DNA of 60,959 nucleotides, counting the filler. It is 4 parts of 4 records of this genome, joined end to end, with 100 filler letters (N's around TTAATTAATTAA, not from the genome) between each part and the next. Parts side by side here need not be neighbours in the genome. Positions count along the whole stretch, not along the records: positions 25,602 to 41,606 come from SRR22947725_426; 3 more parts are not named here. The stretch is one strand, 5' to 3'. Of the stretch, positions 1-60,959 are shown piece by piece; position 1 is the first letter of the stretch, and every line of letters starts with the position of its first letter. The notes under the pieces are model-generated. The model did not search any database. It saw only the letters and a list, made by a program, of their open reading frames with translations, and had not been told where the DNA came from. Made by a program: the position numbers and the translations under genes.

Positions 1-1
1 T

Positions 2-1072
2 GCAAGCGCAGTTGCTTGCTCTAGTGGTATGGCTGCTATGCATTTAGTTGTTTCTACAATTTGTAGCAGTGGAGATCATATTGTTGCTTCAAGTAAAATG
101 TATGGAGCTAATATTAACTTACTTCAACATACAATGCCGAGATTTGGAGTTAACACTGATTTTGTAAACCCAAATGACCCAGAAGCAATTGAAAAAGCTA
201 TTAAACCTAACACAAAGATGGTCTTTGGAGAAGTCATAGGAAATCCTGGGTTAGATATAATGGATGTCCCAACCATTGCTGATATATGTAAAAAGTACAA
301 TGTGCCTCTAGTGCTTGATGCCACTTTTAATACACCATATTTGATGCAACCATTTAAATATGGAGCTAACATTGTGATCCATTCTCTAACAAAATGGTTA
401 GGTGGACATGGTATTGCTATAGGAGGAGCTGTTGTCAATGGCGGAAACTTTGATTGGGGGGACAGAGATAAATTTCCAACTATTTCAGGTCCACATTTTG
501 CACTCGGTGGAATAAGTTTTTGGGAAGAATTTGGTCCTTCTGCTTTAATAGCTAAAATAAGAGCTGAGGGAATGTATAATTTTGGTCCCTCTTTGTCACC
601 AACTAATGCTTTTTACCTTATGCAAGGGATAGAAACGTTACCATTGAGAATGAAAAAACATATTGAAAATACTCATGAAATGCTTGATTTTCTTCAAAAC
701 TATGAAGAAGTAGCATGGGTAAAGCATCCTGACTTGGAGACGCATCCAGACCATGAAGTTGCAAAGAAAATATTGCCCAAAGGTTCTGGGTCAATAATTG
801 TTTTTGGTATTAAAGGAGGCCGAGAAGCTGGACAAGTTTTTATTGAGTCTGTTCAATTAGCTTCACACCTTGCAAATGTAGGTGATGCCAAAACACTTCT
901 AATTCATCCTGGGAGCACAACACATTCCCACTTAAGCGCTGAAGCAATGAAAGAAGGTGGCCTGACTGATGATATGATTAGACTTTCTGTGGGCCTTGAG
1001 GATATTAATGATATTAAAAAAGATTTTGAAAAAGGTTTTAAAGCTGTAAAAAAATTGGGTGCTAGATGTTAA
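2..1072 (+). CDS. O-acetylhomoserine aminocarboxypropyltransferase / Cys-Met metabolism PLP enzyme (MetY-like), 5' truncated
   Basis: Frame is open to the window edge (ASAVACSSGMAA); PLP-lysine motif HSLTKWLGGHG; C-terminal ANVGDAKTLLIHPGSTTH and IRLSVGLE. Confidence 0.85.
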   Translation, partial: ASAVACSSGMAAMHLVVSTICSSGDHIVASSKMYGANINLLQHTMPRFGVNTDFVNPNDPEAIEKAIKPNTKMVFGEVIGNPGLDIMDVPTIADICKKYNVPLVLDATFNTPYLMQPFKYGANIVIHSLTKWLGGHGIAIGGAVVNGGNFDWGDRDKFPTISGPHFALGGISFWEEFGPSALIAKIRAEGMYNFGPSLSPTNAFYLMQGIETLPLRMKKHIENTHEMLDFLQNYEEVAWVKHPDLETHPDHEVAKKILPKGSGSIIVFGIKGGREAGQVFIESVQLASHLANVGDAKTLLIHPGSTTHSHLSAEAMKEGGLTDDMIRLSVGLEDINDIKKDFEKGFKAVKKLGARC

Positions 1073-1860
1073 TAAATTTTAAAGGAGCTGATACGTATGT
1101 TGGCACTGGAGGGAAAAAATTAGATAATAGCAAAACCACAATATGCTTTCTGCATGGAGCAGGTCAAAATCATTTAAGTTTTGTTCAACAGGCAAGATTT
1201 TTTGCTTACAAAGGGTATTCTGTAATAGTACCTGATATGCCTGCTCACGGTTTATCTGAAGGAACGCCTTGCAAATCAATAAAAGAAAATGCTGATTGGG
1301 TTCATGACTTATTAATTTATTTGAAGGTTAAAAAATTAGTTGTTTTAGGTCATTCTCAAGGATGTTTAGTAGCCTTAGAACTTAATAGACTTTATCCTGA
1401 AATACTTAGTGGCATTATATTTGTAGCAGGTTCAAATGAAATCCCAGTTAATCAATATTTATTGGATTTATCTTTGACTAATGAACGTAAAGCTTCAAAT
1501 ATGATGGTGACATGGGGACACGGAATAGACGGAGATATGTCTGTAAACAATTGGCCAGGTCACTCTCACTATGGTGAAGCTAATAATGTCATGGGTATGA
1601 ACAAGCCAAAGAGTTTAAATTATGATTTACATGCATGTAATAATTATAAGGATGGTTTAGAAGCTGCTAAAAGTATTGAAACACCAGCTCTTGCTGTTTT
1701 AGCTAGAAATGATCAAATGACCCCAATAAAATCTGGTTTAAAATTTGTTCAGTTGATAAAAAACTGTGACACACACGTGGTTGAAAGTGGTCATTTTCTT
1801 CAATCTGAAAAACCTAAAGAACTCAACTCAAAAGTCTATTCTTATTTGATGAAATTATAA
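1066..1860 (+). CDS. alpha/beta-fold hydrolase
   Basis: FLHGAG oxyanion motif, GHSQG nucleophile elbow, C-terminal SGH; overlaps the upstream stop. Confidence 0.85.
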   Translation: MLINFKGADTYVGTGGKKLDNSKTTICFLHGAGQNHLSFVQQARFFAYKGYSVIVPDMPAHGLSEGTPCKSIKENADWVHDLLIYLKVKKLVVLGHSQGCLVALELNRLYPEILSGIIFVAGSNEIPVNQYLLDLSLTNERKASNMMVTWGHGIDGDMSVNNWPGHSHYGEANNVMGMNKPKSLNYDLHACNNYKDGLEAAKSIETPALAVLARNDQMTPIKSGLKFVQLIKNCDTHVVESGHFLQSEKPKELNSKVYSYLMKL

Positions 1861-1873
1861 TTTTTATTGGAGA

Positions 1874-3469
1874 GTGGTTCAAAAACTTATGAATAAACAT
1901 AGCTCATTTTTATACCCTAATATAAAAAATCCAATTCATTGGAGAGTTTCTGAAATCATATTAAAACAATCTTCAAGCCATCCAAATTTAAAAATTATTA
2001 AATTTATTAGTGGTCCTGAGTGGACATATAAAGATTTAAAAATAAAGTCTCTACAAAAAGCTAATATTTTAAAGAAAATAGGATTAAAAAGAGGTGAAAC
2101 TGTTACCGTTTTTATCCAAGACCCTAAAGAGTTCATCTTATACTGGATTGCTTCTAATTTTCTTGGATTAATTTTTGTTGCATTAAACACCGCAATAAAA
2201 GGGAACGGATTATCACACCAAATACAAATTTCTCAATCTAAATACATAATAGTTGAAGATCAGTTTTACCATAAAGTTTTGGGGGTAACTAAGGAAAAAA
2301 AACTAGAGGTGATTGTTTTTAATTGTGAAGATTTATCTACCGAAGATTTGTTTAATGAAAATGAAATAAAATTTGGCAAACTAAGCGATAATGTTTGTGC
2401 AATGTTTACAAGTGGCACATCTGGTCCTTCAAAAGGTGTTATGATGCCAAACGCTCATTGTGTTTTATTTGCTATAGGAACAATAGAAAATTATAATCTA
2501 AAACATCATCATAATTTTTATATTTCGCTTCCCTTATTTCATGCCAATGGGTTATTTATGCAGCTCTTAGCGTGTTTTATGACAGGCGCTAGAGCAATCA
2601 TAAGAAACAAGTTTTCTGCCTCTAACTGGCTAAATGATATAAGGAAGTATCGAATAACTCATACAAATATGTTAGGCGCAATTGCTGCATTTGTAGTGTC
2701 TCAACCTCCATCTAAATATGACAAAGATCATGAACTTATTATGATTGGATCAGCACCCTTACCCAGTGAACCAGAGAGAATATTTAGAGAAAGGTTTGGT
2801 GTAAAAGATGTCTTGCCTTTGTATGGAATGACAGAAGTCAATATTCCTATATATGGCCTAAAAAATGAAATTGGTGCAGGGAAGTGTGGAAAAGTATATG
2901 AAAAATACTTCGAAGTTGAAATAAGAGACCCTGATCAAGATATCCCAGTAGAAGATGGAAAAGTTGGTGAAATTATGGTAAGGCCTAAACAACCATTTGG
3001 GTTCATGTCTGGATATATGGGAATGCCGGATAAAACTATAGAAAGCTGGAGAAATTTTTGGTTCCATACAGGTGATGCAGGAATAAGGGAGGCCTCTGGA
3101 CACTTTATATTTGTTGATAGAATAAAAGATTGTATTCGTAGAAGAGGTGAAAACATTTCTTCCTATGAAGTAGAACAAGCTTTTTTAGAGATACCATATA
3201 TTACTGAAGCAGCGGCTTATGCAATTCCTGCAGAGGGTGGTGAAGGCATGGAAGATGAGGTGATGGTTTCATTAATGACAAACACAGATATTTCAATAAA
3301 TTTTGAAGATTTAATTAATACTGCAAAAAGAAATTTAGCAAAGTTTTCTGTACCTAAATATTTAAGAATTATGAAAGAGTTTCCTAAAACACAAACAGGG
3401 AAAATTCAGAAAAACAAACTTAGAGAAGAGGGCGTTACGGTTGATACTTGGCAAAATAAAAATATTTAA
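1874..3469 (+). CDS. AMP-forming acyl-CoA ligase (CaiC-like); start may be the ATG at 1889
   Basis: FTSGTSGPSKG P-loop, YGMTE, FHTGD, RRRGENISSYEVE, PKTQTGKIQK. Confidence 0.85.
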   Translation: MVQKLMNKHSSFLYPNIKNPIHWRVSEIILKQSSSHPNLKIIKFISGPEWTYKDLKIKSLQKANILKKIGLKRGETVTVFIQDPKEFILYWIASNFLGLIFVALNTAIKGNGLSHQIQISQSKYIIVEDQFYHKVLGVTKEKKLEVIVFNCEDLSTEDLFNENEIKFGKLSDNVCAMFTSGTSGPSKGVMMPNAHCVLFAIGTIENYNLKHHHNFYISLPLFHANGLFMQLLACFMTGARAIIRNKFSASNWLNDIRKYRITHTNMLGAIAAFVVSQPPSKYDKDHELIMIGSAPLPSEPERIFRERFGVKDVLPLYGMTEVNIPIYGLKNEIGAGKCGKVYEKYFEVEIRDPDQDIPVEDGKVGEIMVRPKQPFGFMSGYMGMPDKTIESWRNFWFHTGDAGIREASGHFIFVDRIKDCIRRRGENISSYEVEQAFLEIPYITEAAAYAIPAEGGEGMEDEVMVSLMTNTDISINFEDLINTAKRNLAKFSVPKYLRIMKEFPKTQTGKIQKNKLREEGVTVDTWQNKNI

Positions 3470-3507
3470 TTATCATAAGTTTTTTAAGAATAATAAGAGG
3501 GTTAAAA

Positions 3508-4425
3508 ATGGCTAATAATATATTTAAAGGTTGTTGGCCTGTCGCTCCAACTCCTTTCATGCCGAATGGTGAAATTGACAAAGAAGGAATGAAGAGAGTA
3601 ATTGACTGTATGATTGACCAAAATGTAGATGGAATATGCATCCTTGCTAACTATTCAGAACAATTTTTGTTGTCAGATGAGGAAAGAGAAATTCTAACAA
3701 AATTATGTATTGAGCATGTTGATGGTAGAGTTCCCGTTATTACTACCGTTAGTCATTTCTCTACCGACATTGCATTATCAAGGGCTAAATTAGTTAAATC
3801 TCTAGGTGGAGAAATGCTGATGATGATGGCTCCATATCACGGAGCACTAATGAAGGGAACTCCACAGCAGACATTTGAGCAGTTTGCAAAAGTTGGTGAA
3901 GCTGGCGTCACCATAATGGTTCAAGATGCACCATTATCAGGAGTTGAATTACCAGTTTCTCTTTTAGTAAAAATGGCGAAAGAGATTGAGATGGTCAAAT
4001 GCTTTAAAATCGAATGTGCTCAAGCAGCTGCTAAATTAAGAGTTCTTGTAAAAGAGGGTGGAGATGTCATTGAAGGTCCTTTTGATGGTGAAGAAGGTAT
4101 CACTCTATTTGCTGATTTAGAAGCTGGAGCCACGGGAAACATGAGTTCAGCAATGATACCTGATTTAATAAGGCCAATAGTCTTAGATTTTCTTGATGGA
4201 AAAATTGATATGGCTGAAAATAAATACAATGAAATACTTCCATTAATTAATTATGAAAACAGGCAATGTGGTTTCAGAGCCGCTAAAGCTATAATGAAGG
4301 AGGGTGGAGTTATAAAATCTGATTTTTGTAGACATCCAATTCCCCCATTAGAAGCTAATACAAGAGAAGGATTAATTAAGCTAGCAAGTAAGTATAACCC
4401 CATTGCACTAAACTGGGGCCTTTAA
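3508..4425 (+). CDS. DHDPS-superfamily enzyme, L-2-keto-3-deoxyarabonate dehydratase-like
   Basis: ANYSEQF, MVQDAP (Gln where DapA has Tyr), Schiff-base FKIE, GPFDGEE. Confidence 0.75.
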   Translation: MANNIFKGCWPVAPTPFMPNGEIDKEGMKRVIDCMIDQNVDGICILANYSEQFLLSDEEREILTKLCIEHVDGRVPVITTVSHFSTDIALSRAKLVKSLGGEMLMMMAPYHGALMKGTPQQTFEQFAKVGEAGVTIMVQDAPLSGVELPVSLLVKMAKEIEMVKCFKIECAQAAAKLRVLVKEGGDVIEGPFDGEEGITLFADLEAGATGNMSSAMIPDLIRPIVLDFLDGKIDMAENKYNEILPLINYENRQCGFRAAKAIMKEGGVIKSDFCRHPIPPLEANTREGLIKLASKYNPIALNWGL

Positions 4426-4455
4426 TAAAAAGTTTAAAATTTTCTGGAGGGAATT

Positions 4456-4965
4456 ATGCCTTATTCTTTAAATGACCTGATTATAGATATAAAAGATGCT
4501 ATTTTACAGGAATCACTTCCCAATGGCTCGGATAAGATATGTTATTTTGTCTCAAAGGCTCTTATGGATGAAAACTTCATATCAGAAAATCTTCCAGATA
4601 GACAAAATGGAGAGCACCCAAGGCAGATACTTTATGAAGATAAGGAAACAGGTTTTTGTGTTTGTGGTCATGTTTATAGTACAGAAGCAATAGGATCACC
4701 TCATGATCATGGATCGAGTTGGGCTATTTATGGTCAAGCCTCAGGAGAAACAGAGATGACTGATTGGGAGATAATTAAAGAAAGATCAGTTGATGATATA
4801 ATTTTTGTTAAACCTAAGAAAACATATACAATGAAAGCCGGAGACGTTCATTTTTATGGAGTAGGTCATGTACATTCTCCTGTTCGTAAAGACCCAGTAA
4901 GACTGTTAAGAATAGAAGGTGCCAATTTAGATAATATTAAGAGATCAAACATACAAGCAATGTAA
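4456..4965 (+). CDS. cysteine-dioxygenase-like cupin metalloprotein
   Basis: PHDHGSSWAIYG and GHVHSP give a 3-His facial triad; GGAGG RBS upstream. Confidence 0.7.
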   Translation: MPYSLNDLIIDIKDAILQESLPNGSDKICYFVSKALMDENFISENLPDRQNGEHPRQILYEDKETGFCVCGHVYSTEAIGSPHDHGSSWAIYGQASGETEMTDWEIIKERSVDDIIFVKPKKTYTMKAGDVHFYGVGHVHSPVRKDPVRLLRIEGANLDNIKRSNIQAM

Positions 4966-4995
4966 TTCTTTGAAATTAAAGAATTACATTTTACT

Positions 4996-6561
4996 TTAAA
5001 AATATTTAAAAAAACTTGTTTCCTCCTTATCCATTCTATTCAACAAACCTGTTTCCCATTTTAAATACTGTGTAGCATGTTCCTTATTTCCGTTATGACG
5101 TAAATAAGTATGAAAATTAAAGTCAATAAAGTTTTTGTTCATCTGAATTTCACTTGTATCAAAATACTCTGAAAATTTATCCTTATCTATTTCATCCCAA
5201 TAATAAACTTTAATATCAATATCTGGAAATTTAATATTTAGATCTTTTTGGATTAGGCTTAACTTATGTAAATCATCACAAACTAAGATAACGTTTTTCT
5301 TGATTAAATTATTATAGTCTTTGAGATTACACCGGTTTAACCAAGTAGATTGTTTTAATCTTGATTTGCAGAAGTCAAAACTATTTCTAATATCAAAGAT
5401 CAAGATATTTCTCATGTTTTTTAACTCATTTAGAGTTAGTTTTTGAGCAGTTTGACTTTCGTATTCTTTATTATTTTTAAAGTTTAAGTTTTTTATTTCT
5501 TCATGCTTTACATCAAGGACATAGCAATCAAAGTTTAATTTTTTCAACCATAGTGCGGTTATGCCTGATCTTACAAGGTCACCTTCGTCCAAAAGTATTA
5601 TTTGTGAATTTAATACTCCAACAAAATTATCTGTTGCCTGAACTAATTGTCCTCCTGGAACATTTTTTATAAAACTGACCTTATCTTTAAGTGATTTTTT
5701 TGTTGTAACATCAAAAATAAATGTAGACCTATCCTTTTTACTAATTAGATCATTTGCTTTTTTTAAATTTATAATTTCAATTTCATTGTCAATTAGTAAG
5801 GACTTTATCTTAGAGTTTAATTTTTTAATCTCTTCTTCATTTGGTTGTATATCTAGGTAGTTTTTTTTTCCATGGTCTAATTTTAAATCAGACAAAAACC
5901 ATCCTTGCGTTCCATTTTCCAAAGCATAAACTTTGTTTTCAACACCAAAATTAATAAGAGCTTGGGCTCCAATAATGGACCTTGTTCTACCAGCACAATT
6001 AACAATAATTTCTGTTTTAGTATTTTTGACTAAAGAGGATATTTTATATGGAATTTCTGCGTTAGGACAACAAATACTTCCTGGGATACTCATTTTTTCA
6101 TATTCCTCAAATGGCCGCCCATCTAAAATAATGAGATCTTTTTTTTGTTTTTGTTTATTAAACAACTCATTTGAGGTTATTGATGGTGTATTGTACTTAT
6201 GCTCAACAAGCTCTCCAAAACTTTTGCTTGGCACATTGATTCCGTCGAATAATTCAAAACCTGCATTTAACCAACCATCTATACCATTTTCTAAAATAAA
6301 AATATTCTTATAACCTATGAGTTTGGCTTGTTTTGCAGCTAAGTTAGCAATACCATCATTATTATCGAACAATACAACTCTGACATTTTTATTAGGTAAA
6401 AGCTCTAAAAGTCTATATTCAAATATACTGTATGGAACCGAGATAGAAAAAAATGGATGACCTTCAGTGTGTTGTCCAATTTCTCTAACATCAATAAATG
6501 AGATCTCCTTATTGTCTGAAAGCCAACTCTTAACTTTATTAGCACTTAATGTTTTTTCCAT
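4996..6561 (-). CDS. multi-domain (about four) rhodanese-like sulfurtransferase
   Basis: Repeated rhodanese starts (IDVRE..GHP, LDGRPFEEY..SIPG, FDV..PGGQLVQ, FDIR); Cys loop NCAGRTRS in domain 2; ATG at 6561 preferred over the track start at 6591. Confidence 0.85.
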   Translation of the reverse strand: MEKTLSANKVKSWLSDNKEISFIDVREIGQHTEGHPFFSISVPYSIFEYRLLELLPNKNVRVVLFDNNDGIANLAAKQAKLIGYKNIFILENGIDGWLNAGFELFDGINVPSKSFGELVEHKYNTPSITSNELFNKQKQKKDLIILDGRPFEEYEKMSIPGSICCPNAEIPYKISSLVKNTKTEIIVNCAGRTRSIIGAQALINFGVENKVYALENGTQGWFLSDLKLDHGKKNYLDIQPNEEEIKKLNSKIKSLLIDNEIEIINLKKANDLISKKDRSTFIFDVTTKKSLKDKVSFIKNVPGGQLVQATDNFVGVLNSQIILLDEGDLVRSGITALWLKKLNFDCYVLDVKHEEIKNLNFKNNKEYESQTAQKLTLNELKNMRNILIFDIRNSFDFCKSRLKQSTWLNRCNLKDYNNLIKKNVILVCDDLHKLSLIQKDLNIKFPDIDIKVYYWDEIDKDKFSEYFDTSEIQMNKNFIDFNFHTYLRHNGNKEHATQYLKWETGLLNRMDKEETSFFKYF

Positions 6562-6619
6562 AAGAAGACAATCATAATTTAATTTTAACAAATTGAAAAA
6601 TTAATATAAGATTTTTAAC

Positions 6620-8296
6620 ATGTTAAGTCAAAAGGGGGTAAAAATGTCTGAATATAATGTGGGCGATTTAGTTGCAGAGTTTTTGCATTGTTTGGGAGTT
6701 GAAGATGTTTTTGGCGTTATTTCTGTTCATAACATCCCAATGTTAGACGCAATTGGAAGGCGAAATTATATTAAAATGATCCCAGCAAGAGGAGAAATGG
6801 GCGCAGGTCATATGGCTGATGGATACGCTAGAGCCCATAATGGACTTGGCGTTGTTTTTACAAGTACTGGTCCAGGAGCAGCAAATATTGCTGGAGCAAT
6901 TGTCGAAGCAAGGTTTTCTGGATCAGCGGTTCTTCACTTTACCGGTCAAACTGCAACAGAAAACTTAGATAAAAATCAAGGAACGGTTCATGATGTTTCA
7001 AATCAGCTGGGAATGCTAAAATCAATATCCAAAGCGGCTATTAGAATTGATGATGCGGAAAATGTCCTCTCAAAATTATTAGATGCAGTCAAGATATCTT
7101 TAACTCCGCCCAAAGGACCGGTATCAATTGAAATACCTATTGATATTCAAAGAACAGTTGTATCAAAACCCAAAAACCTTGAACAAATCAAAATACCATC
7201 GATAGATTTAAAACTTGGAGAAGAAGCATCTTTAGACGAAATTGAAACCATAATTAAGAACTCAAAAAGAAAAATGCTTTGGGTAGGAAATGGATGTAAG
7301 TTTGCTAGAGAGGAAGTAAAAAAATTTATAAATATGGGATTTGCAATAGTTACTAGCACACTGGGTAGAGGTGTAATATCTGAGAGTAATCATATGAGCT
7401 TAGGTGCTTTTAATGCGGTACCACTAATAGAAGAATTTTATAAAACAGTAGACTTAATGATAGTTGCTGGTAGTAGATTAAGAGGTCATGAAACTAGGGA
7501 TATGTCTCTAAAACTGCCTAATAACATTATTCAGATTGATATTGATCCTAAAGCCAAAAATAGGACTTATAAAACTAAAAAATTCCACTGTGGTGATGCG
7601 CAGAAAGTTTTAGATGAATTATCTAATAGATTATCAAACCAATTAACTCTAGATAAAGAATGGGAGAATGAGATCTCTCAATTAAAAAATAAAATCTTAG
7701 AGGATTATAAGAGCAATCTTGGAGCATACAAAGATTTTCCAGAAATTGTCAGAAAGGTTTTACCAGAAAATGGTATGTGGGTTAGAGATGTAACTATATC
7801 CAATAGTATGTGGGGTAATAGATCTATGTTTATCAATGAACCACAACAAAATATTTATCCAGTGGGTGCTGCTATTGGTCCGGGAATGGCACTTGCTATA
7901 GGAGCATCAATAGGTTGTAAGGGTAATAAGACTATCGCAATGTGTGGTGATGGTGGTTTTATGTTGAATCTTCCAGACTTGTGGACTGCAGTAGAAACTA
8001 ATTGTGATGTGGTTTTCCTTGTCATGAATGATCAGGGTTATGGAGTGATAAAACACATTCAAGAAAGTATGTATGGAGGAAGAAAATTTTATGCCGACCT
8101 GATTGGACCAAACTTTGAAGAATTAGCAAAAGCAGCTAAAATTAAATATTCTAGAATTGATCACGCAGACGATTTAGAAGAAAAATTAAAACAAGCTTTG
8201 AATTTTTTAGGACCTGTTCTTTTAGAAGTAAACGTCCATTCAGTTGGAGAAATGCCCCGTTATTTTGCTCCTCCACCTCATGCTCAAAAGGATTGA
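6620..8296 (+). CDS. thiamine-diphosphate-dependent enzyme (acetolactate synthase/decarboxylase superfamily), substrate unknown; start probably 6644
   Basis: FGVISVHN, ARGEMGAGHMADGYAR, STGPG, TPP motif GDGGF...MND. Confidence 0.85.
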   Translation: MLSQKGVKMSEYNVGDLVAEFLHCLGVEDVFGVISVHNIPMLDAIGRRNYIKMIPARGEMGAGHMADGYARAHNGLGVVFTSTGPGAANIAGAIVEARFSGSAVLHFTGQTATENLDKNQGTVHDVSNQLGMLKSISKAAIRIDDAENVLSKLLDAVKISLTPPKGPVSIEIPIDIQRTVVSKPKNLEQIKIPSIDLKLGEEASLDEIETIIKNSKRKMLWVGNGCKFAREEVKKFINMGFAIVTSTLGRGVISESNHMSLGAFNAVPLIEEFYKTVDLMIVAGSRLRGHETRDMSLKLPNNIIQIDIDPKAKNRTYKTKKFHCGDAQKVLDELSNRLSNQLTLDKEWENEISQLKNKILEDYKSNLGAYKDFPEIVRKVLPENGMWVRDVTISNSMWGNRSMFINEPQQNIYPVGAAIGPGMALAIGASIGCKGNKTIAMCGDGGFMLNLPDLWTAVETNCDVVFLVMNDQGYGVIKHIQESMYGGRKFYADLIGPNFEELAKAAKIKYSRIDHADDLEEKLKQALNFLGPVLLEVNVHSVGEMPRYFAPPPHAQKD

Positions 8297-9057
8297 GAAT
8301 GATAGATATCCCAGCTGATCTCTCTGAATTTACTTTTTATTTTTTAATTTTTGCGAGTATGATTACGTCTTTTATAACCTCAGCTTTTGGTATTGGAGGA
8401 GGTGCTGTTTTAATAGGTTTGCTTGCAATTAAGCTTCCTCCTTTTGCCTTACTGCCTATTCATGGGATTGTACAAATTGGTTCTAACTTTGGCAGAACAA
8501 TGATTTTTTTAAAAGATATTAAAAAAGATGTCATTATTCCTTTTAGTCTAGGAACAATATTAGGATCTTTCCTGGGTGGTACATTTTTTGTACAAATTGA
8601 ACCTTGGTTACTTCAATTAATTGTAGCTGTTTTTATCTTATGGTCTGTCTTTGGTAAAATTCCAGCTGTTGGTGCTAGTCACATAACCTTAGGTGGAGTT
8701 TTTTCTGGTTTTTGTACAATGTTTTTTGGAGCCTCTGGTACATTGGTTGCGGGTATGGTTAAAACTATGAAGCTAGAACCAGTTAAGCATTTAGCAACTC
8801 ATTCAGCATTAATGACAATCCAACACTCAGCAAAAGTGGTTATTTTTGGATTTGTAGGGTTTGCGTATGCAGAATATTTTTTTCTCATTGCTGGTATGAT
8901 CATAAGTGGTTTTATTGGAACTATAATTGGCAAAAAAATACTAATAAAGTTTGGCAAAAAATACTTTAAGCTTGTTCTTAATACAATATTAACTTTAATA
9001 GCATTAAATCTTGTTTGGAATTCTATAAAGATGAGTGGTTATTTAAATAGTTTTTAG
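8293..9057 (+). CDS. TauE/SafE (TSUP) family membrane protein, putative sulfite exporter
   Basis: About 8 hydrophobic segments, FGIGGG motif, internal half-repeat (FFGASG). Confidence 0.75.
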   Translation: MRMIDIPADLSEFTFYFLIFASMITSFITSAFGIGGGAVLIGLLAIKLPPFALLPIHGIVQIGSNFGRTMIFLKDIKKDVIIPFSLGTILGSFLGGTFFVQIEPWLLQLIVAVFILWSVFGKIPAVGASHITLGGVFSGFCTMFFGASGTLVAGMVKTMKLEPVKHLATHSALMTIQHSAKVVIFGFVGFAYAEYFFLIAGMIISGFIGTIIGKKILIKFGKKYFKLVLNTILTLIALNLVWNSIKMSGYLNSF

Positions 9058-10535
9058 TCCTTACGCTTTACAATCAAACTATATAAATAAGGTCCACAAA
9101 GTCCTAAAAAAGCTAATACAAGAAAAAATAAAGCTAGCGGTTGGGCAAATATCATCCACCATTGACCATCATACATTTTTAAAGAATGTTGAAGGTTAGT
9201 CTCTACCATTTCTCCTAAAATCAAACCAACGGCTATTGGCGCAACAGCAAACCCATGTCTTCTTGCAAAAAAGCCTATCACACCAAAAATCAAAGCTATC
9301 CATACATCAATCAGTGATTGAGAAAGAGCATACGCACCTATAACAGAGAGCGCAAAAACAATAGGCCATAATATTGATATTGGAACTAATGAAACTCTTG
9401 CAAAAAGCCTTGCTGCGTAAAGACCCATTGCCATAAACATTAAATTAGCTAATAACATTGAGCCAAATATTTGGTAAACTTTTTCAACTTGTTCAGTGAA
9501 CAAATAAGCTCCTGGTCTAAGTCCATGAACCATTAAGCCAACTAATATTATTGCTGTTGTTCCACTGCCTGGTATTCCAAGAACCATAGTTGGAACCATT
9601 GCTCCGCCTGTTGCTGAATTATTAGCTGCTTCAGCACCTGCAATTCCCTCAATAGAGCCTTTTCCAAATTCTTCTTTATTTTTAGACCATCTTTTTGCTT
9701 CTGAGTATCCAATCATTGAAGCAACAGTGGCTCCTTCTGCAGGAAGAATCCCAATAAAAGTACCTATACCCGAAGACCGAACAATGGTCTTCCATATTTT
9801 TTTATAGTCTTCTTTTGTAGGTAATTTTACGGCTTTCAAAGATACTGCATTTACAACCCTATTAACCATTTTAGATTGAACAAGTAGTTCTGAGATGGCA
9901 AAGAGACCAATAAATACTGGAACAAAAGAGAGGCCTTCGTATAAATCGTAATTTCCAAACATAAATCTTTCTATGGCCGTAACTCTTTCAGCGCCAATTG
10001 TAGAGAGCCATACTCCAAAAATACCACCAATAAGATTTTTGACAGCACCTCCAGCACTTATACTAGCTAGCATTGATAATCCAAATATAGTTAAGGCAAA
10101 ATATTCTGGTGGACGAAACTCATAGGCTACCCTGGCTAGGAGGGGAGCGGCTATACATAAAACTATAACAGAGAACACGCCCCCAATAGTACTTGATACA
10201 ACGGCAATACCAAGAGCTCTTCCAGCTTCCCCTTTTTGAGCTAACGGGTATCCATCGAAGGTAGTGGCTGCCGCTGCTGAAGTTCCTGGTGTGTTGATTA
10301 ATATGGCTGTAATAGACCCTGCAAAGGTGGCCGATACGTATATTGTTGATAAAACGGCTATTGCTTGCACGGGCTCCATTGTCAAGGTAAATGGCAGTAA
10401 CAAAGCTGCACCTGTTGTTGCACCTAAACCAGGTAATACACCTATAATCACACCTAATATAGTGGTGGCAAAAATTAAAACTAATAAGTAGGGATCAGTA
10501 AACACTGATGCCATAGCTGATAATGCTTCAATCAT
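9054..10535 (-). CDS. tctA: tripartite tricarboxylate transporter large permease TctA
   Basis: GVLPGLG, ILINTPGT..AAAT.FDGYPLAQKG, GAEAANN, LGIPGS. Confidence 0.92.
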   Translation of the reverse strand: MIEALSAMASVFTDPYLLVLIFATTILGVIIGVLPGLGATTGAALLLPFTLTMEPVQAIAVLSTIYVSATFAGSITAILINTPGTSAAAATTFDGYPLAQKGEAGRALGIAVVSSTIGGVFSVIVLCIAAPLLARVAYEFRPPEYFALTIFGLSMLASISAGGAVKNLIGGIFGVWLSTIGAERVTAIERFMFGNYDLYEGLSFVPVFIGLFAISELLVQSKMVNRVVNAVSLKAVKLPTKEDYKKIWKTIVRSSGIGTFIGILPAEGATVASMIGYSEAKRWSKNKEEFGKGSIEGIAGAEAANNSATGGAMVPTMVLGIPGSGTTAIILVGLMVHGLRPGAYLFTEQVEKVYQIFGSMLLANLMFMAMGLYAARLFARVSLVPISILWPIVFALSVIGAYALSQSLIDVWIALIFGVIGFFARRHGFAVAPIAVGLILGEMVETNLQHSLKMYDGQWWMIFAQPLALFFLVLAFLGLCGPYLYSLIVKRKD

Positions 10536-10546
10536 GTAACTTTAAC

Positions 10547-11011
10547 CTAACCATAATAAATATTTGTTAACCATCCCCGAGGAAATCTTACTTGGAGAAC
10601 ATAATCAAAAAGAAGAAAAACGGAGAGTGGAGTTATAATAGCGTTAGTAAGGCTAACCCATAATTTCTTTTGTCCCCATACCATACCCATTAAAAACATG
10701 ATTACAGGTATCGCTACAAATAGATCGCCACTGATTGTTACTAAAATATAAAAGACTAAGAAAAGTAACATACTTGACCAAGTAGGAAATTTTTCAAGCT
10801 CGACTTCTTTCGGGTAAGTTTTAGAGAATTGGTATGATAATACTCCTACCAGTATTAAATTAATAACCATTAAAAAAATGGGAAATGAACGAGCTTGCAT
10901 ACTATCACCCACTATCATCTCTGGAGAAGTCTCTAATTGAAGAGATAAATAAATTATTACAATAGAGAATATCGTAAGAAATAGAGGTATAGAGTAAATT
11001 TTAATATTCAT
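10547..11011 (-). CDS. tctB: tripartite tricarboxylate transporter small permease TctB
   Basis: Four hydrophobic segments, C-terminal LFDYVLQVRFPRG, lies between tctC and tctA. Confidence 0.85.
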   Translation of the reverse strand: MNIKIYSIPLFLTIFSIVIIYLSLQLETSPEMIVGDSMQARSFPIFLMVINLILVGVLSYQFSKTYPKEVELEKFPTWSSMLLFLVFYILVTISGDLFVAIPVIMFLMGMVWGQKKLWVSLTNAIITPLSVFLLFDYVLQVRFPRGWLTNIYYG

Positions 11012-11023
11012 AATAAAACTTTC

Positions 11024-11047
11024 AGATGCCCCAAAAAAGGGGCATCT
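11024..11047 (-). terminator. intercistronic stem-loop after tctC (mRNA stabiliser or partial terminator)
   Basis: Perfect 9-bp inverted repeat AGATGCCCC-AAAAAA-GGGGCATCT just downstream of the tctC stop. Confidence 0.65.
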
Positions 11048-11061
11048 AAATTGATTTGTTT

Positions 11062-12039
11062 TTACTTAATTAAGCCCATTTCTTTTAAAGCAGGACCAAA
11101 TTCACCAACCATAAACTTAATCTGCTCACCCCAAGGACCAGAAGGTTGTGGAGAAGTGTTATCTAACCCAGAATTTGCAAGGTACGCTTGATACATAGAA
11201 TGTTTCATAGCTTTTGACAAACCTGCTTCAAGCTCAGTAACTCTTGCTTTATCAGCTCCTGCGTGTGTAACAAATCCTCTAGTTGTTGATAGAACAAGAT
11301 CAATACCCATTGACTTAGCAGTTTTAGCTTTAGGAATTGGTGCCATAGCATTATCACCTAAGATAACTAATGGGCATAAATCACCTGCATCAATTGGTCC
11401 ACCAGCTTCAGATAAATTTAAAACTCCAACGTCCACAGCGCCGGCTACAACTTGCGTTGCAAGTTCTCCACCACCTTTAAATGGAATATATTTAGGCATT
11501 GGCTGACCGAGTTTTTTAGCAAACAAATATGCTGTTATATGATCAATAGTACCTGTATGAGTTCCACCAAAAGCAATTTTGTCACCCTTTTTCATTCCTG
11601 CTACAAATGCTTCAGGAGTTTTATACGGGCTAGTTTTACAATTCACCATCAATATCTGAGGATCATTTGTACCTCTTGCTATAGGTGCCATATCCTCAAC
11701 TTTTAATTTAGTTTTGCCCATTGCCATTGTAATGGCGTGACCAACTGTAAAAGTTAAAATAGTGTTCCCATCTGCAGGTCTTGTCATGAAGTAATTCATT
11801 GCAGCAGCTCCACCGCCGCCTCTTTTATTCACAACTACCATATCCTGTTTTAAAACTCTTCTTGAACGAAGCATCATCATTCTTGAGTTAACATCGGTAC
11901 CACCACCAGCACCTGCGTGTGTTACAACTTCAATAGCAGGCTTCTTAGCAGCTAATGCTGGAGCAGAAGTAAATGCTACAGCTGAAACTATAGCAGCTAA
12001 ACCAGTTCCAACTTTGAAAAGTGTTTTAGATTTAATCAT
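11062..12039 (-). CDS. tctC: tripartite tricarboxylate transporter substrate-binding protein TctC (Bug family)
   Basis: Signal peptide, AGGGTD, VVNKRGGGG, YIPFKGGGE; GGAGG RBS at 12047-12051. Confidence 0.9.
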   Translation of the reverse strand: MIKSKTLFKVGTGLAAIVSAVAFTSAPALAAKKPAIEVVTHAGAGGGTDVNSRMMMLRSRRVLKQDMVVVNKRGGGGAAAMNYFMTRPADGNTILTFTVGHAITMAMGKTKLKVEDMAPIARGTNDPQILMVNCKTSPYKTPEAFVAGMKKGDKIAFGGTHTGTIDHITAYLFAKKLGQPMPKYIPFKGGGELATQVVAGAVDVGVLNLSEAGGPIDAGDLCPLVILGDNAMAPIPKAKTAKSMGIDLVLSTTRGFVTHAGADKARVTELEAGLSKAMKHSMYQAYLANSGLDNTSPQPSGPWGEQIKFMVGEFGPALKEMGLIK

Positions 12040-12183
12040 TTAATATCCTCCACAATGATTAACCAGCTTTCGCTGGTAATTAAACTGTCATAATGACAGC
12101 GAATTTTAAGAATAAATTATTATCCCCACTTAAATTTACAGCGCATTGAATTAAATCAAATCACACCTAAAATTAATATGATG

Positions 12184-12211
12184 ATTATTGCTAATTAAAA
12201 ATATGAGTCAA
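12184..12211 (-). promoter_or_regulatory. putative sigma70 promoter of tctCBA
   Basis: Minus strand TTGACT-N16-AATAAT; a GANTC site (12205-12209) overlaps the -35 box. Confidence 0.4.
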
Positions 12212-12281
12212 GTATAACAGATGAGTAAACGTTATTAATGCTTAATTTGTTAAGTTTAAATTATTAAAAAATTTAAAAATA

Positions 12282-12452
12282 TTATTGATTTATTTTTTCT
12301 TTAAATGAATTTTTATTCATATTTGTTCTATATATCTCAATAGCTTCAGTTCTTGTGTAAGTTTTATTAACTTCATTTTGAAGGAACTTATCAAATTCAG
12401 GTGCTGCGCTTGCCAGTTGAAAAATTACAGAGATAATCGACAGTGGTTCCAA
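12282..12452 (-). CDS. small hypothetical protein, 56 aa (MEPLSIISVIFQLASAAPEFDKFLQNEVNKTYTRTEAIEIYRTNMNKNSFKEKINQ); not in the ORF track
   Basis: TTG start with AGGAG RBS (12459-12463) 6 nt upstream; open frame in very AT-rich DNA; sigma54-type promoter upstream. Confidence 0.6.
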   Translation of the reverse strand: MEPLSIISVIFQLASAAPEFDKFLQNEVNKTYTRTEAIEIYRTNMNKNSFKEKINQ

Positions 12453-12479
12453 AATATGCTCCTAAGAATTAAAGAAATC

Positions 12480-12496
12480 TGCATAAAACATGCCAA
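12480..12496 (-). promoter_or_regulatory. putative sigma54 (RpoN) -24/-12 promoter
   Basis: Minus strand TTGGCATGTTTTATGCA with exact GG-N10-GC spacing; predicted start site near 12469, just ahead of the RBS. Confidence 0.55.
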
Positions 12497-12606
12497 TAAA
12501 AAAGAAAAAATTGTTATGTATAAAAAATGTGTTGAATAATATAAAAAATACAATAGATAAATAAATAATTCTTTAATTAACTATAAATACAGCCATCCTA
12601 AATTTT

Positions 12607-13167
12607 ATGAATAACAACGATTTAATTGAGCGTTATAAGGCATCAAATATTTCTGTGCCGATGTCTATGATTGGGTGGATGAGATCTAATCATGCAGGTG
12701 AAACTGGTGCTGTTTGGATATATATAGGTTCCAGATGTGTCTTTTGGAATAAAGATATAAAAAAAATGTCCAGAGAACACTGCCAAACAGAAAAAAATCA
12801 TCTTATCATTATGAATCATTTATTAAAAAACCAAAATAAAAGTAAATTGTTATTAATATGGAGAGTTTTAGGCTTTAGTTTAGGTTTTTTTTCCGCAGTT
12901 TTTGGCTATAGATTTTTTTGTGTTACTATACAAGCAGTAGAAACTTTTGTAGAGAAGCATTACCAAGAACAAATAGAATATTTATATACACATTCTATTT
13001 CCTATGATCTTTTAAAGGTCTTAGAGATTTGTTGTGAAGAAGAAGTAGAGCATCAAAATGATGCAGGATTTAAAAAAGGTAAAATTAATAATTACATTGA
13101 AAATTTTTGGTCTAGGGTAGTCGGATCTGGATCTAGTTTAGCAGTTAGTATCTCAAAATTGATATAG
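12607..13167 (+). CDS. Coq7-like demethoxyubiquinone hydroxylase family di-iron protein
   Basis: RSNHAGETGAVWIY, EKNH, VETFVEKHY, EEEVEH ferritin-like ligand pattern. Confidence 0.8.
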   Translation: MNNNDLIERYKASNISVPMSMIGWMRSNHAGETGAVWIYIGSRCVFWNKDIKKMSREHCQTEKNHLIIMNHLLKNQNKSKLLLIWRVLGFSLGFFSAVFGYRFFCVTIQAVETFVEKHYQEQIEYLYTHSISYDLLKVLEICCEEEVEHQNDAGFKKGKINNYIENFWSRVVGSGSSLAVSISKLI

Positions 13168-13175
13168 GTTAAAAA

Positions 13176-13556
13176 ATGAAGTTAATTCAGGTTTTTTATG
13201 ACGGAAAATGTGGGCTTTGTAGCAAGGAAATTAATTATTATAAAAAGATATCTCCACAAAATATTTTTAAGTGGAATGATATTGCAAATAACCCTGACGA
13301 TTTAAAAGTAATAAAAGTTTCACAATACGATGCTTTAATGTATTTGCATGCTCTAGATAGAAATAAAAATTTAAAAATTGGAGTAGACGCATTTATATTG
13401 ATTTGGGATGAATTGAAATTATGGAATTTATTATCTTTCTTTGTAAAACTTCCCATTATTTATCAGTTAACAAAATCATTATATAATATGTTTGCGAGTT
13501 ATAGATTTAAAAAATTAACACACTGCCAAATGGCTAGCCAAGAAGTTTACAAATAA
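13176..13556 (+). CDS. DCC-family (DUF393) thiol-disulfide oxidoreductase-like protein
   Basis: N-terminal FYDGKCGLC (DxxCxxC), GVDAF, C-terminal Y..FA..R. Confidence 0.85.
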   Translation: MKLIQVFYDGKCGLCSKEINYYKKISPQNIFKWNDIANNPDDLKVIKVSQYDALMYLHALDRNKNLKIGVDAFILIWDELKLWNLLSFFVKLPIIYQLTKSLYNMFASYRFKKLTHCQMASQEVYK

Positions 13557-13745
13557 ATGTTTAAGTGGATTAGAAATAATAAAAATAAAAATAGTGAAAT
13601 TAAAAAGGTAGAAACTCGTTTAGAAAAAATGAAAAATAACCCTTACAAAAGAGTTGATAGTGAAAATATGACAGATGTTGAAAAAATGGATAAGGGTTTT
13701 AACGGAAAGACATTTACTATCAACGGAATAGAAATAGATTTTTAG
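13557..13745 (+). CDS. small hypothetical protein, 62 aa
   Basis: ATG directly abuts the upstream TAA; open frame fills the gap. Confidence 0.55.
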   Translation: MFKWIRNNKNKNSEIKKVETRLEKMKNNPYKRVDSENMTDVEKMDKGFNGKTFTINGIEIDF

Positions 13746-13837
13746 TAATGCGTTAATCGAATCTTTATTACTTTGCCTTTAGATAAATAATTTTGTATTT
13801 TGAGATTCTTTTTTTATTAGAATAATTAGGGGGAAAG

Positions 13838-14974
13838 ATGAAAAAACTTAAAACTACATTAGCAGCGCTAATGATAATGTCATCATCAACCATTTTTGCA
13901 GATGGTCATCAATTAAAAGTTGGTATGATAACTACTTTATCAGGGGGTGGATCCGGTTTAGGGATTGATGTAAGAGACGGCTTTATGCTTGCAGTAAAAG
14001 GTAATCAAAATATAAGTGTGATTATAAAAGATGATCAAAGAAAACCAGATATTGCGGTTCAGTTAGCCGACAAGATGATACAATCTGACAAAGTTGATGT
14101 TCTTACTGGAATTATTTGGTCTAATTTAGCTATGGCAGTTGTACCAGCTGCTGTTAATCAAGGGAAATTCTATTTATCACCTAATGCTGGACCATCTAAG
14201 CTAGCAGGCAAAGGTTGTCATAAAAATTATTTTAATGTTGCTTGGCAAAATGATAATTTACATGAAGCAGCTGGTGGTTATGCTAATTCAGCTGGCTTTA
14301 AAAATACCTTTATCCTTGCCCCTAACTATCCAGCTGGAAAAGACGCCCTAACAGGTTATAAAAGATTCTTTAAGGGAAAATTAGCTGGAGAAATATATAC
14401 CAAACTTGGTCAAAAAGATTATGCAGCAGAGATCGCTCAAATCAGAGCTTCAGGTGCAGATAGTGTGTTTTTCTTTTTACCAGGTGGGATGGGAATCGGT
14501 TTTATGAAACAATTTTCACAATCTGGAATCAATGTCCCGGTTGTGGGTCCTGCTTTTTCTTTTGATCAAGGTATTTTAAAGGCAGTTGGAGATGCTGCAT
14601 TAGGTGTAAAAAATACCTCACAATGGTCTAAAGATATAGATAACCCAGCAAATAAAAAGTTTGTCAGTGATTTTCAATCTGAATATGGGCGCCTTCCATC
14701 ATTATATGCTTCTCAAGGATACGACACAGGTAAACTTTTAATTTCTGCAATGATTAATGCTAAAGTTGATGATAAAGACAAGTTTAGAGATGAACTTAAA
14801 AAGGCTAATTTTGCTTCTACAAGAGGAAAATTTAGTTTTGATAAAAATCATCACCCAATACAAGATATCTATGTTAGAGAAGTCATTAAAGAAGGAAAGA
14901 CACTTACAAACAAGATTGTTTCTGTTGGGTTAAAGGATCATTCAAACGTTTATGTTTCTGAATGTAAAATGTAA
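13838..14974 (+). CDS. Liv-type ABC transporter substrate-binding protein, resembling the aromatic-acid-binding subfamily
   Basis: Signal peptide; GIIWSNLAMA, SPNAGPSKLAG..C, AWQNDNLHEA; first gene of a 5-gene ABC operon. Confidence 0.85.
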   Translation: MKKLKTTLAALMIMSSSTIFADGHQLKVGMITTLSGGGSGLGIDVRDGFMLAVKGNQNISVIIKDDQRKPDIAVQLADKMIQSDKVDVLTGIIWSNLAMAVVPAAVNQGKFYLSPNAGPSKLAGKGCHKNYFNVAWQNDNLHEAAGGYANSAGFKNTFILAPNYPAGKDALTGYKRFFKGKLAGEIYTKLGQKDYAAEIAQIRASGADSVFFFLPGGMGIGFMKQFSQSGINVPVVGPAFSFDQGILKAVGDAALGVKNTSQWSKDIDNPANKKFVSDFQSEYGRLPSLYASQGYDTGKLLISAMINAKVDDKDKFRDELKKANFASTRGKFSFDKNHHPIQDIYVREVIKEGKTLTNKIVSVGLKDHSNVYVSECKM

Positions 14975-14984
14975 ATTATATGTC

Positions 14985-15011
14985 TAGGTGATTTCCTGTA
15001 GAAATCACCTA
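14985..15011 (+). terminator. intercistronic stem-loop after the binding-protein gene
   Basis: Perfect 11-bp inverted repeat TAGGTGATTTC-CTGTA-GAAATCACCTA. Confidence 0.65.
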
Positions 15012-15026
15012 TGACTTTATATTTAA

Positions 15027-15944
15027 ATGACAAGCATCTTATTTATTGAACAACTCTTAAACGGCATACAATTTGGAACAATGCTGTTTCTTATGTCTGC
15101 TGGGCTAACTTTAATATTTGGCGTCATGGGTTTAATAAATCTTGCCCATGGTTCTTTCTATATGATAGGCGCTTTCTGTGCAGCTTTGGTTGCTGGTATA
15201 ACAGGTTCATTTTGGCTGGCATTAGGAGCCAGCTTATGTGGAGCAGCAATCGCAGGTGTTCTAATTGAAATATTAATAATTAGACGATTATATAGAAGAG
15301 ATCATTTGGATCAAGTTTTAGCAACTTTTGCTCTCATATTGTTATTATCTGAGGGAGTAAGATGGTATTTTGGCGCCTTTCCTTTATATCTTAGTATTCC
15401 AGATAGCTTAAATGGAACTGTACCTATATTTAGTGAAATAATTTATTCCAAATATAGACTGTTTATAATATTAATGGGTTTTTTGATAGCTATTGGTCTA
15501 TACTTATTAATCACAAAAACACGGCTAGGTATTCGTATTAGAGCCGGGCAGAATGATCGTGAAATGATCTCTGCTCTTGGTGTAGATATTTCAAAACTTT
15601 ATACAGTTGTCTTTGCTTTAGGAGCAGCTCTTGCAGGACTTTCTGGGGCGATGATAGGTGCCATACAATCAGTTGAAGTTGGTATGGGAGAGCCGATTTT
15701 AATTTTAGCTTTTGTGGTCATAGTTATTGGGGGTATTGGATCAATAAAGGGTGCTTTTGTTGGCTCAATTTTAGTTGGAGTTACAGACACCTTAGGACGT
15801 GTTTTTTTACCAGATTTACTTAAAATTTTTATGCAACCTGCTGAGGCAACTGCAATAGGGTCTTCAATTGGTTCAATGTTAATCTATATTCTCATGGCAT
15901 TGATTTTAATTACCAAACCTTCTGGATTATTTGGAAAGAGTTAA
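15027..15944 (+). CDS. ABC transporter permease (LivH-like)
   Basis: GLTLIFGVMGLINLAHG, FVVIVIGGIGS, KPSGLFG. Confidence 0.9.
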   Translation: MTSILFIEQLLNGIQFGTMLFLMSAGLTLIFGVMGLINLAHGSFYMIGAFCAALVAGITGSFWLALGASLCGAAIAGVLIEILIIRRLYRRDHLDQVLATFALILLLSEGVRWYFGAFPLYLSIPDSLNGTVPIFSEIIYSKYRLFIILMGFLIAIGLYLLITKTRLGIRIRAGQNDREMISALGVDISKLYTVVFALGAALAGLSGAMIGAIQSVEVGMGEPILILAFVVIVIGGIGSIKGAFVGSILVGVTDTLGRVFLPDLLKIFMQPAEATAIGSSIGSMLIYILMALILITKPSGLFGKS

Positions 15945-16926
15945 AATGATTATCGAAAAATTTTTAAATAAATGGATATTATTTTTGCTTTTAATTATTC
16001 CTCTCTGTGGTCTAGTTTTTGAAGAACCTTATTATATAACATTAACAACTAAGGTAATTATACTCGCTATTGCAGGTATTGGTTTAAACTTAGCTCTTGG
16101 TTATTGTGGGCTAATTTCTTTTGGACATGCAGCTTTTTTTGGAACTGGAGGATACGTAACAGGAATATTATCTTTTCATGCTCTTAACGATGAATTACTT
16201 TTTAGTTGGCCAATTGAGTTTTTTGGTACATCTGAAATGCTAATAATATGGCCAATAGCAATATTAGTCTGTGCGGCCCTATCTTTTATTATTGGGATTC
16301 TCTCGCTTAGAACAAGCGGTGTTTATTTTATTATGATTACTCTTGCTTTTGCGCAAATGTTATATTTTTTCTCAATAAGCTGGCCTACGTATGGAGGAGA
16401 AGATGGCCTTTCAATCTATTTAAGAAACTCGTTTCCAATGGTAAATACAATGGATCCTTTTACATTTTATTTAATTTGTCTGGTGTGGTTGGTGATTGCT
16501 TTATTTGTATCTTTTAAATTAATTAATTCAGCCTTTGGTATGGCGTTTCAGGCTATTAAAGAAAATGAAGAAAGAGTAAAATCTGTAGGAATAGAAACAT
16601 TAAAGGTTAAGCTAATAGTTTTTGTTATTTCAGGTACAATAGCGGGCTTGGCAGGCTCTCTTTATACGGACTTAAATAGATTTGTAAGTCCATCTGTTCT
16701 TGATTGGCATACTTCTGGAGAAATAATGATATTTGTAATCCTTGGCGGCATGGCAAGGCTTTATGGTCCTATTGTGGGTGCAGCTTTCTTTATAATATTA
16801 GAACAAACTCTCGGTGCATATACTGAAAACTGGCAATTTTGGTTGGGTTTAATATTAATACTAGAAATATTATACGTACGCTCTGGCATATTAGGGTTAT
16901 TTGATAAGAAAAAAAATAATGAATAA
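15931..16926 (+). CDS. ABC transporter permease (LivM-like); start may be the ATG at 15946
   Basis: GLISFGHAAFFG, YFIMITLAFAQM, GGEDG, VILGG. Confidence 0.9.
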   Translation: MERVKMIIEKFLNKWILFLLLIIPLCGLVFEEPYYITLTTKVIILAIAGIGLNLALGYCGLISFGHAAFFGTGGYVTGILSFHALNDELLFSWPIEFFGTSEMLIIWPIAILVCAALSFIIGILSLRTSGVYFIMITLAFAQMLYFFSISWPTYGGEDGLSIYLRNSFPMVNTMDPFTFYLICLVWLVIALFVSFKLINSAFGMAFQAIKENEERVKSVGIETLKVKLIVFVISGTIAGLAGSLYTDLNRFVSPSVLDWHTSGEIMIFVILGGMARLYGPIVGAAFFIILEQTLGAYTENWQFWLGLILILEILYVRSGILGLFDKKKNNE

Positions 16927-17668
16927 TAAAATTTTAAATATTAAAAATTTATCAAAATCTTATGGCGCGTTTAAGGTTACAGATGAGATAGCAATTGATC
17001 TCAATTTTAACGAAATTCATGCATTAATAGGGCCTAATGGAGCAGGTAAATCAACTCTTATAAAGCAGATTGTTGGAAGCGTCAGGCATGATATAGGATC
17101 AATAATTTTAGATCAGGAGAATATAACTGATTTAAGTGATGTAGAAAGAGCTAAAATTGGCATATCTAGAACTTTTCAAGTATCTTCTATAATTCCGAGT
17201 TTTAGTGCTTTAGAGAATATTATTTTATCTCTTCTTAATGGTTCCAATAAAACTTTTCAGTTCTTTAAAAACATTAAAAACAATAAAGACCTAGATTTTA
17301 AAGCTAAAAATATACTCAAAGAAATAGAGTTAATAGATAAGTCTGAGATAGTGGCGTCTCAACTTAGTCATGGAGATAGAAGAAAATTAGAGGTAGGGCT
17401 TGCATTGGCAACTAATCCAAAAGTGTTCTTATTTGATGAGCCAATGGCAGGATTAGATGAAAATGGAACAAAAATAATGATTAATTTATTTAAAAAAATA
17501 AAATTAAATACTCCTATACTATTAATTGAGCATGATATGGATGCTGTTTTTGCTCTAGCTGATAGAGTGTCAGTAATTAACTATGGAAGAATAGTGGCTA
17601 CAGGGACAGTTGATCAGATTAAATCTAATGAATTAGTAAGAGACGTTTATTTAGGTTATGAGATTTAA
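16901..17668 (+). CDS. ABC transporter ATP-binding protein (LivG-like); start may be the ATG near 16919
   Basis: GPNGAGKS, RTFQ, LSHG, DEPMAG, IEHDM. Confidence 0.9.
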   Translation: MIRKKIMNNKILNIKNLSKSYGAFKVTDEIAIDLNFNEIHALIGPNGAGKSTLIKQIVGSVRHDIGSIILDQENITDLSDVERAKIGISRTFQVSSIIPSFSALENIILSLLNGSNKTFQFFKNIKNNKDLDFKAKNILKEIELIDKSEIVASQLSHGDRRKLEVGLALATNPKVFLFDEPMAGLDENGTKIMINLFKKIKLNTPILLIEHDMDAVFALADRVSVINYGRIVATGTVDQIKSNELVRDVYLGYEI

Positions 17669-18357
17669 TGAATAATTTTTTAGAGATAAAATCACTTAGG
17701 GCTTGGTATGGCGCTAGCCAGGCACTCTTTGATGTAAATCTAGAAATTAAAGAAGGTGAAATTGTAGCTTTACTTGGAAGAAATGGAATGGGTAAATCAA
17801 CTACAATTAAATCAATATGCGGTTTAATGAATAACTTTCAAGGAGAAATTAATTTTAGCAATATATCTCTCTTAGGAATGCCCAGTTATAAAATTGCCCT
17901 ATTAGGAATAGGTTTAGTTCCAGAAGGAAGAAGAGCCTTTTCCAATTTAACAGTTTTAGAAAACCTCATTGCAACTTCAGTTGAAGGAGAATGGACTTTA
18001 GAAAAAGTTTTTGAATTATTCCCAAAACTTGAAGAAAGAAAGTTACAAGGTGCGTTCTCATTATCTGGGGGGGAACAGCAGATGTTAGTTATTGGAAGGG
18101 CATTGATGACAAATCCAAGATTATTAATTTTAGATGAAGCAACAGAGGGTTTGTCACCTACAATTAGATCAGAAATATGGAAAGTTATAGAAATTTTAAA
18201 AAACAAAAATATATCTATTTTAATTATAGATAAATCACTTAAACAATTACAAACCTTGGCTGATAAATTTTATATTCTCGAAAAAGGTAGAACCGTATGG
18301 AAAGGACTTTCAAAGCAATTAACAACTGATATTGCACAAAAATTTTTAGGAGTTTAA
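17668..18357 (+). CDS. ABC transporter ATP-binding protein (LivF-like)
   Basis: GRNGMGKST, VPEGRR, LSGGEQQM, LDEATEGL. Confidence 0.9.
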   Translation: MNNFLEIKSLRAWYGASQALFDVNLEIKEGEIVALLGRNGMGKSTTIKSICGLMNNFQGEINFSNISLLGMPSYKIALLGIGLVPEGRRAFSNLTVLENLIATSVEGEWTLEKVFELFPKLEERKLQGAFSLSGGEQQMLVIGRALMTNPRLLILDEATEGLSPTIRSEIWKVIEILKNKNISILIIDKSLKQLQTLADKFYILEKGRTVWKGLSKQLTTDIAQKFLGV

Positions 18358-19692
18358 TCAGCTATTATAACAAACATTATCTATTGTTTTCTCTAATTTT
18401 TCACAAAGTTCATCCATTTCATTTTCATTTATTATAAAAGGCGGGGCAATTAAAATATGATCTCCAAGTATACCATTAACAGTGCCTTGCATTGGGTAGC
18501 AAATTAATCCCATATCCAAAGCTTCTTTCTTAATTTTCCCAGCTATGTTTAGATTTTTTTCAAAAGGATCTTTTGTATCCCTATCTTTGACTATCTCAAT
18601 ACCTCTAAACAAACCTCTTCCTCTTATGTCTCCAACAAATTCGTGTTGACCAATCATCGTTTCAAGCTTTTTTTGAAGAATTTTACCTTTTTCACTAACT
18701 TGTTCTGGGAAGTTTTCATTTATTAATTTATTTAACACAGCTAAAGAACCTGCACAGGCTACGGGATGACCAAGATACGTATGTCCATGTTGAAAAAAAC
18801 CGGTACCTTTGGCTATCGCTTCATAAATAAAGTTTTGACACAACATTGCACCAATAGGTTGATATCCAGCTCCTAAACCTTTGGCAATAGTGATTATGTC
18901 AGGGATAATTTCTTCTTCATCACAAGCAAACAGTGATCCGGTTCTACCCATACCACACATAACTTCGTCCAAAATTAATAAAACATCATATTGATTACAA
19001 ATTTCTCTTATGCGTTTAAAATATCCCTCTACCGGTGTTAACGCACCAGCAGTAGCCCCAACAACTGTTTCTGCAATGAAGGCCATCACATTATCTGGAC
19101 CAAGTTTAATTATTTCATTTTCTAATTCGTTGGCAACTCTTAGTCCATAATCTATAGAACTTTCTTCCGGTTTTTGATGTCTATACTGGTAACAAGGTGA
19201 AATTAAACTTGTTTCAGTTAGTAAATCTTCAAAAAAAGATCTTCTCCAAACATTCCCTCCTGCAGCGAGAGCACCTAAGGTATTTCCATGATAGCTTTGT
19301 CTTCTTGAAATAACTTTATATTTTTCTGGTTTTCCAATTTCATTAAAATATTGCTTAGCTAACTTTAGAGATGCTTCAACCGCTTCTGATCCGCTAGATA
19401 CAAAGTAAACTTTATCCAGTTCTTTTGGAGAATTTTGTGATAGAATTTGCGCCAGTTTTTCTGCTGGTTCACTAGTAAAGAATGAAGTGTGGGCAAATGC
19501 TAATTTTTCTGTTTGTTTAATTATGGCTTCTTTAACTGAATTGTCTGAATGACCCAAACATGACACTGCGGCTCCACACGATCCATCAAGATATTTTTTT
19601 CCGTTAACATCAAAAATGTAACAACCTTCACCATAAGCAGATACAGGAAGTTCATAATTTTCATGACGTGGTAATATATTACTTTTATTCAT
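18358..19692 (-). CDS. class III (omega) PLP aminotransferase
   Basis: SSGSEAVE, SYHGNT, LILDEVMCGMGRTG, IAKGLGAGY, HGHTY; ATG at 19692 avoids overlap with the upstream gene. Confidence 0.9.
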   Translation of the reverse strand: MNKSNILPRHENYELPVSAYGEGCYIFDVNGKKYLDGSCGAAVSCLGHSDNSVKEAIIKQTEKLAFAHTSFFTSEPAEKLAQILSQNSPKELDKVYFVSSGSEAVEASLKLAKQYFNEIGKPEKYKVISRRQSYHGNTLGALAAGGNVWRRSFFEDLLTETSLISPCYQYRHQKPEESSIDYGLRVANELENEIIKLGPDNVMAFIAETVVGATAGALTPVEGYFKRIREICNQYDVLLILDEVMCGMGRTGSLFACDEEEIIPDIITIAKGLGAGYQPIGAMLCQNFIYEAIAKGTGFFQHGHTYLGHPVACAGSLAVLNKLINENFPEQVSEKGKILQKKLETMIGQHEFVGDIRGRGLFRGIEIVKDRDTKDPFEKNLNIAGKIKKEALDMGLICYPMQGTVNGILGDHILIAPPFIINENEMDELCEKLEKTIDNVCYNS

Positions 19693-19696
19693 TAAT

Positions 19697-20002
19697 TTAG
19701 AAAGTGGTTTCGCCAAAATCTTGGACGATAGTACCTGTAAATTGCACTGTTTTGGGTGCTAGAGTTTTTACATACTTTGCAATATTTTCTTCAATTAGTT
19801 TTTCTATTTTTTTCATAGAATCTAAGTCAGGAAATTCCCATAAAACAACACTGACATTTGGCGTTTTTGAATTTTTTATTGCCCTAAACCTTACTCCTTT
19901 AACTTGTTGGAGCAGTTTTGGCCATCTCGTTTCAAGTATTGATTCAAACAATTCACAATCTTCTGTAGAAGGGAAAGTTCTTACAAAGATTTTAATTAAC
20001 AT
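19697..20002 (-). CDS. hypothetical protein, possibly ferredoxin-like / dimeric alpha+beta barrel
   Basis: 101-aa ORF ending 4 nt before the aminotransferase start; alternating beta-alpha pattern with LWEFPD. Confidence 0.6.
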   Translation of the reverse strand: MLIKIFVRTFPSTEDCELFESILETRWPKLLQQVKGVRFRAIKNSKTPNVSVVLWEFPDLDSMKKIEKLIEENIAKYVKTLAPKTVQFTGTIVQDFGETTF

Positions 20003-20103
20003 TCTGACACCTTTATATTATTAAATAATATAACTATAAGATAAGTAATATTTTTATATTATATTTTTTTTGCAAATAATTAAATCATTAACGGACTTGA
20101 TAA

Positions 20104-20322
20104 ATGTTTCGTATATTAAAAAGACCAGATGTTTTTTTCAGAGCTCTTAAGATGGCATCTATTGTCGGAATAATTTTGGCAGCAATTAATCATGGGGACC
20201 ATATATTACTTGGCACGATGACAGTTACTAATTGGATAAAAGTATTGATAACTTTTTGCGTTCCTTTTTGTGTTTCTACAATCTCATCAGCACTTGCCAT
20301 TAAAAGAGAACAAAATATATAA
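20104..20322 (+). CDS. nrtS: NrtS-like small membrane protein
   Basis: 72 aa, two hydrophobic helices, VG.IL.AINHGD and KV.ITFCVPFCVST. Confidence 0.65.
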   Translation: MFRILKRPDVFFRALKMASIVGIILAAINHGDHILLGTMTVTNWIKVLITFCVPFCVSTISSALAIKREQNI

Positions 20323-21124
20323 ATTTATAAGAATAAATACGATTACTAAATTTAATGCTTTATTTATTAAGTTTGTAATTTCTATTTTTGTATTTATTAG
20401 TAGTGACGCTCTTGGATTTAAAGAAAATTATTACTATGAAGTCCAGTTTGGAAATCTAATTGTAGGGAAGGCACATATTTTTCTTCAAACTAAGGGTGAT
20501 GAAATTATTTTAAATACAAAATCTAAGACTGCAGGGTTTTTAAACGTTCTCTATGAGTATGAAGGAGAATTAAATTCTTCTTCTATAAGAGAAAACAATA
20601 ATTGGTTACCAAAAGTATTTTCTACAACTGGGACGTTTAATGATAAAAAACGTTCTTCAAAAATAAATTTTCAAAATGATATAGTAAAATACAAGAACGA
20701 CCCAGTTTTAGATTTAAAAAAAGTTCATCCTATTGAGCAATCAACATTGAATGAAGTTATAGATCCTGTAACAGCATTTATCAATATTATTGAGAAAATC
20801 AATTCAAACGAAAAATGTGATAAAATTTTCAAGATTTTTGATGGTAGAAGAAGATACAATCTACAAATAAAGGCATTAGGAAATACTTTTTTAAAAAATG
20901 ATAGACCAAAGTCTTTCAATGGGAAAGTCTTAGTTTGTGGCTTAAAAGTTACTCCTTTAGGAGGTCATAGGTTGGAAACTAAATGGAAGCCCAATGAAGA
21001 TAAGTTTACAGACTTTAAAATCTTTTTTGGTGAAACTTCCTCTGGAAGAACATTACCTGTCAGAATGAACTTAGAGAGATGGTTTGGAACTGTAATTATA
21101 AGATTAATAAGAGATGTGTCTTAA
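20270..21124 (+). CDS. DUF3108-like exported protein; true start likely further downstream
   Basis: Signal-like hydrophobic stretch, IDPVTAF, FDGRRRY, two Cys. Confidence 0.65.
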   Translation: MFLQSHQHLPLKENKIYKFIRINTITKFNALFIKFVISIFVFISSDALGFKENYYYEVQFGNLIVGKAHIFLQTKGDEIILNTKSKTAGFLNVLYEYEGELNSSSIRENNNWLPKVFSTTGTFNDKKRSSKINFQNDIVKYKNDPVLDLKKVHPIEQSTLNEVIDPVTAFINIIEKINSNEKCDKIFKIFDGRRRYNLQIKALGNTFLKNDRPKSFNGKVLVCGLKVTPLGGHRLETKWKPNEDKFTDFKIFFGETSSGRTLPVRMNLERWFGTVIIRLIRDVS

Positions 21125-21979
21125 ATGAACAAGTTTGGCTTAATAGGTCATAATATAAGTGGCTCACAGGCACCAGATATACATCAGCGCCTAGGAAATT
21201 TATTTGGGGTGTCTCTTAGTTACGAATTGTTTGATATAAAAAATAAAGAAGATCACTATTTTGAGAGTTTATTAAAGGAATTAAAAGTTGACGGTTTTAA
21301 GGGTGTAAACATTACCTACCCCTTTAAAGAAAAGGCAATAAATTATGCTGATAAAGTAAATAAAGGTGCCTCTTTTGTTAAGTCAGCAAATACTTTAATA
21401 TTTCAAGAAAAAATTATTGCTGAAAACACAGATTTTTCAGGTTTCTTAAGAACTTTAGATTTTCACTTTAAAGATAATAAAGCCGAAAAAATACTCGTTA
21501 TTGGCGGGGGTGGAGTCGGAAGGTCGGTTTTATTTGGATTAGGATCTTTACATAACAAAGATCTTTTTTTGATTGAAACTGATTTAATCAAAGGAAATAA
21601 CTTAGTTAAAGAATTACTTTTATCAGACATTAATTGTAAATTACTAAAGAATAATGAATTAGATGGAATGATAAGTAAATTTAATGCTATTATTAATTGC
21701 ACACCAATTGGTCATCAAGATTTTCCAGGATGCCCACTTGGTTTGTTGAAACCTAATAAAGATCAATGGGTATTTGATGTTGTTTATACTCCAGCTAAAA
21801 CACAATTTATTAAAAAGGCTGAAAAAGTTGGTGCAAAAATAATTTCTGGTATAGATCTTTTTGTTTTCCAAGCGCTTGATGCTTTTATTTTATTTAATAA
21901 TGAAAAAGTTAATCAAAAGGAAATTTCAGAGCGTATAAATTATCTAAGACAACATTATTTTAAGGTTTTGTTTAATTAG
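21125..21979 (+). CDS. aroE: shikimate dehydrogenase family protein
   Basis: S.AP.IH, GVNITYPFKE, ANT, NTDFSG, GGGGVG, NCTPIG, DVVYTP. Confidence 0.8.
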   Translation: MNKFGLIGHNISGSQAPDIHQRLGNLFGVSLSYELFDIKNKEDHYFESLLKELKVDGFKGVNITYPFKEKAINYADKVNKGASFVKSANTLIFQEKIIAENTDFSGFLRTLDFHFKDNKAEKILVIGGGGVGRSVLFGLGSLHNKDLFLIETDLIKGNNLVKELLLSDINCKLLKNNELDGMISKFNAIINCTPIGHQDFPGCPLGLLKPNKDQWVFDVVYTPAKTQFIKKAEKVGAKIISGIDLFVFQALDAFILFNNEKVNQKEISERINYLRQHYFKVLFN

Positions 21980-21989
21980 TTTTTGGTGC

Positions 21990-23201
21990 TTAATCAAAAA
22001 CAATTTTTTCAACAAACATTTTTTCAATATCTTCTTGGCTATAACCAGCTTCAATTAATACCTCTCTACTATGTTGACCGATTTTAGGAGGTTTATGTTT
22101 TACCTCAACGGATTTAGATCTGCTGAATTTTATAGGTGAAGAGACCCCTTTATAATCATCCTTAGTAATAGTCATTTTTCTTTCTAATGTTTGTGGATGA
22201 TTTAGTGCTTCCTCAATGTTTCTAACAGGTCCAGCTGGTATGCCTGCAGATAAAAGTTTTTCTGAAAAATGGGCTCCGTCGACTTCACTAAGTGCATCTT
22301 CTAAATACTTAGTTAGCTCTACTCTATTTTTGACTCTATCTCCATTAGAAATGAATCTTTCATCAGCTATCAGTTCTTCTAATCCAAGAGCTCTACATAG
22401 ACGGGCGAAGCCTGCATCATTCCCAATTCCCATAAAAATTTCATTGGTGGCAGTTTTAAATTTATCGTAAGGAGAAATATTTGGGTGTGCGTTACCAGTA
22501 GCTTTACCTGGCTTGCCTGACAATAAATAATTTCCCGTGTGAGGATGCATTAATGCCAAAGCCGAGTCATATAAAGACATATCGATAAATTGGCCTAATC
22601 CAGATTTATTTCTTTCTTGAAGAGCCATTAATATACCTATTGTTGCGTATAGACCAGTACCCATATCAACCATTGGGATACCAACTCTAACATTACCACC
22701 ATCTTCATGGCCGTTAACAGACATCATGCCTGTCATAGCTTGAACAATTGCGTCATATCCAGGAGCTCCTCCTAGCGGTCCTTTTTCTCCAAATCCTGAT
22801 ATTCTACAGTGAATTAATTTAGGAAATTTATTTTTTAAAATTTCTTTATAACCTAAACCCCACTTTTCCATTGTCCCAGTTTTAAAATTTTCAATCAATA
22901 CATCTGAATTTTCTAGGAGTTTTAAAATAATACTTTTGCCTTCTGGTTTAGTTAAATCAATTGCAACAGACCTTTTGTTTCTATTAACATTTATAAAATA
23001 TGAAGCCATATCATTTACAAATGGTGGTCCCCAACCTCTAACTTCATCACCTAAGTTAGATTCAATTTTAATTACTTCTGCTCCATGATCAGCAAGAATT
23101 TGAGTTGAATAAGGTCCTCCAAGAACTCTCGTAAGATCTAAGACTTTTACACCATCTAAAGCAGACGCTATGATATTATTTTTGTTTGTCATATTTTTCA
23201 C
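21990..23201 (-). CDS. family III CoA-transferase (CaiB/BaiF)
   Basis: LDLTRVLGGP, GAEVIKIE, NRNKRS, GYDAIVQA. Confidence 0.9.
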   Translation of the reverse strand: MKNMTNKNNIIASALDGVKVLDLTRVLGGPYSTQILADHGAEVIKIESNLGDEVRGWGPPFVNDMASYFINVNRNKRSVAIDLTKPEGKSIILKLLENSDVLIENFKTGTMEKWGLGYKEILKNKFPKLIHCRISGFGEKGPLGGAPGYDAIVQAMTGMMSVNGHEDGGNVRVGIPMVDMGTGLYATIGILMALQERNKSGLGQFIDMSLYDSALALMHPHTGNYLLSGKPGKATGNAHPNISPYDKFKTATNEIFMGIGNDAGFARLCRALGLEELIADERFISNGDRVKNRVELTKYLEDALSEVDGAHFSEKLLSAGIPAGPVRNIEEALNHPQTLERKMTITKDDYKGVSSPIKFSRSKSVEVKHKPPKIGQHSREVLIEAGYSQEDIEKMFVEKIVFD

Positions 23202-23211
23202 TTTTCTTTAT

Positions 23212-24378
23212 TTAATACGATTTTGGTAATCCAAGTACTCGCTCCGATATATAGTTTAAAATCATCTGGGCACTTACGGGAGCTAATTTGGGTATTAATG
23301 ATTCTCTTAATAATCTTTCCACATGATATTCTTTCGCGTACCCCATTCCTCCTAAGGTTATGACAGCTTGTGTTGCTGCTTTAAAACCAGCCTCTGCGGC
23401 AAAATATTTTGCTGCATTAGCCATCCCACCTGAGTTTTCTCCATTGTCGTATTGGTATGCAGCTTTCGCAATGAGTAACTCAGCGGCTTCTAGTTCTATC
23501 CAGTTCTCTGCTAATGGATGTTGAATACTTTGATTTTTCCCAATTGGTCGATTAAAAACAACCCTTTCTTTGGAATATTGAACAGCTCTTGATAAAGCAT
23601 TTTTGCCAATACCTAATGCCTCTGCGGCAATAAGAATACGTTCAGGGTTGAGGCTATCCAAAATATACTTAAAACCTTTACCCTCATCTCCTATTCTGTC
23701 AAAATCAGAAACTTCCAAATTATCAATAAAGACTTGATTACTATCAACTGCGGATCTTCCCATTTTAGGAATTTCTTTAACTTGAATTTTATTTCTGTCT
23801 AAATCAGTATAAAATAATGTAAGACCATCCGTGTTTTTTTTACACTCTTCTATAGGTAGTGTTCTAGCTAATAAGAGTATTTTATCAGCTATTTGAGCAG
23901 TAGATGTCCAAATTTTTTGACCATTAACCAGATATCCGCCATTAATTTTTTTTGCAAAGGTTTTCATCTTTCCTGTATCTAAACCTGCGTCGGGTTCAGT
24001 TACACCAAAACAAGTCTTTTCTTGTCCTGAAATTAATGGTGGTAACCAGGTTTCTTTTTGTTTTTTGTTCCCATGCACAACTATAGGGTGAGGGCCAAAG
24101 ATATTTATGTGTATGGAAGATGCAGCAGCCATACCTCCACCAGTCTCAGAAATTTTTTGCATGAAAATTGATGCTTCACTTACACCAAGATTGGCTCCAC
24201 CAAATTCCTTCGGCATGCAAATACCTAACCAACCTCCTTTAGCAACTTCGTCATAAAATTTGAATGGAAATAAAGCATCTCTGTCACATTTAAGCCAATA
24301 ATCATCATTAAATTTTTTCATAATATTTTGAACTGAGTCAATGATAGATAATTGTGTTTGGCTTAATTCAAAAATCAT
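23212..24378 (-). CDS. acyl-CoA dehydrogenase
   Basis: FGVTEPDAGLD, NGQKIWTS, LNPERIL, GGMGYAKEY. Confidence 0.9.
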   Translation of the reverse strand: MIFELSQTQLSIIDSVQNIMKKFNDDYWLKCDRDALFPFKFYDEVAKGGWLGICMPKEFGGANLGVSEASIFMQKISETGGGMAAASSIHINIFGPHPIVVHGNKKQKETWLPPLISGQEKTCFGVTEPDAGLDTGKMKTFAKKINGGYLVNGQKIWTSTAQIADKILLLARTLPIEECKKNTDGLTLFYTDLDRNKIQVKEIPKMGRSAVDSNQVFIDNLEVSDFDRIGDEGKGFKYILDSLNPERILIAAEALGIGKNALSRAVQYSKERVVFNRPIGKNQSIQHPLAENWIELEAAELLIAKAAYQYDNGENSGGMANAAKYFAAEAGFKAATQAVITLGGMGYAKEYHVERLLRESLIPKLAPVSAQMILNYISERVLGLPKSY

Positions 24379-24383
24379 CGAAA

Positions 24384-24980
24384 CTATCTTGCAATGTTAT
24401 GATAATTATTGTTAGGCTCCATTTCAATTGCTGAAGCTAATCTATTTGTCATGTTAAAAAAACCTACTATTGCGCTAATATCCCAAATATCTCTGTCTGT
24501 ATAACCAACATCTCTTAATTTTTTTCTCTCTTGCTCCCCTATTTCAGAAGGGTACTTAGTTAACTTTTTAGCAAAGCTAAGTAACTCCTCTTGCCTTCTT
24601 GGTAATTCCGCAGATCTAAAATTAGCAGCTATGCGTTCTCCAAGTTGAGGATCGTTTGAAAGTTCTCTTACGGCAGATCCATGAGCAACTAAACAGTAGA
24701 AACAATGGTTTTCAGATGACACAGTTACAGCAATCATTTCTCTTTCGAGTTTTGTTAATCCTGATTCACCTAACATCAACGAGTTGTAAAGTTTAGTAAA
24801 GCCCTCAAATTGTTTTGGAAATTTAGCAAATGCAGCCAGAACATTTGGAATAAAACCAATTTTGTCTTCGACAATCTTAAGGTAACTTTCTACTTGTTCT
24901 TCACCTTCCTTATGACCTTCATAATTTAGATTTAATTTTGTTATGTTATTATTTTGGCCTTGCTTTATAATTTTTTGCAT
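24384..24980 (-). CDS. AhpD-like / carboxymuconolactone decarboxylase family peroxidase-related enzyme
   Basis: GFIPNV, EREMIAVTVSSENHCFYCLVAH, FNMTNR. Confidence 0.85.
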   Translation of the reverse strand: MQKIIKQGQNNNITKLNLNYEGHKEGEEQVESYLKIVEDKIGFIPNVLAAFAKFPKQFEGFTKLYNSLMLGESGLTKLEREMIAVTVSSENHCFYCLVAHGSAVRELSNDPQLGERIAANFRSAELPRRQEELLSFAKKLTKYPSEIGEQERKKLRDVGYTDRDIWDISAIVGFFNMTNRLASAIEMEPNNNYHNIAR

Positions 24981-25499
24981 TTAATTCTCCATTAACCAAT
25001 TCGGCTTTCTTTTTTCAAAGAATGCATTTATTCCTTCGATGGCCTCAGGGTTTTCCCATACATCAGCAAGAGCTTCAACTGTAAACTTAACCGTTTCTTT
25101 ATCAATTTTAAAAGATAAGCTTTTAACAAGCATTTTGGATGCTGACATAGCAGACGGTGCATTAAGAAGAAAGGGCTCAGTTTCTGATGAAATGATATTC
25201 TCAATATTTTCATTTTTACAAAAACTTTTAACTAGGCCCATCTCCTTTGCATCCTTAGCATTAAAATTTCTTCCACTCGTAAATAAATCTAAAGCATTGT
25301 TAGAGCCAATTTTTAAAATTACATATGGACTTATTGTTGCAGGTATTAAACCAAGTTTCACTTCTGTAAGAGCTAGTTTTATGTTCTCGGTGCAAATTGC
25401 TATATCACAAACAGAAATAATTCCTATTCCCCCTCCAAAAGCATTACCTTCAACTTTTGCAACTAGCGGCTTAGGAAACTGATACATCTTGTATAATAA
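24981..25499 (-). CDS. enoyl-CoA hydratase/crotonase (methylglutaconyl-CoA hydratase-like), 5' truncated by the contig end
   Basis: AFGGGIG, LTEVKLGLIPATISPYV, EGINAFFEKRKP.W. Confidence 0.85.
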   Translation of the reverse strand, partial: LLYKMYQFPKPLVAKVEGNAFGGGIGIISVCDIAICTENIKLALTEVKLGLIPATISPYVILKIGSNNALDLFTSGRNFNAKDAKEMGLVKSFCKNENIENIISSETEPFLLNAPSAMSASKMLVKSLSFKIDKETVKFTVEALADVWENPEAIEGINAFFEKRKPNWLMEN

Positions 25500-25501
25500 A
25501 T

Positions 25502-25601
25502 NNNNNNNNNNNNNNNNNNNNNNNNNNNNNNNNNNNNNNNNNNNNTTAATTAATTAANNNNNNNNNNNNNNNNNNNNNNNNNNNNNNNNNNNNNNNNNNN
25601 N
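25502..25601. other. artificial contig linker
   Basis: N44-TTAATTAATTAA-N44, stops in all six frames; genes truncated on both sides. Confidence 0.98.
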
Positions 25602-25931
25602 AGTTGCTTTGTTTTTTTTAGCATAATTTACTATTTCCATAGCCTGAATTGTTCTTTCAGAACTTACTGATAGGGGATAAGTGTTATTTCTCAATACATT
25701 TCCAAAAACTAAATATTTAATTATTGTATTGTAAAATAAGTCAACTGCATCTATAGATGTGAATGAATAAGCACCTAATTTTATAGCTTTTTCTTTAATT
25801 TTATTAGATTCTTCATTTGTATAACCTCCAGTATTAATATTAACTGCATGAACCTCATTATCAATTGATAATTTTTTTAAGCAATATGAGGTGTCCAATC
25901 CTCCACTGTAAGCAAGTACTATTTTTTTCAT
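25602..25931 (-). CDS. argG: argininosuccinate synthase, 3' truncated
   Basis: KIVLAYSGGLDTS, YPLSVSSER (Bacteroidetes-type). Confidence 0.92.
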
Positions 25932-26458
25932 GATTTATTTTTTGGTTCATAAAGCATCCCCGTGCAAAGACACATGGATTTATTTGTTCTGTTTAATATG
26001 TCGTAATTTTTACATGTTTGACATCCTTTCCAAAATTCTTCATCGCTTGTTAACTCAGAAAAAGTTACTGGTTTATATCCCAATTGATAATTTATTTTCA
26101 TAACTGGTAAGCCAGTGGTAATTCCAAATATCTTAGCGTTTGGATATTTAATGATTGAATGTTCAAATGTTAATTTCTTAATTTTTTTCGCAAGTCCTTT
26201 TCCTCTAAATAATGGATTAACTATTAGTCCTGAATGAGCAACATATTTTCCATGCCCCCATATTTCTATATAACAAAATCCAGCAAAATCATTTTTTTTG
26301 GTTGCAATAACAGCGTTGCCATTTTCAATTTTTTTTCTAATGTATTCGGGTGATCTTAAAGCTATACCTGTTCCTCTAGTTTTTGCTGAAGAACTAATAG
26401 ATTTTGATATAATATCACAATATTTTATATGCTTCAAAGAAGCAACAGTAATGTCCAA
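25928..26458 (-). CDS. GNAT acetyltransferase heading the Bacteroidetes arginine operon (putative N-acetylglutamate synthase)
   Basis: GLIVNPLFRGKGLA acetyl-CoA motif, FWKGCQTC...CLCTG; 4-bp overlap with argG. Confidence 0.8.
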   Translation of the reverse strand: MDITVASLKHIKYCDIISKSISSSAKTRGTGIALRSPEYIRKKIENGNAVIATKKNDFAGFCYIEIWGHGKYVAHSGLIVNPLFRGKGLAKKIKKLTFEHSIIKYPNAKIFGITTGLPVMKINYQLGYKPVTFSELTSDEEFWKGCQTCKNYDILNRTNKSMCLCTGMLYEPKNKS

Positions 26459-26514
26459 GATGTTAAAATTTTAGTTAAGAATGAATTGAAATGAAACTGG
26501 ACTCACCTAGTTTC

Positions 26515-26598
26515 CTAAATAGATATATACCCAAAAGGGCGGGCACGACGGGTTGCCGATGTGTTTAAAGAAAAATTAAAATATCTATTGTTAATCAC
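26515..26598 (-). CDS. putative arginine-sensing leader peptide, 27 aa (MINNRYFNFSLNTSATRRARPFGYISI)
   Basis: GTG...TAG frame between the promoter motif and the GNAT gene; CGT CGT GCC CGC cluster in a GC-rich patch. Confidence 0.65.
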   Translation of the reverse strand: MINNRYFNFSLNTSATRRARPFGYISI

Positions 26599-26612
26599 AT
26601 TGTAAATGTCTA

Positions 26613-26620
26613 CAAAAATA
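26613..26620 (-). promoter_or_regulatory. Bacteroidetes -7 promoter element for the arginine leader and operon
   Basis: Minus strand TATTTTTG matches TAnnTTTG, 14 nt before the leader GTG. Confidence 0.5.
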
Positions 26621-26658
26621 TTTAACAAACAAAATATATTTTAAAAAAAACAATTAAG

Positions 26659-26666
26659 TAAATTTG
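26659..26666 (+). promoter_or_regulatory. Bacteroidetes -7 promoter element for pabB
   Basis: TAAATTTG matches TAnnTTTG, followed by an A-rich stretch without Shine-Dalgarno and the start at 26680. Confidence 0.5.
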
Positions 26667-26679
26667 AAGAAAAAAAAAA

Positions 26680-27966
26680 TTGAAAAGATTTTCTAAAAAA
26701 TTTAAACATGAAGATTTAAATCTTTTTAGAGATAAATTATTAAAGTGGTCAAATAAGTTTACTCACTCTTCATTTTTAAATTCAAACAACTACAGTTCTA
26801 ATATTAAACAATATGAGTGCATATGTGCTGTTGAACTGGAGTCGGAGATACCTTTTACAAAAAATAATTCCACACAGAAACTGGATAATTATTTAAAAAA
26901 AGTTGATGACTGGGTATTCGGATATTTAAATTATGATTTAAAAAATGAGATTGAAAATTTAAAAAGTAATAATCCTGACAATTTTAACTTACCTAATCTA
27001 TATTTTTATCAGCCAAAAAAAATATGGATCATTAAAAATGATTATGTTGAAGCTTTGTATTTAGAATCTAATTTAATTATTGAAGATTGGAACACTATTA
27101 ATAGTTTGAATTGTAAAAATGAAAACAATCCTTTTAATCCTCCTACACTAAGCCAAAAACTTAATAAAGAACAATATTTAAATAAGATAGATGTATTAAA
27201 AAACCATATTAATAGAGGAGATGTATATGAAGCCAACTTTTGTTTTGAGTGGTTTAGTGAACATGCTAAAATAAATCCACTTTACGTTTATAAAAATCTT
27301 AATAAAATATCTAAATCTCCAATGAGTGTTTATTTTAAAAACAAAAAATTACATTTAATTTGCTCTTCACCAGAAAGATATTTAAAAAGAAATAATAACA
27401 AACTAATTAGTCAACCCATTAAAGGTACAAGTAGACGAGATATAGATTTTGTTATTGATAAAAAATTAAAGGATAATTTAAGCCTTGATCCTAAAGAAAG
27501 GTCTGAAAATATAATGATTGTAGATTTAGTAAGAAATGATATGTCAAGATTTTCAAAACCAGGTTCTGTTAAGGTTAAGGAATTATGTGAGGTTTATCCT
27601 TTTAAACAAGTTCATCAAATGATTTCTACAATTGAATCTAAAGTTGATTCTTCTTTGAAAATTAGTAAAATAATTGAGGGTAGTTTTCCAATGGGCAGTA
27701 TGACTGGAGCTCCTAAAGTTAAAGCAATGAAAATAATTGATGAACTTGAGGAAACAAAAAGAGGGCTTTACAGTGGAGCTATTGGTTTTATAGATCCTTA
27801 TGGTAATTTTGATTTTAATGTAGTTATAAGGTCACTTATATATGATTCTGAGAGTAAACACTTGTCTTTTCATGTAGGTAGTGCTATTACTGCTAAATCA
27901 AAAGGGGTAAACGAATATGATGAATGCTTGTTAAAAGGTAAAGCAATGATTTTATCATTAACTTAA
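26680..27966 (+). CDS. pabB: aminodeoxychorismate synthase component I
   Basis: SSPERY, PIKGT, KERSENIMIVDLVRND, FPMGSMTGAPK, RGLYSG. Confidence 0.85.
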   Translation: MKRFSKKFKHEDLNLFRDKLLKWSNKFTHSSFLNSNNYSSNIKQYECICAVELESEIPFTKNNSTQKLDNYLKKVDDWVFGYLNYDLKNEIENLKSNNPDNFNLPNLYFYQPKKIWIIKNDYVEALYLESNLIIEDWNTINSLNCKNENNPFNPPTLSQKLNKEQYLNKIDVLKNHINRGDVYEANFCFEWFSEHAKINPLYVYKNLNKISKSPMSVYFKNKKLHLICSSPERYLKRNNNKLISQPIKGTSRRDIDFVIDKKLKDNLSLDPKERSENIMIVDLVRNDMSRFSKPGSVKVKELCEVYPFKQVHQMISTIESKVDSSLKISKIIEGSFPMGSMTGAPKVKAMKIIDELEETKRGLYSGAIGFIDPYGNFDFNVVIRSLIYDSESKHLSFHVGSAITAKSKGVNEYDECLLKGKAMILSLT

Positions 27967-27990
27967 TTTATATACTTTTTTAATGTAATA

Positions 27991-29277
27991 TTGTTAAGAA
28001 TGTTAGATCTAATTAATAAACACATTGATAATGATTTGTCTTTTTTACATGGCAAAAAATTATTGGTTTGTGTTAGTGGAGGTATTGACAGCGTGGTTCT
28101 TTTGCACCTTTTAAATAAAATGAATTATAAAATTGGAGTTGCACATTGTAATTTTAAATTGAGGCATAAAGAAAGTGATGATGATAGTTTTTTTGTTGAA
28201 AATTTATGCAATAAAATATCTGTCCCGTTTTATATAAAAGATTTTAATATTAATATACCTAAGCATTCAGTCCAAATGGCTGCTAGAAAATTAAGGTATG
28301 ATTGGTTTTATGAATTACTTGAGTTATATAAATATGATTTTATATTAACTGCTCATCATTTAAATGATTCTATAGAAACATTTTTTATTAATTTAACTAG
28401 ATCTACTGGAATTGATGGTCTTACTGGTATAAATTCAATTAATAATAAAGTAGTTCGACCTTTACTGCCCTTTAATAAATCTCAAATAATTGATTATGCT
28501 AATGATAATAATATTAAATGGAGAGAAGATTCTTCTAACTTAAAAAACGATTATTTGAGAAATAAAATTCGTAATAAGTTAGTTCCAGTCTTTATTGATA
28601 TTGATTCTAATTTTACAAGTAACTTTTCTAAAACCTTAGTTCGTCTAAATGAATCTAATTTAATCTTAAAAGAACATACAGAAAATTTTAAGTCCATTAA
28701 TTTTAAAACTAAAAATGATGAAATTTTAATCTTAAAAACAGCACTTAAAGATTTGTCAAGTGTAATGATTTTTAATTTGTTTACTGATTATGGATTTAAA
28801 AACACAGATCAAATTGTTAGTTTATGTAAAGCTGAAACTGGAAAAATTATTACTTCTAAACTATATTCTATTTTAAGCAATAGGACACATCTAATAATTA
28901 AAAAAAATACTAAAAATATTAAAATAGATTATTTTTATAATAACCAAAATGATTTCTTGTTACCAGAAAATATCCTAGTAGAAGAAGGTAATTACGTTAA
29001 TGACAAAAAATCTTTATACTTAATTAAAGATCAAATTAATTTTCCTTTAATAATCAGAAAATGTCAACCCGGTGATTTGATTTATCCAACAGGGATGAAT
29101 GGAAAAAAATTAGTGTCTAAATTATTAAAAGACAATAAGCTGTCTAAATTTGAAAAAGATAAACAATATGTGCTAACTGATCAAGATCATATTTTATGGG
29201 TGATTGGCATAAGATTTGATAAAAGAAAGTATAGTGACACTGATTCTAATTTAAAAATATCATTCTTTGAAAAATAA
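27991..29277 (+). CDS. tilS: tRNA(Ile)-lysidine synthetase; start may be the ATG at 28000
   Basis: SGGIDS PP-loop, AAR..RY, TAHH.ND..ET, RPLL, RNKIR. Confidence 0.92.
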   Translation: MLRMLDLINKHIDNDLSFLHGKKLLVCVSGGIDSVVLLHLLNKMNYKIGVAHCNFKLRHKESDDDSFFVENLCNKISVPFYIKDFNINIPKHSVQMAARKLRYDWFYELLELYKYDFILTAHHLNDSIETFFINLTRSTGIDGLTGINSINNKVVRPLLPFNKSQIIDYANDNNIKWREDSSNLKNDYLRNKIRNKLVPVFIDIDSNFTSNFSKTLVRLNESNLILKEHTENFKSINFKTKNDEILILKTALKDLSSVMIFNLFTDYGFKNTDQIVSLCKAETGKIITSKLYSILSNRTHLIIKKNTKNIKIDYFYNNQNDFLLPENILVEEGNYVNDKKSLYLIKDQINFPLIIRKCQPGDLIYPTGMNGKKLVSKLLKDNKLSKFEKDKQYVLTDQDHILWVIGIRFDKRKYSDTDSNLKISFFEK

Positions 29278-31219
29278 TTTTTTAGTAATATTATTTTTAA
29301 CTCTAAGTTTTCTTGGTTATTCTCAGGATCCAATAACTTTTGAGACTAAGGTAAAAAAGATTTCTGAAAACACTTTTGAACTAGTTACTACAGCTAACAT
29401 TCAGAACAAGTGGAGGTTATATTCACAGAACTTATTATCTGGGGGAGCGATTCCAACAGAGTTTATTTTTGATAATAAATCACAATCCATTAAATTAATT
29501 GGAGATGTTAGTGAGTCTCAATCAATAACAAAATTTGATCCTATTTTTCAGATTGAACAATCTTATTTTGAAAATCAATCAACTTTCACACAATTAATTG
29601 AGACTAATAAAATTATTGATAATATATCTGCTGTAATTGCATATCAGGCTTGTGACGACGTTGTGTGTATTTTTAGAGAAGCAAATCTTATTTTTAATTT
29701 TGACGGATCAACATTAGCTATTGAAAATGTAGATTTAACATCCGATATCTATGAAAACAACAATGCATTAGCAATTGATTTAAAAAACACGGAATTATTA
29801 TCTACAATTAACGATAGTTCAGCTTTGACTTCTAATTCTTATTTAAATCTATTTATACTTGGATTCATTGGTGGTTTATTAGCTCTGCTAACTCCATGTG
29901 TATTTCCTATGATCCCATTAACAGTCTCATTTTTTACTAATAATAAGTCTAAAAATAATTCCAAGTTTAATGCAATTACATATGGTCTTTTTATAATTGG
30001 TATTTATTTATCTTTAAGTATACCTTTTCATTTTCTTGATTCAATCAATCCAGAAATATTGAATAGTATATCAACAAATGCAGGGTTAAATATTTTCTTT
30101 TTCATAGTTTTTGTTCTATTTGCATTTTCATTTTTTGGTTTTTATGAAATAACAATTCCTTCCAAATGGGTTAATTCAATTGATTCTAAATCTAATTCAA
30201 TTGGTGGTTATATAGGAATATTTTTCATGGCATTGACTTTGGTTTTAGTGTCATTTTCTTGTACAGGACCAATACTAGGTTCTCTACTAGTTGGATCAAT
30301 TTCATCTCAAGGTGGTGCTATTCAGCTCACAATAGGCATGTTAGGCTTTGGAGTTGCTTTAGCATTGCCATTTACAATTTTTGCTTTGTTTCCAAACTTA
30401 CTTAGCACACTTCCTAAATCTGGTAGATGGATGAATACTTTTAAAGTAATTTTAGGTTTTTTAGAGTTAGGTTTTGCATTTAAATTTTTATCAAATGCTG
30501 ATTTAGTTGAACATTGGGGAATACTTAAAAGAGAAGTTTTTATTGGAATATGGGTATTGATTTCTTTTGCTTTATCCATGTATTTGTTAGGTTTATACAA
30601 ATTCCCTCACGAGAATAAAAGTGTTATTACTTCAAAATTTAATCTTATTCTTGGTTTTTTTGTTCTTGGGTTTTCCGTTTATCTATTTCCAGCTTTGTTA
30701 CAAAACGGTTCTGATAAGGCTAGAATTTTAAGTGGTTTTACTCCTCCTGCATTTTATTCTATTTACAGTAAGTCAAATGATTGTCCTTTGGGCTTTACAT
30801 GCTTTAAAGACTTTGATTCAGGTCTTAGTTACGCTAAATCTCAAAACAAACCAATATTATTAGATTTTACAGGATGGGCATGTGTAAATTGTAGGAGGAT
30901 TGAAGAAAACGTTTGGACTGATCCTGAAGTTTATAGTTTGATTGATGATAATTTTGTTTTAATATCTCTGTATGTAGACGATAGAAAGGAGTTAGATGTT
31001 AAAGATTTCATCACATTAAAATACAAGTCTGGTAAAGAAAAAATTATTAAAACAGTAGGAGAGAAGGGAGCTACTTTTCAAGCAATTAACTTCAAAAGTG
31101 CTTCGCAACCGTATTATGTACTCTTAGATAATAATTTAAGAATACTTAATAAACCTATACAGTACACTTCTAAAGATAAATACTTGAATTGGTTAAAAGA
31201 GGGTTTAAGTAATTTATAG
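29267..31219 (+). CDS. dsbD: thiol:disulfide interchange protein DsbD (Bacteroidetes type)
   Basis: N-domain YQACDDVVC, membrane LTPCVFPMIP and SFSCTGP, thioredoxin domain GWACVNCR. Confidence 0.9.
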   Translation: MKNNFLVILFLTLSFLGYSQDPITFETKVKKISENTFELVTTANIQNKWRLYSQNLLSGGAIPTEFIFDNKSQSIKLIGDVSESQSITKFDPIFQIEQSYFENQSTFTQLIETNKIIDNISAVIAYQACDDVVCIFREANLIFNFDGSTLAIENVDLTSDIYENNNALAIDLKNTELLSTINDSSALTSNSYLNLFILGFIGGLLALLTPCVFPMIPLTVSFFTNNKSKNNSKFNAITYGLFIIGIYLSLSIPFHFLDSINPEILNSISTNAGLNIFFFIVFVLFAFSFFGFYEITIPSKWVNSIDSKSNSIGGYIGIFFMALTLVLVSFSCTGPILGSLLVGSISSQGGAIQLTIGMLGFGVALALPFTIFALFPNLLSTLPKSGRWMNTFKVILGFLELGFAFKFLSNADLVEHWGILKREVFIGIWVLISFALSMYLLGLYKFPHENKSVITSKFNLILGFFVLGFSVYLFPALLQNGSDKARILSGFTPPAFYSIYSKSNDCPLGFTCFKDFDSGLSYAKSQNKPILLDFTGWACVNCRRIEENVWTDPEVYSLIDDNFVLISLYVDDRKELDVKDFITLKYKSGKEKIIKTVGEKGATFQAINFKSASQPYYVLLDNNLRILNKPIQYTSKDKYLNWLKEGLSNL

Positions 31220-31684
31220 TGTTTTTCCTTTATGATATATCAATGGATTTAACATAGATTTATTTATTTCACCACTCAAATATTTACCAATATATATGTA
31301 ATGGTCTCCAGAACTTATTATATCTGATATTTTACATTCAAGGAAAGAACAAGAATTTGATATTATTTTTATATTATTTTTGGATTCAGTTGTTTCAACT
31401 CCTTTAAACCTTTCTTTTTGACTTAATTTGTTATTAGCAAACTGATAACAAATATCTTTTTGAAGATTACTTAAGATACTTACATTAAAAAAACTATTTT
31501 TTTTCAGAGCAATGTTTGATTTAGCTTCTTTGTTTAAACAAAATAAAACTAATAGTGGATCAATAGAAACAGAAGTAAATGAATTAGCTGTAAATCCATA
31601 ATCTATATTATTGTCTTTAGAGGTTATTATAGTAACTCCTGTAGCATAAGTACTACAAATTTCTTTAAAAAGAGATGTGTTCAT
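31214..31684 (-). CDS. flavin reductase family protein
   Basis: ATGVTIIT, TANSFTSVSIDP, GDH. Confidence 0.88.
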   Translation of the reverse strand: MNTSLFKEICSTYATGVTIITSKDNNIDYGFTANSFTSVSIDPLLVLFCLNKEAKSNIALKKNSFFNVSILSNLQKDICYQFANNKLSQKERFKGVETTESKNNIKIISNSCSFLECKISDIISSGDHYIYIGKYLSGEINKSMLNPLIYHKGKTL

Positions 31685-31696
31685 TAATAAAATTTG

Positions 31697-32422
31697 TCAA
31701 ATATAACGATATACATCATTAAAAGGAACTCTTAATTGATCTCCATAAATCCCTTCCTTAGTTCTAATTCCACATCCAATAACCATATTTATTTCAGATT
31801 TGTATGGAAGATTTAATATGTTTTTTACCATTAAAGTATCTGATCCCTCCATAGGACAAGTATCATAACCAATTGCTGACATACTTAACATAAAGTTTTG
31901 AGCTGCTAATCCAGCGCTTTTGTGAGCAACAATTCTTGTATCTGAACTTGTAACCTGTCTCATGGTTGGTCTGAACAATCCAATAGTTTGAAATATTATA
32001 CTTTTAATTAATCCGATAATACCAAAAAAATCTGTGTATAATGTTGGAATAATTTTTTTATAATAAGCATGCGCTTGTTTTAATCTTTTTTTAGAAATTT
32101 CATTATTTTTTGATTGCGTTGTAATAACATCAACATTCCATTGAGCTCTTTCTTTCCAAAGATCTTTTCTTACAACAATAACAACTAATTGATTAGCCGT
32201 TTTAGCAGCATTTTGATTAAAGCAAGCTTTTGATAATTTCTTTAGAATTTTTTTATCGCTAACATGAATAAATTCCCATAATTGAAGGTTACTACTGTTG
32301 GGGGCTAAGCTTGCATTAAATAAGCATTTTTTAACTTTCTCAGGGTCGATGTCATCATTATTAAAAAGTCTTACAGACCTACGATATTTTATAGCGTCAG
32401 AAACCGATTTTTCATTCTTCAT
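31697..32422 (-). CDS. nitroreductase family protein
   Basis: RRSVR, APNSSNLQLWEF, GYDTCPMEG. Confidence 0.88.
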   Translation of the reverse strand: MKNEKSVSDAIKYRRSVRLFNNDDIDPEKVKKCLFNASLAPNSSNLQLWEFIHVSDKKILKKLSKACFNQNAAKTANQLVVIVVRKDLWKERAQWNVDVITTQSKNNEISKKRLKQAHAYYKKIIPTLYTDFFGIIGLIKSIIFQTIGLFRPTMRQVTSSDTRIVAHKSAGLAAQNFMLSMSAIGYDTCPMEGSDTLMVKNILNLPYKSEINMVIGCGIRTKEGIYGDQLRVPFNDVYRYI

Positions 32423-32423
32423 T

Positions 32424-33806
32424 TTATGAAATTAAATTTAATATTTTTTTTAAGAAACTTATCTTATTTTTAAAAGGAGGATATCTCAATGGAGGATCTA
32501 TCCATAGAGGCTTAGAAATGTATGGCTTGAAATGAGAAAATGTATCAAATGTTGATTCTCCATGGTATTTCCCCATACCACTTTGTCCAACTCCTCCAAA
32601 AGGCAGTCTATCATTTGCTATATGCATAACAGTATCATTAATAGCACCACCTCCAAATGGGTGAGATTCTAAAAATTTTTTTCCAAATTCACTTCTGTTA
32701 GTAAAAATATATAATGCTAAAGGATGTGAATATTTATTTACTAATTCATCAACCTCTTTAAAATCACTATATTCAATAATAGGTAATATTGGTCCAAATA
32801 TTTCATCTTCCATTATTTTAGAATCTAAATTTTCAACTTCTACTATTGTTGGTTCAAAAAACTTACTATTCATATCAAATTTACCACCATGCAATATTTT
32901 TTCGTTCTTGAGCAATGAATTAAGATATTTCATGTGTTTATCACTAATAATTCTCCCATATTCTTCACATTTTATAACATCATCACTATAGGTTTTAATA
33001 ATTTGGGCAATTAATTCTTTAATTAAATCGTTTTTTATTTTTTTATTTACAATTAAAAAATCAGGAGCTATACATGTTTGACCACAGTTTGTAAATTTTC
33101 CCCACACTATTCGTTTTGCTGTGACCTTAATTGAAGCAGTTTCGTCAACTATACAAGGGTTTTTTCCGCCAAGTTCAAGAGTTGTAGGTGTTAAGTTTGT
33201 AGCAGCAGCTTTTGCTATAATTTTTCCAACGCTAACACTTCCTGTGAAAAAGATATAATCCCATTTAAATTTTAATAATTTAGTTGATATATCAGGACCA
33301 CCGAGAACAACATCTACGTGACCTTTATCAAAAACTGAACTTAAAATTTTATTTAATATTTGACTTGTTTGTTCAGAGTATTCAGATGGTTTTAAAAGAA
33401 CCGTATTTCCAGCTGCTATTGCTCCGATTAGTGGAGCAATTGATAATTGAAAAGGGTAGTTCCAAGGTGAAATATGGAGTGTGTTTCCATAGGGTTCAGC
33501 AATTATGTAATCAGATGATGGAAAATTTAGTAGGGTAGATTTAACAGCTTTTCTTTTGGTCCATTTTTTTAAATTTCTAAGAGCAATTTTAATTTCGGAA
33601 TAAACAAAATGTATCTCAGTTAAATAACTTTCTCCTTTTGATTTACCTAAGTCATTAAATAAAGCTAATTCTATTTCTTTTTCGCTAGATTTAATCTCAT
33701 TTAAAAGATCTTTTAATTTTTGAATTCTAAAGTCGACATTATATGTTTTTTTTGATTTAAAATAGTTTTTTTGATTGTCAATTGTTGATTTTAATGATTT
33801 ATCCAT
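32424..33806 (-). CDS. aldehyde dehydrogenase (ALDH3-like)
   Basis: PWNYP, KPSE, FTGS, LELGGKNP, GQTCIAPD, EIFGP. Confidence 0.9.
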   Translation of the reverse strand: MDKSLKSTIDNQKNYFKSKKTYNVDFRIQKLKDLLNEIKSSEKEIELALFNDLGKSKGESYLTEIHFVYSEIKIALRNLKKWTKRKAVKSTLLNFPSSDYIIAEPYGNTLHISPWNYPFQLSIAPLIGAIAAGNTVLLKPSEYSEQTSQILNKILSSVFDKGHVDVVLGGPDISTKLLKFKWDYIFFTGSVSVGKIIAKAAATNLTPTTLELGGKNPCIVDETASIKVTAKRIVWGKFTNCGQTCIAPDFLIVNKKIKNDLIKELIAQIIKTYSDDVIKCEEYGRIISDKHMKYLNSLLKNEKILHGGKFDMNSKFFEPTIVEVENLDSKIMEDEIFGPILPIIEYSDFKEVDELVNKYSHPLALYIFTNRSEFGKKFLESHPFGGGAINDTVMHIANDRLPFGGVGQSGMGKYHGESTFDTFSHFKPYISKPLWIDPPLRYPPFKNKISFLKKILNLIS

Positions 33807-33920
33807 AAAAAAAGGGTTTTTTAGAATAATTAAATTATGATTTTGATAAAAATATGAATTAAAATAATGATGAGGTAAATTAATTGATTTTTTGTTTACT
33901 TTTATACAGTATTAATTTTT

Positions 33921-33953
33921 ACTCCTTCTCTTTAGATAAGGGGTTTTTTTTTT
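33921..33953 (+). terminator. intrinsic-terminator-like hairpin in the ilvD leader (candidate attenuator)
   Basis: ACTCCTT...AAGGGGT stem followed by a run of about 10 T, ending 4 nt before the ilvD ATG; the upstream gene is divergent. Confidence 0.55.
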
Positions 33954-33957
33954 AGAA

Positions 33958-35631
33958 ATGAGTTTAAATAAATATAGTAAAGCCGTCACCCAAGATCCTA
34001 CTCAGCCAGCCGCTAAAGCAATGCTTCATGCAATTGGATTAACTACTAAGGATTTATCTAAGCCGTTTGTTGGTATTGCTAGTACTGGTTATGAGGGTAA
34101 TCCTTGTAATATGCATTTAAATGATCTTTCTAAGAATATTAAAGATGGTATTAATAAAAATGAATTAATTGGATTAATATTTAATACAATTGGAGTTAGT
34201 GATGGTATTTCAATGGGAACTCAAGGCATGAGATATTCACTTCCTTCTCGTGATATTATCGCTGATTCAATTGAGACTGTTGTACAAGCAATGGCTTATG
34301 ATTCTTTAATTACTGTTGTTGGTTGTGATAAAAATATGCCTGGTGCATTAATTTCAATGCTAAGACTCAATCGACCATCAATTTTAGTTTATGGTGGAAC
34401 AATTGCTCCTGGGTGTCATAAAGGAAAGAAACTTGATGTTGTTTCAGCATTTGAAGCTTGGGGTGAAAAAGTTTCTGGAAAAATTGATGAAAATGAATTT
34501 AGTAATATTATAAAAAATGCCTGTCCAGGTGCTGGTGCCTGCGGTGGAATGTATACTGCAAACACCATGTCGTCTGCAATAGAGGCAATGGGTATGTCAC
34601 TTCCGTATAATTCATCAAATCCTGCAACTAGTTCTCAAAAAACTAAAGAATGCGATTTAGTTGGAAAAGCAATTTTTAATTTAATTAATCTTGATTTAAA
34701 ACCTTTAGACATAGTTACTAAAGAATCTATTAAAAACGCTGTAAGATTAATAACAGTTTTAGGAGGATCAACAAATGCTGTTCTTCACATGCTTGCCATT
34801 GCTAAAAGTGCTAATATTAATTTTACAATTGACGATTTTCAAAAAATTTCAGAAAAGACTCCTTTTTTAGCAGATTTAAAGCCTAGCGGAAAATTTCTTA
34901 TGGAAGACCTTCATGATGTTGGTGGAGTTCCAGCTGTAATGAAATATATGTTAGAAAATAATTTGTTAAATGGAGACTGCATGACAGTTACTGGAAAAAC
35001 AATAAAAGAAAATTTAGAAGATGTAAAATCATTAGATTTTAATCAAAATGTAATAAAACCAATCTCAGAACCTATTAAAGATTCTGGACATATTAGAATC
35101 TTATACGGAAATATAGCTACAAAAGGGTCAGTTGCAAAAATTACTGGAAAAGAAGGTCTAAAATTTTCAGGAAAAGCTATTGTTTTTGATTCTGAACAGG
35201 AAGCTAATGATGGTATAAAAAATGGATTAGTTAAAAAAGGTAATGTAGTTGTTATACGTTATGTAGGTCCAAAGGGTGGGCCAGGAATGCCCGAAATGTT
35301 AAAACCTACATCGGCAATAATGGGTTGTGGATTAGGAAAGGAAGTAGCATTAATAACAGATGGTAGATTTTCAGGTGGTACTCATGGTTTTGTCGTTGGT
35401 CATATTTGTCCTGAAGCTCAAGACGGAGGTAACATAGCACTTATAAAAAATAACGATAACATAATCATTGATGCGATTACTAATTCAATATCTTTAGATA
35501 TTTTAGAAGAAGAATTGACAAAAAGAAAAAATAATTGGATTAAACCAGAACTTAAGTTTAAAAACGGAATATTATATAAATATTGCAAAAATGTTTCAAA
35601 TGCATCTAAAGGATGTGTTACAGATAATTAA
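33958..35631 (+). CDS. ilvD: dihydroxy-acid dehydratase
   Basis: [41 protein letters not shown]. Confidence 0.95.
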
Positions 35632-37328
35632 TGAGTAATAATAAGAAAATATCAGGTGCAGAGGCAGTTATAAGGACATTAATTGAAGAAGGTGTAGATT
35701 TAATATACGGTTATCCTGGAGGTGCAATTATGCCTATATATGATGAGTTGTATAAGTTTCAAGATAAATTAAATCACGTTTTAACTAGACATGAACAAGG
35801 TGCTACTCATGCTGCTCAAGGCTTTTCAAGAGTTTCAGGAAAAGTAGGAGTAGTCATGGCTACATCCGGCCCTGGGGCTACTAATTTAGTTACAGGAATT
35901 GCAGATGCTCAAATAGATTCAACTCCAATGGTTTGCATAACTGGTCAAGTCGCATCACATTTACTTGGTTCTGATGCTTTTCAAGAAACTGATATAATTG
36001 GCATATCAACGCCTGTTACAAAATGGAATTGTCAAATAACTCAAGCTAAAGATATTCCAGAGATTTTGGCTAAAGCATTTTATATTGCTAGGACAGGAAG
36101 GCCGGGTCCTGTTTTAATAGATATTACAAAAGATGCTCAATTTGAATTAATGAGTTTTCAGTATAATAAATGTTTTTCTGTAAGAAGTTACAAACCAGTT
36201 CCCGATTATTCAACTGATCAAATCAAAAAAGCTAGTCATTTAATTAATGAATCAAAAAAACCATTTATTGTTTTTGGACAAGGTGTTATTTTGGGTGAAG
36301 CTGAAAATGAATTTAAGGAATTTATAGAGAAAACAGGAATACCTTCAGCTTGGACCATCTTAGGGTTGTCTGCCTTACCTACTGAACATTATTTAAATGT
36401 AGGAATGGTTGGAATGCACGGAAATTATGGTCCCAACGTTTTAACTAACGAATGTGATTTGCTAATAGCTATAGGAATGCGTTTTGATGATCGTGTAACG
36501 GGTAATTTAGAGACTTACGCTAAGCAAGCTAAGATTATTCATATGGAAATTGACCCTGCAGAAATAAATAAGAATGTTGAGTGTGATATTTCAGTCTTAG
36601 GAAACATTAAAGAAACTATTCCTTTATTAACGTCAATGGTTAATAAAAATTCTCATAAAAGTTGGTTAGATAAATTTTCATTTCATTATGAAATTGAATT
36701 TAAAAAAGTTATTAATAAAGAAATTAATCCAACAAAGAACGGATTAACAATGGCTGAAGTTATTAAAGAAATTAATAATTCGACGAATGGAGATGCAATT
36801 ATTGTAACAGATGTTGGACAGCATCAAATGGTTACTTGTAGGTATGCTAAATTTAATAAATCTAAATCTAATGTTACCTCTGGCGGATTAGGAACCATGG
36901 GTTTTGCACTTCCTGCGGCTCTTGGTGCTAAAATGGGAGCACCTGATAGAGAAGTTGTCGCTGTTATAGGTGACGGAGGATATCAAATGACAATTCAAGA
37001 ATTAGGCACAATTTTTCAAACTGGTAGTGCGGTTAAAATTGTTGTTTTAAATAACAATTTTTTAGGAATGGTCAGACAATGGCAACAAATGTTTTTTGAA
37101 AAAAGGTATGCCTCTACAGAACTTGTAAATCCTGATTTTGTAACTATAGCTAAAGGATATTATTTGGAAGCTGAAAAGGTGAGTGAAAGGAAAAATTTGA
37201 AAGAAGCAGTGAATAGAATGATAAAATCTAAAAAACCTTATTTTTTAGAAGTTTCTGTTGAAAAAGAGGATAACGTATTTCCAATGATTCCGACAGGTGC
37301 TTCAGTTTCAGATATTAGATTAGAATAA
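35631..37328 (+). CDS. ilvB: acetolactate synthase large subunit
   Basis: GYPGGA, RHEQGA, TSGPGATN, RFDDRVTG, GDGG..M, GMVRQWQ. Confidence 0.95.
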   Translation: MSNNKKISGAEAVIRTLIEEGVDLIYGYPGGAIMPIYDELYKFQDKLNHVLTRHEQGATHAAQGFSRVSGKVGVVMATSGPGATNLVTGIADAQIDSTPMVCITGQVASHLLGSDAFQETDIIGISTPVTKWNCQITQAKDIPEILAKAFYIARTGRPGPVLIDITKDAQFELMSFQYNKCFSVRSYKPVPDYSTDQIKKASHLINESKKPFIVFGQGVILGEAENEFKEFIEKTGIPSAWTILGLSALPTEHYLNVGMVGMHGNYGPNVLTNECDLLIAIGMRFDDRVTGNLETYAKQAKIIHMEIDPAEINKNVECDISVLGNIKETIPLLTSMVNKNSHKSWLDKFSFHYEIEFKKVINKEINPTKNGLTMAEVIKEINNSTNGDAIIVTDVGQHQMVTCRYAKFNKSKSNVTSGGLGTMGFALPAALGAKMGAPDREVVAVIGDGGYQMTIQELGTIFQTGSAVKIVVLNNNFLGMVRQWQQMFFEKRYASTELVNPDFVTIAKGYYLEAEKVSERKNLKEAVNRMIKSKKPYFLEVSVEKEDNVFPMIPTGASVSDIRLE

Positions 37329-37329
37329 C

Positions 37330-37863
37330 ATGAAAGATTTAAAAAATACATACACTGTATCAATTTACACTGAAAATAACATAGGTTTATTAAACAGAAT
37401 TTCTGCAATATTTTTAAAACGTCATATAAATATTGAAAGTCTGACAACATCGCCTTCAGAAATTGATAATATATTCAGATTTGTTATTGTAGTTAAATCA
37501 ACTGAATTTTCAATAAAAAGGATTATTAAACAGATAGAAAAACAAATTGAAGTAATAGCTTCTTTTTATCATACTGATGATCAAACTATATTTCTAGAAA
37601 CAGCTCTTTATAAAGTTAAGTCAAAATCACTTTTTGATGAAAAACATATTCAAAAGATTATTAAAAATAGTCAGGCTAACATTGTAACAGTTTCACCAAG
37701 TTATTTTGTTATAGAAAAAACTGGATGGAGAGATGACACAGAGAAATTGTATAAAGAATTGGAACCTTACGGGTTATTACAATTTGTAAGATCAGGAAGA
37801 ATTTCGGTTTCTAAAGAACCAATGAATATTTCCAATTTACTTGGATTAAATACAGATAAATAA
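37330..37863 (+). CDS. ilvN: acetolactate synthase regulatory subunit
   Basis: ACT domain ENNIGLLNRI, NIESL, VRSGR; operon position. Confidence 0.9.
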   Translation: MKDLKNTYTVSIYTENNIGLLNRISAIFLKRHINIESLTTSPSEIDNIFRFVIVVKSTEFSIKRIIKQIEKQIEVIASFYHTDDQTIFLETALYKVKSKSLFDEKHIQKIIKNSQANIVTVSPSYFVIEKTGWRDDTEKLYKELEPYGLLQFVRSGRISVSKEPMNISNLLGLNTDK

Positions 37864-37866
37864 ATT

Positions 37867-39336
37867 ATGAAAAATTATTTTAATAAATTACCGTTAAGTC
37901 AAAAAATTGATCAATTAGGTAAATGTAGATTCATGGACTCCTCTGAGTTTTCAGATGGAGTTTCAGTATTACTTGGTAAAAAAATTGTTATTATAGGTTG
38001 TGGTGCACAGGGCTTGAATCAAGGCCTTAACATGAGGGATTCTGGTCTTGATATCTCTTATGCATTAAGAAAGGAAGCAATTTCACAGAAAAGAGATTCT
38101 TATATAAATGCAACATCAAATGATTTTGTAGTAGGAACTTTTGAGGAACTGATTCCAAGTTCAGATATGGTTTTAAACTTAACACCTGATAAAAATCACA
38201 CCAGTGTAGTAACCAATTTGATGCCTTTAATGAAAAAAAATTCAGTGCTGTCTTATTCACATGGTTTTAATGTAGTTGAAGAGGGAATGGAGATTAGAAA
38301 TGACATAACAGTAATTATGGTTGCTCCTAAATGTCCTGGAAGTGAAGTAAGAGAAGAGTATAAAAGAGGTTTTGGTGTTCCAACACTTATAGCAGTTCAT
38401 CCTGAAAATGATCCATTAAATATTGGTATGGATGTTGCAAAAGCTTATGCAGTTGCTACTGGCGGCAATAGAGCAGGTGTTTTGGAGTCGTCATTTGTCG
38501 CCGAAGTTAAATCAGATTTAATGGGTGAACAGACAATTTTATGTGGAGTATTACAAACAGGTTCAATACTTTCGTTTAATAATATGGTACAAAACGGAAT
38601 TGATCCAGCATATGCCTCGAAATTAATTCAATACGGTTGGGAAACTATTACTGAAGCATTAAAACACGGTGGTATCACAAACATGATGGATCGATTAAAT
38701 AATTCGGCTAAAATTGAAGCTTTTAATCTTTCAGAAGATTTAAAAGACATAATGAGACCATTATTTAACAAACATATGGATGATATTATGTCGGGACATT
38801 TTTCCTCAACTATGATGGAAGACTGGAATAATGACGATATTAACCTGTTGAGTTGGAGAGCTGAAACTGAAAAAACTGCATTTGAAAAAACTTCACCCTG
38901 CAAAGATGAGATTTCCGAACAAGAATTTTTTGATAATGGATTACTAATGGTAGCTTTTATAAGGTCAGGTGTTGAATTAGCATTTGAAACAATGACAAAC
39001 TCGGGTATTATTGATGAATCTGCCTACTATGAATCTCTCCACGAAACTCCTTTAATAGCTAATTTAATAGCTAAGAAAAAATTATTTGAAATGAACAGGA
39101 TTATTTCTGACACAGCTGAATATGGCTGTTATTTATTTGATCATGCATGCAAACCGTTATTGAAAGATTTTTTTAAAACAATTGAATCAAAACACATCGG
39201 CAAACCTTTTCTTCATTCAAAACAGATTGATAATACAGAATTAATTAAAGTGAACGAAATTATAAGATCTCATCCTGTTGAATTAATAGGAAAGAAGCTA
39301 AGAACATCAATGACTTCAATGAAAACAATTGTTTAA
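37867..39336 (+). CDS. ilvC: ketol-acid reductoisomerase (long class II form)
   Basis: [30 protein letters not shown]. Confidence 0.95.
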
Positions 39337-39350
39337 TTAAAATTAAGACT

Positions 39351-40931
39351 ATGAATATGGTTCCAAAAGAATATCAAATTAATAAAGTAATTAATCATAA
39401 TGAATATTTGATTAATGGCAAAATAAGTAATTGGGACGGAAAACACACTCAAGTTTATTCTACATTACTTAGTGTTAAAAATGATGATAAGCCATTACTT
39501 ATTGGAAACACGCCAGAAATGTCAGGTGATTATGCTTTAAAAGCATTAGATGCTGCTCACACTGCATTTAATTATGGACAAGGAGTTTGGCCTACTATGA
39601 AGGTTTATGAAAGAATTCAATGCATGGAATCTTTTGTAGAAAAAATGAAAACTAAAAGAGAAGAGATTGTTAAACTTTTAATGTGGGAAATTGGAAAGAA
39701 TTTAAATGATTCAAGAAAAGAATTTGATAGAACAGTAGAATACATAAATGATACAATTGTTGAGTATAAAAGGATTGATAGAAAGGGAGCTACTTTTCAA
39801 AATAAATCTGGTGTAAGAGCTTTAATAAGAAGAGGTCCACTTGGTGTGGTATTATGTTTAGGTCCATATAATTATCCTTTAAATGAAACTTTTGCATTAT
39901 TGATACCTGCTATTATAATGGGAAATACAACAATCTTTAAACCAGCAAAACATGGAGTTTTATTAATTGCACCATTATTAGAGGCTTTTAAAGAATCTTT
40001 TCCTGACGGTGTTGTGAATATAGTTTTTGGTAGAGGAAGAGAGATAGCCACTCCAATTATGAAAAGTGGAAAAGTTGATGTTTTAGCCTTAATTGGCCAT
40101 AGTTCATCAGCTATTTCTTTACAAGATTTACATCCCCAAAAAAACAGATTAAGATTAGTTTTAGGTTTAGAAGCAAAAAATCCTGGAATAATTTTAAAAG
40201 ATGCGGATATTGACTTAACTGTTAAAGAATGTATTTCAGGTACTCTATCGTTTAATGGTCAAAGATGTACAGCTCTGAAAATATTATATGTCCACGATGA
40301 AATTAAAGATGAGTTCTTATCTAAATTTGTCAAGGCTGTGGATGAATTAAAGCTAGGTCTTCCCTGGGAAAACACATTGTTAACTCCTTTGCCAGAGCCA
40401 GCAAAGCCTAAATATATTTCTGACTTAATTGATGATGCTATTAGTCAAGGCGCAAAAATATTAAATAAAAAGGGTGGGGATAAACAAAAGAATTTTGTCT
40501 TTCCAGCAGTATTATATCCAGTAAAAAAGGAAATGAAAGTTTATAAAGAGGAACAGTTTGGTCCTGTAATACCAATAATTTCATTTTCTGACATATCAAC
40601 TCCTATTAAAGACATGTCTGCTTCTAATTATGGGCAGCAAGTAAGTATCTTTGGCAAGGATGTAGATACATTAGGCCCAATAATTGATTCTATGGTGAAT
40701 TTAGTATGTAGAGTGAATTTAAATAGTGCTTGTCAAAGAGGGCCAGATATTTATCCATTTACAGGAAGAAAAGATTCCGCAGTAGCTACATTAAGTGTTC
40801 ATGATGCACTTAGATCATTTTCAATAAGAACATTTGTTGCCTCAAAAGACAATGAACTCAATAAGGGTATTTTAAGGGAAATGATAGATTCTAAAAAATC
40901 ACATTTCATTAGAACAGATTATTATCTTTAA
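39351..40931 (+). CDS. gapN: non-phosphorylating NADP-dependent glyceraldehyde-3-phosphate dehydrogenase (ALDH superfamily)
   Basis: [49 protein letters not shown]. Confidence 0.75.
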
Positions 40932-41605
40932 TTATTTAGCATAACTGGCATTACCAGCATAGTGATTTCTTCAGCTTCAGAACCAGAATTTGTTGGTGTT
41001 AGAATTCCAGCTCTATTTGGAAGTGACAGTTCTAATTTAACCTCATTAGAATTTAAGTTTGATAACATTTCTGTTAAAAACCTTGAATTAAAACCAATTT
41101 GCATATCATCTCCATTATAATTACAAATTAATCTTTCCTCAGCTTTATTGCTATAATCTAAATCTTCTGCAGAAATAATTAATTCATTACCTGTAATTTT
41201 AAGTCTAACTTGATGAGTTGTTTTGTTAGAAAAAATACTCACCCTTTTGGTAGAGTTTAAAAACAAAGATCTGTCAATAGTTAAAACATTTGGGTTTTCT
41301 TTAGGAATAACAGCTTCATAGTTTGGATATTTGCCGTCAATTAATCTACAAGTTAAAGACAAATTTGAGAAAGTGAATTTTGCATTACTATCATTAAATT
41401 CAATTTTAACATCAAATTCATTAGTAGCTAAAATACCTTTTAAAATATTTAAAGGTTTTTTGGGCATTATAAATTCAACAAGTTTATCAGATTTATAGTC
41501 AGTTCTTACGTATCTTACTAATTTGTGAGCATCTGTTGCTACAAAAGTTGAGTTTTCACTTGAAAATTGAAAAAAGACACCACTCATAACAGGTCTTAAA
41601 TCATC
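40928..41605 (-). CDS. dnaN: DNA polymerase III beta clamp, 5' truncated
   Basis: [34 protein letters not shown]. Confidence 0.93.
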
Positions 41606-41606
41606 G

Positions 41607-41706
41607 NNNNNNNNNNNNNNNNNNNNNNNNNNNNNNNNNNNNNNNNNNNNTTAATTAATTAANNNNNNNNNNNNNNNNNNNNNNNNNNNNNNNNNNNNNN
41701 NNNNNN
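41607..41706. other. artificial contig linker
   Basis: N run, TTAATTAATTAA, N run; same design as the first linker. Confidence 0.98.
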
Positions 41707-42031
41707 GATTAACTTTTTCATTAATATTTTTTTCTTTTAAAGCCATCATAGAATTCATTTTTTCTTCCATTACAGAGTTCTCATTCTCATTAATCTTTGA
41801 CGCCCTTTGTAAAATTTCTTCACATTCTTTTTTTGATTCGTCTAGTTGTTTTTGGTACTTCCCAAGAAGATGATTGCTTTCTTTTTTTAAATTTTCGGCA
41901 TCTTCTATTTTATTTTTGATTTCTTTAATTTTACCCTCAAGAATATTATTAACAATTCCTGGAACTTTTTTATAAACTAGCAAAAGTACAAATAAACAGA
42001 AAGATATGCCTACCCAAAATGTTGAATCCAT
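41707..42031 (-). CDS. atpF: ATP synthase Fo subunit b, 3' truncated
   Basis: MDSTFWV N-terminal membrane helix followed by coiled coil; operon order. Confidence 0.88.
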
Positions 42032-42603
42032 TAGTTTAAGCCTTTCAAGTATTTTTTAGATACCTCTTCTACTATGCTACTTGCGCTAGCATTGTTAGTA
42101 TCAATTTTAGAAACTGTTTTAACCAATTCTTTTGCGACTTCTGTTGAAATACTACCAATCTTGCCGGCAGCGCTCTTTTTAAAGTCATCAATTTCTTTAC
42201 TTACTTCCTTCATTTTTTCTTCTAATTTTTTATCAATTTCTTTTTTTTTATTATCAAAATTACTTTGCAAGCTTTGCTTGTTAGCATTGATTAAGTCCTG
42301 AGCTTCTTTCTTAGAATTGGATATAAGACTTAAATACTCTTGATATTTTTTTTCTGCTTGATCTTTAATGGAGTTTGCTTCGTCAATATTGTCACTTACA
42401 TGATCATTTCTTTGTTCGATGCTATCAGATAGTCTTGGAAAAACTATTTTTTCTACAATCAAATACAAAAAACCAAAGGTAATAAGTAGCCAAAAAACCT
42501 GCGGAAACCAAGTGGTAGGATCCAATTGAGGCATTCCCGCTTTCTCTGCTGCTTGTGCAGCAGAGGTAAAAAAAATAGATAATGATAATAAAATTTGAAC
42601 CAT
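42031..42603 (-). CDS. ATP synthase Fo subunit b'
   Basis: GMPQLDP..W.PQ.FWL, typical of alphaproteobacterial b'. Confidence 0.9.
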   Translation of the reverse strand: MVQILLSLSIFFTSAAQAAEKAGMPQLDPTTWFPQVFWLLITFGFLYLIVEKIVFPRLSDSIEQRNDHVSDNIDEANSIKDQAEKKYQEYLSLISNSKKEAQDLINANKQSLQSNFDNKKKEIDKKLEEKMKEVSKEIDDFKKSAAGKIGSISTEVAKELVKTVSKIDTNNASASSIVEEVSKKYLKGLN

Positions 42604-42612
42604 TGCCTAAAA

Positions 42613-42840
42613 TTAAAAAGCGAAAAGTATAATTAATGCAACAACCAAACCAAATAGGCCAGTTGCTTCAGCAAGTGCAAATCCCAATAATAAATTAGGG
42701 AATTGTTTTTGTGCTGCAGATGGGTTTCTCATTGCTGCAGATAGATAGCTACCAAAAATATTTCCGATACCCAATCCAGCTCCCGCTAATGCTATACAGG
42801 CTATTCCTGCCCCGATCATTTTTGCTGCTTCTACTTCCAT
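42613..42840 (-). CDS. atpE: ATP synthase Fo subunit c
   Basis: GAGLGIG, RNP loop, ALAEA. Confidence 0.96.
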   Translation of the reverse strand: MEVEAAKMIGAGIACIALAGAGLGIGNIFGSYLSAAMRNPSAAQKQFPNLLLGFALAEATGLFGLVVALIILFAF

Positions 42841-42854
42841 TGTTTCCTCCTTTG

Positions 42855-43589
42855 TTAATGATGTAAATTGAGTGCATCATTTAAATAAATGCACGTTAAT
42901 ATTGCAAAAACATAAGCTTGAATAAACGCAACTAGTAATTCCAAGCCAGTTAAAGCAACCGCAAAACCTAGCGGCAACCAGCCACCAAGAATACCTAAGC
43001 TAACAACAAATCCCCCAAACACTTTAAGCATGGTATGGCCTGCCATCATATTTGCAAACAATCGTACGGATAAACTCACTGGTCTACTTAGATACGAAAT
43101 TACTTCGATCACAATAATCAGTGGTAGTAAAAAAATAGGAACTCCAGAAGGTACAAAAAGTTTCAAGTAGGAAATGCCATGCCTTGCAAATCCAACTAGC
43201 GTCACTCCTACGAAAATAAAAAAAGCCAATGCAAAAGTCACTATAATGTGGCTTGTTACTGTAAAAGAGTAGGGTAGCATTCCTAGCAAATTTGCAACCA
43301 AAACAAATAAAAACAAACTCAAAATGAAAGGAAAATACGGTCTTGCGTCTTTTCCAGCAGTTTCACTTATCATTTTAGAAACAAACTCAAATGCCATCTC
43401 TGCAATAAGCTGCATTTTATTTGGTACCAAGGATTTTTTTTGAGTAGCCGCGATGAAAAATAAAGATATTACTGATACGGTGAGGACCATAAATAGGCTT
43501 GAATTAGTAAAAGAAAGATCAAAGCTTCCTATTTGAATTTTGGGACCAATTGAATAAACTTCAAATTGGCTCATTGGGTTTGCGGCCAT
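42855..43589 (-). CDS. atpB: ATP synthase Fo subunit a
   Basis: RPVSLSVRLFANMMAGH, IQAYVF. Confidence 0.96.
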   Translation of the reverse strand: MAANPMSQFEVYSIGPKIQIGSFDLSFTNSSLFMVLTVSVISLFFIAATQKKSLVPNKMQLIAEMAFEFVSKMISETAGKDARPYFPFILSLFLFVLVANLLGMLPYSFTVTSHIIVTFALAFFIFVGVTLVGFARHGISYLKLFVPSGVPIFLLPLIIVIEVISYLSRPVSLSVRLFANMMAGHTMLKVFGGFVVSLGILGGWLPLGFAVALTGLELLVAFIQAYVFAILTCIYLNDALNLHH

Positions 43590-43602
43590 AAATATAAAAA
43601 AT

Positions 43603-43890
43603 TTACTCTTTATTAATCATTTTAGAAGTTCGTACAACATTTAAAATTCCAGTAATTGCCCCTAGAAAAAAAAGAATAATTAAGAAAAATGGCTCTGTTT
43701 CTAGCCATTTGTCCAAGTAATAACCAATCAAACTTGCGACAAAAACAGCAGCAACCATTTCACTACTTAATTTCATTGCTATACCAAGAGAAGAGCTGGA
43801 GGATGATTCAGATTCAACTTTCCTTGTCTTTTTGCTCAAGTTTTTAATTTTTGAATCTAACTCTTTGATGTCTTTCATCTTAAAAGCCAT
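43603..43890 (-). CDS. atpI: AtpZ/AtpI family protein
   Basis: IGYYLDKWL.T.P motif, two hydrophobic helices, first gene of the Fo operon. Confidence 0.85.
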   Translation of the reverse strand: MAFKMKDIKELDSKIKNLSKKTRKVESESSSSSSLGIAMKLSSEMVAAVFVASLIGYYLDKWLETEPFFLIILFFLGAITGILNVVRTSKMINKE

Positions 43891-43898
43891 TGAATGGC

Positions 43899-46544
43899 CT
43901 AAGCTACCATTTCTTCTGCTTTTTCAAGATCGACAGCTACTAATTGGCTTACGCCTCTTTCAGCCATGGTAACACCGTACAATCTATTCATTCTAGACAT
44001 TGTAAGAGCGTGGTGAGTGATTACTACAAATTTTGTGTCAGTAACACTCGATAGCTCATCTAGTAGAGAGCAGAATCTAGTTACGTTTGCATCATCCAAT
44101 GGAGCATCTACCTCATCTAAAATACAAATTGGAGAAGGGTTAATTAAGAAAACAGCAAATATTAAAGCCATTGCAGTAAGTGCTTGCTCTCCTCCGGAAA
44201 GTAACGTGATAGACTGTAGTTTTTTACCTGGAGGGCTTACAAGTAACTCCAAGCCAGCTTCTAAAGGATCGTCAGATTCTATTAATTCCAATCTTGCATT
44301 TCCTCCAGCAAAAAGTTTTGTATACACATCGTTAAATTTTCTGCTTACTTTTTCAAAAGCATCTAACAATCTTTCTCTTCCTTTTTCATTTAAGTCATTA
44401 ATAGAGCTCTTGAGTTTTTGAATACCTTGAACTAAATCTTTTCGGTCGTTCATCATTCTATCTATTTGATCTTGTAGTTCTTGTGTCTCATTGTCAGCTC
44501 TTAGATTAACAGCACCCATCCTTTCTCTTCGATCTTTTAACTTTTGAATTTGATTCTCAATTTCACTAGTTTTGACTTGCTCATCGACGTCAATCTCCGC
44601 AAAAGTAGGCAGTTCTGCAATTGGGTGTTTAAAATCAGTTAAAGATTTTAGCTCTATTTCTTTTTTCTTTTCCTTAAGCCCCTCAATAATTGTTTGAGCT
44701 CTAACTTTTCTCTCCGTAATTCCCAAAACAGTAGTATTGATATCATATAACTTTTGATTAATAGATTGAACAGAATCTTCTTTAGAAGTTAACTTTTCAT
44801 TTATTTGTAGAATATCTTCTTCAATGTTTTTAATATTCTGAACGTAGGTACCTTTTTTTTCAGCAATACTTCCTGGCTTTGCCTCTTCAAGGCTTAAGGC
44901 ATTTTCATTTTCTTTAAATCGTTCATTTAATTCTAAAAATTTTTTTTCAGAGTTTTCTTTTAAATCAATCCAATTTTTAATTTCACTTTCAATAATGCTT
45001 AGTCGTCCTTTTCTTTTTGTTGCTTCTTGCTTAATAGATTCGTATTTGCTTAATCTAGAGGCGTATTTTTCCTGCAGCTCAGAAATAGTTTTTATTTTTT
45101 CAATAAATTCATTTTTAAGAGCATTTGTTGTGTCTGAATTTAAGTTAGCTTGTGGAGCTGCTGCCTCAAGATCAAAATTAATTTTATCTGCCAAATCCTC
45201 CATTTTTATAAATTCATTTTGAATTTCATCAATACGATTTTTAATTGCCCCAGAATCTAACTCGTCATTTTCTCCTGATAGCTTTTTCAATCTTAGGGCC
45301 ACCTCTTTAATGGAAGAGGAAAGTTGATCTGTTTTGTTTTTAATAAGGTTAAAATCAAACCCCCCAATTTGGGAAAAAATTTTATCTGATAGCTTATTTA
45401 AAAGATCTTGCTCTTGGTTAAGTTCTTTTAAAGATTCTTGATACGAGTTATTTGCTTTTTCCTCTATTTCAGAAGAATTTTGATTTATCTCTAAAATGTC
45501 ATTTTTCTCAGCCGACAATCTTTTTTCATTAGAAGTTGCATCATTTACAATTTGTTTTTCTCTATCAATATCAATATTAATCTGCTTAATTTCCTTCTTA
45601 ATTTTCTCTATTTCATTTTTAGCCCTATTTTCTTCTTCACTAATTTGCTCGAATTCTAAATTTAATCTTTGAAGTTTTGTATTGAGTTCAGCATTTTCAT
45701 CTCTAAGAGGCTTAATTTCTTTACCCTCTTCTTTAAGGGCATTTTCATTAAAGTTTTTATCAATATTAACAGCACTGATTTCATCTTCTACTTCACTAAG
45801 TTCTTCTTGAGCGCCAAGAATTGAACCTTCAATTTCTTGAGACTGAAAATAAACTAATTTTGCTTCCAGACTTTGAATGTTATTGGACATGTCCTTATAT
45901 TTGGTAGCCTCCTCGGCTTGTTTTAATAAGTTCTTAAGCTGGTTTTCAATTTGCTTCATAATGTCATCAGCTTTTTTCAAATTATTTTCTGCTGCCGTAA
46001 GCCTAAGCTCTGCTTCATGCCTTCTTACATGTAGACCACCGATTCCAGCGGCTTCCTCTAAAATTGCTCTTCGATCTGTTGGCTTTGCTGTTACCAAGGA
46101 GCCAACTCTTCCTTGACTAACCATGGAAGGAGAATGAGGCCCCGTTGAAAGATCTGCAAAAAGAATTTGCACGTCTTTTGCCCTAACCTCTCTTCCGTTC
46201 AAAAAATATTTTGAACCCTTATCTTTTTCTATTTTTCTCCTGACCTCAATTTCTGGCATATCTTTAAATTGAGGAAGTCTATTGTCATTTTCTAATTTTA
46301 AAGCTACTTCACTCAAGTTTTTAGATGGCCTAGAGGTAGTTCCAGAGAAGATGACATCTTCCATGCCAGAACCCCGCAAACTCTTTGCCGAAGTTTCTCC
46401 CATGCACCACCTTAAAGCCTCAACTATATTTGATTTTCCACAACCATTTGGTCCTACTATTCCGGTTAGACCATCCTCAAAATAAAAAGAAGTTTTGTCT
46501 GCAAAAGACTTAAACCCTATCACCTCGAGCTGTTTAAATTTCAT
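43899..46544 (-). CDS. smc: chromosome segregation SMC protein, short form (881 aa)
   Basis: GFKSF, GPNGCGKSN, Q-loop SQG, GAVNL, LLSGGE, LDEVDAPLD, ITH; long coiled coils. Confidence 0.9.
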   Translation of the reverse strand: MKFKQLEVIGFKSFADKTSFYFEDGLTGIVGPNGCGKSNIVEALRWCMGETSAKSLRGSGMEDVIFSGTTSRPSKNLSEVALKLENDNRLPQFKDMPEIEVRRKIEKDKGSKYFLNGREVRAKDVQILFADLSTGPHSPSMVSQGRVGSLVTAKPTDRRAILEEAAGIGGLHVRRHEAELRLTAAENNLKKADDIMKQIENQLKNLLKQAEEATKYKDMSNNIQSLEAKLVYFQSQEIEGSILGAQEELSEVEDEISAVNIDKNFNENALKEEGKEIKPLRDENAELNTKLQRLNLEFEQISEEENRAKNEIEKIKKEIKQINIDIDREKQIVNDATSNEKRLSAEKNDILEINQNSSEIEEKANNSYQESLKELNQEQDLLNKLSDKIFSQIGGFDFNLIKNKTDQLSSSIKEVALRLKKLSGENDELDSGAIKNRIDEIQNEFIKMEDLADKINFDLEAAAPQANLNSDTTNALKNEFIEKIKTISELQEKYASRLSKYESIKQEATKRKGRLSIIESEIKNWIDLKENSEKKFLELNERFKENENALSLEEAKPGSIAEKKGTYVQNIKNIEEDILQINEKLTSKEDSVQSINQKLYDINTTVLGITERKVRAQTIIEGLKEKKKEIELKSLTDFKHPIAELPTFAEIDVDEQVKTSEIENQIQKLKDRRERMGAVNLRADNETQELQDQIDRMMNDRKDLVQGIQKLKSSINDLNEKGRERLLDAFEKVSRKFNDVYTKLFAGGNARLELIESDDPLEAGLELLVSPPGKKLQSITLLSGGEQALTAMALIFAVFLINPSPICILDEVDAPLDDANVTRFCSLLDELSSVTDTKFVVITHHALTMSRMNRLYGVTMAERGVSQLVAVDLEKAEEMVA

Positions 46545-46547
46545 ATT

Positions 46548-47174
46548 TTATTTTATTTTATTTATATATTTGGAAATATCTTTAATAGAGAAATTTCCTG
46601 TGTATTTTTTATTATTGATTATAATAGTGGGAGTTGAGTTAATATCGTGAAGATTTTTTGCTTCAATTCTACTTTTTAAAACCATCTCCTCATTATCTTT
46701 ATTAGCCAAACAAGATTCAAATTGCTTGTCGTCAATTCCAAAACTAGAAGCAATTTTTTTTATTTTTATATTAACCTCATCAATGTTATTGCCGCGCATC
46801 CATTCTGATTGCTTAGAATAAATAGCATCATGAAATTTAAGCACGCTATCGGTCGCAACACATTTTGATATTTTGGCAGCGTTCAAAGCAGCGAGATCTA
46901 ATGGAAAATCTTTTAAAATAACTTTAGCCTTTCCATTCTTAGTGAAATTATCAATGATACCCGGAAGAACCTCTAAATGCACTTTTGCACAATGCGGGCA
47001 TGTCATTGATGCAAATATTTCAATTGTTATATTGGCATTTCTTTCCCCAATTAGGTGACCCGAATCTTGTTTCGCTAATACCGGACTTGAAAAAGCAAAT
47101 AAAACCAATGTAATTTTGAGTAATTTATTTATCATTTTTAAAAAATTCATTAAATGCATTTTGAAGTTTTTCAT
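46548..47174 (-). CDS. DsbA-family oxidoreductase; start likely the ATG at 47135
   Basis: ASMTCPHC, DFPLD, STPT. Confidence 0.88.
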   Translation of the reverse strand: MKNFKMHLMNFLKMINKLLKITLVLFAFSSPVLAKQDSGHLIGERNANITIEIFASMTCPHCAKVHLEVLPGIIDNFTKNGKAKVILKDFPLDLAALNAAKISKCVATDSVLKFHDAIYSKQSEWMRGNNIDEVNIKIKKIASSFGIDDKQFESCLANKDNEEMVLKSRIEAKNLHDINSTPTIIINNKKYTGNFSIKDISKYINKIK

Positions 47175-47589
47175 TTTTTATTAATTTTATTTTTTTTGAT
47201 AATTTTTCATTTAAGATAGGGGCTTTGTTTACAGTATCATTTTTGGCTTTACTAACCTTAAAAGAGTTAATAATTACCTTGTTAATAAAGCTATAGCCGA
47301 AATATGAATTAGTTTTTTCAACAATATAGTCTCTAGAATAGTCAATTTCGATAATATGCTCTTTTGGAACTTTTAGGAATAAGACTTTTTCATTGTTTAT
47401 AGAACTTTGCTTTAATTTATCAGGCTTGCAAAGCAGGGCTATTTCGTTCCCAACAATGGTATTCCATTTTGACTTAAGATCATCAAAAGAATTTTGGTGA
47501 GAGGAAATTAATTTACGAATACCTTTTGGAAGAAGCGATTTGATTGGCTTTAATCCTTGATATACTTTGTATTGATTAAATTTATTCAT
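47125..47589 (-). CDS. DUF721 / DciA-family protein
   Basis: W..IVG..IA..C.P motif, NSYFGY; position between mutY and the dsbA-like gene matches alphaproteobacterial order. Confidence 0.75.
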   Translation of the reverse strand: MNKFNQYKVYQGLKPIKSLLPKGIRKLISSHQNSFDDLKSKWNTIVGNEIALLCKPDKLKQSSINNEKVLFLKVPKEHIIEIDYSRDYIVEKTNSYFGYSFINKVIINSFKVSKAKNDTVNKAPILNEKLSKKIKLIKNEKLQNAFNEFFKNDK

Positions 47590-47597
47590 GAACGGAT

Positions 47598-48618
47598 ATG
47601 GGCCAAACAATATCAAAAAAAATTATCTCTTGGTATAAAAAACACCAAAGAAGCTTACCCTGGAGAAGCTATACCAGCAGTTCAGATAGGGATTATAAGG
47701 TGTTGTTGAGCGAGTTTATGCTTCAACAAACCAAAGTATCCACAGTCGTACCTTATTTTAATAAGTTCTATAAAAAATTTAGAACTATTAAGGCTCTTTC
47801 AAAATCTCGTATTACGAGTGTGCTGAAGTTATGGGAGGGCCTTGGTTATTATCGTAGAGCGAGAAATTTACACCAGACTGCAAAATTAGTGCTCCAAAAA
47901 CATAATGGCAAGCTACCAGATTCTTTTTCAGATCTAAAAAATTTGCCAGGGATAGGGGATTACACAGCGTCGGCTATTCTTTCAATAGCAAAAGATCAAT
48001 CTTTTATAGGAATAGATGGAAATGTAAAAAGGGTTATTTCTAGAGTTTTTAATCTAAAGCACAATAAAAAATTGCTTCTTAGTATTGAAAAAAAATTAAA
48101 CTCAATGAAGGTAAAAAAAGGTTCTAGTGAATTAATGCAAGGAATTATGGAGTTGGGCGCATTATTGTGCCTTCCTACAAGACCAGGTTGCACAAAATGT
48201 CCAATTAAATCACATTGTATATCTTTTAAAAAAAATACATTTAAGGATCGGGCTAAAAAAAAATCTTATCAAATAAAATATTTTAATGCTTTTTTTATTA
48301 CCAAAAATAATAAAATTTTATTTTCATTCAATAAAAAATTTAATTTTCTCCAAGGACTTGTGAACCTACCTTTGGTGGAAGTTGCTTCCAACAAGCATAA
48401 TGCCACTATAAATAAAGTTTTTAAAAAAGGTTTGATCAGCTCATCATCGGCACCTTTGGTGAAGTATAAAATGTCTAATTTTGTAATGCATATAAAAGTT
48501 ATTTCATTGAGTAATGTTATTTTTAATAAAACAAAGTATTTTTGGTTGGGGCAGAAAGATATTAAAAAATTTACTATTTCCACTTTAGCTAAAAAACTTT
48601 TACAAGTATCTAGCAATC

Positions 48619-48629
<11 letters not shown>
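47598..48629 (+). CDS. mutY: A/G-specific adenine glycosylase
   Basis: LPWR, SEFMLQQT, WEGLGYYRRARNL, HhH LPGIGDYTA, C-X6-C-X2-C-X5-C. Confidence 0.93.
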
Positions 48630-50845
<2,216 letters not shown>

Positions 50846-50913
50846 CTATAAGTAGAATAGACTCCAAAGTCCAAATAAAGTCAATTTGCCAATGCGTACA
50901 ATTAGTGTCTTTT

Positions 50914-51513
50914 TTATTTATTTAACAACATCTTGTGGACAGGTGCAAAATTTTTTCTATGAAGCGGGGTAAGACCAAATTTTTTCATGGCCCCCATGTG
51001 TTCTGAAGTTCCGTATCCTGAGTTTTTTTCCCATCCATACCTTTTGTATTTTTTTGCAAGAATGCACATATAGTTATCTCTGATTACCTTTGCTAAAACT
51101 GATGCAGCAGCAATAGATGGAAATTGCTCGTCACCTTTAACAAATGTTAGAATTTTTTTATTTTTCTTATCAAAGCTATGAATACCATCTACTAGTATAG
51201 TTGATTTCAATATACCTAAACTAGTTACAGCTCTTTTCATTGCCGTTAAAGATGCTTGTAAAATATTATACTTTTCAATTTCTTCAACACTAGAAAACCC
51301 TATCGCAAACTTTGAATGATTTATTATTTTAAAAAATACTTTATCTCTCCTTTTTTTTGAAATTTTTTTTGAATCGTTAATTTCTTTTAAGCAAATATCT
51401 GGGTTAAGTATTACAGCTGCAGCAACCACAGGACCAGCCAATGGACCCCTCCCAACCTCGTCTACTCCTATAATATTATTAGAAATTTGTAGTTCTCTTT
51501 TAAAATTAAGCAT
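50914..51513 (-). CDS. rnhB: ribonuclease HII
   Basis: GVDEVGRGPLAGPV, DSKK, SIAAAS..AKV.RD, GYGT..H. Confidence 0.95.
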   Translation of the reverse strand: MLNFKRELQISNNIIGVDEVGRGPLAGPVVAAAVILNPDICLKEINDSKKISKKRRDKVFFKIINHSKFAIGFSSVEEIEKYNILQASLTAMKRAVTSLGILKSTILVDGIHSFDKKNKKILTFVKGDEQFPSIAAASVLAKVIRDNYMCILAKKYKRYGWEKNSGYGTSEHMGAMKKFGLTPLHRKNFAPVHKMLLNK

Positions 51514-52189
51514 TATTTAATTTTTTTTGGAGCTCCTGCAAATCCTCCCAGGATTTTTTCTTTTGACTTGGTTGCTTAATTAAAAAAGTAGGATGAAAAG
51601 AAGGAATGATGTTAATAGAATTGTTCGCAGCAGAGTAAGAAAGCCACTGGCCACGATTTTTTGCAATAGAATATTCTTCTCCAAATAAAGTTTGTAGAGC
51701 GAATGAGCCAAGCAACAATATCGTTTCAGGGTTAATGGCAGATATATGTTCATGTACAATTTTTCTTAAAAGGGAATTGTATTTTTTTATATTTTTACCC
51801 TCTTCTTTTGTTAAGTAAAAAGGAATGATATTTGCTAAATATACTTGACTAGAATCAATAGAAATTGCACCTAACATTTTTGTAAGAAGTTCTCCAGAAT
51901 CATCAGAAAATAATTCATTATTATCTATATCTTTCTGGCTAGGCATATCTCCCAAGACCATAATTTTAGATTTGTAATTTTTATTTGATAAAATTATTTT
52001 TTTATTAGTTCCAGTAACTTTATTAGAAAGCTTTTTGTTTTTTAGGAGAAGGCTTTCAATTATCTCCTCTTTTGATAGGTTTTGATTAGTTTTATTTTTT
52101 TTATAAATTATACTGTCATACAGTCCTGTTGAGTGGTAATATTCTTTAACACTTTCGTTAGAGTAGTTTTTTGAATTTTTAGTAGACAT
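51506..52189 (-). CDS. uracil-DNA glycosylase family 4-like protein with divergent motifs
   Basis: IMVLGDMPS, G.LLTKML.AI, RGQW, SFHPTFL, W.DL. Confidence 0.7.
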   Translation of the reverse strand: MSTKNSKNYSNESVKEYYHSTGLYDSIIYKKNKTNQNLSKEEIIESLLLKNKKLSNKVTGTNKKIILSNKNYKSKIMVLGDMPSQKDIDNNELFSDDSGELLTKMLGAISIDSSQVYLANIIPFYLTKEEGKNIKKYNSLLRKIVHEHISAINPETILLLGSFALQTLFGEEYSIAKNRGQWLSYSAANNSINIIPSFHPTFLIKQPSQKKKSWEDLQELQKKLNNA

Positions 52190-53897
52190 GACTTATAGAT
52201 TAAATAATTTATTCATATTTTTAATAATTTGCATTGTATTTAACCCTACTTCTCTTAATGCATCAATATATTCTGCTACAAGTGGTTATATAACAAATGA
52301 TAAAATTTCGTCCTACTTAAAAGGATCGATAATGCTAAATAGTGACAAATTTAGCGAAGCTAATAAACACTTTTCTAAAGCCCAATCACTTTCTGCAGTG
52401 CATGAAGACTATAATTCACAATACATCTTCTCTCTAGTTGTGGATGGAAAAATAGATAGCGCCAACAAATTGATTGTTAGACTCGATCCTTCTCAAAAAG
52501 AAACTTTTTTATTTCAATTTATAGAAGGTGTTCACTTAATTAATAGCAGAAATTATTTTCTTGCTAAAAAAAAATTCAAATCAATTAAAACAAATAATGT
52601 TTTATTCAAAGAGTTGACGAACTATGTCCAGTTATGGCTTAATGTGTCACTATCCAATGAAACCAATCAAGAAAAAAAAATTAATAGTTTTGAGACATCA
52701 TTTCTTAATATAAAGTTAATTCAAAGCTTACTTCTGTATGGGCATGTTGAAAATAATGACTTGTATTTAAAAGCAAGCAAAGAAATTCTAAGCAAAAACC
52801 AGTTAGGCCGTTATCATTTTTTTCATGTCATTTACCTTGTAGAAAAAAATAAAATTGATGAAGCTAAGCGAGTAATTGAAAATCAATTAAAAATTAATCC
52901 GAATAATTTATTAACTAAGCAGAGTTATGTGGCCTTAACAGACAATAATTTGTCTTTTTTCAGAGGTTCTTATGAATCGGCAAACATTAACCATGGAATT
53001 TCTGAACTTTTATATTTATTTTCAAATTTATTTCAACAGCAGGGTCAAGTAAGCCTGTCTAAATTATTTTTTTCTTTATCTAATTATTTAAACCCATCTT
53101 TTATTTCAAATAAATTATTAATTTTTGAAAATCAACTTATTTCAAAGCAGAGCTTAAGCTTTGATGAAAAGCTTTCTCAAAGCATTTCTAACTTGGGGGG
53201 AGAATTTTATTGGTATGTAAATTTTAATAAATTATCTTTTGACCAGGATAATTTGACAGAAAAAAATGAGCCTGTTCTAAAAAATTTAATAAAATATTTG
53301 TCAGAAAATAAGCACTTTCATTTTTCTAAGCTAATGAATATGGGAGACTATTACCGATCTATCAAGGATTATAACCAGGCCATTAGTTATTATGATCAAG
53401 CAGAAAAGTATGCAAATCAAAAAGATTTGGATTGGAGGTTTTATTACTCAAGGGGTATTTGTAAGGAACGTTTGAAGCAATGGTCTCTTGCAGACAAGGA
53501 TTTTATACTATCTTTAAAGCAGTCACCAAAAGAATATCGAGTATTGAATTATATGGCATACAGCTGGCTGGAAAGAGGCATATATTATAACAAGGCGCTT
53601 CAACTATTAGAGGAAGCTGTTGATATAAGTAAATGGGAGCATGGATATGTAATAGACTCTTTGGGTTGGGCTCATTATTTACTAAATAATTTTGAAAAAG
53701 CAGAGTCGTTATTGGAATTGGCTTACACAAAAGCTCCTAATGAAGCCGAAGTTTATGATCATTATGGAGATATACTCTGGAAGAATAATAAAAAAATACA
53801 AGCAAAGTATGTCTGGAGCAATGCCCTCAAATTGCAGTCGCTTGAAAAAGACAGAAAAGTTAAAATAAAAGAAAAAATATTAAATGGTATTAATTAA
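52188..53897 (+). CDS. exported tetratricopeptide repeat protein
   Basis: Signal-like N-terminus; VLNYMAYSW, DSLGWAHY, DHYGDILW; sits upstream of ispE. Confidence 0.85.
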   Translation: MTYRLNNLFIFLIICIVFNPTSLNASIYSATSGYITNDKISSYLKGSIMLNSDKFSEANKHFSKAQSLSAVHEDYNSQYIFSLVVDGKIDSANKLIVRLDPSQKETFLFQFIEGVHLINSRNYFLAKKKFKSIKTNNVLFKELTNYVQLWLNVSLSNETNQEKKINSFETSFLNIKLIQSLLLYGHVENNDLYLKASKEILSKNQLGRYHFFHVIYLVEKNKIDEAKRVIENQLKINPNNLLTKQSYVALTDNNLSFFRGSYESANINHGISELLYLFSNLFQQQGQVSLSKLFFSLSNYLNPSFISNKLLIFENQLISKQSLSFDEKLSQSISNLGGEFYWYVNFNKLSFDQDNLTEKNEPVLKNLIKYLSENKHFHFSKLMNMGDYYRSIKDYNQAISYYDQAEKYANQKDLDWRFYYSRGICKERLKQWSLADKDFILSLKQSPKEYRVLNYMAYSWLERGIYYNKALQLLEEAVDISKWEHGYVIDSLGWAHYLLNNFEKAESLLELAYTKAPNEAEVYDHYGDILWKNNKKIQAKYVWSNALKLQSLEKDRKVKIKEKILNGIN

Positions 53898-54762
53898 AAA
53901 AACTACACTAAAATCTCCTGCTAAAATAAATCTTCATCTCAGAGTTCTTAAAAAAGTACCAAATAAATACCATTTAATTGAAAGCCTTGTTTCATTGATT
54001 GGCCTATATGACGAAATTACTATTAAAGAAACCTTGGCCAAAAAAACAAAAATAACTTTTTTGGGAAAATTTTCTAAAACAATATCTTCACATGACAATT
54101 CAATAATTACCGCCTTGTCTTCATTGCAAAATATTAATGAAAAAATAAGAAATAAAAATTTTATTATTAAAGTGAAAAAAAATATTCCAGTAGGATCTGG
54201 ACTAGGTGGGGGCTCGTCCAACGCTGTTATTATACTATTATTTCTGATAAAAAAATTTAATTTAAATGTAAAAAAAAAAAATTTATTAGAAATTCTAAAT
54301 AAAATAGGATTTGATTCTAGAATATTTTTAAATAAATATCCTAAGTTTATTTCCCATTATGGCGAGAGAACAAATATTTTTAAATACAAATTTAGGTTGA
54401 ACGTTTTACTGATCTACCCGAACAAACCTAACTTTACAAAAACTATTTATCAAAAAAATAAATCATTTAGCAAAACATTCAGTATTAAAAAAACTCAACA
54501 AAGAATAAAAAAAAATATTCATGAATATTTTCGTACCGCAAACAATGATCTTGTGTATGCTGCCAAAAAAATTAATCCTAGAATAGGACATATAATTGAC
54601 TATTTGAAAAAACAAAAAATGTGTGATTTTGTGCAAATGACAGGTAGTGGGTCTTGTTGTTTTGCTATTTTCAAGAGTAAAAAAACCCTTTTAAAATGTG
54701 AAAAATTGGTTAAAACCCGCTACAGAAGTTATTGGACAGCAAAGACGAAAACAATTACATAA
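53884..54762 (+). CDS. ispE: 4-diphosphocytidyl-2-C-methyl-D-erythritol kinase
   Basis: PAKINLHL, KNIPVGSGLGGGSSNA, MTGSGS. Confidence 0.92.
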   Translation: MVLIKKTTLKSPAKINLHLRVLKKVPNKYHLIESLVSLIGLYDEITIKETLAKKTKITFLGKFSKTISSHDNSIITALSSLQNINEKIRNKNFIIKVKKNIPVGSGLGGGSSNAVIILLFLIKKFNLNVKKKNLLEILNKIGFDSRIFLNKYPKFISHYGERTNIFKYKFRLNVLLIYPNKPNFTKTIYQKNKSFSKTFSIKKTQQRIKKNIHEYFRTANNDLVYAAKKINPRIGHIIDYLKKQKMCDFVQMTGSGSCCFAIFKSKKTLLKCEKLVKTRYRSYWTAKTKTIT

Positions 54763-54772
54763 CTAGATATAT

Positions 54773-54809
54773 TGGGGCTTAGCCAAGCGGTAAGGCAGCG
54801 GTTTTTGAT
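54773..54809 (+). tRNA. tRNA-Gln(TTG), 5' half only, truncated by the contig end
   Basis: TGGGGCTTAGCCAAGCGGTAAGGCAGCGGTTTTTGAT: D-arm GCC..GGTAA..GGC, anticodon loop TT-TTG-AT; directly after ispE. Confidence 0.85.
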
Positions 54810-54909
54810 NNNNNNNNNNNNNNNNNNNNNNNNNNNNNNNNNNNNNNNNNNNNTTAATTAATTAANNNNNNNNNNNNNNNNNNNNNNNNNNNNNNNNNNN
54901 NNNNNNNNN
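54810..54909. other. artificial contig linker
   Basis: N44-TTAATTAATTAA-N44. Confidence 0.98.
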
Positions 54910-55236
54910 TTTTCTTGAAAAATCATAATAAAATCCATTTTCTATAATTGGACCAATTGTAACTTGTGTTCCAGGAAAGAGTTCTTGAACAGCCATTGCA
55001 GTTATATGGGCCGTATCATGACGGATAGTTTCTAATCCTTCTTTATCTTTTGAAGTAAAAATTTTAACTGAGCAATCCTCATCAATAACAAAACTTAAAT
55101 CCTTAAGTTCTTCATTAACACTAATAATAGTTGCCTGCTTTGATAAAGATTTACTAATCTTTTCAGCAACCTCAAGTCCTGTTACTTTATTTGGAAATTC
55201 AATAGTGTTTCCATCTGGCAATGTTATTAATGGCAT
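54910..55236 (-). CDS. thrS: threonine--tRNA ligase, 3' truncated
   Basis: ITLPDG TGS domain, [19 protein letters not shown]. Confidence 0.95.
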
Positions 55237-56391
55237 TTAATTTAATAATTTTTTGTATTCTGAATATGTAGAAAAACACATTTTTTCAACATTAAATTTT
55301 TTAATTATATTTTTTCTACCTTCTATACCAATAGATTTCAATCTAGATTCGTCTAATTGTAAGACTTCTATTATTTTTTTACTCAAAGCTTCTGCATTAC
55401 CAGACTGAAATAAAAAACCTGTCACGTTATCAATAATAGTTTCGTTAGATCCCCCAATATCACTTGCTATTATTGGTTTTTCCATTGATTGAGCTTCAAC
55501 TGCTACCCTTCCAAAAGCTTCAGGTTCTACTGAGGCTGAAACAACAATGTCTGATATTTTGTAGGCTAACGGCATATTTTTACAATGTTCTATAAATTTT
55601 AACTGACTAGTTAGCCTATATTGCTCAGCCAATCTTTTAATTTTTTTGGTATAAATGTCTCTTCCTTGATCACTACCCAAAATAATAGCATTAAAAGACT
55701 CATACCCCAGTTCTTTATTAACAAGATTTAATGCCTCAATAAATGTTTCCTGACCTTTCCAAGCAGTTAACCGACCTGGCATTAGGATCGTTTTTTTATT
55801 TCTATCAACTTCCCAATCTGAAATAAGTCTGTTTTCTTCACTGTCTAAAATTGTTGATAATTCAAAATAATCGACATTAATTCCCCTAAAAATTACTAAG
55901 AATTTTTTTTTTAAATCTAAATATTTTGAATAATTTTGATTAATATGTGAAAAAATAAAATTCGACCCTGCTATTATTAAATCTGATCTAACCATTACTG
56001 TATTATAGTATTTTTTAATTGAGTTTTTAAAATTATAAGTACCATGAAAAGTTGTAACAAACTTTCTTCTTGTAATTTTTGTTGCAAACAAACAAGACCA
56101 AGCTGGAGCACGACTTCTTGCATGAACAATTGATATATTATTTAGTAAAATAATAAAAATCAAAGCTATTGAATTAAAGAGCATTAAAAATGGATTTTTA
56201 CTATGGACGGGAAGTTTTATTACTTTTACTTTTTTTTTATCAATAAATTTTAATAACTCTCCTCCACTAGTTACTATATAAGAACTACAATTATTTTCTG
56301 GTAAATAGTGTGCAAGATCGTAACAGCCTGTTTCTGCACCCCCATATCCAAGTTTAGGAATTACTTGCAGTACTTTTAATTCTGAAGACAT
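55237..56391 (-). CDS. GT4 family glycosyltransferase
   Basis: GGAE, HARSRAPAW, PGRLTAWKGQ, EAFGRVAVEA. Confidence 0.9.
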   Translation of the reverse strand: MSSELKVLQVIPKLGYGGAETGCYDLAHYLPENNCSSYIVTSGGELLKFIDKKKVKVIKLPVHSKNPFLMLFNSIALIFIILLNNISIVHARSRAPAWSCLFATKITRRKFVTTFHGTYNFKNSIKKYYNTVMVRSDLIIAGSNFIFSHINQNYSKYLDLKKKFLVIFRGINVDYFELSTILDSEENRLISDWEVDRNKKTILMPGRLTAWKGQETFIEALNLVNKELGYESFNAIILGSDQGRDIYTKKIKRLAEQYRLTSQLKFIEHCKNMPLAYKISDIVVSASVEPEAFGRVAVEAQSMEKPIIASDIGGSNETIIDNVTGFLFQSGNAEALSKKIIEVLQLDESRLKSIGIEGRKNIIKKFNVEKMCFSTYSEYKKLLN

Positions 56392-56433
56392 TTGATAGAA
56401 CTATATATTAAGAATTAATTCTAATAAACTTAT

Positions 56434-57189
56434 ATGAATAAATTTAAATACATTAAGATCCTTAATAACAGGCAAATAAGATATTTAAGTAAGGATTATA
56501 GAGATAATCTTTATATTGTTTTTTTACATGGTTTTATGTCAAGCATTGAAGGTGAAAAACCTCAAGCAATACTAAAATTTGCAAAAAAAAATAAGCTTGG
56601 TTTTCTTGCGCTTGAATATTCTGGTCATGGAAAATCCTCAGGAAAATTTACCAAGGGAAATATCACACAATGGTCAAAAGAAGTTGAAATAGTAATAAAA
56701 AAAATAGTTAAAAAAAATAAATTTATCTTAGTTGGTTCAAGTATGGGAGCGTGGCTCTCCTTAAATCAATTTAAATATTTTAAAGATCAAATTCAAGGTT
56801 TTTTAGGAATTGGTTCAGCTCCAGAGTTTTTACAAAACCTAATGTGGAAAAAATTTACAAAAAAAATGAAGAATGAAACTATAAAGAAAGGGATTTACAA
56901 CTTAAAACACGGTAATTATGAGTATCCAATCACTTATCAGTTAATAAAAGATGGTAGAAAAAATAAAATCTTGAATATAAAGATCAAATCCAAAATCAAT
57001 GTAACTATGATTCATGGAAGTAAAGATGAAGTTGTTCCAACAAGTTATTCTAGAAAAGTTCTTAAGTTATTTACTAAAGCTAATAAAAAATTAGTAATAA
57101 TAAAAAATGGTGATCACAGCTTATCAAATAAACGTGGTTTAAAAAGAATACTCTTAGAGCTAGATAAAATTACTTCTAATGTGGTTTAA
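56434..57189 (+). CDS. alpha/beta-fold hydrolase
   Basis: FLHGF, GSSMG, HGSKD, GDHSL. Confidence 0.88.
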   Translation: MNKFKYIKILNNRQIRYLSKDYRDNLYIVFLHGFMSSIEGEKPQAILKFAKKNKLGFLALEYSGHGKSSGKFTKGNITQWSKEVEIVIKKIVKKNKFILVGSSMGAWLSLNQFKYFKDQIQGFLGIGSAPEFLQNLMWKKFTKKMKNETIKKGIYNLKHGNYEYPITYQLIKDGRKNKILNIKIKSKINVTMIHGSKDEVVPTSYSRKVLKLFTKANKKLVIIKNGDHSLSNKRGLKRILLELDKITSNVV

Positions 57190-58035
57190 TCCTTCGATAT
57201 AGCTTGGAAATTTTAAATTATAATCAAAATAACTTTTCATCTTTTTGTTGCTAACTTTTTTAGACTCATTATAAAAATTTTTCAACAACTCACTTTTAAT
57301 TTGGTCAACTTCAATTTTTTCGATATTTTCAATATTTAATATTTTTGCTCCAAATAAAGTAACCTCTTCAGATGTAGAGGGTTTATCATCAGATAGATTA
57401 TATATTTCTCCTGACTTAAATTTTGATAAAGATTTAAATAATATATTTGAAATATCATCTACATGAATTCTAGAAAAAAAATGATTTTTTTTATTGATCA
57501 ATTTTACACCTCCTGATTTTAGACGTATTAAAATATTTTTTTCATTGGAATAAATTCCAGATAACCTAAATATCTGAATTGGTATTTTCTTATTTTTTTC
57601 TAAAGAAAACCATGCATTTTCAGCTTTCAATCTTGCAATACCATTATTTGAAATTGGGTTTGTTTTGCTATTTTCATTAACCCACTCTCCCTTATGATCA
57701 CCATAAATACTAGTGGCTGATAAGTATGTTATCCATTTTACTTTGGAGCTTTCTATAAATTTAGAAAAATTTTTTATAACTAAATCTTCTTGATTTTCTG
57801 GTGGTATAGAAACTAAGATATGATCTGCTTCTTTTAATTTTACAACTAAATTCTGATCAAATTTTTCACTATTAAATAGATAGCTATTATAATTAATACC
57901 ATTGAATGTTTTTTTTGAAGACTCACTTTTAGAGGTTGCTGACAAATTAATATTATACTGCTCAACACTAAGCTTCTTTATAAAATTTTTTGCTACTTGG
58001 CCAAAACCAAAACAAAAAATATTTATATCCTTCAT
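57160..58035 (-). CDS. NAD-dependent epimerase/dehydratase (atypical SDR)
   Basis: FGFGQV, YLSATSIYGD, FRLSGIY, SRIHVDD. Confidence 0.82.
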   Translation of the reverse strand: MKDINIFCFGFGQVAKNFIKKLSVEQYNINLSATSKSESSKKTFNGINYNSYLFNSEKFDQNLVVKLKEADHILVSIPPENQEDLVIKNFSKFIESSKVKWITYLSATSIYGDHKGEWVNENSKTNPISNNGIARLKAENAWFSLEKNKKIPIQIFRLSGIYSNEKNILIRLKSGGVKLINKKNHFFSRIHVDDISNILFKSLSKFKSGEIYNLSDDKPSTSEEVTLFGAKILNIENIEKIEVDQIKSELLKNFYNESKKVSNKKMKSYFDYNLKFPSYIEGLNHIRSNFI

Positions 58036-58036
58036 T

Positions 58037-60958
58037 TTAACTAACTTCTTTTATAATAGATTTTAAACTTATTGGGTTTTTTAGCTTATCAATCATTTCT
58101 TTTGGACAAACTTGAATAAAATTAGAAATTTCTCTATCAAAATTTTCTATAATCTTTTTAGAAAAATCTGAATTTGTCTCCTGGTGATGCTCTTGAACTA
58201 AATTTTTTAAATAAGTTATCCAATAATCTGTTTCTGGTGTTTGCCATACTACAGTCTCTGGGTTTACTTTTTTATCAAATTTCTTATTTATATCGTAAAT
58301 AAACGCCATTCCGCCAGTCATTCCAGCTCCAAAATTGTCTCCTACATCGCCTAGAATTATAACTGTGCCACCAGTCATATATTCACAAGCATTAGAATCG
58401 CATCCTTCAATAACTGAAATTGATCCTGAATTTCTTACCGCATACCTTTCTCCAGCTTGGCCTGCTGCAAAAAGTTTTCCAGATGTTGCTCCATACAAAA
58501 CTGTATTTCCTATTATGGTATTCTCATGTGAAACTAGATTACTTTCGTCTGGAAGTTTAACTACCACTGTTGCTCCTGATAAACCTTTGCCAACATAATC
58601 ATTAGCATCACCTTTTAAAATAAGTTTTAATCCTTTTATTGCAAATGCACCAAATGACTGTCCAGCTGACCCTTTAAACTTTAAAGATAAAAAGCCATCT
58701 TCTAGTTTTTCAGATCCATATTTTTCATAAAGATGATTAGAAATTCTTGTTCCAACTGTCCTATGAGTATTTTTAATAATATATTCCTTTTCAATAATTT
58801 TTACTTTTCCAATTTGTTCTTTAATTTCAGGTAAAATTTCTTGATCCAAAGTATCTGGAACAGAATTTATTTCTGGAACTGTACAGTATCTTGTATTCTC
58901 ACCAGCATCTGTTTGAACAAATAAAGGGTTAAGATCTAAATCATCTAAGTTTGGTGAAGCTTTACTTACCTGTCTTAATAAATCAGTCCTTCCAATTATT
59001 TCATTTAATGATTTAAATCCTATTTGTGCTAAAATTTCTCTTACTTCCTCAGCTATAAATCTAAATAAGTTGACTACCTTTTCTGGTGTACCAGAAAATT
59101 TTTCTCTTAGTTTTTCATCTTGAGTACAAACTCCAACTGGACATGTGTTTGAGTGACACTGTCTAACCATTATACATCCCATAGCTACTAAAGCTGTAGT
59201 AGCTACTCCATATTCTTCTGCTCCCATCATGGCTGCAATAACAACATCTCTTCCTGTTTTAATTCCACCATCTGTTCTTAGAGTAACTTTATGCCTTAAA
59301 TTATTTAAAGTTAAAACTTGATTAGTTTCAGTTAATCCCATTTCCCAAGGTATCCCCACATATTTAACACTTGTTTGCGGTGTAGCTCCTGTTCCTCCAT
59401 TATGTCCAGAAATTAAAATTATATCTGCTTTAGCTTTAGCTACTCCAGCTGCGATTGTTCCTATGCCAGAGGATGCTACTAATTTTACACCAACTCTTGC
59501 TTTTGGATTGGCTTGTTTAAGATCATAAATTAATTGAGCTAAATCCTCGATAGAATAGATATCATGGTGAGGTGGTGGTGATATTAGGGTTACACCCGGT
59601 GTTGAATGTCTTAATTTGGCAATTTCTTCTGTAACTTTAAACCCTGGTAATTGACCTCCCTCACCAGGTTTTGCTCCTTGTGCAATTTTAATCTCTATTT
59701 CGTTACAGTTATTTAGATATTTAAGTGTTACTCCAAATCTTGCTGAAGCTATTTGCTTAACTCTAGAATTAGCACTATCTCCGTTTTCCATCTTAATAAA
59801 TCTTTTTTCATCTTCTCCACCTTCACCACTACAAGAGGCTCCTTTTATTCTATTCATTCCTATAGCTAATGTTTCGTGTGCTTCTTTCGATAATGCACCG
59901 TGAGACATACTTCCACTTCCAAATCTTGTTAAAATATTTTCAATTGGTTCTACTTCTGAAATATCTAAGGATGGGTTTAAATTTTTATCTCTAAATCCAA
60001 TCAAGTCTCTAAGGTGTATAGGGGGAAGATTATAAATACCTTCTGCATATTTTTTATAAGCTTCAAAAGAATTTGATGAAACTGCACTTTGCAAAAGATG
60101 AATGAGCTTACCTTGATATTGATGAGTTTCACCATCCTTTCTATATCTATAAATTCCTCCGATTGGTAAAACTGCATCCGTTCCTTCAAATGCTTCTTTG
60201 TGAATAGTTCTTAATTTTTTTTCTATTCCATTTAACCCTATGCCTGAAATCTTTGATAAAATTCCTGGAAAGTATTCTGATGCTACTGTTCTACTCAAAC
60301 CAACTGTTTCGAAATTACATCCACCTCTATAAGAGCTTATGACCGAAATTCCCATTTTTGACATTATTTTCAGAAGTCCATAATTTACCGATTGTATATA
60401 TCTAGCTATGCATTCATCGTACTCAAACTTTCCAAATAATTTTTTTTCAAACCTTTGATATAAACTATCCAGTGCTAAATAAGGATTAACAGTAGTTGCT
60501 CCAACACCTATAAGTGTTGCAAATGAATGCGTGTCTAATGCTTCTCCAGTTTGAGCATTGATTGATGCATAGCCTCTTAATTTTTTTTTAATAAGATAAG
60601 TATTTATTGCACCAACACATAATAGCATTGGGATGGGTAATCTTTTTTCAGAAATATTTTTATCACTTAAAACTAATTGCGTAAGGCCTTGTCGAACTGC
60701 AATTTCAGACTCTTTTCTAATTCTCTCAATAGAAGTTTCAAGATTTTCACTTTTATCAAAAGTACAATCAATTGTTATTGATTTTTCCCCAAAAAAATTA
60801 ATAAATTTTTCTAATTGAGAATTTGATAATATGGGGCTGTCTAAAACGTATATGTTTTCTTCTGTTAAATTAGTAAAATCTAAAATATTTCCAAGATTAC
60901 CAAAACGAGTTTTTAAACTCATAACCTTGTTTTCTCTTAAAGAATCAATTGGTGGATT
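58037..60958 (-). CDS. gltB: glutamate synthase large subunit, 5' part beyond the window edge
   Basis: SGEGGE, KQIASARFG, AQGAKPGEGGQL, PPPHHDIYSIED, C-X5-C-X4-C 3Fe-4S motif, GXGXG C-terminal domain. Confidence 0.96.
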   Translation of the reverse strand, partial: NPPIDSLRENKVMSLKTRFGNLGNILDFTNLTEENIYVLDSPILSNSQLEKFINFFGEKSITIDCTFDKSENLETSIERIRKESEIAVRQGLTQLVLSDKNISEKRLPIPMLLCVGAINTYLIKKKLRGYASINAQTGEALDTHSFATLIGVGATTVNPYLALDSLYQRFEKKLFGKFEYDECIARYIQSVNYGLLKIMSKMGISVISSYRGGCNFETVGLSRTVASEYFPGILSKISGIGLNGIEKKLRTIHKEAFEGTDAVLPIGGIYRYRKDGETHQYQGKLIHLLQSAVSSNSFEAYKKYAEGIYNLPPIHLRDLIGFRDKNLNPSLDISEVEPIENILTRFGSGSMSHGALSKEAHETLAIGMNRIKGASCSGEGGEDEKRFIKMENGDSANSRVKQIASARFGVTLKYLNNCNEIEIKIAQGAKPGEGGQLPGFKVTEEIAKLRHSTPGVTLISPPPHHDIYSIEDLAQLIYDLKQANPKARVGVKLVASSGIGTIAAGVAKAKADIILISGHNGGTGATPQTSVKYVGIPWEMGLTETNQVLTLNNLRHKVTLRTDGGIKTGRDVVIAAMMGAEEYGVATTALVAMGCIMVRQCHSNTCPVGVCTQDEKLREKFSGTPEKVVNLFRFIAEEVREILAQIGFKSLNEIIGRTDLLRQVSKASPNLDDLDLNPLFVQTDAGENTRYCTVPEINSVPDTLDQEILPEIKEQIGKVKIIEKEYIIKNTHRTVGTRISNHLYEKYGSEKLEDGFLSLKFKGSAGQSFGAFAIKGLKLILKGDANDYVGKGLSGATVVVKLPDESNLVSHENTIIGNTVLYGATSGKLFAAGQAGERYAVRNSGSISVIEGCDSNACEYMTGGTVIILGDVGDNFGAGMTGGMAFIYDINKKFDKKVNPETVVWQTPETDYWITYLKNLVQEHHQETNSDFSKKIIENFDREISNFIQVCPKEMIDKLKNPISLKSIIKEVS

Positions 60959-60959
60959 T

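What the first reader, a model, noticed from the sequence alone, without database searches (positions are those of the whole stretch)
26459..26620. Candidate arginine-sensing leader peptide ahead of the flavobacterial arginine genes
Seen: on the minus strand a TAnnTTTG promoter element (26613-26620) is followed by a 27-codon ORF (26598-26515, MINNRYFNFSLNTSATRRARPFGYISI), a weak hairpin GAAACT-AGGTGAGTCC-AGTTTC, and 56 nt after the leader stop the GNAT-argG genes. The RRAR run is CGT CGT GCC CGC, a sharp GC-rich patch in AT-rich DNA, while flanking genes mostly use AGA for Arg. Established: leader peptides rich in the cognate amino acid control trp, his, thr and ilv operons, whereas bacterial arginine genes are classically controlled by ArgR; R-A-x-P motifs occur in ribosome arrest peptides such as SecM (RAGP). 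Inference: arginine-dependent ribosome stalling at RRARP controls the operon. There is no U-tract terminator, so it would need Rho-dependent or translational control. I cannot check whether this has been described.
Basis: partly seen in the sequence, partly recalled or inferred. Interest (0 to 1): 0.82.

Follow-up and report, generated by a model that had tools for sequence, protein, structure and literature searches.

The report
Arginine-sensing leader peptide before arginine genes
A tiny unannotated gene packed with rare arginine codons, followed by two RNA hairpins, sits in front of the arginine-synthesis genes of this marine flavobacterium and its relatives, and most likely lets the ribosome itself report arginine supply in bacteria that lack the usual arginine repressor.

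Summary
The 27-codon ORF (26598-26515, minus strand, GTG start), its CGT CGT GCC CGC patch and the downstream hairpin are all present. None of it is chance. In 131 of 131 distinct related leaders the frame reading CGC-CCN stays open for 20 upstream codons; the other two frames do so in 36 and 53 of 131. Arg codons in the leader tails are 96% CGY, against 26% in the adjacent GNAT genes. Its 5' arm is made of the Arg-Pro codons, and it looks terminator-like in 63 of 132 leaders. The element occurs once per genome. ArgR was not found in 5 of 5 carrier genomes.

Best reading: a ribosome-mediated attenuator that senses Arg-tRNA charging. The SecM-like R-A-x-P arrest idea is not supported. How the hairpins switch the operon is unresolved: I found no antiterminator, and the invariant P2 loop is unexplained.

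There was no Rfam match, and seven literature searches found no description. This scan has already reported the same device on other Bacteroidota DNA.

The parts
26613..26620 (-). If this box is used, the leader has a 5' UTR of about 10 nt.
   Evidence: sequence. Passages of PMC9723704 place the box at -12 to -5 in a Flavobacterium. Not conserved at this position in relatives L156 and L157.
26603..26610 (-). Alternative -7-like box (GACATTTA), 4 nt before the GTG. It aligns with AATATTTG or ATATTTG in relatives. If this box is used, the leader mRNA is leaderless.
   Evidence: alignment by eye of close relatives; the box-to-start distance is 7 nt in 26 loci and 2 to 8 nt in 52 of the 64 loci where a box was found.
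26515..26598 (-). Leader ORF: 27 codons plus stop, GTG start. Translation MINNRYFNFSLNTSATRRARPFGYISI.
   Evidence: Same length and frame in about 11 diverged versions from the window's clade, with GTG or ATG at the same position. The Arg frame is open in 131 of 131 distinct leaders.
26539..26550 (-). Regulatory Arg codons CGT CGT (GCC) CGC. These codons are rare in this contig.
   Evidence: CGC 0 and CGT 9 of 140 Arg codons in long ORFs of the contig. Leader tails use CGY for 297 of 309 Arg codons; in the codon before CGC the third base is T 74, C 38, G 1, A 0 of 113.
26527..26546 (-). Hairpin P1. Core GCCC-TTTT-GGGT at 26540-26529; extended stem GTGCCCG/TGGGTAT. The 5' arm consists of the last Arg codon and the Pro codon.
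   Evidence: terminator-like; 1 found, 0.1 expected. (present in nearly all loci). Compensatory stems in L090, in L038, L065 and L046 and in L172 and L175.
26515..26526 (-). T-rich spacer between P1 and P2 (ATATCTATTTAG). It holds the last leader codons and the stop codon.
   Evidence: spacer of 10-16 nt in 83 of 86 loci, with a mean of 4.9 T in its first 10 nt. TCTATTTA is identical across the relatives of the window's clade printed (L153-L171).
26493..26514 (-). Hairpin P2: GAAACT, bulged A, GG-TGAGT-CC, AGTTTC. The stem covaries and the top is almost invariant.
   Evidence: 7 of 8 pairs change on both sides; 0 of 500 shuffles reach the observed covariation score; 5 of 8 pairs in an independent metagenome set. 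GG:CC becomes GA:UC in L092.
26459..26492 (-). A/T-rich, G-poor spacer between P2 and the GNAT start codon.
   Evidence: across 75 distinct loci the mean is C 0.19 and G 0.06. Upstream of 240 other long ORFs it is C 0.17 and G 0.13.
25928..26458 (-). First gene of the arg operon: a GNAT-family acyltransferase of 176 aa with a TTG start.
   Evidence: PF00583, E = 2e-4. (homologues named GNAT family N-acetyltransferase). (N-terminus conserved).
25602..25931 (-). argG (argininosuccinate synthase), N-terminal 110 residues only. The gene is cut by the contig end and an N block.
   Evidence: PF00764, E = 2.3e-17. (N blocks at 25502-25545 and 25558-25601).

Best explanation
The finding is a ribosome-mediated leader-peptide attenuator of the arginine-biosynthesis operon. 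It reads the supply of charged tRNA-Arg.

Shown by sequence comparison:
- A 20-30-codon ORF starts at or within a few nucleotides of the predicted transcription start.
- The ORF ends in two to six Arg codons, almost always the rare CGT or CGC.
- The last Arg codon and the following Pro codon form the 5' arm of a small G+C-rich hairpin, P1.
- The leader stop codon lies in the P1 loop or between P1 and P2.
- A T-rich spacer of 10-16 nt and a second conserved hairpin, P2, follow. The first arg gene starts about 47 nt further on.

Inferred:
- When Arg-tRNA is scarce, the ribosome stalls on the CGY codons and holds the P1 5' arm. P1 cannot close, and the operon is read through.
- When Arg-tRNA is plentiful, the ribosome finishes and leaves. 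P1 closes, and the transcript is ended or inactivated.
- The OFF step could be intrinsic termination at P1's T-rich tail, Rho loading on the freed C-rich leader, or decay. Which one applies is not resolved.
- P2 is a constant part of the device. Its role is unknown; a pause or factor-binding site is possible.
For: 1. Translated frame. The frame reading CGC-CCN is open over 20 upstream codons in 131 of 131 distinct leaders, against 36 and 53 of 131 in the other two frames. An Arg-tailed ORF ends just before P2 in 86 of 90 genome loci; two of the four misses are truncated contigs. The same holds in 66 of 68 metagenome loci that have enough flank.
2. Start codon. GTG and ATG interchange at one position in the window's clade.
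3. Regulatory codons. 78 of 86 leaders have at least 3 Arg in the last 12 residues. 297 of 309 of those Arg codons are CGY, against 166 of 640 in the GNAT genes of the same loci. The third base of the codon before CGC is T or C in 112 of 113.
4. RNA structure. P2 covaries. P1 has compensatory variants in outlying lineages. The stop codon always falls between the P1 loop and P2.
5. Specificity. There is one strong match per genome in 5 of 5 whole genomes, always at the arg locus.
6. No ArgR. The ArgR C-terminal domain was found in 0 of 5 carrier genomes, while the control genomes scored. Across a Bacteroidota sample the GNAT gene is in 167 of 401 genomes and ArgR in 164 of 401. I compared the two lists by hand and found only 6 genomes in both. 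The 4 of those 6 that I fetched have argR directly upstream of GNAT and no Arg leader.
7. Convergent designs. Other Bacteroidota carry differently built Arg-run leaders at the same place. The peptides differ and a different rare codon is used: CGG in 19 of 60 sampled loci and CGA in 3 of 60. The shared feature is therefore the run of Arg codons.
Against: - No conserved antiterminator. The segment that would form a 2:3 pairing folds no better than shuffles (mean z = +0.18; 3 of 76 below -1.5).
- Weak terminator signal. P1 meets even loose terminator criteria in only 63 of 132 distinct leaders, and P2 in none.
- Timing. The Arg codons lie only about 22-31 nt upstream of where a polymerase stopped by P1 would sit. 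By my own geometry, which is untested, a trailing ribosome could barely arrive in time.
- Unexplained conservation. The invariant P2 loop (GG-UGNGN-CC) has no role in this model.
- CGY choice could be structural. Selection for CGY could partly reflect RNA needs, such as the P1 stem or C-richness, and not tRNA sensing.
- Two leaders have only one Arg codon next to P1 (L063 and L070).
- No expression data show a response to arginine. RNA contigs only show that P1, P2 and GNAT lie on the same contigs.
Confidence: 0.7

Rival explanations
1. Arrest-peptide sensor of free arginine (the reader's reading; it would work like TnaC, SpeFL or the fungal arginine attenuator peptide). The nascent R-R-x-R-P chain, with arginine bound in the exit tunnel, would stall the ribosome at or near the stop codon. 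That stall would control the operon.
For: Most leaders end in Arg-Arg-Arg-Pro followed directly by a stop codon. TnaC is described as stalling as peptidyl-tRNA-Pro at its stop codon, and CruR as carrying a C-terminal RAPP motif; I saw this in passages of review PMC12360218. The stop codon sits in the P1 loop in the majority of loci.
Against: - The peptide upstream of the RR(x)P core is not conserved between clades.
- R-A-x-P occurs only in the window's clade.
- Pro is replaced by Leu or Thr wherever the P1 stem changes.
- In the window's clade the stop lies seven codons after the Arg run.
- Other Bacteroidota use quite different peptides with Arg runs.
- A stall caused by high arginine would, on known bacterial models, switch a downstream operon on. 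That is the wrong sign for a biosynthetic operon.
Confidence: 0.07
2. The sensor is the same (a ribosome stalled on the CGY codons), but the output is post-transcriptional. The stalled ribosome and hairpins P1 and P2 would control decay of the mRNA from its 5' end, or translation of the GNAT gene. Transcription termination would play no part.
For: No antiterminator and no clear terminator in about half of the leaders. The leader starts at or near the 5' end of the mRNA, so a stalled ribosome would sit near that end. RNA contigs of 4 metatranscriptome runs all stop at 26535-26550, the 5' base of P1. On the other side of the gap, the divergent gene's contigs start anywhere from 26695 to 26800. 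This is a weak hint of a processed 5' end.
Against: The contig ends may simply reflect poor coverage of the roughly 17% G+C stretch upstream. P1 with its T-rich tail is terminator-like in the window and in 63 of 132 leaders. No nuclease site or masking of the GNAT start was found.
Confidence: 0.12
3. RNA-only element. P1 and P2 would form a riboswitch or a protein-binding site, and the ORF would be incidental.
For: The top of P2 is almost invariant while its stem covaries. P1 is nearly invariant. TCT ATT TA in the spacer shows no synonymous change within the window's clade. There is no Rfam match, so it would be a new RNA.
Against: The Arg frame is open in 131 of 131 leaders, against 36 and 53 of 131 for the other frames. 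ORF length is conserved despite many amino-acid changes, and GTG and ATG interchange at one site. Arg runs recur in unrelated leader designs that lack P2.
Confidence: 0.04

Closest known systems
Classical leader-peptide transcription attenuators of amino-acid operons (trpL, hisL, leuL, thrL, pheL, ilvL; Rfam leader families). Named from recall.
   Same: A short ORF with a run of codons for the operon's own amino acid lies directly upstream of the biosynthetic genes. The regulatory codons sit in the 5' arm of a hairpin, and the stop codon lies just after that arm. Rare codons are used, as I recall for leuL.
   Different: The amino acid is arginine. None of my seven searches found such a leader described for arginine biosynthesis. 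No 2:3 antiterminator was detected. The mRNA is leaderless or nearly so. The terminator is weak or absent in half of the loci. There is an extra hairpin with an invariant loop.
pyrBI-type attenuation in enterobacteria (recalled, not checked in a paper here)
   Same: The leader ORF runs into the candidate terminator hairpin, so the ribosome itself can occlude the hairpin without any antiterminator.
   Different: That system senses UTP through polymerase pausing, not a charged tRNA. Here a run of cognate codons sits in the hairpin arm.
uORF-controlled Rho-dependent attenuators: tnaC, speFL/orf34 of speF, cruR. I saw passages of review PMC12360218. For PMC6386406 I saw only the listing and abstract.
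   Same: A ribosome held near the end of a short leader ORF could shield the adjacent RNA from Rho. The leader 3' end is C-rich (C 0.37, G 0.22) and the downstream spacer is G-poor. The speF leader is reported to respond to arginine level through its ORF.
   Different: Those systems control catabolic, polyamine or metal genes, and most sense a free ligand. Here the operon is biosynthetic and the signal is a run of rare Arg codons. Rho dependence was not tested.
rbfL of Staphylococcus aureus (PMC13009471; passages seen)
   Same: A leader peptide whose rare Arg codons make ribosomes pause when arginine is limiting.
   Different: rbfL has two AGA/AGG codons. It blocks the ribosome-binding site of a biofilm regulator and represses it under limitation. 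Here 2-6 CGY codons precede arg biosynthesis genes, and the expected sign is induction.
Earlier findings of this scan: Arg-codon leaders before arg operons in Bacteroidota and CPR bacteria (e1-3102287, e1-5141910, e1-5136892, e1-4435210, e1-984152; e1-2056555, e1-2702372)
   Same: The same kind of device. e1-3102287 describes a marine flavobacterium with Arg-run mini-ORFs plus two conserved hairpins, which is probably the same family as here.
   Different: These are unchecked AI notes on other DNA, so they are not independent evidence. This report adds the frame test, the CGY statistics, the ArgR exclusion, the negative antiterminator test and the identification of P1 as the only terminator-like hairpin.

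Membership tests
Leader-peptide (ribosome-mediated) attenuators | A short translated ORF in the 5' leader of the operon | tested here: met
   The frame is open in 131 of 131 distinct leaders, against 36 and 53 of 131 for the other frames. GTG and ATG interchange at one position. Translation itself is not shown.
Leader-peptide (ribosome-mediated) attenuators | A cluster of codons for the amino acid made by the downstream operon | tested here: met
   78 of 86 leaders have at least 3 Arg in the last 12 residues. The downstream genes are GNAT and argG.
Leader-peptide (ribosome-mediated) attenuators | An intrinsic terminator (hairpin plus U tract) before the first structural gene | tested here: inconclusive
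   P1 is flagged in the window and in 63 of 132 distinct leaders under loose criteria. P2 is flagged in none, and 62 leaders have no site.
Leader-peptide (ribosome-mediated) attenuators | A mutually exclusive antiterminator pairing (2:3) | tested here: not met
   The segment from the P1 3' arm to the P2 loop folds no better than shuffles: mean z = +0.18, with 3 of 76 below -1.5.
Leader-peptide (ribosome-mediated) attenuators | Operon expression rises when the cognate charged tRNA falls | not testable with these tools
   Only assembled RNA contigs were available, which carry no information on conditions.
Nascent-chain arrest peptides (SecM, TnaC, SpeFL, fungal AAP) | A conserved peptide segment in the exit tunnel upstream of the stall site | tested here: not met
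   Across clades only the RR(x)P core is shared. R-A-x-P is limited to the window's clade. Pro is lost in L038, L065 and L090.
Nascent-chain arrest peptides (SecM, TnaC, SpeFL, fungal AAP) | A ligand-dependent stall at a fixed codon | not testable with these tools
   This needs toeprinting or ribosome profiling.
uORF-controlled Rho-dependent attenuators | A C-rich, G-poor unstructured Rho-loading site next to the ribosome stall site | tested here: inconclusive
   The last 45 nt of the leader average C 0.37 and G 0.22. The spacer after P2 averages C 0.19 and G 0.06, against a background of C 0.17 and G 0.13. In the A+T-rich window the C-rich patch is only about 22 nt long.
Any Rfam 15 family | A match at or above the family's gathering score | tested here: not met
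   0 matches in the whole window. The best sub-threshold match in 26300-26800 is on the other strand, E = 0.19.

The most novel reading that the evidence does not exclude
The device would be a new class of attenuator with two inputs. The Arg-codon leader and P1 would report Arg-tRNA charging without any antiterminator. The invariant top of P2 (bulge, GG:CC, UGNGN loop; one copy per genome, only at the arg operon) would be a dedicated binding site. Its partner could be free arginine, in which case this would be a natural arginine-binding RNA, or an unknown arginine-responsive factor that sets termination, pausing or decay.
Probability: 0.1. Interest if true: 0.88.

Novelty: new variant of a known kind. 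Interest (0 to 1): 0.66.

Why it matters
Arginine biosynthesis is the textbook case of repressor control by ArgR. Leader-peptide attenuation is taught as the mode used for Trp, His, Leu, Thr, Phe and Ile/Val.

Here a large and ecologically important group, the marine Flavobacteriaceae, appears to have no ArgR. With differently built leaders, much of the rest of Bacteroidota looks the same. These bacteria seem to read arginine through rare Arg codons in a leaderless mini-gene.

The architecture does not fit the classical three-hairpin switch. Working out how it acts would show how attenuation operates in bacteria that lack Shine-Dalgarno-led initiation.

It also matters for annotation. These leaders are unannotated, and they predict arginine-responsive expression in many uncultured marine genomes.

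Tried and rejected
- Rfam. The gathering search of the whole window found 0 matches. The permissive search of 26300-26800 gave only chance-level hits.
- Classical 2:3 antiterminator. No signal.
- P2 as a terminator. It qualifies in 0 of 132 distinct leaders.
- A partner for the P2 loop. By eye, I looked for covariation with the base before CGCC, with the P1 3' arm (which changes in L038, L046, L065 and L090 while the loop stays), with the 5' end of the leader, and with the GNAT start. Nothing was consistent.
- tRNA-like or T-box idea. The loop holds no Arg codon. No tRNA gene was found in the window or in 60 loci, so tRNA-Arg could not be compared. I dropped the idea.
- Relatives of the 'nearest genome'. 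GNAT gave only 1 weak match in 41 genomes. Three genomes of that genus do not hold this contig's DNA. They are therefore no kin of this contig, and I used other collections.
- The covariance-model scan of a 150-genome phylum sample found only 3 further carriers, but it scored only 34 candidates per genome. I replaced it by fetching GNAT upstream regions directly.
- Sequencing runs. All 23 runs listed, 13 of them on record as RNA, are kept only as assembled contigs. Four runs were laid. No depth was recorded over 26548-26614 in any of them, which may be dropout in A+T-rich sequence. Transcript starts, ends and levels cannot be read from contigs.
- Folding of the window's leader alone gave z = -0.83, which is uninformative.
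- Literature. Seven searches looked for a description of an arginine-biosynthesis leader peptide in Flavobacteria or Bacteroidota or elsewhere and found none. An eighth looked for arginine-linked Rho-dependent leaders and also found no such case. PMC9723704 mentions leader-peptide attenuation upstream of amino-acid operons in F. psychrophilum (passages). PMC2965389 and PMC4833913 do not mention arginine (find mode).

Full report
**What is in the window**

The window is several contigs joined by blocks of N. The contig that matters runs from 25602 to 41606. It comes from a Flavobacteriaceae-like organism: its GNAT protein is 86-98% identical to proteins that sources name as Flavobacteriaceae GNAT acetyltransferases.

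On the minus strand the gene order is leader region, GNAT gene (25928-26458, PF00583), then the first 110 codons of argG (PF00764). The contig ends there. The divergent plus-strand genes are a chorismate-binding enzyme and tilS.

- TATTTTTG at 26620-26613;
- a GTG-started 27-codon ORF at 26598-26515;
- CGT CGT GCC CGC CCT at 26550-26536;
- the hairpin GAAACT-AGGTGAGTCC-AGTTTC at 26514-26493;
- 56 nt between the leader stop and the GNAT start.

Its core is GCCC-TTTT-GGGT at 26540-26529. Its 5' arm is the last Arg codon plus the Pro codon, and a T-rich stretch follows it. The terminator scan flags P1, with 1 site found against 0.1 expected from shuffles.

On its own the window's leader does not fold unusually well (z = -0.83). 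The window alone therefore proves little.

**The leader ORF is conserved and in frame**

I aligned GNAT homologues and fetched 80 loci from named Flavobacteriaceae genomes and MAGs. I later fetched 80 metagenome loci and 60 GNAT upstream regions from a sample of 401 Bacteroidota genomes.

Upstream of GNAT nearly every Flavobacteriaceae locus shows the same layout:
- a TAnnTTTG-like box;
- a start codon a few nucleotides later;
- a 20-30-codon ORF ending in Arg codons;
- P1;
- a 10-16 nt spacer;
- about 47 nt to the GNAT start.

An Arg-tailed ORF ending just before P2 is present in 86 of 90 genome loci. The four misses are two truncated contigs and two leaders with a single Arg next to P1. It is also present in 66 of 68 metagenome loci with enough flank.

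The cleanest test uses 131 distinct leaders. The frame that reads CGC-CCN is free of stops over the 20 upstream codons in 131 of 131. The other two frames are free of stops in 36 and 53 of 131.

In the window's own clade about eleven diverged versions keep the same length of 27-29 codons and the tail RR(A/T)RP-x-GY-x-SI. They have GTG or ATG at the same position. Two of them read AAAGTG, so the overlapping ATG-TGA of the window is not the start.

The data do not meet that condition.

**Codon choice**

- In the last 12 codons of 86 leaders, 297 of 309 Arg codons are CGT or CGC.
- In the GNAT genes of 80 of the same loci, CGT and CGC make up only 166 of 640.
- In long ORFs of the window's contig, CGC occurs 0 times and CGT 9 times among 140 Arg codons.
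- In the codon before the invariant CGC, the third base is T 74, C 38, G 1 and A 0 of 113. The constraint is therefore on CGY, not on Arg as such.

This fits sensing through one rare isoacceptor. It could also partly serve RNA needs.

**RNA structure**

P2 is a real RNA hairpin.
- On 75 distinct genome sequences, 7 of its 8 pairs change on both sides. None of 500 shuffles reaches the observed covariation score.
- An independent metagenome set gives 5 of 8 pairs, although that alignment was fitted to the model.
- G-U pairs appear only on this strand.
- The top of P2 (a 1-3 nt bulge, GG:CC, loop UGNGN) is almost invariant. One distant member changes GG:CC to GA:UC.

P1 is nearly invariant within the family, so it shows no covariation there. 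Outlying lineages do carry compensatory stems:
- CGCAC/GUGCG in L090;
- CGCC/GGCG in L065 and CGC/GCG in L038;
- CGCC/GGCG in L172 and GUACGC/GCGUAC in L175.

Where the stem departs from CCC:GGG, the Pro codon is replaced by Leu or Thr. Pro therefore looks like a consequence of the stem and not a selected residue.

A covariance model of Arg codons plus P1 plus P2 gives these results:
- exactly one strong match in each of 5 whole genomes, always at the arg locus;
- matches in 71 of 80 metagenome loci;
- matches in 9 of 60 phylum-sample loci, which are those with the most similar GNAT.

There is no Rfam match.

**Wider picture**

Among the 60 sampled GNAT upstream regions across Bacteroidota:
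- 9 carry this design;
- 19 carry a second design, with peptides ending R-(I/F)-P-R-R-R-stop and CGG codons;
- 9 carry a third conserved mini-ORF with two CGG codons;
- 3 have CGA-CGA-CGA runs;
- 4 have an argR gene directly upstream and no Arg leader;
- 16 are unclear.

The ArgR C-terminal domain was not found in 5 of 5 carriers of the present design, while control genomes scored. In the 401-genome sample GNAT occurs in 167 genomes and ArgR in 164. Reading the two printed lists by hand, I found only 6 genomes in both. The 4 of those 6 that I fetched are the argR-adjacent ones.

Leaders with different peptides and different rare Arg codons at the same place, together with near-exclusion of ArgR, argue that the functional unit is the run of Arg codons. 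They also argue that these leaders take over the repressor's job.

**How it probably works, and what is not settled**

The leader start codon lies 2-8 nt after the -7-like box in 52 of the 64 loci where a box was found; the commonest distance is 7 nt. In the window's clade it lies 4 nt after the box. In Flavobacterium psychrophilum the box is reported at -12 to -5, and leaderless mRNAs make up only 5.5% (passages of PMC9723704). The leader is therefore translated from a leaderless or nearly leaderless mRNA, which would let a ribosome load as soon as the 5' end appears. That last point is inference.

A ribosome stalled on the CGY run would cover the 5' arm of P1. A ribosome that finishes stops in the P1 loop or before P2 and never beyond. 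P1 can then close. I take P1 closure as the OFF signal.

Among 132 distinct leaders, the only terminator-like hairpin is P1. It qualifies in 63, P2 qualifies in none, and 62 have no site.

The rest is open.
- There is no sign of a conserved antiterminator.
- The Arg codons are so close to P1's tail that a trailing ribosome could only just be in place. This is my own geometry and is untested.
- The C-rich leader end and G-poor spacer would suit Rho loading but do not prove it.
- RNA contigs from four metatranscriptome runs cover P1, P2 and GNAT on single contigs. They all stop at 26535-26550, the base of P1. This may be a processed 5' end or only dropout in A+T-rich sequence.
- The invariant P2 loop has no explanation.

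R-A-x-P is confined to the window's clade, and most leaders read RRRP-stop. Pro is dispensable when the stem changes. The part of the peptide that would lie in the tunnel varies freely. A free-arginine stall would also give the wrong sign for a biosynthetic operon on known bacterial models (review PMC12360218, passages). I keep this reading as a minor rival.

**Is it known?**

Seven full-text searches found no arginine-biosynthesis leader peptide. An eighth, on arginine-linked Rho-dependent leaders, found none either.

The nearest published cases that I saw are:
- the arginine-responsive speF leader of Salmonella (PMC6386406, abstract only);
- rbfL of S. aureus (PMC13009471, passages);
- a general remark on leader-peptide attenuation in F. 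psychrophilum, whose details are in closed supplements (PMC9723704).

This scan has reported the same kind of element on other Bacteroidota and CPR genomes. It is therefore not new to the project, and those notes are not independent support.

I class it as a new variant of a known kind: real, widespread and undocumented as far as I could search, with a mechanism that departs from the classical switch.

Noticed in passing
window 25502-25601, 41607-41706, 54810-54909: The window is a chain of contigs joined by paired 44-N blocks. The 'nearest genome' G001 shares 39% of the window's words. Neither it nor two genomes of its genus hold the DNA of 25610-29200, and GNAT is missing from 40 of 41 of that group. 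The Flavobacteriaceae contig may not belong with the other contigs, which would point to bin contamination.
   Followed up: partly
L104, L106-L109, L111-L114, L117, L119, L125, L126, L129, L130, L134-L137 (upstream of GNAT): A second leader design occurs in other Bacteroidota. The peptides look like MQ..(L/A)AHRI....R(I/F)PRRR-stop, with CGG CGG CGG directly before the stop. A different hairpin and a C-rich tract follow. It is found in 19 of 60 sampled loci.
   Followed up: partly
L103, L110, L115, L116, L118, L121, L124, L128, L132: A third design: a conserved mini-ORF (M.K.SLHITS.SR.N...TSPEVR.L..) with two CGG codons about 250 nt upstream of GNAT. In several of these loci the palindrome TTGTCCATTGGACAA lies nearer the gene.
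   Followed up: no
L097-L100, about 225-285 nt upstream of GNAT: A second ORF further upstream also ends in an Arg run (for example ...APRRRF-stop and ...MRFRMRRR-stop).
   Followed up: no
window 26595-26600 (minus strand): An ATG-TGA start-stop pair overlaps the GTG start of the leader by one base. It is absent in relatives L156 and L157, which read AAAGTG. It is probably incidental.
   Followed up: partly
window 26535-26550: RNA contigs from four metatranscriptome runs of four studies all end within these 15 nt, at the 5' base of P1. Nothing is laid over 26548-26614. The divergent gene's contigs start anywhere from 26695 to 26800. This may be a processed 5' end or dropout in A+T-rich sequence.
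   Followed up: no
L019, L021, L024, L027-L029, L041, L047, L049, L050, L056, L058, L059, L067, L075, L079 (middle of the leader ORF): By eye, many Maribacter- and Flagellimonas-like leaders hold a further small hairpin inside the ORF, and its sequence differs between loci (for example GAGCA...TGCTC, GGGC...GCCC, TAGCC...GGCTA). It could be a polymerase pause hairpin. I did not quantify it.
   Followed up: no
Bacteroidota genome sample G042-G446: Genomes with this GNAT-led arg operon (167 of 401) and genomes with an ArgR C-terminal domain (164 of 401) hardly overlap. I counted 6 shared genomes by hand.
   Followed up: partly
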